Shown here in pieces: positions 1 through 39,515 of a stretch of DNA of 39,515 nt. How positions within the stretch are numbered: the stretch's first letter is position 1; the number at the start of each line of letters is the position of its first letter. The stretch covers positions 1 to 39,515 of the IMG/VR virus record IMGVR_UViG_3300044580_000079; one strand, given 5' to 3'. A model generated the notes under the pieces. That model had not been told where the DNA came from and did no database searches. It worked only from the letters and a program-made list of their open reading frames with translations. The DNA is from a virus. Taxonomy: Duplodnaviria > Caudoviricetes. The position numbers and the translations under genes are program-made.

Positions 1-55
1 AAAAAAGCGCAAAACACTTTCATGCCATGCGCTCTCCCTACCCGATTTAGTTTTA
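1..55. repeat. 55-bp direct repeat identical to 39461..39515 (circular contig overlap)
   Basis: aaaaaagcgc...gatttagtttta is identical at both ends. Confidence 0.97.
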
Positions 56-65
56 TTACGTTGCC

Positions 66-380
66 CTAACGGGCTTGACGTTCTTTAAATTTCTCATCCA
101 AGAGGGCATTGTTGATATAACTTTCAACTCTTCCCTTAATTTGGTTGAGAGCCTTAATATGTCGATAAATGTTTTCTCTCCCTTCAACGTCATTATATGC
201 GCTTTGTTCCCACATCTTCAGGGCTTCATTCCTAAGCTCATCAAAGGCTTCCACGAACACTTGATTCTTTAGTAATGCCCTTGCTTCACTTGCCCTTTCC
301 TGCACCGTCAATTTGACACGATCATCTGAAAAACTTTGACGTGGAGTCTTTTTAAAGCGAGATAAATATTTTTTAAGCAA
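66..380 (-). CDS. Small conserved head-module protein between portal and scaffold
   Basis: 104 aa helical ORF overlapping the portal stop; position typical of podovirus head modules. Confidence 0.7.
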   Translation of the reverse strand: MLKKYLSRFKKTPRQSFSDDRVKLTVQERASEARALLKNQVFVEAFDELRNEALKMWEQSAYNDVEGRENIYRHIKALNQIKGRVESYINNALLDEKFKERQAR

Positions 381-2352
381 TGTTTCCTCCCTGACTTAAA
401 TTAGGCGGTTGCATGGGTTGAAACGGCTGCTCTGGAATTGCCGGGGGTTCCTGACCCGGAAACGTACCGGCCTGAGCCTGAGCATTTTTATTGGGAAGCA
501 TCCCCATTTGCGCTGCAACTTGTTGAGCCACGGCTGCAATTTGAGGGTGCTGAACCGCACCGGTTTGAACCAGAGTGGCAATGAGCATCTGAATGGATTC
601 GGAAAATTTAGGATTGGTAACAAAGTCTGCCGTGTTTCTGAACCCCATTGCCTTGACAAGTTCACGCATTGCATTGTAAACGTTCATGGGGGTAACAATC
701 GAAACACCCGCAGCCCGAATCTGAGCAAACAGACCAAGAAGTTGCTGCATATATAGAATAACCTGATCTTTATTTCCGGTTCCCAAACCAACGTTTACAA
801 TACGGTCGTATTTACCGATAATATTATCCGGTTCAATATCAACCCAATCATTCAGGTAGCGAACCGCCACACTCTTTTTCAGGAACCGAACATTCAGATC
901 AACAATGTCAGAAACAAGCGGAGCCACGCCCATCTCCGCAATCAACCGGGCCATCATCAAAATCCGTTGACTTGCCTGAGATACCTGTTGGTTCTGTCCA
1001 CGCCAAGTTTTATTAAGAACGTTTGGGTTCACACCTTGGAAGGAACGGGGGACTCCGCTGTGATAATCTTTTTCAACGTTCAACATTTCCCAAAACTGAA
1101 ACGTTTCAGGAGGAAGAGGGGCTTTCTCTTCCGGCATCACAATGGCCCGTGGATCGCCCTGAGTACGAACCAAAGCACCGGGGAAGTTGTTATCCAGATA
1201 GTCATCCATGTTGATGCGATCAACATCCCCGAAGTATCTTCGGTTGTTGGCAAAATACATATTGTCAAGAATCTGTCGCAAGAAAGCAGTTCGGATTTCC
1301 TGAATCTGCTTCACCAGATCGTACATGCTGAAACCCGCCACCCGGTGCGCCATGCGGATTGGGGTAATCCCGTGAAAGGGTGGCTTGCCATACTTATTCT
1401 CTTCCTCTAACAAAATCACATCAGCACATACCTTGGCAATTTTAGGCTCGCCGGTTTCTTCGTCAAAGAAGTAACATTCATAGACTATGTAATCATCCTT
1501 ATCTTTGTCGTAAAAGAAACTCGAACCGCCAAGATCGGCGAAGCGTTCTTTTTCTACCGTACCGGAATTATCATCAATGGCCTTCTGAACGCCTTCGACT
1601 TGCTCGAATTTTTTCTCCCCAAACTCCTTTATAAATTTCCACTTTTTATATCGGACACGATGATAACAAAAATCTGCTTCCGCAATATCCTTGCATTTGA
1701 TAGGGAAGCCAAATTCTTCGGCGGGGACAGCCTCTATCAGAGGGTACTCATCTTCAATGATATACCGCACCTTGCAATCATAAACGTAAACCGGAGATGC
1801 AAAAGATGCCAACGTGTTCGGGTCTTGCACAACGGTCTGTCCAACCTCCCGCTGAGTAACCGAAAGAATTTCCACATTTGGCTGCATCTTTTTGGCCTGA
1901 TACTCTTCCTCAGTCCAACCTTCATATTCCCGGTCAACATGCTTGATTTCACGATACCATTGATATTTAATCCAACCGACCTTCAGCTTGAGCATGTCGT
2001 CAAGCCAATCATGCATTACCAGGAACCAATTGTTTTTAACCCGCAATTGATGGTTTACCAGAATATGCTGCTTTTCAACCGCCTGAACATCCTCTTCGGA
2101 TGCAGGTTCAAGCGAACAAACCTCATCTCCACCCGCAAAGATTTCAAGGAGGGCCGGTTTTGCCCACTCAACCACATCCATAAGGTCGGTCGTGGTCGCC
2201 TTTGATCGGCCCTTAAAGGCATCCACAATTTCAGGGTCAGACCGGTAGTACCTTAATGCTTCGGCCCGATCCGAATCCAGGGTGGTCATGCCATCTTTGA
2301 TTCTTTGAATGTTCTTTAGCAGAAACGAAATACGGTCGTCTTTCTTTTCCAT
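373..2352 (-). CDS. Portal protein (P22-like)
   Basis: 659 aa directly after TerL; RAEALRYY, PFHGITP, HSGV...QG, IVNVGLG motifs; Q/P-rich C-terminal tail. Confidence 0.9.
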   Translation of the reverse strand: MEKKDDRISFLLKNIQRIKDGMTTLDSDRAEALRYYRSDPEIVDAFKGRSKATTTDLMDVVEWAKPALLEIFAGGDEVCSLEPASEEDVQAVEKQHILVNHQLRVKNNWFLVMHDWLDDMLKLKVGWIKYQWYREIKHVDREYEGWTEEEYQAKKMQPNVEILSVTQREVGQTVVQDPNTLASFASPVYVYDCKVRYIIEDEYPLIEAVPAEEFGFPIKCKDIAEADFCYHRVRYKKWKFIKEFGEKKFEQVEGVQKAIDDNSGTVEKERFADLGGSSFFYDKDKDDYIVYECYFFDEETGEPKIAKVCADVILLEEENKYGKPPFHGITPIRMAHRVAGFSMYDLVKQIQEIRTAFLRQILDNMYFANNRRYFGDVDRINMDDYLDNNFPGALVRTQGDPRAIVMPEEKAPLPPETFQFWEMLNVEKDYHSGVPRSFQGVNPNVLNKTWRGQNQQVSQASQRILMMARLIAEMGVAPLVSDIVDLNVRFLKKSVAVRYLNDWVDIEPDNIIGKYDRIVNVGLGTGNKDQVILYMQQLLGLFAQIRAAGVSIVTPMNVYNAMRELVKAMGFRNTADFVTNPKFSESIQMLIATLVQTGAVQHPQIAAVAQQVAAQMGMLPNKNAQAQAGTFPGQEPPAIPEQPFQPMQPPNLSQGGNIA

Positions 2353-3740
2353 TAGACAATTCCTGCATGCTTATATTGCAATGGTTTTCCAAACATACCC
2401 GGCGCAGTATATTTGACACCGGAAAGAGTAGCCCTATACAAACATTCCATAAAGTGATCGTTTTCCTTGACAGGCTGTCCTTCTTTGTCGTACACCCAAC
2501 GCTGAATTTCCCACAAATGGCGTTGACAATGCTCCATAAAAAATAGCGTTGGCATTCCATTTGGCCCCTCAAGCCGGGCCTTTAAATTCCGAATGCCGGA
2601 GGATTTATCCTTTGAGGCCGGATACAGCCGAATCCCATGAGGCATAAGTTTGCGCTCAATGACAGTAAAAGTGTCCTCCACATTGAAACGGTTTTTTATG
2701 TAAGCATTGTCTCCTTTCGATAGAGGATCAATGAACGCATCTTTCATCCTGGGGTAATGAAACTTCCTTTTAACGATTTCATCCGCAACCTGTTCGGGAG
2801 TCAGGTTTTCCCAAATCTCATCAATCACAAAAATCCGATCATACTTATCCCAACCGTAAAACCCGACCGCTTGCGGTTTATTCAGATGAATGTCGATCAC
2901 CGCAATAACGGGCCAATCGGTAGGAACCTTAAAATCTTTGACCTTATGCAGATCAGACTTAAACTCTTTCAAAACCCTGCCGGTCAATTGAAGCCAACCA
3001 CCCTTAACCCGGACATCCCTTTCTTCCTGAGTCAACCCACGGGCAAAGTTTTCAATATCCGCAACCTTCAGCATGGGGTTTGCACTCATCGGGATTTCCG
3101 TGATGGCCCCGACCTTGGAATCGTTGGAAAGAACGATTTCATCCAGAATCCAGGGTTCATAAAGTGCGGTCATCGTCATGATAAACACGCCGGAGTAATC
3201 AATTAGACCGCGGAGATTGGCGGTATATTTGTCTTTGGGAAGTGGCTCATCACTCCAAACCAAATGCCCCTTCCAACCTTCATGAATCCGTGTCTCCTGG
3301 GAATGCGTCATGATTTCGATGGTGGATTGTGTTTCGGGAAACTCCCAATAGGCTTCAATGCCAACGTTGTTTTTCTTGGTAACGTAAGTCCCTTTTGGAA
3401 GCCATTCACGCAAAACAGGAACGATAACCTCTTTTGCATGGTGTTCCCAATCCACCGCTATGATTCGAACCCGGACAGGTTGATTGCCAAAGATGGTGGG
3501 CTTGAGATTCCAGGGCTGCACCCCCAAACATGCAGCCCCGGTAATGTTCACACCCAAAACAGTTTTTCCTATGCGGTTCCCTCCCTGAATCAGAATGACT
3601 TTTTTTCCTGCATTCAAAAAATCAAGGGCTTGTTGCTGATGAGGCCAAGGCTTCCAATGAGCAATACGATTGTTCTTTTCGTGTTCCTCAATAAGCCCTT
3701 CAATTTTTTTAATGCGCTTTCTGATTTCATCCTTTGTCAT
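2352..3740 (-). CDS. terL: Terminase large subunit
   Basis: PWPHQ, Walker A GGNRIGKT, Walker B VWSDE, C-terminal RNase H-like nuclease (IDIH, NDHFME). Confidence 0.95.
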   Translation of the reverse strand: MTKDEIRKRIKKIEGLIEEHEKNNRIAHWKPWPHQQQALDFLNAGKKVILIQGGNRIGKTVLGVNITGAACLGVQPWNLKPTIFGNQPVRVRIIAVDWEHHAKEVIVPVLREWLPKGTYVTKKNNVGIEAYWEFPETQSTIEIMTHSQETRIHEGWKGHLVWSDEPLPKDKYTANLRGLIDYSGVFIMTMTALYEPWILDEIVLSNDSKVGAITEIPMSANPMLKVADIENFARGLTQEERDVRVKGGWLQLTGRVLKEFKSDLHKVKDFKVPTDWPVIAVIDIHLNKPQAVGFYGWDKYDRIFVIDEIWENLTPEQVADEIVKRKFHYPRMKDAFIDPLSKGDNAYIKNRFNVEDTFTVIERKLMPHGIRLYPASKDKSSGIRNLKARLEGPNGMPTLFFMEHCQRHLWEIQRWVYDKEGQPVKENDHFMECLYRATLSGVKYTAPGMFGKPLQYKHAGIV

Positions 3741-3742
3741 GA

Positions 3743-3934
3743 TTAATCTTCAGAAGGATTTCTTGGGTCTTTCCTCTTTGGCTCCGTCACATACAAAAAC
3801 AGATCAGGTTGATTCTCTGCCTTTTTCTTTTTGTTGGGAAACAGAAGCAGGATGGAATGACCACCAAGGTTGCAAGCATAATAAGTTTCTCCCTTAGCCG
3901 TGACCTTCTCCCAAAACGCAGCCATTTTCGTCAT
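3743..3934 (-). CDS. Hypothetical protein
   Basis: 63 aa, stop/start coupled to upstream gene; FPNKKK..NQPD pattern seen in small phage proteins. Confidence 0.6.
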   Translation of the reverse strand: MTKMAAFWEKVTAKGETYYACNLGGHSILLLFPNKKKKAENQPDLFLYVTEPKRKDPRNPSED

Positions 3935-4116
3935 TTGTTCCTCCCAAGTAGGTTGTATTTACGCTTCTGACCCGTGGGCTTCCACCCGTGGTCAATAGCG
4001 TTTAGTAAACGCTGCTGTGCAAGTGCTTTTTCTTTTGTCGTATTTTTAGCATGCACGGCATTCGGCGTTCTCACCGTATAACCACCCTGTTTATTTTTCA
4101 CAATTTTTACTGGCAT
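3931..4116 (-). CDS. Small basic hypothetical protein
   Basis: Start re-called at MPVKI; in operon. Confidence 0.6.
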   Translation of the reverse strand: MPVKIVKNKQGGYTVRTPNAVHAKNTTKEKALAQQRLLNAIDHGWKPTGQKRKYNLLGRNK

Positions 4117-4117
4117 T

Positions 4118-4579
4118 TTAAATTTCCGTTGCTTTCTGCTTGCCGGTCTTAATATCAACCAACGTTTTTAAACTTGGAATTTCCTTCACTTTTTCAAGCT
4201 TAAAAGAGGGAACACCGATTCGAACATATTGCATATCAAAAAAACTACCGGACTTTTTCCCTGAATCATAAAATATACCGATTATGTAAACCCTGTTCTG
4301 TTCCCCCTCACCACCCGATTCAACTCCGATCAACACAGAAATAAGTTCTTGATTAGAAGTCGTTCCAATAAATGAGAAAATTCCAAACCCTTCCTCATAA
4401 AAAACAAAACTTCCCTCCCCCACACTTTCCATTGGATCAGGCACTTCATCAGGAACAATATAGGTATTTTGAATAACCTTGATTTCTTTCGCATGAACCT
4501 TGAGGGTACTTTCAATTCCAAATGCCACAAGAAAGATCAGAAAAATAGCAATGTAAAAACCAACAATTTTTTTAAGCAT
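4118..4579 (-). CDS. Hypothetical exported or membrane-anchored protein
   Basis: N-terminal KK plus hydrophobic segment, VHA-type cleavage motif. Confidence 0.65.
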   Translation of the reverse strand: MLKKIVGFYIAIFLIFLVAFGIESTLKVHAKEIKVIQNTYIVPDEVPDPMESVGEGSFVFYEEGFGIFSFIGTTSNQELISVLIGVESGGEGEQNRVYIIGIFYDSGKKSGSFFDMQYVRIGVPSFKLEKVKEIPSLKTLVDIKTGKQKATEI

Positions 4580-4582
4580 GAT

Positions 4583-4699
4583 TTAAATTCCAAACGAAAA
4601 TTTGGTAAGTACGCTTCCAAGAATAATCAATCCAATGGCAATCAGCATGATTACAGGAATTGGATGAGCCTTAACAAATTCAAAAAATTTCTCCTTCAT
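4583..4699 (-). CDS. Small single-TM membrane protein
   Basis: GGAGG RBS before MKEKFF; hydrophobic stretch. Confidence 0.55.
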   Translation of the reverse strand: MKEKFFEFVKAHPIPVIMLIAIGLIILGSVLTKFSFGI

Positions 4700-4898
4700 G
4701 ACAACCTCCTTGTGTTGTAAATTTGACACATCAAATAATTTTTTTTCGTATGGTGGAAGTGATAATAGCGCTTTCCAGTTGGCCCCGGAGCCTCCACCCT
4801 CCGGTGTGGGGCAGCCTTGGATCACAATACATTCATTATGTTCAGTCTGACTGTAAACTTAGTATATGTAATCCGATGTTCTTAATGATTTCAAGGAC

Positions 4899-5471
4899 TT
4901 ATAAAGAGGACGTAGTGACATCAATAACTTCTTGATTTTCTTCATTATTTAATTCTTTCTTCATATTTTCTATTTCATTTTTCAGTTCTACTAAACTTTT
5001 CATTTCCAATTCCAGTTTAGCAGTATAAGTTATTGATGTTGCCTTACCTTCTTCTAACCGTTCGGAATTATTAAGAATTTCAAAAATCGAAGCTGCATGC
5101 TTTGCAGGTGTTTTCTGAATCTTCTCAGGGTCATTCAATACACCTAAAAATTTCCACTTCGTTTGTTTGATTATACTTAACTTATTTCTCTCAAATTCAT
5201 CCAATTCTTCCTTTGGTATTGTTTCCTTTAATAATTTATTAAACCAACTTAACTTTTCTGATACTTTTGCAATAGAAATACCCGTAATATCACTAACTTG
5301 CTGTAACGTTAAACCTTTTACGTACCTTAATTCATATAACGTTGCAACGTCAATTTTCCTTGCTTTTGGCCTTACCTGTTTTACTTTGGTAAGTCCTATT
5401 TTGACAGGTACATTTGCATTTTCTGCATTTACTTGACTTGACATATTGTCTTTCTTTTCTTCCGATGACAT
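4899..5471 (-). CDS. terS: Probable terminase small subunit (HTH)
   Basis: HTH (KGLTLQQVSDITGISIAKVS), ERLEEGKAT motif, coiled-coil C-terminus; first gene of late operon upstream of terL. Confidence 0.6.
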   Translation of the reverse strand: MSSEEKKDNMSSQVNAENANVPVKIGLTKVKQVRPKARKIDVATLYELRYVKGLTLQQVSDITGISIAKVSEKLSWFNKLLKETIPKEELDEFERNKLSIIKQTKWKFLGVLNDPEKIQKTPAKHAASIFEILNNSERLEEGKATSITYTAKLELEMKSLVELKNEIENMKKELNNEENQEVIDVTTSSL

Positions 5472-5584
5472 AGCATTTCCAATTCATCATATCAATACCG
5501 ATTAATCGGTCAACGTTCACTAAATTCCTACGTCTTACTTAGTTAAGGGAAGTTATTCATAACATTATTTCTTCCCTTAACACT

Positions 5585-5617
5585 ACCTTAGCATACATTT
5601 CTTTATTTGTCAAGGGG
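5585..5617 (-). promoter_or_regulatory. Sigma70-type promoter for terS/late operon
   Basis: CCCC-TTGACA-N17-TAAGGT with TGn extension. Confidence 0.65.
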
Positions 5618-5706
5618 TTTTATACCTTTAAATAAAAAAAAGAAAAAAAATTTTAAAATGCTGAAAAAAATAGGTATTACCGTTAATTTTATTGAGATAT
5701 TTAAAA

Positions 5707-5748
5707 CAATCCACAGGCTTATCCACAAAAATTTCGATTTTATCCACA
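5707..5748 (+). promoter_or_regulatory. DnaA box cluster
   Basis: Perfect TTATCCACA at 5719 and 5740, and a 2-mismatch CAATCCACA at 5707, in AT-rich DNA. Confidence 0.7.
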
Positions 5749-5828
5749 AGAATTGGCACGAAACTTTCGCTCTTATAATATAGAAAGACTGAAAAAATTA
5801 AAAGTTTTGTTGAATTTATTGAATTTTT

Positions 5829-5860
5829 TGCTTGACTTTATGGTCAAGCATAACTAAAAT
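5829..5860 (+). promoter_or_regulatory. Early promoter with overlapping palindromic operator
   Basis: TTGACT-N17-TAAAAT; TGCTTGAC-N6-GTCAAGCA palindrome covers the -35. Confidence 0.75.
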
Positions 5861-5878
5861 GAAAAAAGGAGGCAAAAA

Positions 5879-6736
5879 ATGAAGGTTTACGAAATTATTA
5901 CGAATCGCATTTTGGAAGAATTGCAAAAAGGAAGTATCCCTTGGCGCAAGCCTTGGACAAGCAACCAAGAAGTACCAAAAAACCTTATAACCAAAAAAGA
6001 ATACCGTGGCATTAACGTATGGATGCTAAAAAGCTTAAATTATGAATCACCCTATTTTTTAAGCTTCAAACAAGCACAAGAGTTAGGCGGTTCGATTCGA
6101 AAGGGTGAACATGGCATTCCGGTTGTTTTCTGGAAATGGTTGTCTGTTAAACAAACAGACCCGGAAACGCAAGAGGAGTTAGAAAAGTCAATTCCTTATT
6201 TGCGGTATTACACGGTTTTCAATGTTGCGCAGACTGAAGGCATTCCCACAGATAAAATCCCTACTACCATTCAAAATAACAACAACCCCATTGAAGCTTG
6301 TGAAAAAATTGTCAAGGAAATGCCTAATAAGCCGGACATTAAACCGTGCCATAATAGCGCCTATTACGTACCATCCCAAGATTATATTGCTATTCCCTCA
6401 CTACCACGATTCAATTTGGCCTCAGAATACTACGCAACCCTATTTCATGAAATGGTGCATTCTACCGGTCATGAATCACGCCTCAATCGTAAAGGCATTA
6501 CAAATTTCAATGGTTTTGGAACGGATCAATATGGAAAAGAAGAGTTAATAGCTGAAATGGGCGCTTCATTCCTTTGCGGGGTTTCCGGTATCGAAAACAA
6601 GGTCTTATCTAACTCAGTAGCCTATATCAATGCTTGGATGCAGCGAATTAAAAAAGATTCAAAGTTAATCATCGTTGCAGCGGCACAAGCGCAAAAGGCT
6701 ACCGATTATATCCTTGGAAAAAAAGAAACCAATTGA
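5879..6736 (+). CDS. ardC: ArdC-like antirestriction ssDNA-binding protein with zincin-like metallopeptidase domain
   Basis: PWRKPW, YRGIN, VFNVAQ, HEMVHSTGH, EELIAEMGA, SVAYINAW motifs. Confidence 0.92.
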   Translation: MKVYEIITNRILEELQKGSIPWRKPWTSNQEVPKNLITKKEYRGINVWMLKSLNYESPYFLSFKQAQELGGSIRKGEHGIPVVFWKWLSVKQTDPETQEELEKSIPYLRYYTVFNVAQTEGIPTDKIPTTIQNNNNPIEACEKIVKEMPNKPDIKPCHNSAYYVPSQDYIAIPSLPRFNLASEYYATLFHEMVHSTGHESRLNRKGITNFNGFGTDQYGKEELIAEMGASFLCGVSGIENKVLSNSVAYINAWMQRIKKDSKLIIVAAAQAQKATDYILGKKETN

Positions 6737-6742
6737 TAGTGA

Positions 6743-6764
6743 AGCCTGACATAAAAGTCAGGCT
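6743..6764. promoter_or_regulatory. Palindromic site related to the ardC promoter operator
   Basis: AGCCTGAC-N6-GTCAGGCT. Confidence 0.55.
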
Positions 6765-6813
6765 GAACCGGTGCAAAGCCGGGTTGTTAAACTATCAAAA
6801 GGGGGAAGGAAAA

Positions 6814-6933
6814 ATGTATTCAATCGAAATGATTAAACACCTCAACAACCTTGAAGTAAAAAAACTTCAGAGGCTTCAGAGAGAAGCCATCAGGGAATTC
6901 AAAAAAACATCTACGGGAGAAAAGAAAAAATGA
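6814..6933 (+). CDS. Small hypothetical early protein
   Basis: Purine-rich RBS before MYSIEM; ATGA-coupled to next gene. Confidence 0.5.
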   Translation: MYSIEMIKHLNNLEVKKLQRLQREAIREFKKTSTGEKKK

Positions 6934-7124
6934 ATACCAAAAAAATACTTCAAAAAATTAGGGAAATGATTAAAGGCAGGCAGCATGCAAGGGATATGTC
7001 AATCTTAATCAACGATATTACCCCTGCCAACTATTTCTTTGTTTCAATCGGAGCCTTACAAAAATTGGAAGAATGGATAATTAACGAAGAAAGAAAGGAG
7101 CATAAAAAACATGACAAAAGCTGA
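6930..7124 (+). CDS. Hypothetical early protein
   Basis: Coupled ORF in early operon. Confidence 0.6.
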   Translation: MNTKKILQKIREMIKGRQHARDMSILINDITPANYFFVSIGALQKLEEWIINEERKEHKKHDKS

Positions 7125-7374
7125 ATCATGGCGACAAAGAGTAAGGGAATATCAAGAAGAAAAAGGATATATGTTCCTATGCCATGAATGCAAGGGAGTA
7201 TATCCAGTTTACGACTTTGATTATCAGGACGAACAAGGTCATTGCTTTTGCTATACATGCGCAGGGGTTGATGATGACCCCGATTTGATGATGCAAGCCG
7301 GTAGAACCGGCATTGAACAGGCCAAGCAATTAAACATCATCGTTGACTATCCGTCAATCAGGGAGGCTGCATGA
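7111..7374 (+). CDS. Zinc-finger hypothetical protein
   Basis: CHEC...CYTC; GGAG RBS. Confidence 0.65.
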   Translation: MTKAESWRQRVREYQEEKGYMFLCHECKGVYPVYDFDYQDEQGHCFCYTCAGVDDDPDLMMQAGRTGIEQAKQLNIIVDYPSIREAA

Positions 7375-7589
7375 CATACGAATGTCCAGTTTGCAAGCGC
7401 ATTGAATATGGCAACGCTCAACCCGATATGGTCAAGTATTGCTCACGCTGCCTTATGCTCAAGGCAATGCAGGCAGAAAAAAGCATGATTCCTGAAAACG
7501 AAACAAACCCAAAACCAAAAATCAAGATAAGAAGGTTCCCAAAAGTTGACAATTCGTTTCGTTTTAAAAAAATGGGGGAGGCAGCATGA
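7371..7589 (+). CDS. Zinc-finger hypothetical protein
   Basis: CPVC...CSRC; GGAGG RBS, ATGA overlap. Confidence 0.65.
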   Translation: MTYECPVCKRIEYGNAQPDMVKYCSRCLMLKAMQAEKSMIPENETNPKPKIKIRRFPKVDNSFRFKKMGEAA

Positions 7590-7891
7590 ATAACGGGAAA
7601 AATTCAATCGAAATTACGCCGGGCAAATTAATTTTGGGGTACGAAATTTTTTGCAAGGAATGTAATGAAACAGCGGATATTAGACAGGATGCTTTTATTG
7701 CGGATGTTTCCCTGCAATATCTGCAAAGACTTTTTCCCCAACATGCCTTTGAAGTCCGTCCAATCCTTGGCATGGTTATTGAAAAGCCAGAAGAACCGAA
7801 AAACCCTATGGAAGCTTTTTTAAAGCTTCTTAAAAACAAGGGCTATCAAGCCCAAAAACAAGAAAGGAGAAACGAAAATGACAATGAATGA
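7586..7891 (+). CDS. Hypothetical protein
   Basis: GGAGG RBS, ATGA overlap; CKEC...H. Confidence 0.65.
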   Translation: MNNGKNSIEITPGKLILGYEIFCKECNETADIRQDAFIADVSLQYLQRLFPQHAFEVRPILGMVIEKPEEPKNPMEAFLKLLKNKGYQAQKQERRNENDNE

Positions 7892-8168
7892 AGCAATCCG
7901 TTTTCACAACAACGCTCTGAAGGGAAGAATCGTTGCGGAGTTTCTTGAAGCTGAGAACCTGGAAGATGCGAAACAATTTGCCGAATTATTGTCAATTTTA
8001 CTTATCAATACCGGCGCTGAAATAGGGTTTACCGTTTACATGACCGCTAAAACGGATGAAGAAAAAACAAACATGATTAAAGATTTTTTAAACAAAATCG
8101 GAGAAGTTGTCTTCGATACAATATTTCGATTGGAAATCCAGAAAAATAAATTTACAAATGCAGCATAA
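7878..8168 (+). CDS. Hypothetical protein
   Basis: AGGAG RBS; last gene before terminator. Confidence 0.65.
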   Translation: MTMNEAIRFHNNALKGRIVAEFLEAENLEDAKQFAELLSILLINTGAEIGFTVYMTAKTDEEKTNMIKDFLNKIGEVVFDTIFRLEIQKNKFTNAA

Positions 8169-8185
8169 AAAATCATCAACCATGA

Positions 8186-8217
8186 ACAAGGCGGGGTTTG
8201 GTGCCCCGCCTTTTGTT
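8186..8217. terminator. Intrinsic terminator between convergent operons
   Basis: AAGGCGGGG-N7-CCCCGCCTT followed by TTGTT. Confidence 0.85.
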
Positions 8218-10249
8218 ATTTCCATTCGTTAGACTTAAGATCAAATTTCCAACCCTCAGATAAGGTGTATCGCATTTTTCGATTGTTCGGATTCTTTTCC
8301 TTATCGACCCACGTTTTCCCCTTTACGATTTTGGCAACATTGAATACCTCACCTTCGATTTCGGAAGCATTAGAAAGCGCCACGTACAAGGACGCATAAT
8401 GTTGCGTTATGTCTCCCCCATATCCAAGGCTTCTTCCTGGGGGCTTTTGAATTGCCACAAATGCAACCCCCCGGTTTAATCGCTTGCAAATCTCACCGAT
8501 CACTAAACCAACCTGGAAAAATTCTCCGCCAAGATCGTACGAAATAAAGTCGATGATATTTATTGCGTCAGGTTCGACCAGGTTAAGGTTATTGCTTCTC
8601 CATTCCACAAAGTCAAGGTATCCTGCATCGTGTGCCTCCCGCCACCTTTCCAACAAACCCATTTGCTCAATCCTGACCCGCAGCATCTCTTCCCCCAACT
8701 CCGAAGAGAAATAAACAATGCGGGATGGGTTTTTTACTTCTAAATTTAGCTTGACAGCATTGAGCATGAAGGCGGTCTTTCCCGCATTAGACCCACCCGC
8801 AACGACAATCAAACCCTTAGGGTGAATTTTAACCAAACTGTTAAGGCCCATCGGCAACATCACCGGGTGATCCTGACTGACCGCATCAAAGGGGTTGAGA
8901 AGGTTTTTGGTTTTATCGACCTTAATATATGTCCCACCCTTATTCCCATAAGGCGCAATATCTCCACGATGAGCTATTCTATTGAGAATTCTTTTAACAT
9001 AATCTCTTTTAGCATTGGGGATTTTTTCACAAACTATTTCCCAAACATCCCTTACGGTAAAATACCCAGATTCATGGGATTCAAGAAATTTTTCTATTTC
9101 TAAGGTAATCCCAACATTCTTTTTTTGCAAAAACTTCAAAACAGCATCGACCTTGTTGAGGGCTTCATGCATTGGGAATGGTGGATTGCAGTTTTGAGCA
9201 AGAAGCAATGCTTCATGTTCCAATGCGCTCCGTGGCGCACCGGCACGGGCATAAAGCAAAAGCCGGTTAAAAATAGTATCGTCCCTCATGCCTTCAGGAA
9301 TTTGAATATCATCAGGATCAATTTCCTGTATTGAATTGTCCCCTTTGTCCCAGGTTGTCTTGTCTGTCCCTACCTGTCCCATCTGTCCCGCACTATCCCG
9401 TTTGTCTTGTTGAATCCCGATGGGACGTTGGGGAGGACAGGGTGCGGTGTCCCGATCGACAGCCTTTGTCCCGCCGGGACAAGTAGTGGGACATGCATTT
9501 TCTTCTTTATTTTCAATGGGTTGGACATTATTCGGGACACTTTTTTGTTCTTCCACGTTTGTACCCTCAAGCATATTATTTTTTTGCATATTTAAATTAA
9601 TATTATTATTTATTAAATTAGAAGTATTATTTTTTATTAAGTTAGTAGTATTATTTTTTAATAAGTTAGTAGTATTATTTTTTAATAAGTTAGAAGTATT
9701 ATTTAAAAAAGAATATTTATTATTTTTAATTAAATTAACCAATGCTTGAGGTAGGGGCGGTTCATCAAGGTTGTTTAAATCCCGCCCCTTCACCCATTTA
9801 TATGCCCTTCCGTCTTTTAGCATTGACGGCGGGGCAATTACATATCCCCCATTACCCCGGACATCGACATTTGGCAAAACATTTCTCGCATTACCAATGT
9901 CATCTGAATACATGAAATACAGGTGATACCCATTGTTCGGTGTAATTACAAGGGGAATATCCTGGGTGTCTCTTCCGCATATTTCTTTAACCCTTTTAAG
10001 GTCAGCACCGCTGTCAATATCCAACACAACAATGCCGGATACTTCCCCACAAACAATGCCAATTAATGCATTGTTGTAATGCATCCACCAATCCCTGATT
10101 TCCTCTTCGGTGGCAATGCGCTTCTGATATTCAGACCATTCGATTAAGGGTTTCTTTTGGTCTGGCCCTGCACCAACCGGAATGACCGAATATGCCAGTT
10201 CTACATACAACAATGCAGCCTTTAAATTATTCATCTCATTTACAAACAT
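8216..10249 (-). CDS. Bifunctional primase-polymerase (Prim-Pol) fused to RecA/DnaB-like helicase
   Basis: N-terminal SVIPV, KKPL, VVLDID, TPNNGYHLYF, DVRGNGGYVIAPPS; PriCT-like EGMRDD...NCNPP; Walker A GGSNAGKT, IIDFI. Confidence 0.92.
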   Translation of the reverse strand: MFVNEMNNLKAALLYVELAYSVIPVGAGPDQKKPLIEWSEYQKRIATEEEIRDWWMHYNNALIGIVCGEVSGIVVLDIDSGADLKRVKEICGRDTQDIPLVITPNNGYHLYFMYSDDIGNARNVLPNVDVRGNGGYVIAPPSMLKDGRAYKWVKGRDLNNLDEPPLPQALVNLIKNNKYSFLNNTSNLLKNNTTNLLKNNTTNLIKNNTSNLINNNINLNMQKNNMLEGTNVEEQKSVPNNVQPIENKEENACPTTCPGGTKAVDRDTAPCPPQRPIGIQQDKRDSAGQMGQVGTDKTTWDKGDNSIQEIDPDDIQIPEGMRDDTIFNRLLLYARAGAPRSALEHEALLLAQNCNPPFPMHEALNKVDAVLKFLQKKNVGITLEIEKFLESHESGYFTVRDVWEIVCEKIPNAKRDYVKRILNRIAHRGDIAPYGNKGGTYIKVDKTKNLLNPFDAVSQDHPVMLPMGLNSLVKIHPKGLIVVAGGSNAGKTAFMLNAVKLNLEVKNPSRIVYFSSELGEEMLRVRIEQMGLLERWREAHDAGYLDFVEWRSNNLNLVEPDAINIIDFISYDLGGEFFQVGLVIGEICKRLNRGVAFVAIQKPPGRSLGYGGDITQHYASLYVALSNASEIEGEVFNVAKIVKGKTWVDKEKNPNNRKMRYTLSEGWKFDLKSNEWK
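9337..9539. repeat. TGTCCC/GGGACA iteron cluster (candidate origin)
   Basis: TGTCCC at 9337, 9346, 9365, 9375, 9384, 9448, 9467; GGGACA at 9476, 9488, 9534. Confidence 0.8.
9618..9704. repeat. AT-rich 24-bp tandem repeat (~3.6 copies), candidate unwinding element
   Basis: TTAGWAGTATTATTTTTTAWTAAG units encoding NNT(S/T)NL(L/I)K repeats. Confidence 0.85.
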
Positions 10250-10475
10250 GCTTATTTCCTAACGGAAAGGGAAGCTGTCTTGGATCAATCACTTCGACCT
10301 CCTTGGGATCGGGAGCATCTTCCAGGGGACAGAAATAAGCAATGCGTTCATTTATGTTGTCATCAGTTAAATACCTTTTGACGTACATGCGCCAGGAATT
10401 GAACCAATACTGCCCCCGCAGGAAATATGGACACTCTTCACAAAAGCCAACCCTAATCATTTTCTGCTTAGTCAT
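10236..10475 (-). CDS. Cys-rich hypothetical protein
   Basis: CEECPY...FCPLED. Confidence 0.65.
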   Translation of the reverse strand: MTKQKMIRVGFCEECPYFLRGQYWFNSWRMYVKRYLTDDNINERIAYFCPLEDAPDPKEVEVIDPRQLPFPLGNKHVCK

Positions 10476-10713
10476 TTTGTTTTATCCTTTCATATTGTTG
10501 AACCCAAATATTGTCTTTTTCTATCAATCCAATGCTTTTTGGATCAACGCACTTAAAGCCCTTGCGATGCATTTCGAAGCCATGAATACCACCAAATGTT
10601 TTGTGACATCCCGTACAATGCGCTCTCGCTAAACCAGACCATATGGAACCGCAGATTCTACAAGAATGCTTTGTCATTTTTATTCTCCTTATGATGGGAA
10701 GCCCTTTTTTCAA
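10468..10713 (-). CDS. Phage FDXHR-type zinc-binding protein
   Basis: CRIC...HCTGCHKTFGGIHGFEMHR...CVDP; true start possibly MTKHS. Confidence 0.7.
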   Translation of the reverse strand: MKKGLPIIRRIKMTKHSCRICGSIWSGLARAHCTGCHKTFGGIHGFEMHRKGFKCVDPKSIGLIEKDNIWVQQYERIKQND

Positions 10714-10866
10714 GCGATCTCATTTTGGTAATGGTTTGATAAGGGGTATAAAGTTTTACCCTTTTGCCATCAAAACCAGTTTCAAAAAACCCAATAAAAT
10801 CAAGGGGCAAATTTTCCTGTTTTTAGGACTTTTGGATAGTCCGTGACCTACTTTTTGGTTTTTGGC

Positions 10867-11049
10867 TCATTCTTCGGGAACGGTGAGCCACATGCCATTT
10901 ACATATCGCTTCAATTGCAGCCTATAAACCCCCCCCTTGCGGTTTTCAATAGCAACCCATTCAAATACACCACCGCATTGTGGGCATTTCACGGTAAACT
11001 TTCCCTTTGGGAGTAGGTATTTTTTGCAATCAGGGCATTTGAAGTGCAT
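10867..11049 (-). CDS. Zinc-ribbon protein
   Basis: CPDC...CPQC; AGGAGG RBS. Confidence 0.65.
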   Translation of the reverse strand: MHFKCPDCKKYLLPKGKFTVKCPQCGGVFEWVAIENRKGGVYRLQLKRYVNGMWLTVPEE

Positions 11050-11286
11050 TTAGTTCCTCCTGTTTTCATAATATGCTTTCAAGCTCAACATTCGTTCGGT
11101 ATCTATTCCACCACGTAGCCAACCACGAACACGCATTGGTTTGCCGGTCACTTCTTGCAAAAACTTGTCACACTTTTGGCATATCTCACGTTCATCTTGG
11201 GGCCAGCAAACATACTTTCTGACCCTGTTTGGGTTCTTTCTAAATCTCTTGGGAGTATTCCAGAAACCAATCGTTTCACTTACCAT
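11050..11286 (-). CDS. Hypothetical protein
   Basis: AGGAG RBS, in operon. Confidence 0.6.
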   Translation of the reverse strand: MVSETIGFWNTPKRFRKNPNRVRKYVCWPQDEREICQKCDKFLQEVTGKPMRVRGWLRGGIDTERMLSLKAYYENRRN

Positions 11287-11620
11287 GATGTTTTCTCCTT
11301 TTAGGTAAATATTTTTCGGAAAATTCTTTCAAGCAGACATCGCAATACCTACTGTTTTTACCGAAAATTTCTATGCCACAAATCATACAATGGCAATGTC
11401 TTGCGCCCATTCCCTGCTTGTTATTAAGCCCGGTAAGAGGGCTTCGATAAATTGGTTTGGTATCGGGAATGATGTCAAGTTTTTTGGGATTGTAAAATAC
11501 AAGCACCCGCTCCGATCCCCTGCAATCCTTGAGGCATCTCCACCTACGTTCTTCCCATTTCCCCTCATTGGTCTGCTCAAAAAGCATTGCCGATCCGCAT
11601 ACCGAACATTTAGGGTTCAT
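11276..11620 (-). CDS. Zinc-finger hypothetical protein
   Basis: CSVC, CMIC...CDVC; AGGAGG RBS. Confidence 0.65.
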   Translation of the reverse strand: MNPKCSVCGSAMLFEQTNEGKWEERRWRCLKDCRGSERVLVFYNPKKLDIIPDTKPIYRSPLTGLNNKQGMGARHCHCMICGIEIFGKNSRYCDVCLKEFSEKYLPKRRKHHGK

Positions 11621-11795
11621 TTATCCTCCTTATGGGCTTTGTTTTTAATAGGTATCGTATGGCCCGCCTTGCTCCCCTTGTCAGGGATTTGAATCTTTGT
11701 AATTGGGTAATGACGTAATGTTCGCCACGTGTTACTTTAACTGTGACTTCTGGTTCATATAGAATATGGTGGATTTGAAAAATTGTTTTCTTCAT
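11610..11795 (-). CDS. Small HNH-like protein (degenerate)
   Basis: IHHILY...VTRGEH resembles the HNH core. Confidence 0.45.
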   Translation of the reverse strand: MKKTIFQIHHILYEPEVTVKVTRGEHYVITQLQRFKSLTRGARRAIRYLLKTKPIRRINEP

Positions 11796-11802
11796 TGTCC
11801 TC

Positions 11803-11934
11803 TTAATCTCCCAAGCATTTGGCTTTTCCGTATGGTATATTCAGCATCTTTGCTAAATACTTCACGTACTTTTCGCACTTTCCGTTTTTAATTTGACGAT
11901 ACCCCTTGTTGTTGTGATGTCTCCTGGTTTTCAT
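11803..11934 (-). CDS. Small basic protein (not in ORF track)
   Basis: GAGG RBS; MKTRRHHNNKGYRQIK..., 43 aa filling the operon gap. Confidence 0.55.
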   Translation of the reverse strand: MKTRRHHNNKGYRQIKNGKCEKYVKYLAKMLNIPYGKAKCLGD

Positions 11935-11944
11935 GCTGCGCCTC

Positions 11945-12163
11945 TTATTTTCCTCTGGCCTTCCGTTTGGAGGCTTTCAGGGGGTTTATTTCTTTTTCCT
12001 TGACTTCCTTAACGATGTTCACGTTAGGCGCAAGAGGACAGTATCCAAAATGCCATTGCATTTCGGGGTATAAATAGGCCCGGCAAATTTTTCCAGTTAC
12101 AAACTTACAACCATAACACTTTTCACCGATGTTGCTATCAGGTTCAAAATCAACGTTTTTCAT
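11945..12163 (-). CDS. Cys-rich hypothetical protein
   Basis: CYGC..C..CPLA and C-terminal NPLKASKR. Confidence 0.65.
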   Translation of the reverse strand: MKNVDFEPDSNIGEKCYGCKFVTGKICRAYLYPEMQWHFGYCPLAPNVNIVKEVKEKEINPLKASKRKARGK

Positions 12164-12326
12164 TTTGTTTCTCCTTTTTATGTTTTTTGGGTGTTAAGCG
12201 GTGCAGCGCACCATGTTCATCGGCAATGTATTTCGTTCCATCCCGCATCACGTAAATACGTCCGGGGCGTATGGTTGCATTGGGGTGAACAATATTGATT
12301 TCCGGCTTGATAATCAGGTCATTCAT
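12150..12326 (-). CDS. Small hypothetical protein (not in ORF track)
   Basis: AAGGAGG RBS; MNDLIIKPEI..., 58 aa. Confidence 0.55.
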   Translation of the reverse strand: MNDLIIKPEINIVHPNATIRPGRIYVMRDGTKYIADEHGALHRLTPKKHKKEKQNEKR

Positions 12327-12395
12327 TGATCCTCCTTATTTCCGCTGTCCTGAGCGGATATGTTGGGTCATTGGGGAAAAAGATTTCCCCGATCA

Positions 12396-13007
12396 TCATA
12401 AAGGGGCTTTAGCCTCCTCCGGCAAAGGATTGACGACCGGGCAGTGCTTCCGATAGAAGCACTTTAAACAAAACTTCTTGACAACCTTTTTTCCTTTCAT
12501 GGATTTGTGCGGGCCTTCGCAGATGCGAGTTTCATTGTCGTCACTATTTTTTTCCTTCGGTTCTACCGTTGGTTTTGAGGTAGTTTCAATCGGTTCCTTT
12601 TTTACGGGTTCCTGGGAATCCGCATCTTTGGTATCATCAATGAGTAATAGCCCATTAAGGGCATATTTCCTGGCATAAGAAGAGGCTGCACCTGTAACCT
12701 GAGCATCATCCATTCCTTTTTTGCTGTCCGCTTCACGGGCAAAAGCAACTCCGGTTATGCTTTGGATTCCATCCGTAAATTCAGCCGTTACCTTGACATA
12801 GAACCGATTCCCAATCGGAACGATTTCATCGTAAAGCCTAAGCGTATAGCCTTCAGGGATCAGGGGCTTGACAGCCTCTAAAATATCTTCACAGTTCCGG
12901 TAGCTGTATTTTCCGAATTCGTTATACTGATTTTTAGGGGCTTTCAGCTTCTTTTGAATTTCGCTCAACGCCTTAATCAAAAAATGTTTTCCTTGCATTT
13001 CATCCAT
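12396..13007 (-). CDS. erf: ERF-family single-strand annealing protein
   Basis: LKAPKNQYN..YSYRNCEDILEAVKP; Q.TGAASSYARKYALNGL..IDD.KDAD. Confidence 0.92.
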   Translation of the reverse strand: MDEMQGKHFLIKALSEIQKKLKAPKNQYNEFGKYSYRNCEDILEAVKPLIPEGYTLRLYDEIVPIGNRFYVKVTAEFTDGIQSITGVAFAREADSKKGMDDAQVTGAASSYARKYALNGLLLIDDTKDADSQEPVKKEPIETTSKPTVEPKEKNSDDNETRICEGPHKSMKGKKVVKKFCLKCFYRKHCPVVNPLPEEAKAPL

Positions 13008-13311
13008 TTTGTTCCTCCTTGGGAGTGAGTTTTATGTTTTGGGGACAAGTACGCAATTCCAGTTTGAGATGATTTAGAATTAACTGGACTGCCTTTCTGA
13101 TTTCAACTTCTTCGGTGTAAAAAACATCATTGACGGCATCATATGGGTTCTGTGTTGAAATGCTCGCAATTTGTGTTCTGTAAAGCATCTTTCGGCGAAG
13201 CTCATGTAGATCGCCTTCCAGACGATTGATTTTTTTGCTCAGTTCATACAGGTTGTTGTTTAGGTCATTCATTTGTTCTATGATTTTTTTAAATTTTTTA
13301 CTTGTAAACAT
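13000..13311 (-). CDS. Coiled-coil hypothetical protein
   Basis: Heptad pattern, in operon. Confidence 0.6.
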   Translation of the reverse strand: MFTSKKFKKIIEQMNDLNNNLYELSKKINRLEGDLHELRRKMLYRTQIASISTQNPYDAVNDVFYTEEVEIRKAVQLILNHLKLELRTCPQNIKLTPKEEQNG

Positions 13312-13537
13312 TTTCTTTCTCCTGTTCTTCCGGTTCGGGGTCTTGGGAATTTATGCGAAGCAGTTGGTCGGGGATTTCCAATGAAACTAAAAATGGCCCC
13401 TTCGTTATTCTTTTGTGTTTGTGCCCACTACGTTTATGGGCAAGGTTTGCAAGCTCCTTTGTTGGGTAAATAAAAACAGATTGGTTAAACGTGAAATTTA
13501 CCTCATCATAGATATTGGCCCATCCCTCGATTTTCAT
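13298..13537 (-). CDS. Hypothetical protein
   Basis: ATGA-coupled; GWANIY. Confidence 0.6.
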   Translation of the reverse strand: MKIEGWANIYDEVNFTFNQSVFIYPTKELANLAHKRSGHKHKRITKGPFLVSLEIPDQLLRINSQDPEPEEQEKENVYK

Positions 13538-14424
13538 GCTGCTTCTCCTTCCTCTTCTTCTTCAGAGAAGATTTGATTTTTGTATGGATTAAGATCGCAG
13601 AAATTTCTGACTACACAGAAATCCTTGCAGCGTGTAAATTCTCCGGGTCTTTCTTCGATTTCGACCTTAGACAAATCAATTTTGTTTTTCTTGCAATAGC
13701 CGGAGGCAAACTCTTCCGCTTCCTTGAGGGTCGATTTAACCCCGCCAATGAGGGCACGTTTTGCACCCTTCTTCTTCACCGCATACGTTGTTTCCCTTCT
13801 CCAACGATCTGCATCCGTGCAAGGATCGCTTGGATGCATTTTATGTAAGCGCACCCGGTCGATGACATAACGGGCAGCTTCCTCTTCGCTCCAAACTGGT
13901 ACATTGATTTGCTGAAATGGAATCTTCGGATAATTGAATTCACGGAGGGCTTTTGATCTTACCCAATCTCTCAGGATGGCATTTACTTGCAGCTTGTTTA
14001 CCTGGAAGCCAATATGCCGATAAAGAAAGGCATAGGTATTCAGTTGACGTTCCCACTCAACATGAGGCCCAAGAAGGAAGGAGAAAGCAGAAACGACCTT
14101 ATAATCCGCAACGGTCTTATTCCAATAAAGGTCAGCACGTCCCGCAATCGTGATCCCCAGGATTTCCGCTTGCAGTCTTTCTTCCGCAAGGAAGTCTCCC
14201 CTGGTATGTTGCTCTAAGACGTAGTGTAATCCCTGTCCAAGCAATGCCCAAAGACGATCAGATGCATCTTCCTCAAGTTCATCCCAATAAAGCTTTGTCA
14301 GATGACGGATCAGGGGTGGGCCTATAAGATGACTTACCGAAATGCGTCCATCTACCGGGGGATAGACACGGGACACGGCACGATGAATGGGTTCGGGCAG
14401 ATTAAAATTGTTAGTAATTTTCAT
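13534..14424 (-). CDS. PD-(D/E)XK / Cas4-like exonuclease
   Basis: G..LH..LE, EERL, GRADL, DYK, QLNTY; C-terminal RCKDFC.V..FC cluster. Confidence 0.85.
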   Translation of the reverse strand: MKITNNFNLPEPIHRAVSRVYPPVDGRISVSHLIGPPLIRHLTKLYWDELEEDASDRLWALLGQGLHYVLEQHTRGDFLAEERLQAEILGITIAGRADLYWNKTVADYKVVSAFSFLLGPHVEWERQLNTYAFLYRHIGFQVNKLQVNAILRDWVRSKALREFNYPKIPFQQINVPVWSEEEAARYVIDRVRLHKMHPSDPCTDADRWRRETTYAVKKKGAKRALIGGVKSTLKEAEEFASGYCKKNKIDLSKVEIEERPGEFTRCKDFCVVRNFCDLNPYKNQIFSEEEEEGEAA

Positions 14425-14663
14425 AAGTTATCCTCCTTGATTTGATTTTGTGGATTTTTCTTATATTTTTTAGAAAAACCCCTTGACAAATTCTTGCGTA
14501 TATGATACTTTTGCGGTGAATTGAACATGAGGTTTAGTGGTTTGGTATTTCCATTTAGTGCAGCAGCAAGGGCTTCGTTCATTCCCCTTTCTGCCTTTGG
14601 AGGTTCGGCAATTCCCAATATGATTTCGATTCTCTTAACTCGTTCTTCAATGGTCATGGACAA
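14421..14663 (-). CDS. Hypothetical protein, first gene of leftward lytic operon
   Basis: Downstream of consensus promoter; no clear HTH. Confidence 0.5.
   Translation of the reverse strand: MSMTIEERVKRIEIILGIAEPPKAERGMNEALAAALNGNTKPLNLMFNSPQKYHIRKNLSRGFSKKYKKNPQNQIKEDNL
14479..14511 (+). promoter_or_regulatory. Rightward promoter toward repressor, antisense to 14421..14663
   Basis: CCCC-TTGACA-N17-TACTTT with TGn. Confidence 0.55.
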
Positions 14664-14703
14664 ATCTCGATTTGCTGAATTTCAATTTCACCATCTGATT
14701 AAG

Positions 14704-14740
14704 ATTATATAGCTGCCCCGGATAATTGTCAAGGGGGGGG
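14704..14740 (-). promoter_or_regulatory. Perfect-consensus sigma70 promoter for recombination/replication operon
   Basis: C8-TTGACA-N17-TATAAT. Confidence 0.9.
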
Positions 14741-14814
14741 TAGGGTTTTACTGAACCATCAAAATAAAAAAGGGAGGAGGGGGGCAATGACAAGCAAAAA
14801 AAACAACGTTTAGC

Positions 14815-15450
14815 GTGGATTTCAATGATGCAGTCAAATGGATGTCGCAGTATTGCGCATTCGACAAAAAGAAATCGGGGGAGTTCGTTCAAACGGACAT
14901 CGCAAAAGAATTGGGTGTTACAAAAGGAGCCATCAACGATTTCAAGAACCGGGGTGTCCCAAGCGGAATGTTGATGCGTTTCTCAAAAGATAAAAAAGCA
15001 TCGCTTGATAAATTACTCTTTGGAAAATGCCTTGATGAACCGATAAGAAATAATGATACCGTGGTTTCCCTTCAGTATTACCAGGACGAAAACAAAAAGG
15101 AGGAAAACTTAATGGTCTTACAGGTTCATGTAATTCGCAGTTGGATTACATCAAGCTTTAAAAACCTTGCCGGGATGAAAGCAATGGTCATGGAAGCGAA
15201 CAACATGCAAAACACGCTTCCAAAGGATTCCCTGATGATTATTGATACGAACGAAACAAGCGTTATAGATTCCGGCTTTTATGCCCTCAAAATGGGAAGC
15301 AAACTGTTAGTACGCAAATACGTCAGCCGGACAGATGGTAGCGCAGAGGAAATGCAAGAAACCCCACCTGATAGCGTCAGGCTGTCCAGGGAAGAGGTTT
15401 CAAGGCTGCCCATTTATGGAAGGGTGGTAAAAGTTCTTCGTGATGTTTAA
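14815..15450 (+). CDS. CI-like repressor (HTH plus degenerate S24 peptidase domain)
   Basis: QTDIAKELGVTKGAINDFKNRG HTH; C-terminal S24 fold (IIDT, GFYAL, IYGRVV); divergent from lytic promoter, upstream of integrase. Confidence 0.85.
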   Translation: MDFNDAVKWMSQYCAFDKKKSGEFVQTDIAKELGVTKGAINDFKNRGVPSGMLMRFSKDKKASLDKLLFGKCLDEPIRNNDTVVSLQYYQDENKKEENLMVLQVHVIRSWITSSFKNLAGMKAMVMEANNMQNTLPKDSLMIIDTNETSVIDSGFYALKMGSKLLVRKYVSRTDGSAEEMQETPPDSVRLSREEVSRLPIYGRVVKVLRDV

Positions 15451-15451
15451 C

Positions 15452-15480
15452 TTGACAAAAAAATAAAGTTGTGCTATATT
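15452..15480 (+). promoter_or_regulatory. Integrase promoter
   Basis: TTGACA-N17-TATATT with TGn; AGGAG RBS downstream. Confidence 0.75.
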
Positions 15481-15502
15481 ATAAAAAAAGGAGGGATCAA
15501 AA

Positions 15503-16540
15503 ATGTCTGTCAGAATGAGAAACGGTCGGTATGTCGCCGACTTCTACCCTGAAGGTAGAAAGGGGCCACGGAAACAAATTTCCCTTCCCGTAGGAATCGA
15601 CCTGGAAAAAGCCCTTGAGTTGGAGTTACAGCTAAAGATTCTTGCAACCAACCAAGTCAAGCAAAAGAATTCACCGGACGGAACCGTTTCTACCCACTTC
15701 CAAAAATATTTGGAGTGGTACAAGATTCATCGTCAACCTACGACATACAGAGACATTGAGTCTATTTTTAGAACCCACGTAGAACCGATCCTTGGCAGCA
15801 TAGAATTAAAGAAGATCGGACTTGCCCATATCGACTTTTACAAAAAGACCCGTAAGGAAGAGGGCGCAAATAACGCCACCATTAATAAGGAGTTGTCCTA
15901 TTTTGCCGGGTTTTTGAGATGGGCAGAGGAGAACAAGCTAATTGACCAAAGGGCATTTCGCATTCGGAAGCTGCCCTATAAACGGCCCCTACCCATGACT
16001 CTTTCACCGGAAGAAGTAAATGCTATCCTTGAAAACATGGAGCAGCCCTACCGTGCCTTTGTGACAGCCCTATATACTCTTGGGTTGAGATTTTCTGAGG
16101 CTGCCAACCTTTCCTGGAACAATGTTGACCTGACTGTTCGTCAACTGAGGGTAAGGCAAAAGGGTGGGGGGTGGAAAATCCTGCCGATCAATCCAAGGCT
16201 GTACGATGAGCTTATTGCCATTAAAAATAAGGATGGTTTTGTGTTTCGTTCCATTGTGAATCAGGGTAGAATTAGGGACATTCGGAAGGCATTGTGGAGG
16301 GCCAAAGAAAAGGCCGGGATCAAAAGGCATATTTATCCCCACCTGTTCCGACACTCCATTGCCACGACCCTCATGGACAAGGGTGTCAACATGCGCATTA
16401 TTCAGGGATACCTTGGGCATGCAGACATCACGACCACCCAATGGTACACACAGGTCGCAATAGAGAATTTAAAGGCAGCAGAAAACGCCATCATTGGAAT
16501 GACTCCTGAAGTTCAGGAGAGAAAGGAGTTAAATGCATGA
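15503..16540 (+). CDS. int: Tyrosine integrase
   Basis: GLRFSE (R), QKGG (K), HLFRH, LGHADITTTQWY. Confidence 0.96.
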   Translation: MSVRMRNGRYVADFYPEGRKGPRKQISLPVGIDLEKALELELQLKILATNQVKQKNSPDGTVSTHFQKYLEWYKIHRQPTTYRDIESIFRTHVEPILGSIELKKIGLAHIDFYKKTRKEEGANNATINKELSYFAGFLRWAEENKLIDQRAFRIRKLPYKRPLPMTLSPEEVNAILENMEQPYRAFVTALYTLGLRFSEAANLSWNNVDLTVRQLRVRQKGGGWKILPINPRLYDELIAIKNKDGFVFRSIVNQGRIRDIRKALWRAKEKAGIKRHIYPHLFRHSIATTLMDKGVNMRIIQGYLGHADITTTQWYTQVAIENLKAAENAIIGMTPEVQERKELNA

Positions 16541-16697
16541 ATAGCTTTGTTGCGATTTTGCCGGTATGGGTAATATTACTGTTTGCAATGGATGCGATAT
16601 GCGGTTATAGCCCATTTGAATTGGGGTGGGCATGGTTTATCAGACCTGTTCTGGCATCGTTTTGGACGTTCTGTTTTGCCAAAGAAATGTAATTGCT

Positions 16698-16740
16698 CCC
16701 CGTCCGACACGCCGAAAGGCCCGGACGGGGTTATTTTTTT
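16698..16740 (+). terminator. GC-rich hairpin with GAAA tetraloop followed by T tract
   Basis: CCCCGTCCG..GCC-GAAA-GGC..CGGACGGGG TTATTTTTTT. Confidence 0.7.
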
Positions 16741-16750
16741 AGGAGGGGTT

Positions 16751-16828
16751 ATGCCCACTGAACCCCTCGTAAAGCGCGCCGTTACCTTCATCGACGGTCA
16801 AAATCTCTACCATTCGGTTCGTGAATCC
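16751..16828 (+). pseudogene. 5' fragment of NYN (LabA/DUF88-like PIN) nuclease gene
   Basis: AGGAGG RBS, MPTEPLVKRAVTFIDGQNLYHSVRES carries the FIDGxN motif; truncated at tRNA fragment. Confidence 0.75.
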
Positions 16829-16863
16829 GAAAGTAACAGGTTCAAATCCTGTCGGGCGCACCA
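16823..16863 (+). other. attP core: 3' half of a tRNA (probably tRNA-Arg)
   Basis: TCCGA anticodon-stem 3' strand, 5-nt variable loop, ACAGG-TTCAAAT-CCTGT T-arm, CGGGCGC-A-CCA; about 280 bp downstream of integrase. Confidence 0.88.
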
Positions 16864-16899
16864 AACCGCCCGATATTATTAACAAAAAAGGAGGTAGCC

Positions 16900-17103
16900 A
16901 TGAAAAAGGTAATTTTGTCGTCACTACTTTTTGGCCTATTGGTCACTACATCCTGCACTCAATCTATTGGGCCGTATGTAAGGAATGTTCAGGTTGACCG
17001 TGACAATCAGTTGGTGGTTGAACGTTGCGTGATTTCGATCTCGCAGGCGACTTCTTCTTTGTCTGCCGATCAATGCACGGTTGAGAAGCATCAGATTCGA
17101 TAG
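16900..17103 (+). CDS. Small lipoprotein (possible lysogenic conversion or superinfection exclusion)
   Basis: AGGAGG RBS; MKK, hydrophobic stretch, lipobox-like TTSC. Confidence 0.7.
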   Translation: MKKVILSSLLFGLLVTTSCTQSIGPYVRNVQVDRDNQLVVERCVISISQATSSLSADQCTVEKHQIR

Positions 17104-17236
17104 TTTTTTTCTTCTTGAGGGCAGCGAGTTTTATTTTCTCCTTACAATAAAAAAGGTGCTGCTCATAAACCGCAGCACCCCTTCCAGGCTCCCCCAAATC
17201 CATAAAGATCGACCTGCACTTATCGCACACGATCAT
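16964..17236 (-). CDS. Hypothetical protein
   Basis: CDKC...H..YC; 3' part overlaps the convergent lipoprotein gene. Confidence 0.4.
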   Translation of the reverse strand: MIVCDKCRSIFMDLGEPGRGAAVYEQHLFYCKEKIKLAALKKKKTIESDASQPCIDRQTKKKSPARSKSRNVQPPTDCHGQPEHSLHTAQ

Positions 17237-17441
17237 GTTTCTTTTTTCGTTCCTCCATTTTGCGTATTGCCTGATGAGTTTTATTGGCCTCCTGAATAAT
17301 CCAACGCCTTAAATCTGAAGCCAATTCCGGGTCAGCTTTTTCAACCGTTTCTGCATACGTTTCCATAGCAGCCCTGCTTGCAAGGGCATATAGCGTATTG
17401 CCCTCCGGTTTCAAAACGAAATACTTCTTTCTCAGGATCAT
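17220..17441 (-). CDS. Hypothetical protein
   Basis: KYFVLKP...ASRAAM..YA; GGAGG RBS, ATGA overlap. Confidence 0.65.
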   Translation of the reverse strand: MILRKKYFVLKPEGNTLYALASRAAMETYAETVEKADPELASDLRRWIIQEANKTHQAIRKMEERKKKHDRVR

Positions 17442-17791
17442 ATAATATCCTCCGGTGGTTGAATAGTTGGGGAAGGCTTAAACTTCCCCTTTTTATCTCG
17501 TTGTTGTTTGGGTTTGGGTAATTTGTCATCAATGAACATGGCAAGAGGACAACCCACAACCGATCCAATACTGTTAAAAAAGGCGTACTTCCAGTTGTTT
17601 GCATATTGCCAGTATCCTTCCCAGGATACCAAGGCTGTCATCAGGCCAGAAAGGAGGGCAGCGGACAGCATTGATCCCCGCATTACCCTCCTTACAAAAA
17701 ACACATAAAGCAAATCATCCAACACCGAAGCACTAAATACGGCAATGGCAATCCATGTTTCCATAAGGCTCCCGGCCTTATCCGCAATCAC
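17438..17791 (-). CDS. Membrane protein (about 3 TM)
   Basis: Three hydrophobic segments; C-terminal RDKKGKF. Confidence 0.65.
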   Translation of the reverse strand: MIADKAGSLMETWIAIAVFSASVLDDLLYVFFVRRVMRGSMLSAALLSGLMTALVSWEGYWQYANNWKYAFFNSIGSVVGCPLAMFIDDKLPKPKQQRDKKGKFKPSPTIQPPEDII

Positions 17792-17792
17792 T

Positions 17793-18053
17793 TCACCTTG
17801 GTTTTGGTTGTGCGGAAGGCTTTGTTTTCTTGGCTTCCTGTATTCTTTGTTTGGTCTTTTTCTCCAATGCTTTCACCTTGGCCTCAAGTTCCTTATTTGC
17901 GTCAATCGGTTCCAGGGATTGCAGCCACTTGGACATGCATTTGCGATTACAAAACGCAAACTTTTCCCCGCCCGGCACGATAAGCAATGCACCATCTCCA
18001 TTAAAGAGGGTTGCACCGCAACCGTTACATTCATAACCGCAATTTTTAAGCAA
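17793..18053 (-). CDS. Zinc-finger (TRASH/FCS-like) plus coiled-coil protein
   Basis: CNGC...FCNRKC; start re-called at TTG after AAGGAGG. Confidence 0.55.
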   Translation of the reverse strand: MLKNCGYECNGCGATLFNGDGALLIVPGGEKFAFCNRKCMSKWLQSLEPIDANKELEAKVKALEKKTKQRIQEAKKTKPSAQPKPR

Positions 18054-18450
18054 CCTGTTTTTCCTCCTTTTTCGAATATTTCTCCAAATAATATTGGTAG
18101 ATGTCGGTAGGATCACTCATCCCGGAAACCTTTTTTAAACCTTCCAAATACCGATCATCCAGGTCTGGCCTATCCTTCATCATGCGCTGAGCAAACATAA
18201 TGCAGCATTGGGCATGGGCAAGGTGAGATAATCCCGATTCAGGATCAAAATCTTCACCATCTATGAACGCAAACAGGTGTCTCAGGGCAGCATTCATGAG
18301 GCGCATGATATGAATCCCGCCTCGCCAGTTGTATCGTTTGTATTTGGTTGCGCCGTAATCCATCACCCTTGCAATTTCTTCAAGGGCATGCCTGTCAAGT
18401 AATGCCAAGGACGGTTTCCCCTGATCGTATTTCTTTCCAGTTGCTTCCAT
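18046..18450 (-). CDS. dATP/dGTP diphosphohydrolase domain protein (DUF5664-like)
   Basis: GKKYDQGKP, VMDYGATKY..NW, AALRHL, DPESGLSHLAHA. Confidence 0.9.
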   Translation of the reverse strand: MEATGKKYDQGKPSLALLDRHALEEIARVMDYGATKYKRYNWRGGIHIMRLMNAALRHLFAFIDGEDFDPESGLSHLAHAQCCIMFAQRMMKDRPDLDDRYLEGLKKVSGMSDPTDIYQYYLEKYSKKEEKQVA

Positions 18451-18463
18451 ATATCCTCCTTTG

Positions 18464-18910
18464 TCAACATCTAATGTCTATGAGATTTTCTCTCATGAAA
18501 TAATCAATCATGGCGTTAAAGTCATGAAAGATTTGACCGCCCGAAACAGAAGCAATATAGCGCAGCCACGGATGTTTTCCGCAATCCGGGGTAACAATAT
18601 ATACCGGCTTTTTGGCTTTGGTGGCTGCATGCCATGCTTCGCAGATTGTCCCAACCGAAAACTGAATGCTTGTTATCACCGCTATTACGCCATCAGACTG
18701 CTCAACGCCATTCAGGTCTTTGGTCACAAGCCTATTAAAATCTTCTACGTCCCATCGTGTTTTTTGACCGGAATCAATTTCGTGAATATCATCTCGGCCT
18801 GTATCGTAAAACGGGTTCAAAATGTCCAGGGTATATCGCCTTTCAATCAACAATTCCAACTCCCTAAGTCCTTTTCTCATATCAATCGGGTGCGCCAAAT
18901 ACAATTTCAT
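18464..18910 (-). CDS. Nucleoside 2-deoxyribosyltransferase-like protein
   Basis: LYLAHP, NPF, DL..V..SDGVIA, SVGTICE, KPVY. Confidence 0.85.
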   Translation of the reverse strand: MKLYLAHPIDMRKGLRELELLIERRYTLDILNPFYDTGRDDIHEIDSGQKTRWDVEDFNRLVTKDLNGVEQSDGVIAVITSIQFSVGTICEAWHAATKAKKPVYIVTPDCGKHPWLRYIASVSGGQIFHDFNAMIDYFMRENLIDIRC

Positions 18911-19275
18911 ACTGATCCTCCTTTTATTGCCGATACAATTCTCCTGACTATATCTTCTTGTTCATCATCAAGAAGATTTTCAGTCGTGTATCGTGATTTT
19001 GCCAGAGATTCATATTTCGCCATCAGGATATGCAGCACCTCATGCATTGCAGAATTGAGAAGTTGTTTAATGCAAACTTCCTCTGGATACCAATTGGTTG
19101 ATAGGATGATCTTGGCGATCTTATTGGTAATATCAGGAATGCAAGCTGCCTTTGCATCTTTGAGCCTTTTGTGTTCAAAGATGAAGTCCCAATCTTTTAG
19201 GCCAAACCTGTCAATCCATTTCTTGCATTCCAATGTAAAAATCTTGAAATCACTTTTTGATGTTTTGTACCGCAT
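18907..19275 (-). CDS. Zincin-like metalloprotease-domain protein
   Basis: FGLKDW, HEVLH (HExxH), EQE..V; start re-called at MRYK. Confidence 0.7.
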   Translation of the reverse strand: MRYKTSKSDFKIFTLECKKWIDRFGLKDWDFIFEHKRLKDAKAACIPDITNKIAKIILSTNWYPEEVCIKQLLNSAMHEVLHILMAKYESLAKSRYTTENLLDDEQEDIVRRIVSAIKGGSV

Positions 19276-19525
19276 CGAAAGCCCACAATGCTCTTGGGGT
19301 GTCCAAGATAATACTTCCATTCAGTTTGTCAGTATCATCAAAAATTACTTCATATCCCGGATGCGTAAACTGCTTCGCAATCTTCACGGGAACGTCATTC
19401 GGGTCTGGTTGTTTGTCGGGTGGTTTCTCTGGATTCTTTGGTATGTTGAGCACGTAAGTCTTAGCCACCCGACTCATCAGCCACAGGGAAAACCTTACCG
19501 TTAGATTTGTAAAAAATTTTTTCAA
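19250..19525 (-). CDS. Hypothetical protein
   Basis: TTG start overlapping upstream stop, GGAG RBS. Confidence 0.5.
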   Translation of the reverse strand: MKKFFTNLTVRFSLWLMSRVAKTYVLNIPKNPEKPPDKQPDPNDVPVKIAKQFTHPGYEVIFDDTDKLNGSIILDTPRALWAFDAVQNIKK

Positions 19526-20265
19526 GCGTATCTCCTTCCATTGGCCCAAAATTTTCCTTCGATGATATTCACCTGGAAATCATTAAACAGACCGGTTTTG
19601 GTATCGACATAGGCATAATTAAAACCATGAACCCAACGGTTCGGTTTGTTTTTCAACCAACGTGGGTTTCGATTACAAAGACACCCGCATGACATTGCTT
19701 TTGTCGGTTGAGAATCAATGGGACTAACAAGGGTGTATGTTTGTTGATCGTGAACATGACCATAAAGAATGTTCTTCTGGTAAACCATTGCAGTTTTTTC
19801 CGCATGATATTTCACTGTGTAAACCCCATGCATGTAATAGAGGTGCTGAGTTACCTGATAGGGAACGTTCAGGGGAATTATTTCCATGCGATATTTTCTT
19901 AGGGAAATATTACGATCCAATTCCCAATATCCTCTACCGTTGCGGTTTATTCCCGCAGCTTGTGCCAACCAATATTCATGGTTGCCTATCAGGTATATCA
20001 TTGAGGAAAATTTAGGAATTGCATTGATGAGGGGATTTAAAACAACATCATGTAATTGTTCATAGCTTTTGAAGATCGTATCACCGTCTAATTGTTGGGA
20101 CTGATCCGCAATCCATTGGCTTGCAGCAGTCCAATCGTGAATATCGCCACCAAGGATTACTTTGTGGGGTTTAAAATCGTGAATAAATTCAAAGACATTG
20201 TTCAGGGGAATATTAAACGGAACATGAATATCGAAAAGAGACACGATTCTCTCTTCCAAGGTCAT
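19522..20265 (-). CDS. Calcineurin-like metallophosphoesterase
   Basis: DIH, GDIHD, GNHE, HG, GHVH motifs. Confidence 0.92.
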   Translation of the reverse strand: MTLEERIVSLFDIHVPFNIPLNNVFEFIHDFKPHKVILGGDIHDWTAASQWIADQSQQLDGDTIFKSYEQLHDVVLNPLINAIPKFSSMIYLIGNHEYWLAQAAGINRNGRGYWELDRNISLRKYRMEIIPLNVPYQVTQHLYYMHGVYTVKYHAEKTAMVYQKNILYGHVHDQQTYTLVSPIDSQPTKAMSCGCLCNRNPRWLKNKPNRWVHGFNYAYVDTKTGLFNDFQVNIIEGKFWANGRRYA

Positions 20266-20289
20266 CCTCCTTAGTCAAGCTTTACTTAA

Positions 20290-20322
20290 ACTATAATAAT
20301 TTACTAAACGATTGTCAAGGGG
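20290..20322 (-). promoter_or_regulatory. Promoter for nucleotide-enzyme operon
   Basis: CCCC-TTGACA-N17-TATAGT. Confidence 0.8.
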
Positions 20323-20342
20323 TGGGTACTGATATTCTTGAC

Positions 20343-20786
20343 TTAAACGATATTGTAAAGAAAAAGGTCTTGTTCTGCCTTACGTCTTTTTACCAAACCC
20401 GGTAAAATACGACCGGCAGCATAGACCCACTTGGGGAATTCCAGGGCAGCGTCATCATATTCGCCCCGGTTCAGCTTTGATCGCAGGGTGCTTCGTTGTA
20501 AGGCTCCTCCTCCCAAATTGAATGTAAAAGAGATAAGAGCATCAAACTGTCCGTCTGTGAGTGGTACTCGTATGAGCCTTGACACGGAAAGCTCAGACAC
20601 CAGACAGTCTCTTCGCAGAATCTCTTCTCCTTGGGATTCGTCAATTCCATTCTGAAAATCCTCTCCGGGCCTCACAACGTGACCCCATCCAATAGTAGGA
20701 TAACCGGCGGGACAGATATAAATCTTGGGGCTAAACCCCTCAAAACGCTTAATGAGATTTAGCCCCTTATCGGTTATATGTCTCAT
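20343..20786 (-). CDS. Lysozyme endolysin (GH24)
   Basis: IKRFEG, Y.CPAG.PTIGWGH, QFDALISF.FNLG, LPGLVKRR.AE; start re-called at MRHIT. Confidence 0.93.
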   Translation of the reverse strand: MRHITDKGLNLIKRFEGFSPKIYICPAGYPTIGWGHVVRPGEDFQNGIDESQGEEILRRDCLVSELSVSRLIRVPLTDGQFDALISFTFNLGGGALQRSTLRSKLNRGEYDDAALEFPKWVYAAGRILPGLVKRRKAEQDLFLYNIV

Positions 20787-21238
20787 TATTTCTTCCCATT
20801 CGTGAAATGCTTGATCGAACGGTTTCCAAACCAGAAGCCAAGAACGGCGCACATTAAGGCAAAATCGTTTTCCGTCCAAATAGCATTGAGGGCTTGCTGC
20901 CAAACAGAGGCATTTGCCATAATGGAATACGTTGCAAATTTCGTTGCAACATAAGTTCCAAAAAACACGAAAGTAATAAGTGGTCTAACCAAGGCGTTTA
21001 AACCGGCGACCCATCCTTCTTTGGGTACAGCGAAATTGTAAACTGCCCTTGCCTCTTCGATGTCACCCTGTACGGCAATTTCCTCCATCTTGTAGGTGTG
21101 TCCAAGCTTATCCCGCTCAATTTGTAATTTCATGATCTCAAGTTCATGCTTCTTATCCTGCTTATCCTTAAAATATTTAATTACTTCGGGAATCGCACTT
21201 GCAAGAACGCCACCAATAGCACTTAAAACAGCAAGCAT
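20786..21238 (-). CDS. Holin (3TM/GTA-holin-like)
   Basis: QDKKHEL, VRPLIT, VLGFWFGNR; immediately upstream of lysozyme. Confidence 0.8.
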   Translation of the reverse strand: MLAVLSAIGGVLASAIPEVIKYFKDKQDKKHELEIMKLQIERDKLGHTYKMEEIAVQGDIEEARAVYNFAVPKEGWVAGLNALVRPLITFVFFGTYVATKFATYSIMANASVWQQALNAIWTENDFALMCAVLGFWFGNRSIKHFTNGKK

Positions 21239-21246
21239 AGTTACTC

Positions 21247-21477
21247 CTAAATTCTAATCTTGATGCCAAAGATACCTAAAATCACAACAACAACAATCCA
21301 TACTCCACGTAATATCCACAATTGTCGGTCATGATTTTTGACATCCTTTTTTAGTGATTGCATTTCTGCCTGTTCTTGTTCACATCGGTTTTTAATTGAT
21401 GCAACCAAAAAATCAATTTTTTCGTCTGTGGAATTAAACCGTTCTTGCATCCACTCTTTCAGTTCATCGGTTGTCAT
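21247..21477 (-). CDS. Coiled-coil plus C-terminal TM protein (XhlA-like lysis accessory)
   Basis: ATGA overlap; C-terminal hydrophobic helix; in lysis cassette. Confidence 0.6.
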   Translation of the reverse strand: MTTDELKEWMQERFNSTDEKIDFLVASIKNRCEQEQAEMQSLKKDVKNHDRQLWILRGVWIVVVVILGIFGIKIRI

Positions 21478-24400
21478 TGGATTACTCCCTTTTCTTGCAG
21501 TAGCAACTTTTCCCATTTGGGAATTTTTTCCATTTCCAATTCCTGAAACAACTGGGGATCAAGTGCCTCTGCCCATTCCCTTGCATCATCCCGTATGTCC
21601 TTCAGAATGTCCTGCAAGACCATACCCTTAATCGGGTCGCTGAGCCTCTTGTATCCCGGACTATTAAAGAAGGGTGCAACCTTTTCTGCCAGGAAACCCA
21701 TCTTTTCAGCAATCAGTCTATCGGCCCTTACATTTCCGGTTGAAGGCAGGATGTTTCTCCGCTCAAATCCCAACCTGTCCAGTTCGCTTTCCAGGGGGTT
21801 TTTGGCGGGCCTTGCGGATATTCCGGTCATTTGCCGGAATGCAGGAGCAAGGCTTTTAACCGGCCCTTCTCTTGTCGGCGCATACGCTTCGGGAAGGGTT
21901 TCAGCCAACCCAGGAATCTTGGACTTGATCGGCCCAAGGAACGGTTCGGTTTTGCGCTCCCTCACAATAGATTCATCAAACCCCTCAAGGAATTCACGAA
22001 CCATGTTAAGGGGAGTGACAAACCCACCAACCACCTCACCGGCAAATTGCTTGCCTATGTCTTTGGCCTTTTCCCATGAACGATTGGACGCAAACACCGT
22101 CAATTCGTTCAGCAGTTTATCAACGGCCCACAAGCCCACTCCGGCCCGGAGGTTTACTCCTCCGATCCCCTGAGCAATATCATTCCAATTCATTTTATAT
22201 AGGGAATTTTCCCGGTATTTTTTAGCTAAATCAGCAACAAACAGGTAAGCCCCAAACGGGTTGTACGGCCTCATATCAACGATAGTTCCATCCGGGGTTT
22301 TTAATTCATACCACTTTTCCCCAGCATAATCCGAATTACGAAACTGCCAAGCAGCCCCAAGTAATGCGGAACCCAAGATGGCACGTGACAAAACCCGCAC
22401 GTTCCCCTCAGCAAACGCCTGTCTTTCCTGTTTACTCAATAGCTTGAGTAAACCAAGTGGAGAGTATTCAAAATTGAATTTCAGACTATTTACCATAAAC
22501 CTTGGAAAGGGCAAGATGAACGAAGCACCGGGGACAGCATTAATAAAGCTGACAAACTTCTGTCCGATGCTTCCCCACTTGGGTTGCGTGGCAAACGTAA
22601 AGTCAAGCGACTCTCCTACCGCAAACCGAATGTCATCCAGATCAATTGCTTTGAGATTGTTCTTCTCAATGGCTTCCGCAAGATCAATACCTTTACGGGC
22701 TAATTTCTGATCGAGTTTACCCATAAAGACGGCACGTCTTGTTAGGAATTCCTGGAAACGGTTAAAGAAGTTTGCAACATCAACTGCCTTCTGAATATTC
22801 TTCCCGGTAGCGGAAGCAACATCGGAAGAGTATTGAGCAAACATGCGATCATATTGGGTCGGGGCCATTTTCAGAATTTTGTCCATGACCCCTTTGTTTC
22901 TCTGAAATAATCGCAAGAAGGTTTCCAGGCCATCCAGGGGATTATCCTTGGCAGCCGTATTGAACAATCTCTGAAGTCCGGCATTCAGTCCTTGTTCAAA
23001 GATGTCCAGACCCAAACGGGAACCCTGCACTGTGACGTTACGAATAGCCGTACTGAGTTGAGTTACCAGAAGGCCACGCCTGACATTATCAACCTTCTTC
23101 CACCAATGTTGTAATTCATCCCATGCGGTGTAGTTTTCTCCAAGTGCCTTACGCAATTTTTCAGCTTCCGGGCCTTGTATTTTCTTGGAAAGCCAACCCA
23201 ACAAACCAAGGTTTCTGGCCCATTGGCTTTTCGATATGTCAAAGGCCCTTAAAAATTCTTCGGTTGTAGTGTTGTACGCTTTTAAAATGTTCTCGTAGTT
23301 TTCAGGGTGTAAACGGATTTCTTCCATGATTTGCTCAGACATGAGCTTGTTGGGATCACGTTTAATGCCCTCTTTCAGCATGCTTTTGGTGGCGGAAGTA
23401 GAAACCTCCTTATGTATGTCTGTTCTCAGGGTCGGTTCGGTTAATGGCCCTTCTTTGATCGGGGGGATTTCAACTTGATCGCCATGAATCTTTGTTCCAA
23501 GAGGGGGTTTTTTCCCACCAAGCAATTTGGCAAAGGCAGCCCGGCTGATGGTAAACCCGGAAGCCCCACCAATGACAGCCCCACGAATCCTATTATCTTC
23601 ATCAACGGCAGCACCGGTAGCAGCACCAACCGAAGATGAGGCAATGTCGGATAGAATTTGGGGGTTTACTTTTCCAACCTGTCCCAACCATAATCCAGGT
23701 TCTCTTTCTTTAAACACAAGACCGGCAGCATTTTCTGGTTGCTTGCCAAAAACAAAAGCAATGCCGTCTTTCTGGTATCCAGAATAACCGGCATCTTTCA
23801 TCAGGGTATGAAGAACATTTTTCTGAAACCCAACATCACCGGGGGTATCAGACTGACGGACAATCTGAAGTGCCTTGCTTACAAGCCCCAACTCATCCTT
23901 ATCCAGGTCGTACATCTCCTTGGGTAAAACTGCCTGATAGGGCACTTTCCCGCTTTTCACGATGACTTCCGGGGTTGTCCCCTCCAAATAAAAATCAATC
24001 GTAGGATGATACGGATATTCGGGATGATCCTTGGCAGCTTCAATCTGTCTCAGCTTTTCTTTGGAATATTGCTGAATATCTTGCTCCGCCGGTACTTTAT
24101 CGGTCTTGCCGACATAAACGAAGTCACGTCCGTCCTGGACAAACCCCATCTTCTGCCAGTACGAACCAGACATCTCGCCACTACCGGCCCGGACGGTACG
24201 CCCGGTTTCATCGGCAAACTTTTTGAAGGCTTCAATGGCACGGGAACCGACTCCCCCGGCACTCAAAATACCGGGAATATAGATTTCGTCATCGGTGATC
24301 CTGACGTTGATACCACCTACAACCTTACCGTTATCAAGCAAAGGAACCCTCTCAATACCATCTTTGATTACTTTAGTTTTACCAACTTCCAATCCTGCTT

Positions 24401-25373
24401 GACTTAATACATCGGAGGGTTTAGGTATGCTTGACTCAGAAGATAAAATTTTTTCCCCTTCGCTCTTTAGTGCAATTCCAATGGAATCACCGGCATGCCC
24501 TTCGATTCGTTTCCCGCTTAGCGTTACGGGGATTTCTATTTTAGGTTCAGTAATAAATTTTTCCATGGACGGTTCTTTTATTACTGGCCCAATACGTTGA
24601 GCCTCTTTCATTGCAATCAAATCTTCGGCGGTTCTCAGGAAGCCCGGAGTTTTCAGGGCAGCATCGGCACGTTGCTTCGTCAAGTCCTCTATGATCTGAG
24701 GCGATACCGCCTCTTTCTCCCCGATAATCTGAGGGGCTTCTTGATATGCCTTTTTAATAATTTCCTTCGCCTCTTCCTTAATGTTCTTCGGAGCAACCGC
24801 TTTGGTTCCAGCAATGCCCTTCATAATATCCCGGAATATCTTGCTGCCACCAATCCAACCGGCAGCTTCAATAAACGCTTCGGGGGATCGCCAAGACTTA
24901 CCCTCATAAAGCTGACCACTAAACGGAGTTAAAAATTTACCTACCTTTTCCAGAATAGTCTCATTTTCGGAATAAAGACCCGGTTCCTGTTTGGGCAGTT
25001 TCCCCTTTTCCCGCAACACGGTTTCCGGCCCAACCTTTGAACCAGGAATCAAATCCAAAAACTTTTCAAGGGTAGTCTTTTCTTTGGCAACCACACCTGG
25101 AACATCCGGCATTTGGGGTTTCTCTTCCGATATAATTGGTTGCCCCGATTTCGTGAACCCCCGAAAATACCTTACATTGGAGGTATCCACTTCTGCAGAT
25201 TTAATGCCGTCTAAAATTTCCTGTGCAGAGTATTGACTCTGATACGCCTGAACCTTTTTGGCAAGGTCAGGATATTTTTCGCTTTGAGCCATACCCTGAA
25301 CAATTTCATCGGGGGAGTATCCCTGAGCCTCATACTCTTTGATTTTATTTACAACCTCAAATGGTACAGCCAT
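21474..25373 (-). CDS. Large internal virion/DNA-ejection (polyvalent-type) protein with embedded GNAT-like domain
   Basis: 1299 aa, last structural gene; N-terminal GYSPDEI motif; helical C-terminus with LPFPRF; GGVGSRAI...YWQKMGF segment. Confidence 0.75.
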   Translation of the reverse strand: MAVPFEVVNKIKEYEAQGYSPDEIVQGMAQSEKYPDLAKKVQAYQSQYSAQEILDGIKSAEVDTSNVRYFRGFTKSGQPIISEEKPQMPDVPGVVAKEKTTLEKFLDLIPGSKVGPETVLREKGKLPKQEPGLYSENETILEKVGKFLTPFSGQLYEGKSWRSPEAFIEAAGWIGGSKIFRDIMKGIAGTKAVAPKNIKEEAKEIIKKAYQEAPQIIGEKEAVSPQIIEDLTKQRADAALKTPGFLRTAEDLIAMKEAQRIGPVIKEPSMEKFITEPKIEIPVTLSGKRIEGHAGDSIGIALKSEGEKILSSESSIPKPSDVLSQAGLEVGKTKVIKDGIERVPLLDNGKVVGGINVRITDDEIYIPGILSAGGVGSRAIEAFKKFADETGRTVRAGSGEMSGSYWQKMGFVQDGRDFVYVGKTDKVPAEQDIQQYSKEKLRQIEAAKDHPEYPYHPTIDFYLEGTTPEVIVKSGKVPYQAVLPKEMYDLDKDELGLVSKALQIVRQSDTPGDVGFQKNVLHTLMKDAGYSGYQKDGIAFVFGKQPENAAGLVFKEREPGLWLGQVGKVNPQILSDIASSSVGAATGAAVDEDNRIRGAVIGGASGFTISRAAFAKLLGGKKPPLGTKIHGDQVEIPPIKEGPLTEPTLRTDIHKEVSTSATKSMLKEGIKRDPNKLMSEQIMEEIRLHPENYENILKAYNTTTEEFLRAFDISKSQWARNLGLLGWLSKKIQGPEAEKLRKALGENYTAWDELQHWWKKVDNVRRGLLVTQLSTAIRNVTVQGSRLGLDIFEQGLNAGLQRLFNTAAKDNPLDGLETFLRLFQRNKGVMDKILKMAPTQYDRMFAQYSSDVASATGKNIQKAVDVANFFNRFQEFLTRRAVFMGKLDQKLARKGIDLAEAIEKNNLKAIDLDDIRFAVGESLDFTFATQPKWGSIGQKFVSFINAVPGASFILPFPRFMVNSLKFNFEYSPLGLLKLLSKQERQAFAEGNVRVLSRAILGSALLGAAWQFRNSDYAGEKWYELKTPDGTIVDMRPYNPFGAYLFVADLAKKYRENSLYKMNWNDIAQGIGGVNLRAGVGLWAVDKLLNELTVFASNRSWEKAKDIGKQFAGEVVGGFVTPLNMVREFLEGFDESIVRERKTEPFLGPIKSKIPGLAETLPEAYAPTREGPVKSLAPAFRQMTGISARPAKNPLESELDRLGFERRNILPSTGNVRADRLIAEKMGFLAEKVAPFFNSPGYKRLSDPIKGMVLQDILKDIRDDAREWAEALDPQLFQELEMEKIPKWEKLLLQEKGVIQ

Positions 25374-25382
25374 TTTTACCTC

Positions 25383-26393
25383 TTAGAATTTTGGCAATGG
25401 TTTCTTTTTGTTTCCTTCTTTCTTTTCTTGACCGCTCTTTCCCATCGTTTCATAACCATGAATCTTATATTTCATGGCGAAGGTTTTGTCTTTCATGGCC
25501 TCATTGAAATCCATCCAATCGGGATCATCAATAAACTGAGCCATTTTTTGTTTATCTCTGGTATTAACCTTAACCTTTTCAAAGGTATTTTTATTGATCC
25601 ATGTTACATGTTTTACTTCTTTGGGTTCTTTTTCCTCTGACCTTTCAGTCTTACCCTGTTCCTGAAGTACCACGTTGGGAGAAGGTTTCTTTTCATATCC
25701 CTTAACCAATTCTCCCTGCCTATTAAAGAAGCCAAGCAAATCCCCAAGATCACCGGAGATTAGGGGTTTGGTTGCTTCGGCAAGGGGTTTCGATCCTGGG
25801 GGTATAGGCGCACCGGGCTTTACCCAAGACCACTCACCAGTTGGCAATTGCCACGGTTTAGGTTCATATCGGTCACGTTCACCCTTAATGATTTCCTGGA
25901 TAATGCCGGAAACCCCACTACGGGGAGCAGCACGTAAAAGACCGATTTGTTCCTGTGACAGATATGGTCTGACCGGACTTTCGGGAGTACCATGCAGGGT
26001 TTCTTGCTCCTTTAAAAAGTTTGCAAGGGCAGATCGCTCATCCTCTTCCTGTCTTTCAAGCCTTTGTTCCTTAAGAAGCGGAGCAATTTTCAACATGCGA
26101 TCCAGGGCAGCATTTTCCTTGTCAAAGGCAAGGCGTTCCCTTGTAAGTGCTTCTTGTTCTTTAGCATGTCGTATGGCTTCCTGGAATTTATTTTCTTCCA
26201 TTTGTCGCTGACGTTCCTGAATCAAGGTGTCAACGCCACCACTATAACCGGCAGCCCCGGTAGCCATAGCAGTCCCAAGAGCATCGGTAATATTTCCCCC
26301 CGCCCTAAGCGATGCACCGGCCCCAAGAGCAGCGGAAATCAGGGAACCAATCAACAACCCCTTTCTTTGTTCGGGCGTAATAAATTCAGCCAT
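25383..26393 (-). CDS. Internal virion/ejection protein
   Basis: Gly/Ala-rich N-terminus then charged coiled coil; position. Confidence 0.6.
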   Translation of the reverse strand: MAEFITPEQRKGLLIGSLISAALGAGASLRAGGNITDALGTAMATGAAGYSGGVDTLIQERQRQMEENKFQEAIRHAKEQEALTRERLAFDKENAALDRMLKIAPLLKEQRLERQEEDERSALANFLKEQETLHGTPESPVRPYLSQEQIGLLRAAPRSGVSGIIQEIIKGERDRYEPKPWQLPTGEWSWVKPGAPIPPGSKPLAEATKPLISGDLGDLLGFFNRQGELVKGYEKKPSPNVVLQEQGKTERSEEKEPKEVKHVTWINKNTFEKVKVNTRDKQKMAQFIDDPDWMDFNEAMKDKTFAMKYKIHGYETMGKSGQEKKEGNKKKPLPKF

Positions 26394-26396
26394 TGC

Positions 26397-26762
26397 TTAT
26401 CTCCTTAAATAAGCAGTCAAAAGACTCCTAAACCGATTTCCCCCTTGCGGATAAATATTGGGGGTTTGAATATTTGACCGACTGCTTCCTCTGGCAGCCG
26501 GTGCAAAACCTCCGGTAGGTCTGGTAAGTTGTAAGATCACTGGCAGGGTTTTCACAACCGACCCCATTGCGGTTTCCCACATCCCCAACCCCGATTCAGG
26601 GGTGGTATCCGAACGATCAAAATACGCTCCATACTGTTCCTGTTTGGAAGTTTCCGGCCCCGCACTAAGCAAAGAATAACTTGGCTTACTTTGTTCTTTT
26701 GAAAGCATCCTTGCAAGTTCGGGGTTTTCCTCCATCAATTGTTTTAGAAGAGAGTATTGCAT
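26397..26762 (-). CDS. Hypothetical virion protein
   Basis: GAGG RBS; in ejection cluster. Confidence 0.55.
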   Translation of the reverse strand: MQYSLLKQLMEENPELARMLSKEQSKPSYSLLSAGPETSKQEQYGAYFDRSDTTPESGLGMWETAMGSVVKTLPVILQLTRPTGGFAPAARGSSRSNIQTPNIYPQGGNRFRSLLTAYLRR

Positions 26763-26763
26763 G

Positions 26764-27072
26764 TTATTTACCTCTCGTTAAACTACTGATTTCCTGCCCC
26801 AACTGGTTTTGTTCGTACAGCGATGCTTGAGGCCCGTATTTGGGCGCAGCCGTTGCACCACCAACCAAAGCCTGAGACAACCTTGGGGAATTACCCAGGA
26901 GGGAATACCCGCTACCATTACCACCAAAAATATCCGGCATCTCAAATTTCTGTGCCCCAACGTTTCTTTGGGAAGGAGCAGCATACCCCTGATTCTGATT
27001 CGCCGATATAAGCGAAGAACCGACCTGACCGGCAGCAGCAATACCGGCTGCCACTAAAGGAACCCACCACAT
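26764..27072 (-). CDS. Small ejection/pilot protein
   Basis: MWWVPLVAAGIAAAG hydrophobic Gly/Ala N-terminus. Confidence 0.6.
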   Translation of the reverse strand: MWWVPLVAAGIAAAGQVGSSLISANQNQGYAAPSQRNVGAQKFEMPDIFGGNGSGYSLLGNSPRLSQALVGGATAAPKYGPQASLYEQNQLGQEISSLTRGK

Positions 27073-27887
27073 TACTTTCCACTCCTCATGCTCGTAGTCG
27101 TTCCACCAACATCACCCGTGACAAGGTTGCTATACATTCCAAGTCTCTGCCACGGTTCGAGTTGTTCAAACTCATAACGTTTAATCATTTCATCAATCAA
27201 CGCCTGTTCCATCGCCTGTTTTTCCTCGCCAACCGCAGACAATCTTGCGATGTCAGCATAATCCGCTTCGGCAAGTGGTTGAGCAAGGCTCAAGGCATTC
27301 TGCATGCGGTTGCGTTCTGACTCATAAGCCCCACCGTAAATGTTGGTTGCTAAATCGGAAAGTTCTTCCTGCAATCCACGATATGCCATACCCTCAGCAA
27401 CGCCGTGACGTGAACCACCATAAGCACCGGCCCCCATAGCGGAGCTTCTTATGTTCGGAAGGGTAGCCTGAGTAAATTTATTGGTCAAATCACGGGCAGA
27501 CTGCTCATAAGTCTTTTCAAGCCACGGATTCGTTTCTGGACTGAGAAAATCACCCTGCACGGTTTTTTGGGTGGTTTCCTGTGCAGCCCTCAAAAGTGGG
27601 GAACCGCTAAGTGCCCTTGACGTGGTAAGCCCCTGAGCCACTTGCTGTTCCGGCGTAAAACCGGCAACCGTATTTCCACTATAATAAGAAATCGGCTTAT
27701 AACTTTGTTGTAAGGCCCTCTGATAAATATCGGTCAGGTACGGTTGCTGCCACTCAGGAACACTCGTGGTGGTGGTACTGGAACCGCCACCCTTGCATTG
27801 GGCAACCTCTCCTTCATACTCATACCAATCCTCTTCAATAACCTGAAGAGTTACCATACTCATTACAACCTTACGATACACTTTCAT
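27072..27887 (-). CDS. Virion protein with N-terminal leader and CKGGG motif
   Basis: YEYEGEVAQC-KGGGSSTTTT, VAGFTPEQ, NPWL, GAYGGSRHGVAEG. Confidence 0.7.
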   Translation of the reverse strand: MKVYRKVVMSMVTLQVIEEDWYEYEGEVAQCKGGGSSTTTTSVPEWQQPYLTDIYQRALQQSYKPISYYSGNTVAGFTPEQQVAQGLTTSRALSGSPLLRAAQETTQKTVQGDFLSPETNPWLEKTYEQSARDLTNKFTQATLPNIRSSAMGAGAYGGSRHGVAEGMAYRGLQEELSDLATNIYGGAYESERNRMQNALSLAQPLAEADYADIARLSAVGEEKQAMEQALIDEMIKRYEFEQLEPWQRLGMYSNLVTGDVGGTTTSMRSGK

Positions 27888-28335
27888 CTTTCAATTCCTT
27901 TACGTATTCGATATACCCCGGCTGATAGCCAAGGGGAACCAATCTTTCCTGCCATTTCTTTTCCTTCGCATAGAAGCGAATGCTCGAACAACCTCTTTCT
28001 CTCGCAAACTTTTCCAGAACCTTTAAGGCCTCAAATAACCAGGACGTATGATATTTCGGGTTTTTGTAAGCATGAACAATCCAGAGAAACTTTCCACATG
28101 TCGGAATGTCTGTAACCTGAGTGGTTACAAAGCCCATATAGCGACCATCAACAAACGCAGCCCACAGCAACAACTTTCCAGACATCAATTCATTAAAAAT
28201 TTTTTCAAACGAAGTATCCGCCCCGGAATTGTTTAAAACAGCTTCAATACCATCAACAAAGTGATTAAATGATCTTAAAAGCGCATTAGGATCATACACC
28301 GGAATTAGTTTCAAGCTTTGTTTTTCCTGATCCAT
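27871..28335 (-). CDS. GNAT-like acyltransferase, virion-module type
   Basis: LWAA...GFVTTQV...LEKFARERGCSSI..KKWQERL..LGY. Confidence 0.72.
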   Translation of the reverse strand: MDQEKQSLKLIPVYDPNALLRSFNHFVDGIEAVLNNSGADTSFEKIFNELMSGKLLLWAAFVDGRYMGFVTTQVTDIPTCGKFLWIVHAYKNPKYHTSWLFEALKVLEKFARERGCSSIRFYAKEKKWQERLVPLGYQPGYIEYVKELKDESVS

Positions 28336-28813
28336 CTAATACTCCTTTTAATTTATTTGTCTCTATCCCGAATATTGCATAACCGGGAGGTGGAACCAAA
28401 ATAAATCCAAAGTTTTGAATTTGAGTTTTCTTCTCCTTGATTTGCTTTCGTTGCCAGGACAAATAAGTTTCATTATGAAAAGAAACTGCAAACAAAACAT
28501 ATTGAATGTCTGGAAAAATTTTAGCTGCCCTGTAAATTGTCCACCTGGAAATCCAATACGAATACCCCTGCTTTTGATAGTCGGGGAAAACACCAAGGAT
28601 CATCCAGGCATAAGGCTCAACCGGATCTTGCCTGACGGCAGACCAGCCTACGAGCCTTCCATGTTCACGAAAAATGAACCACTCTTCCCCCTGAACGGGT
28701 GGCCTCGGCCAGTCGGCTCCATACATCTCCCTGACCTTATCAATGCCCACCTTAAGCGTGAACTGCGCCAGAACCTCACAAGCCTCGCTTACGGATGCCT
28801 TTTTACCTTGCAA
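28292..28813 (-). CDS. GNAT N-acetyltransferase
   Basis: GRLVGWS; acetyl-CoA motif A GVFPDYQKQGY. Confidence 0.78.
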   Translation of the reverse strand: MQGKKASVSEACEVLAQFTLKVGIDKVREMYGADWPRPPVQGEEWFIFREHGRLVGWSAVRQDPVEPYAWMILGVFPDYQKQGYSYWISRWTIYRAAKIFPDIQYVLFAVSFHNETYLSWQRKQIKEKKTQIQNFGFILVPPPGYAIFGIETNKLKGVLDGSGKTKLETNSGV

Positions 28814-29303
28814 AGTGTTCCTCCTTGGGCCACCCCAAAAAGTAGTCGTCTACCGAGGGGTGTCTTGGGTGAAAGGTGACATACCACTTAATGATGTCCT
28901 CAACACTATCGAATGGCCCACGCAAACCATGCATACTGTAGGCCCACGATCCGTACTCCAGCGCAAAGATCTTACCGCCCATATCGAACAGCGGCATAAA
29001 GTGCATCTGCTCAAATCGCTTCACGATGATAGTGAGAATACGAGGATTGGATTCGGGGAGGATTCTCTTGAGACAATATTTGATAAACCTCGCCACATCC
29101 ATACACTCACCGCTCCTCCTCTCAAATGTTTCCTGTGGGGTTTGAGCAGGAATAGTATTCAGCAGCTTTCCCGAATCCTTGCTACGACTATTTTTGAATC
29201 GCCCGTGATCATACCGGAACTCGGTAGCCAACCATGTACAAAGATCCTCGTAGCTATTTAAGCCCGTGAGCCACTCCTCTAATGAGAGCCGGTCTTTGTT
29301 CAT
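28803..29303 (-). CDS. Transglutaminase-like cysteine enzyme
   Basis: QTPQETFERRSGECMDVA (Cys), MHFMPLF (His), FALEY (acidic residue). Confidence 0.78.
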   Translation of the reverse strand: MNKDRLSLEEWLTGLNSYEDLCTWLATEFRYDHGRFKNSRSKDSGKLLNTIPAQTPQETFERRSGECMDVARFIKYCLKRILPESNPRILTIIVKRFEQMHFMPLFDMGGKIFALEYGSWAYSMHGLRGPFDSVEDIIKWYVTFHPRHPSVDDYFLGWPKEEHFAR

Positions 29304-30678
29304 ACTTCTGTCCCACCTCTATCGCCTTGTCGATATTAATGATAACTTCGGTTATAGGTTTGCTAAATTTTGTTGGATGCTCGACAAAGACAGCTTCCTG
29401 CTGCCTCTCCTCAGCCGACTCTTTCCAGTAAGAAAGCATGGCCCCCATCAGGTTTGTTTCCAGCATGAAGGAAGACTGCGCATATCCGGCCTCCTTCATC
29501 CAGAGATGGGCAATCTGTCTCGATGTGTGATAGAGATCGTTGCCCAGTGCCTTGGCGGGAATCAGATAACTCGTAGCAGCCACGCCATTTCTCCGGTGAC
29601 GAATCAACTTTACATCGATCAGAGCATCGTCCTTGAAGATTAGGAGAGAAGTCGCCCTATCGAGGTTCATCCACATCTCAAGGTTGTTTAAAGAGATGAG
29701 CTTCCTCGGATTACCACCCCACGCCTTGTCGATCAAATCTCTGATCTGCGGGAGATCCTCTGCGGTTCCCTCTCGGGCGTACACCGTGTCATTGCGATAC
29801 GACCAATCCGGTAAGGTCTTTCTCTGCGGAAAACCAGTAAAGCGACCAAGATCGATCTGGTACTCAAGGATCTTTACCTTCTCCTCTTCGGCGACCTCAA
29901 CGGCCCCATAGTTCTGCTTCAAGCTTTCAATCCAGTCCGGCCTGTCCTTTCTTGTGCGAGAGTAAACCTTCTGGTATCCCGCCTTCAGCAGCCGCTCAAA
30001 AATGGGCCGCTCTGCCTCCCTCCAGAACCAGTGTGGACGCTCCCGGTTGAAGTGCATTGTGAAGCTGATCGTGGCCCGACCTTCATTAAACGAAACAAGC
30101 TCAACCTGAAGCGGATTGCTATTGTACTCCAAGATGAACTTCCACCTGTCGGGTCTGGCGAAACGCTTCATGAGCATCATAAAGGCGTGATCTCCAGGGG
30201 GATCGCAATGGCACTCAACGCCTGGACATTCGGCAAAGTGAATGCCCCCCTCAATAGAACGCGGAGCGCACAGATCGAGATCCTTCTGAAAATCAAACGG
30301 CCTCCAAATCAATCCAGGCACATCGGGAACGGCATCCACCTTCGGATCTTGCATCATGGGAATGTTGGGAAAATCACCAACCAACTCCGAAGGGATCTCG
30401 TTCTTAACCACCCTGCGAATCTCGTGGATGTCATCGATAAACATCGCAATCTGCTTACCGTTCCACGAGCCATGAGAAAGGAGCATCTTGGCTGCGCCGC
30501 TGTCGGTCTGCGGAAAATAAAACCTTCCATCCCTCCACCGTAACAGGCCACGGCTGTTGGCGATTAACGCCAACTCATCCGCAGCAATCTTGATGTGGTC
30601 GAATGGAGGCTGTCCAGGCTGGTTCCAGTGTCCGGCACTCTCGATTCTTCCGTTGTCGCCCACCACCATGTAAAACAT
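29254..30678 (-). CDS. Multi-domain protein with probable tandem GNAT-like folds
   Basis: WRPFDFQKDL and AREGTAEDLPQIRDLI GNAT-like starts; KAGYQKV and EAGY segments; start re-called at MFYMVV. Confidence 0.55.
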   Translation of the reverse strand: MFYMVVGDNGRIESAGHWNQPGQPPFDHIKIAADELALIANSRGLLRWRDGRFYFPQTDSGAAKMLLSHGSWNGKQIAMFIDDIHEIRRVVKNEIPSELVGDFPNIPMMQDPKVDAVPDVPGLIWRPFDFQKDLDLCAPRSIEGGIHFAECPGVECHCDPPGDHAFMMLMKRFARPDRWKFILEYNSNPLQVELVSFNEGRATISFTMHFNRERPHWFWREAERPIFERLLKAGYQKVYSRTRKDRPDWIESLKQNYGAVEVAEEEKVKILEYQIDLGRFTGFPQRKTLPDWSYRNDTVYAREGTAEDLPQIRDLIDKAWGGNPRKLISLNNLEMWMNLDRATSLLIFKDDALIDVKLIRHRRNGVAATSYLIPAKALGNDLYHTSRQIAHLWMKEAGYAQSSFMLETNLMGAMLSYWKESAEERQQEAVFVEHPTKFSKPITEVIINIDKAIEVGQKYEQRPALIRGVAHGLK

Positions 30679-31586
30679 TATTTGCTCCTTGCCCAAGCAT
30701 CCATTTTAATGGTCGTAATCGCCGGATTAACACCCCAACTGCTAAAACTTGACACGATAACTTGAGCAGTTAGGTAGTACGCTTGATACTGCGAAGAAAC
30801 CCCCGGTTGATCTACCCAAAGCCCTGTTACCGGGATAATATCCTCAACCTGTAATGCACCACCGGCACCGCCAACAATAATCGTTTCTATGATCGTTCCG
30901 CTGGCCGAACCCTTCCGAATCCTAAAACGAATCGCGGGACGATAATAGTTTTTCCCATCGGTATAATATCCAACGTTGACATTGGCCTTAAAAAGCCCCC
31001 TAACAGTATCACCTGTCGTATAGCAATACGGGCTGACCGAACCGATGGACGTTTCGGAGGTAGAGGTAAAAGAGCTTTGATCTGAAGGTGTGGCAAAGAC
31101 TCCACGAATCACGGCGAAGTTTGTAATCTTCTGTGTACCGACAGTAAGATTATCGATGTTCGCGCTCTTTACTTGAAGATCGCCGATCTTCGCAGAGGAG
31201 ATTGCAGCATCCTTGATGTTTGCCCCTTCAATGGTGGCAAGAGCAATTTTAGCCCCGGTAATCTCAGCATCCTGGATTTTGGCAGCCGTGATAGTTGCGT
31301 CCTTGATCTTAGCAGCCTCAATCGCAGCATCCTGGATTTTGCCGGTGCTAACCGCAAGGTCAGCAATCTTCAGGTTTGTAATCGCTCCGTTGGCAATGGC
31401 ATCCTCCCCGATAATCCCGCTTATGATATTCATGGATTCATCCAGGGTTTCTGCTCGTTGGTTAAGCAGGATCAATTCCCGTGTCAGTTGGATAATCAAA
31501 TCCTGTGACCAACGCTGAATTCCCTCCGGCGAAGTGTCTTTTAATTGAGATAAAATTGGAGTTCTCAGTCCACCAGAAGCAGCCAT
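30678..31586 (-). CDS. Tail fibre/needle-like protein with 10-aa repeats
   Basis: About 9 copies of (A/T)I.xAKI.D; beta-rich C-terminal domain. Confidence 0.7.
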   Translation of the reverse strand: MAASGGLRTPILSQLKDTSPEGIQRWSQDLIIQLTRELILLNQRAETLDESMNIISGIIGEDAIANGAITNLKIADLAVSTGKIQDAAIEAAKIKDATITAAKIQDAEITGAKIALATIEGANIKDAAISSAKIGDLQVKSANIDNLTVGTQKITNFAVIRGVFATPSDQSSFTSTSETSIGSVSPYCYTTGDTVRGLFKANVNVGYYTDGKNYYRPAIRFRIRKGSASGTIIETIIVGGAGGALQVEDIIPVTGLWVDQPGVSSQYQAYYLTAQVIVSSFSSWGVNPAITTIKMDAWARSK

Positions 31587-33025
31587 TATCTACCACCCTG
31601 CACGTGATACTGAACACGAATGCCATTCAGAATAAACGGAGTATCCGTGGCATCTGTATAAACCATGATCCTTAAAAGGTGTCCACCCGGCCCAGGACGG
31701 CTTCCATCCGGTTGCGCCCCCATATCAATCTTCCATTCGGTTTGCGGGTTAAACGTATAGGCATCAGTCCAGGTAAGGCTATTATTAAAACCATCCCTAT
31801 ATCCGACCTTAAAATGCACTTCGGTCGCATCCGTGTAAATCTCTGGAATGATCCGGTCGATATATTTGTACGCCTCTAACTTTTCCCCGCCAAATTCAGC
31901 CGATACCGCATATCCGGTCAGGGCAGACCCAGCACCATTCTCGGTATTGCCAAGCTGATACAGCTTATAATCGTCCTTGCTGAAAATCGGATAGTCGGTA
32001 GGAACCTTACTCAGGCCATACCACCAAGCAATGTCATCAAACGTCCAGGTGTTATTCAAATAATTGTAAATGCAAGCAAGGGTAGGTTTGCCGGACGATC
32101 CCGTAACCGGCAAGCAAAACCAAACTTCCCCCCAATCCTGGTTTGCAAAGATGAACCCTGACGTAATATTGCTTTGGTCAATCACTTCATAAATAGACTT
32201 TTTAATTCCAAGGCCAATTTCGGTAGCCCTCATTCCATCAAAGGAATAGAACCCGGTAGGGGACATGAAATATTGAACGTTGCCAACCGTACAAAGCAAT
32301 CTTTTCGTCCATAGGCCAGTATCATAAGAGGCAATCCTACGGCTAAAAACATAGACCCCGCCGATATACTGGAAAACATGAATCTGAGTGCCGGTATAAA
32401 CGGCAAAGAAGTCTGACAATCCATCTCCCCCAACTACCGGGGTAGGAGATTCATAAAGATCGTAATCACCGGCCTCATTGTCATCGGCAGGAGTCCAAAC
32501 ATCATAATTATCAATGTCAGACCAAACTACCCGGTTAGGATAGCCCGATACTCCAAGCAAAAAAGCATGGCGCTGAAACGTCCTTACAACCTGAGCCACG
32601 GGGGGGCTGTCACTTAAATCGTCCCACGAAGTATAAGGATAAACGCACTTCTTAGGATTAATAATGCCATCGCTTGCAAGGATATGGCTTCCAAATGCAG
32701 CAAACGTCATTTGATTCGTCAAATCCCCGCCGGTCAATCCGCTTTCCAGTTGCGTAGCGGTTGTCCCATCCCAGGAATAAACTGCATCTCGTTTAGCAAG
32801 CATCATCCAGTTGACGCCGGAATATTGCCATGAAAAAAGAGAAGTCCAGGGCTTACTCCCCGCAATTCCAGAGGCATCATAATGCAGGGCGTACCCAGGC
32901 ATCTTCTGCAAAGCGCCATCCTGAAAACGAACGTGCCTTGCATCGGATAAAAACTCAGGCCCAAGATTGGTAGCCGGTGTATCCAGGACAACACCTTTGT
33001 TCATTTTTAAGACAATTTCTTCCAT
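31586..33025 (-). CDS. Tail tubular protein B / P22 gp10-like stabilization protein
   Basis: Beta-propeller pattern NRVVWSD, EVWFC.P, YNYLNNTW; start re-called at MEEIV. Confidence 0.78.
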   Translation of the reverse strand: MEEIVLKMNKGVVLDTPATNLGPEFLSDARHVRFQDGALQKMPGYALHYDASGIAGSKPWTSLFSWQYSGVNWMMLAKRDAVYSWDGTTATQLESGLTGGDLTNQMTFAAFGSHILASDGIINPKKCVYPYTSWDDLSDSPPVAQVVRTFQRHAFLLGVSGYPNRVVWSDIDNYDVWTPADDNEAGDYDLYESPTPVVGGDGLSDFFAVYTGTQIHVFQYIGGVYVFSRRIASYDTGLWTKRLLCTVGNVQYFMSPTGFYSFDGMRATEIGLGIKKSIYEVIDQSNITSGFIFANQDWGEVWFCLPVTGSSGKPTLACIYNYLNNTWTFDDIAWWYGLSKVPTDYPIFSKDDYKLYQLGNTENGAGSALTGYAVSAEFGGEKLEAYKYIDRIIPEIYTDATEVHFKVGYRDGFNNSLTWTDAYTFNPQTEWKIDMGAQPDGSRPGPGGHLLRIMVYTDATDTPFILNGIRVQYHVQGGR

Positions 33026-33276
33026 TACGGCCTTCTCCAATTCTCATTTGTAGAAGGAGAAATATCACTCCAATTCTCACTCGTAGAGGGAGAATGGTTT
33101 GACCACGACTCACTACCGGAAAGTAAGAAGGGCGACCACGACTTTAACGAACCAGAGGGAAAAGGAGAAAAAACCTCAGTTCCAGTAAGAGAGTGATCGC
33201 CCCATTTTTCCTGTTCAGAATATAATGCCTCAAGGTCAAACAAAATATCACCCGGAACCAAAACCCCATAAATCAT
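33025..33276 (-). CDS. Small Ser/Trp-repeat tail-associated protein
   Basis: Trp every 11 aa in C-terminal half. Confidence 0.55.
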   Translation of the reverse strand: MIYGVLVPGDILFDLEALYSEQEKWGDHSLTGTEVFSPFPSGSLKSWSPFLLSGSESWSNHSPSTSENWSDISPSTNENWRRP

Positions 33277-35126
33277 GTTCGACCCCTCGGATCAATCCAA
33301 CCAAGTGTAGCAATACGAACAACGGTAGAAGTATTAGGATCATCCTGCCTATACCGAATTTGTTGTGTTGTATTAGTTGGTAATCTCATAAAATCCATAG
33401 TATTTTGTGCGGTCGATGAATCACTCCAGTTTGTAGCAAGCGGAGCATCGGTTGAGCTTGGAGCTTCATCATTTACCCCCACACTACTAAAATAAATCAT
33501 CTTATTAACATTGGGAGTATAGTGCATCCAGTTAAACAGGGCTTCCACCCTTAATCCCGGAGGAACCGCCATTACCGCAAGAACAGCACTTGTTCCGGGG
33601 TTCGTTGTGTCGTGCGTGTATAATGGGTCTTTCCACCAAAATTCATCACCCCATTGGTCAAAGCCAAGGATATTACCAGAAGCATCCGTCCTAATTGATC
33701 CGATCCTACGATAGGCAGAATATCCAGACGGAATGTTTGCAGCCGTCACGGAAGTATCAAAACCAAAATCAATGCTTCCATCCGAATCCTTACGGATCAC
33801 AAAGCAATGATACCAAGTGCTGTTAGCCTTCGATCCACTAAACAGACCGCCCTGATTATTACCAGCGGCCCATGAAGCATCTAACTGTTTCGTCATCGTA
33901 GAGGTTGTTTTGGCAACATACCGATGCGAAGAATTATCCACCGAAGCCCTTCCAGGCCCAAAGTCAATGTCGTTGTTCGGATCGGAAGAGTTATTGGAAA
34001 GAGTAAATCCCTCAATAAAGTTTGGACAGATCAGATCAAGCAAGTCTTGGGCATGAAGACCTTCCCATTGATCGGCATTCAGCCCGGTTACAAGTTCTCC
34101 CTGCCCATTGGCCCCGATCACAAAGGGAGCCTCGGTCGAAGATGGCGATACGTGAATATTGCCAGAAGAAACCTTCAGATCGCCACGCTTAATGTCAACT
34201 TCACCGGCATCAGAGATAGAAATGTTTTGTGCTGTTTCGGCCTGATTCTTAAAAACAATTCCCCCGGTTCCTCCGGTAATTACAAAGATATTGCTTCCGT
34301 CCTCACCAATCCTTCCACCATATCCACCACCCGTTTCCCTAAACAGAATTTGAACACCGTTCTGAATAACAACATATCCGGCGAATTCAACGGTCTTGTG
34401 GGAATACCCCTGAATAATAAATTCGGCAGCATTGTTATATATGGCAAATCCATTTACGCCGGAAACAATTTGCAATATATTGCCAGTAGAGTTGACAAGG
34501 TAAGCAGCATTCTCACTATTGCCTTTAAGATATAAAGCCTTATTATTAGGAATGGTTAAGGAGCCATATAAAACAACATCAGGCCCATCCAGGTATAATC
34601 CCGTGTTGGAATAGTTTTTTAGAACCGCTCCACCACCACCTCCGGGCCAAAAGCCGTTGACGACAGTTCCAACACCATGAATCTTCAGTCCGCCCCAATC
34701 GGCAACCGACATAGAATTGGAACCGTCAAGCTTCAGTCTGGTATTCTGAAGATCGGTAACGGCAGTTTCAAGTAAGCTAATATCGCTTCCGTTCGACAGG
34801 ATTTCCGCTTCGATCTCATCCAACTTCCCGGCAGTAATGACGTGCGCAATGTTGTCGGACGCAAGCCAGGACGATGCGCCGGTTCCCTCCTGTGCCCTTG
34901 TAATCGTAAAAACGTCACCGGACACCCGTTCCATTTTGACAATCTCACGGCTTAGATCAAGCAATGGGCTTGCCAAACTACCAGACCAAATGACAGCCAT
35001 AAAAGGGCCGGTAGCCGGAAACAGGTCGCCATCGCCGGAGGAAACCTGAAGGGTAGTGGCATCATGGGCAATGCCACTAAGAAGTTTGCTATATGCAAAA
35101 TTTTTGTTTTTCAGTTCAATAGCCAT
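33273..35126 (-). CDS. Tail fibre / receptor-binding protein
   Basis: N-terminal anchor EIVK...TITRAQEGT; Gly-rich beta repeats; LNADQWEG linker; C-terminal YRRIGS domain. Confidence 0.82.
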   Translation of the reverse strand: MAIELKNKNFAYSKLLSGIAHDATTLQVSSGDGDLFPATGPFMAVIWSGSLASPLLDLSREIVKMERVSGDVFTITRAQEGTGASSWLASDNIAHVITAGKLDEIEAEILSNGSDISLLETAVTDLQNTRLKLDGSNSMSVADWGGLKIHGVGTVVNGFWPGGGGGAVLKNYSNTGLYLDGPDVVLYGSLTIPNNKALYLKGNSENAAYLVNSTGNILQIVSGVNGFAIYNNAAEFIIQGYSHKTVEFAGYVVIQNGVQILFRETGGGYGGRIGEDGSNIFVITGGTGGIVFKNQAETAQNISISDAGEVDIKRGDLKVSSGNIHVSPSSTEAPFVIGANGQGELVTGLNADQWEGLHAQDLLDLICPNFIEGFTLSNNSSDPNNDIDFGPGRASVDNSSHRYVAKTTSTMTKQLDASWAAGNNQGGLFSGSKANSTWYHCFVIRKDSDGSIDFGFDTSVTAANIPSGYSAYRRIGSIRTDASGNILGFDQWGDEFWWKDPLYTHDTTNPGTSAVLAVMAVPPGLRVEALFNWMHYTPNVNKMIYFSSVGVNDEAPSSTDAPLATNWSDSSTAQNTMDFMRLPTNTTQQIRYRQDDPNTSTVVRIATLGWIDPRGRT

Positions 35127-35306
35127 AATCCTATTCCAGACTCAAACCAAGCTTAAAAAACTCGTTTAAATCATTTGGAATTTGACTTTCATCTCCGGCA
35201 ACAAACGCTTCACCATACAAGGTCTGTGCCGGTTTTCCCGCAACACTCCTTAGAGTATTTGGCATAATTTGTTCATAAATAATGAACGAAATAAAATTGC
35301 CATTCT

Positions 35307-35888
35307 CTATTCTTTGGATAACCTGATACGTGACGGAGCTTGCAGATCGCCCTGAGAAGGTAGTGACGGATTGGCTCTTTGATAGGTAAAAGGGACGCTT
35401 GCTGACTCTGCCGACCTCCCTCCCCACGCATCAACCACAACGGCTTTAACGGAAATATAGTGAATACCATAGGAAACGTTAGCCAAATCTTCATGTAAAA
35501 TAATAGAACCGTCCTGCAAGGCATAGGCAGCACTTATAATCTCTCCCCCAATCGGAATGGTTCGATTGGCATCCTGATATTCCTGAATCACAAAGTGGGT
35601 AGGTTGTAAGACGGTCGTAGGATACGGATCACATACAAGGAAGGGGGAAGCACCGGCAATGCCAACCATAATGGTCAGAAAAAATAAGATTGCCGAAACA
35701 GTAGTTTTAACCGGAAGGGGAAACTGCTTAATATAGTTTGCAACGCCGATAATTGCCCCAAACAAAGCAACCAATCCAAGACGTTCCCAACTCAGAGATT
35801 CAGGAACCACAAGATAAACAGCAACCGCATTACCAACTCCGCTCAAAAGAGCAGACAACAAACCAATTCCCCATTTTCTCCAATCCAT
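35307..35888 (-). CDS. Membrane protein: holin-like TM segments fused to exported beta-sandwich domain
   Basis: Two TMs, third signal-like segment ending AGA, then PFLVCDP...SVPF. Confidence 0.6.
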   Translation of the reverse strand: MDWRKWGIGLLSALLSGVGNAVAVYLVVPESLSWERLGLVALFGAIIGVANYIKQFPLPVKTTVSAILFFLTIMVGIAGASPFLVCDPYPTTVLQPTHFVIQEYQDANRTIPIGGEIISAAYALQDGSIILHEDLANVSYGIHYISVKAVVVDAWGGRSAESASVPFTYQRANPSLPSQGDLQAPSRIRLSKE

Positions 35889-35903
35889 ATTAATCCTCCT
35901 TTT

Positions 35904-36608
35904 TTATTCGCCAGTTATAAAATCAAAGTCCAAACCACCGCCTTGAAGTTTTTTGGGAAGATAGGAACGAATCCGCAGGGTGGTAAGGGCAGCCTTCGCA
36001 CTTAACTCGGCTTTGGCAAGTTTTTGCAGCGCAGATTCATAGAGTCCTTTCCATGTTGCTATTCGGGGATCGTTCATTAAATATGGTTCGGCCTGAGCTA
36101 AAGCCCCGTACAAAAGCACTTCCCATGCATTATCAGTCCACCAATTTGTATCACTATCATTCACAAGCTCATCTGAATAAGCATAAAAACCCATATCATA
36201 AGTATAGGTTTGATCGGGAGTGGGCCTTACCAAAAGTTCCCCCTGCTCTTCCAGAAAAGCAAAAAGAACCGGCCTACCCTCCGCATCACTTGGATATGGA
36301 TACAAGTTAAGTGCAGTTTCGGGCGATACCGCATCAAGGGGATAATATCTTCCGTTTAAAAGAACCTTGAGCCACCGTACCTCCTTAATATTGTCGGGCA
36401 AAGTAATATATGCCTCATCCGAAGATACGGTTTGCCTTTTCTTCATGCACGTCCAGTTAATGATCGTAAGCCGATCATGCAAAATAACCTGACCACGTTC
36501 AGCATCACGTTGAGCCAAATTAATAAAATTTGGTATTTCCGTGGTCAAGTCCGTGCGGTTCAAATATGCAGCCACCTTTGTTTTGAGATCACCAAAGTTC
36601 ATTTCCAT
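35904..36608 (-). CDS. Head-tail adaptor / tail tubular protein A
   Basis: LNRTDL..IP.FI.LA, PTPD, DTNW, LLYGAL.QA.PYL.ND.R..W. Confidence 0.82.
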   Translation of the reverse strand: MEMNFGDLKTKVAAYLNRTDLTTEIPNFINLAQRDAERGQVILHDRLTIINWTCMKKRQTVSSDEAYITLPDNIKEVRWLKVLLNGRYYPLDAVSPETALNLYPYPSDAEGRPVLFAFLEEQGELLVRPTPDQTYTYDMGFYAYSDELVNDSDTNWWTDNAWEVLLYGALAQAEPYLMNDPRIATWKGLYESALQKLAKAELSAKAALTTLRIRSYLPKKLQGGGLDFDFITGE

Positions 36609-36638
36609 TCTCCGTTCACTTTCTGTGAACGCAAATCA

Positions 36639-36968
36639 TTACTCACCGGCAATATAAAGATACAGGTTTATGGTTCCACCAGAACCACCCGGCTGGCCAC
36701 TCAGCGTTCCCATAATTTCACATCCCTCAATAAACGGAAGGCGCAATTCAATCGGATAGGGTGCGTTCTTTGAAATCGAAGCAACCGACTTCATAAGCTT
36801 TGCGCCATCAGATTTATATCGAATTGTGAGAGTAACAGAGTTGGTAAAGTTGGGAACGTCAACCACCAAAACCGTAGCTTCCGCATTGACATTGGGGGCA
36901 ACAAAGGAGAAGGTTTTGGAAATATCAGTCGCACCATAAACCAAAGTTCCAGACAATCTTGAATACAT
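36639..36968 (-). CDS. Hypothetical virion protein (beta-rich)
   Basis: Position between capsid decoration and adaptor genes. Confidence 0.6.
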   Translation of the reverse strand: MYSRLSGTLVYGATDISKTFSFVAPNVNAEATVLVVDVPNFTNSVTLTIRYKSDGAKLMKSVASISKNAPYPIELRLPFIEGCEIMGTLSGQPGGSGGTINLYLYIAGE

Positions 36969-36979
36969 TTTGAACCCCT

Positions 36980-37010
36980 AAAAAAACGAAAGGGTGGATA
37001 TACTCCACCC
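36980..37010 (-). terminator. Intrinsic terminator
   Basis: GGGTGGA-N5-TCCACCC then TTTCGTTTTTTT on minus strand. Confidence 0.75.
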
Positions 37011-37016
37011 CTCCGG

Positions 37017-37238
37017 TTATCGTTCAAGCCAAGAACGAAGCGAAGCAATCTCCGCTTTCAACTCACTAACACAATCCACCAACGCATTGATCGTGGCAAT
37101 AGCAGCGTCCCTGTGGGCAGACGTATCCCACGCACCGGCAGTCGCCCCGGTTCCACCGTCAGGAGCATCGGAGGGCGTAGCCGTCACAATCAATGAGGTG
37201 GGCAATGGATCAAGTCGAGTATTAATTCCACCAGACAT
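37017..37238 (-). CDS. Head fibre/decoration-like protein
   Basis: Directly after coat; AIATINAL...L coiled coil; start re-called at MSGG. Confidence 0.55.
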   Translation of the reverse strand: MSGGINTRLDPLPTSLIVTATPSDAPDGGTGATAGAWDTSAHRDAAIATINALVDCVSELKAEIASLRSWLER

Positions 37239-37259
37239 ATTTTTTACTCCAATCAAATG

Positions 37260-37279
37260 CGGGGGGATTGCTCCCCCCG
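37260..37279 (-). terminator. Hairpin downstream of capsid gene
   Basis: CGGGGGGA-GCAA-TCCCCCCG (GNRA loop), weak U tract. Confidence 0.6.
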
Positions 37280-37286
37280 GCTAAGA

Positions 37287-38489
37287 TTAACCAACCAACC
37301 GAACCCCGATCTCAGGATAAATGCATTTCACGCCAAACAGGATGTCAAGACGAATCTTGTCCTTGTCGTTCGTGAAATCATAATCCTTGATAACCCGGAT
37401 GCTCAGGTTGTTATAGGTTTCACGGGCCTTGAACGCAGCACCATCAGGCAGTTCCAGGGGAACCATCACAAGAGCAAAGCAGTTCTTGTGGATAGCAAGG
37501 TTCGCATAGTGCGAATCAATCGGCGTAACAACCGCATTGGCTTGCGGGAACGCATTAATGGTAGCCCAAGCGGGGCGAGTTGTATCAGCCGAAGTCCGCA
37601 TTTCTGGATACACCGAAACGGTGCAGTCACCGGAACCATCAGAGTCGGCATCCGCAGTAGCAACAAACTGCATCAGTAGTCCCGTGGACTGATGGTTCGC
37701 CGGGTTTAACCCATACACACTCGCAACCGTGAAAACGTCACCGGCTTTTACCGCACCCGTTTTGGAGGTATCCATTCCCTTTAAAACAAGAGACGTGGCC
37801 CCCTGAGAGCTTACCGTAGTTTTCACAGCCACGCTTCCATCCCATCCAATACCCATCGTATGCGCCTGAATCCCCTGCATTCCGTAAATGTCGAAGTTGG
37901 CGATTTCACCAAGACGACCCCGGCGAATCATATCCTTCGCCATTCCAGAATCAAAGGTTCCCTTCAGGGCATCAGCCATCGCCCACCGTGCTCCGGGTTC
38001 CAGGAACAGAAGCCGGTTTCCGTCATCGGGCATGGCATATTTGTCCATCACCTTCGCAGCAGCAGCCAAGGAAGCAAAAGAGTTGGGAGCCACTCCCGCC
38101 GTACCCGCAGCGAAGTTGAGGTACTTGTAAAGGGAAGCCAGAGCAGTATCAACCTTATTTGCCAGAGTAGAGCAGGCCGGTTTGATATACCGCTCAGAAT
38201 ACTCCTCAATCGTCAGGGTTAATTCCTGGGAGCTAAACTGCCAAGCGACATGCTCCTGGGTATCAATCGTAATTGAGGTATTGGACTCGTAAACATCTTC
38301 CAGAGCAGAAATCGTGGCCCCGGACTCACCGTAAAATCGGACAGGTTTCCGAATGTTGACAGTTCCACCCACCTTGACAAACTCTTTCTTGTATTGCCTG
38401 TGAACAAGACCGCCAAGAACCAGATGGTTCTCAAGCTGCATCAAGGCTTCTTTGGCAATGACGGTGGGGGTGATAAGAGTGTTCGACAT
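37287..38489 (-). CDS. Major capsid protein (P22 gp5-like coat)
   Basis: MSNTLITP.VIAKEAL, KVG.TVNIRKP, YIKPA..LANKVD, GDVFT.A, RLDILFG. Confidence 0.93.
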   Translation of the reverse strand: MSNTLITPTVIAKEALMQLENHLVLGGLVHRQYKKEFVKVGGTVNIRKPVRFYGESGATISALEDVYESNTSITIDTQEHVAWQFSSQELTLTIEEYSERYIKPACSTLANKVDTALASLYKYLNFAAGTAGVAPNSFASLAAAAKVMDKYAMPDDGNRLLFLEPGARWAMADALKGTFDSGMAKDMIRRGRLGEIANFDIYGMQGIQAHTMGIGWDGSVAVKTTVSSQGATSLVLKGMDTSKTGAVKAGDVFTVASVYGLNPANHQSTGLLMQFVATADADSDGSGDCTVSVYPEMRTSADTTRPAWATINAFPQANAVVTPIDSHYANLAIHKNCFALVMVPLELPDGAAFKARETYNNLSIRVIKDYDFTNDKDKIRLDILFGVKCIYPEIGVRLVG

Positions 38490-38502
38490 CTAAACAATCC
38501 TC

Positions 38503-39438
38503 CTAAGATTTTTTTTCTCTCCATTTCCGATATTCGGACATGGACATCTCGGAGGGGTCTTTCGATTTTGTTTTTTCCAACTCCCCGCCAGACCCCGCCC
38601 GAACAAGAGGCGTAGGAGCATCTTTTTTGACCTTTCCTTCGGCAGTCTGGCTTGCGTTGAGTTTGTCGTACACCTTATTCAGCACTTTCGTCAGTTTGAC
38701 CGCTAACGGCCCAAATTTCGTTGGGTCGGTAATGGTTTCGATTTCCTCATTGCTCAAACCAAGACCGACAGCAAACTCCGTCAATTTAGGAGCTTTCCTT
38801 TCAAAGTCCGGTATGGCTTCAAGGATTTCACGCTTTGCGGTTGCATACAGAAGTTCCTGTCGTCTCATTCCCTCAAGGCGTTCCTGCCTCTCCAAAACAA
38901 GACGATCCTTCACTTCCTGCAACTCAACAATTTTTCTTTGTGCTTCGGCGTAATTCGGATCGGTCGGATCAATCGCCACCAACCTCTTAATATGGGACAT
39001 GATCTCCGCATTTACTTGTGCAGGATTCTGCATGTATTCGTTGACCAAGGCTTCCCACTTATTCGGCTGCCTTTGCTGAACCTGACCTTCAAGCCGTTTT
39101 CTCAACTCAGCCAATTGCTGAAACTTCTGGTCAAAACCCCGTTGGAACGACTTCATGAGAAGCTTTCCTTCGGGCGACAACCTTGAGGTATCTATCTCTC
39201 CTTCACTCTGAAGAAGAGCCTCAAGTTCGTCTGGCGTATAAACTGCTTTAACGGTCTTTTCCTTGGATGATTCGCCTTTATCATCCGTGGATTTCTCGTC
39301 AACCTTCTCACCCTTCGGTTCCGACTCATCGGCCTTGCCGGTAAGATCGTTGGGAGACAACCGCACGTCCTTCGTTGCGTTGTCCTGAATAACATCAGAA
39401 TCGCCTAACGAATCGACAAAAATTTCTTCCTTTGGCAT
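38503..39438 (-). CDS. Scaffolding protein
   Basis: Acidic N-terminus, coiled coil, C-terminal DPSEMSMSEYRKWR; upstream of coat; GGAGG RBS at MPKEE. Confidence 0.82.
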   Translation of the reverse strand: MPKEEIFVDSLGDSDVIQDNATKDVRLSPNDLTGKADESEPKGEKVDEKSTDDKGESSKEKTVKAVYTPDELEALLQSEGEIDTSRLSPEGKLLMKSFQRGFDQKFQQLAELRKRLEGQVQQRQPNKWEALVNEYMQNPAQVNAEIMSHIKRLVAIDPTDPNYAEAQRKIVELQEVKDRLVLERQERLEGMRRQELLYATAKREILEAIPDFERKAPKLTEFAVGLGLSNEEIETITDPTKFGPLAVKLTKVLNKVYDKLNASQTAEGKVKKDAPTPLVRAGSGGELEKTKSKDPSEMSMSEYRKWREKKS

Positions 39439-39460
39439 GTACCCTCCATGTTTCGGGCGC

Positions 39461-39515
39461 AAAAAAGCGCAAAACACTTTCATGCCATGCGCTCTCCCTA
39501 CCCGATTTAGTTTTA
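39461..39515. repeat. 55-bp direct repeat identical to 1..55
   Basis: Direct sequence identity. Confidence 0.97.

Follow-up and report, generated by a model that had tools for sequence, protein, structure and literature searches.

The repressor gene of this digester phage is divided between two reading frames by a run of eight adenines shortly after its start codon. The A8 run probably arose when replication slipped by one base on an ancestral A7 run and thereby broke a repressor related to CI of coliphage 186, and it is likely to be one of several independent repressor-loss alleles in near-identical phages. It is likely that the lesion is an ordinary repressor-loss mutation toward a purely lytic life and not a built-in switch. 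The window, by which we mean the entire stretch of 39,515 nucleotides that was analysed, corresponds to a complete virus record and has a terminal repeat of 55 nt. The features discussed below are listed in Table 1.

Table 1. Features of the repressor-integrase region, with positions in the window
Feature	Position	Strand	Basis or remark
Rightward promoter-like site, TTGACA-17-TACTTT	14483..14511	+	Pattern only, below scan threshold; candidate lysogenic promoter for cI-int
Leftward promoter-like site, perfect TTGACA-17-TATAAT	14704..14732	-	12/12; faces exonuclease, ERF, and primase genes
Shine-Dalgarno sequence GGAGGAGG of the repressor gene	14773-14780	+	Pairing of -12.6 kcal/mol before ATG 14787
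True start codon and 8-codon mini-ORF of the A8 allele (ATG ... TAG)	14787..14813	+	Sequence, homologue register
A8 run (8 nt), A7 in one relative	14796..14803	+	In the intact frame, codes for the conserved Lys4-Lys5 of the N-terminal arm
Rest of CI-like repressor, HTH and S24-like C-terminal domain	14815..15450	+	Called from a GTG with no Shine-Dalgarno sequence
Internal in-frame Shine-Dalgarno sequence AAGGAGG (15097-15103) and ATG 15112	15097..15114	+	-11.6 kcal/mol; candidate start of a 112-aa C-terminal-domain protein
Right-hand breakpoints of relatives (15416, 15421, 15422, 15424)	15416..15424	.	Contigs
Promoter-like site before the integrase	15452..15480	+	11/12, extended -10
Tyrosine integrase, intact ORF	15503..16540	+	PF00589, 1.5e-29
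attP-like core, similar to the 3' half of a tRNA	16822..16864	+	Relatives rejoin the window at 16822/16823

ATG 14787 is followed by the codons ACA AGC AAA AAA AAC AAC GTT and then by a TAG at positions 14811-14813. A single C separates this stop codon from GTG 14815, which opens the ORF of 211 amino acids (14815-15450) that is called as the repressor. In the intact gene this GTG is codon 10, and no Shine-Dalgarno sequence precedes it (pairing of +1.2 kcal/mol; pairing energies refer to the anti-Shine-Dalgarno motif). When one A is removed from the run, the frame that starts at ATG 14787 extends to 220 codons and reads into the repressor; the length of this simple repeat within the coding region sets the frame. 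Everything that the preliminary description of the sequence had reported about this layout was found to be exact.

By itself, the A8 run is not unusual for the window, in which the homopolymers of eight are three A8, two T8, one C8, and one G8. Runs of seven are commonplace (10 A7 and 10 T7), and AAA AAA accounts for 17 of the 52 Lys-Lys pairs in the 25 long ORFs. It is the register that exceeds chance expectation, since the leader that lies out of frame corresponds to the N-terminal sequence conserved in the repressor family. The length of the run differs among natural genomes, with A8 in the window and A7 in one contig from the relative X1, provided that the A8 is not an error.

The window repressor (P0001) matched PHROG repressor families, with phrog_4 at 1.1e-7, and gave no Pfam match when it was searched alone. 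Searching P0001 against 1.84 billion representatives returned 57 matches, three of them at 35-36% identity, and a search with the family profile returned 22; the 90% cluster of P0001 has a single member. The homologues carry PF07022 and PF00717, where the PF07022 cut-off was passed by P0004, P0006, and P0070 and failed by P0003 and P0021. An N-terminal HTH of the CI type is thereby found both in P0001, through phrog_4, and in the homologues, through PF07022. The best ties of the P0004 structural model were to coliphage 186 CI (2fjr) and LexA, at an E value of 5.9e-6, and the C-terminal fold of the family resembles the domains of 186 CI, LexA, and lambda CI. This S24-like domain lacks the autocleavage dyad, as judged from the fold match and the alignment. 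Self-cleaving repressors have a GDSM motif and catalytic Ser and Lys positions; in the homologue alignment GDSM is replaced by ANNM/xDNM, and R/K shifts occur at the Lys site. The family is probably not self-cleaving since the usual catalytic positions are altered throughout. The predicted protein of the window is a 186-CI-like repressor, encoded upstream of the integrase, and no second copy of the family was found when the window was searched with the family profile.

An alignment of homologous repressors across the N-terminal extension, which the preliminary description had proposed as a check, revealed a basic arm common to 21 of the 25 homologues (P0002-4, P0021, P0006-9, and P0058-74, with other weak or partial matches left out). 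Eleven residues precede an invariant Phe in these 21 proteins, 13 in one, 46 in one, and none in two, and the cluster mates of the last two are full-length. The A7 frame of the window places 11 residues ahead of this Phe, and the GTG product only two. Lys5 is found in 21 of 21 homologues and Lys4 in 18 of 21, within an arm whose consensus is M-S-R-K-K-Y-T-F. The family profile meets the window from position 14797, upstream of the GTG and in the repressor frame, and the KKTTFS of the A7 frame falls opposite KKEFFS of P0004. In the P0004 model, the arm pairs with the domain by a bridge at residues 9-10 and 57-58. The homologue register and the profile alignment identify ATG 14787 as the ancestral start and the A-run as the Lys-Lys of the conserved arm, and they show that slippage is not required by the family. 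The same register, together with the A7 contig in X1, bears out the earlier proposals: the true start is ATG 14787, the intact allele is A7, and the allele of this genome is the broken (OFF) one. P0069, P0071, and P0079 were called 18 residues short while their cluster mates are full length, which could reflect differences in start calling or further frameshifts in Lys-Lys runs. One member of a homologue cluster is labelled Deltaproteobacteria.

The repressor gene is situated between the leftward promoter-like site and an integrase that has a promoter-like site of its own. From this gene order and these sites, the candidate repressor would be expected to repress the lytic promoter and to maintain lysogeny. 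No operator repeat family was found in the window, a search of the window against Rfam returned nothing real, and a leftward ORF of 80 codons could not be named as Cro; no Apl/Cro homologue was recognised. The tRNA behind the attP-like core is presumably tRNA-Arg, and ARAGORN called no tRNA at the core. Integration-dependent immunity, for which the att site lies in the 3' end of the repressor gene, was set aside because the att-like core follows the integrase. To the left of the core (16693-16882), X1, X6, and X7 carry a different sequence of 55-56 nt in place of 129 nt of the window. The 129-nt segment contains a Shine-Dalgarno sequence and the start of a NYN-domain-looking gene that is cut at the core; this gene had no Pfam match, and the Atlas offered a weak lead, a cluster of which 18% carries PF01936. 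The att arm of the window may have been altered.

Part of the region was found in 15 listed runs from 9 studies, mostly recorded as metagenomes of digesters, biogas, sludge, or wastewater, and seven of these runs (X1-X7) were compared as contigs only. A single contig bridges the A-run. It comes from X1, has a depth of 7.1, and carries A7, and it is itself broken farther downstream by a 28-nt deletion at 15040 and a 319-nt skip from 15096 to 15416. In X2 a bridged skip of 684 nt, from 14736 to 15421, removes the whole gene with its Shine-Dalgarno sequence, and in X5 a bridged skip of 327 nt runs from 15096 to 15424. The X3 contigs contain a joint from 14477 to 14690 across the rightward promoter-like site, and the letters between are not known. 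The bridged lesions of X1, X2, and X5 and the X3 joint, which are independent lesions in near-identical genomes, come from three studies (P1, P2, and P4). Weaker signs add two more studies: a 6-nt insertion in the spacer of the rightward promoter-like site in X4 (contig depth 2.6), a departure of the 18.6x main contig of X6 from the window at 14782, and, in X7, at least 255 letters of foreign sequence attached ahead of 15422, which were not found in the window or in the viral contigs. Some disturbance of the repressor unit was observed in all seven relatives. The window itself carries a disrupting repressor lesion with its lysogeny genes otherwise present.

No intact full-length repressor allele of this phage was seen in the seven runs, and the P0001 cluster has no other member; the wild type is therefore a reconstruction. 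Minor contigs without the deletions occur in X1, X4, X5, and X6, none of which covers the whole gene, and they indicate mixed populations. These minor contigs count against the repressor-loss interpretation, as does the fact that A7 is known from one contig in one run and that this contig is broken as well. As a control, all nine joints in 20 kb were considered, and seven of them were outside the repressor unit. Four of the outside joints were common to two runs or repeated one site (11831, 12010, 16692), loose ends in X6 and X7 also mark the site at 24088, and a further two joints were private (7885 and 6940). The genome is thus variable, yet the repressor unit is where every run has a disrupting change of its own. 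The depth was lowest of 30 bins in 14671-15337 for four of four runs, though contig depth cannot rank regions and this minimum was not counted as evidence. The parallel lesions suggest selection on lysogeny or at least release from selection for it.

The right-hand breakpoints of the relatives cluster about 30 nt ahead of the -35 box of the integrase and are joined to three different left partners. The chance that four uniform points in 351 nt fall within 9 nt is 5e-5, and that for three is 1.7e-3, where both values are post hoc and X1 and X5 could be kin. X1 and X5 have the same left breakpoint, which may reflect shared descent, and their deletions from 15096 begin exactly at the internal Shine-Dalgarno sequence (15097). 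P0002 carries a Met at the position matching the internal ATG 15112. A distant homologue of 84 aa, P0021, has its HTH joined to the last 11 residues of the family, with the fusion at the codon that matches 15416-15424. A cut site for a nuclease or for the integrase is one candidate explanation of the clustering, and a boundary set by the need to keep the integrase promoter is another.

If the A8 allele arose by repressor loss, a slip of the DNA polymerase on A7 would have added one A, and ribosomes would load at the strong Shine-Dalgarno sequence and halt at codon 9 after reading eight codons. Residual repressor could leak from reinitiation at the GTG, which would yield a protein without the conserved arm, from the 112-aa C-terminal-domain protein started at the internal Shine-Dalgarno sequence and ATG 15112, or from rare slipped mRNA. 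Without repressor, the consensus leftward promoter would be unrepressed and lytic growth would follow. All steps past the DNA sequence are inferred. Repressor-loss alleles of this kind would probably leave the phage unable to hold lysogeny. By analogy, such lesions may have spread because dense digester hosts favour lytic growth or an escape from the immunity that related prophages confer.

The clearest precedents for repeated repressor loss are found among the mycobacteriophages. The accessible part of PMC13664763 describes many deletions and 1-nt indels that arose independently in the repressor across 117 genomes of subcluster A3 mycobacteriophages; only one of these lesions was tested, and some are possibly artefacts according to the authors. 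The cases of D29, of the A3 phages Cat, Goose1X, and Bxz2, and of the cluster A defence-escape mutants phiTM46 and phiTM47, as far as the accessible text goes, resemble the present one in that near-identical genomes have differing repressor deletions or 1-nt indels and keep the integrase. The mycobacteriophages differ in being plaque isolates biased to clear plaques, whereas the populations studied here are uncultured digester populations; the repressor family and the host are also different, and the loss of lysogeny is here a prediction from sequence. Among immunity-escape mutants in the accessible part of PMC6550527, 8 of 9 have a change at the rep locus, 1-bp insertions included. The accessible parts of three further sources describe repressor mutants with clear plaques in a Bacillus phage (PMC12786184), pf5r mutants (PMC11996451), and Shimadzu operator mutants (10.1101/575076); the corresponding parts of PMC3564112 and 10.64898/2026.10.07.757260 contain nothing decisive for the repressor question.

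The window repressor and coliphage 186 CI share the structural tie of the P0004 model and a C-terminal domain without the usual catalytic residues. As in the cI-int region of 186, the repressor and integrase are co-oriented and the promoter-like sites are convergent. The identity to 186 CI is, however, 14%, and the window family has its own N-terminal arm; unlike coliphage 186, the window has capsid and portal genes of the podovirus type and lacks a recognised Apl/Cro homologue.

Among the other explanations, it is unlikely that the A-run is a maintained contingency locus, in which fast, reversible flips between A7 and A8 would act as a heritable temperate/lytic switch. Both lengths do exist in nature, in the window and in X1, and the run is located at codons 4-6, where a slip produces a clean null. 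According to the accessible part of bioRxiv 10.1101/2025.10.21.683753, A-run frameshifts in T2 and T4 revert approximately 1,000-10,000 times faster than point mutations, runs of at least 6 are 2.03-fold enriched in coliphage regulatory genes, and the phage contingency loci described are those of lytic phages. The T2 agt and T4 rIIA loci in that text are similar to the present case since a coding A-run gains or loses one base and turns the gene off in a manner that is reversible in principle, and by the same token the A8 allele could in principle revert. They differ since that work measured both the reversion and its benefit, for defence-related genes of lytic phages; the word "temperate" is absent from the accessible text, in which no lysogeny switch is tested. 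No population with both alleles was seen in the contigs of the seven runs, the relatives lose the gene through irreversible deletions, and A7 is, as counted above, an ordinary length in this genome. The Lys-Lys pair accounts for the run, and 3 of the 21 homologues do without it. Since Lys is required at positions 4-5 in this family, the A-run can be regarded as a mutational hot spot by accident. Of the phase variation suggested in the preliminary description, the broken allele stands, and the evolved switch is unlikely, given the irreversible deletions and the lack of a two-allele population in these runs. A broader proposal combines a reversible lifestyle switch at the Lys-Lys A-run with site-directed deletions that end at a fixed position just before the integrase promoter, a position also found in a distant relative, and lock lineages into lysis; we regard it as improbable. 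If reversible switching or directed deletion were true, phages with non-cleavable repressors would have a new lysis/lysogeny choice, and a true switch would provide mutation-driven control of that choice for a repressor that the SOS response cannot cleave. No report of a homopolymer-switched lysogeny repressor was found in a partial search of the literature.

It is also doubtful that A8 is a dose-limiting allele, from which reinitiation at the GTG or a low level of slippage would supply enough repressor for a less stable lysogen. The spacing of TAG-C-GTG suits termination-reinitiation, and the window keeps an intact integrase, intact promoter-like sites, and an undamaged remainder of the repressor gene. 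The 211-aa GTG product retains the HTH, has a good predicted fold (pLDDT 88), and may keep some activity. This product would, however, start from what is merely codon 10 of the intact gene, with no Shine-Dalgarno sequence, and would lack the arm, which is the best-conserved N-terminal feature of the family and is paired with the domain in the P0004 model. The importance of an N-terminal arm is known from lambda CI. Reinitiation at the GTG, the last of the options raised earlier, is possible as a leak whose product lacks the conserved arm. Slippage during transcription or translation fares less well. The homologues use no split frame, and their proteins are continuous from the same start in 21 of 25 cases. 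Efficient slippage by RNA polymerase is tied to 9 A/T in the accessible part of PMC5009743, and the run here is 8. Neither a run of at least 9 A/T nor a recognised shift site with a stimulator was found, no strong structure is adjacent, and 3' of the run there is only a weak, distant hairpin, which was folded with no shuffle control. Slippage in Thermus dnaX (9 A/T) is comparable in that a homopolymer parts two frames of one gene; it is unlike the present case since the run here is 8, the split is absent in the homologues, and no second product has a conserved tail. Programmed recoding, including the slippage option of the preliminary description, is not supported because the homologues are continuous, the run simply encodes Lys-Lys, and eight adenines fall short of the length at which slippage is efficient.

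There is a small probability that A8 reflects an over-call in sequencing or assembly, in which case the repressor of the sampled phage would be an intact A7 gene. The sole independent contig on the run has A7, and A8 was found in none of the seven runs compared. The lengths of the 17 runs of at least 7 in 6000-25999 were compared with gap-free or gap-explained contig pieces of the relatives. Twelve matched the window, two had one extra base in the window (at 6901 relative to four of four runs and at 14796 relative to one of one), and three did not resolve; the extra A at 6901 fits a tendency to over-call. On the other side, 12 of the 14 resolvable runs agree with the relatives, and long genes remain in frame across 38 A-runs of at least 6, a weak control since ORFs were picked for length. 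The 55-nt terminal repeat is typical of k=55 short-read assembly, which would argue against general homopolymer error. The private SNPs and the private 21-nt gap at 17107 mark the window as a distinct lineage, and the disturbance of the repressor unit in all seven relatives makes a real lesion expected. The sequencing error that had been allowed for at the outset thus keeps some probability, and a real slip is more likely. The A-run at 6901-6907, shorter by one A in four of four runs, and the A-run at 6718-6724, shorter by one A in X6 and X7, are both near gene ends in the ArdC-like module.

With a repressor-loss allele as the preferred reading, the window provides a modest field example of a digester temperate phage that appears to lose its repressor repeatedly in uncultured populations. 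Calls of the kind "integrase plus repressor = temperate" in metagenomes can mislead because the repressor appears to be repeatedly lost, and in this genome the 211-aa gene call hides a broken gene.

Searches of the viral contigs with the repressor, the integrase, the primase, and two family alignments gave no relative, and the exonuclease as query matched 23 loci, with identities of 25-38%, of which no locus has a repressor of the family. The metagenome contigs gave only five distant integrases, and there was no match among the annotated phages. A match of L001 to the repressor start region was attributed to chance. A match of the att core to a Thiomargarita MAG in the genome contigs was rejected as a pointer to the host since it covers only the 3' part of the tRNA; in 101 genomes of the phylum of this MAG, only distant CI-like proteins were found (33/101, best 9e-21).

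Several other features of the genome were recorded. In an otherwise minus-strand genome, an ArdC anti-restriction gene and six small ORFs make up a block on the plus strand at 5879-8168, and X6 has a joint between 6940 and 24302 on opposite strands. Loose ends of four of four runs fall at 9600-9706 inside the primase/helicase gene, in a variable internal segment. At 24088, X1 has 390 extra letters in a gene of 1299 codons. Genes resembling a dATP/dGTP diphosphohydrolase and a nucleoside deoxyribosyltransferase adjoin a phosphoesterase gene at 18046-18910 and 19522-20265, and together these genes possibly form a nucleotide-modifying or anti-defence module.
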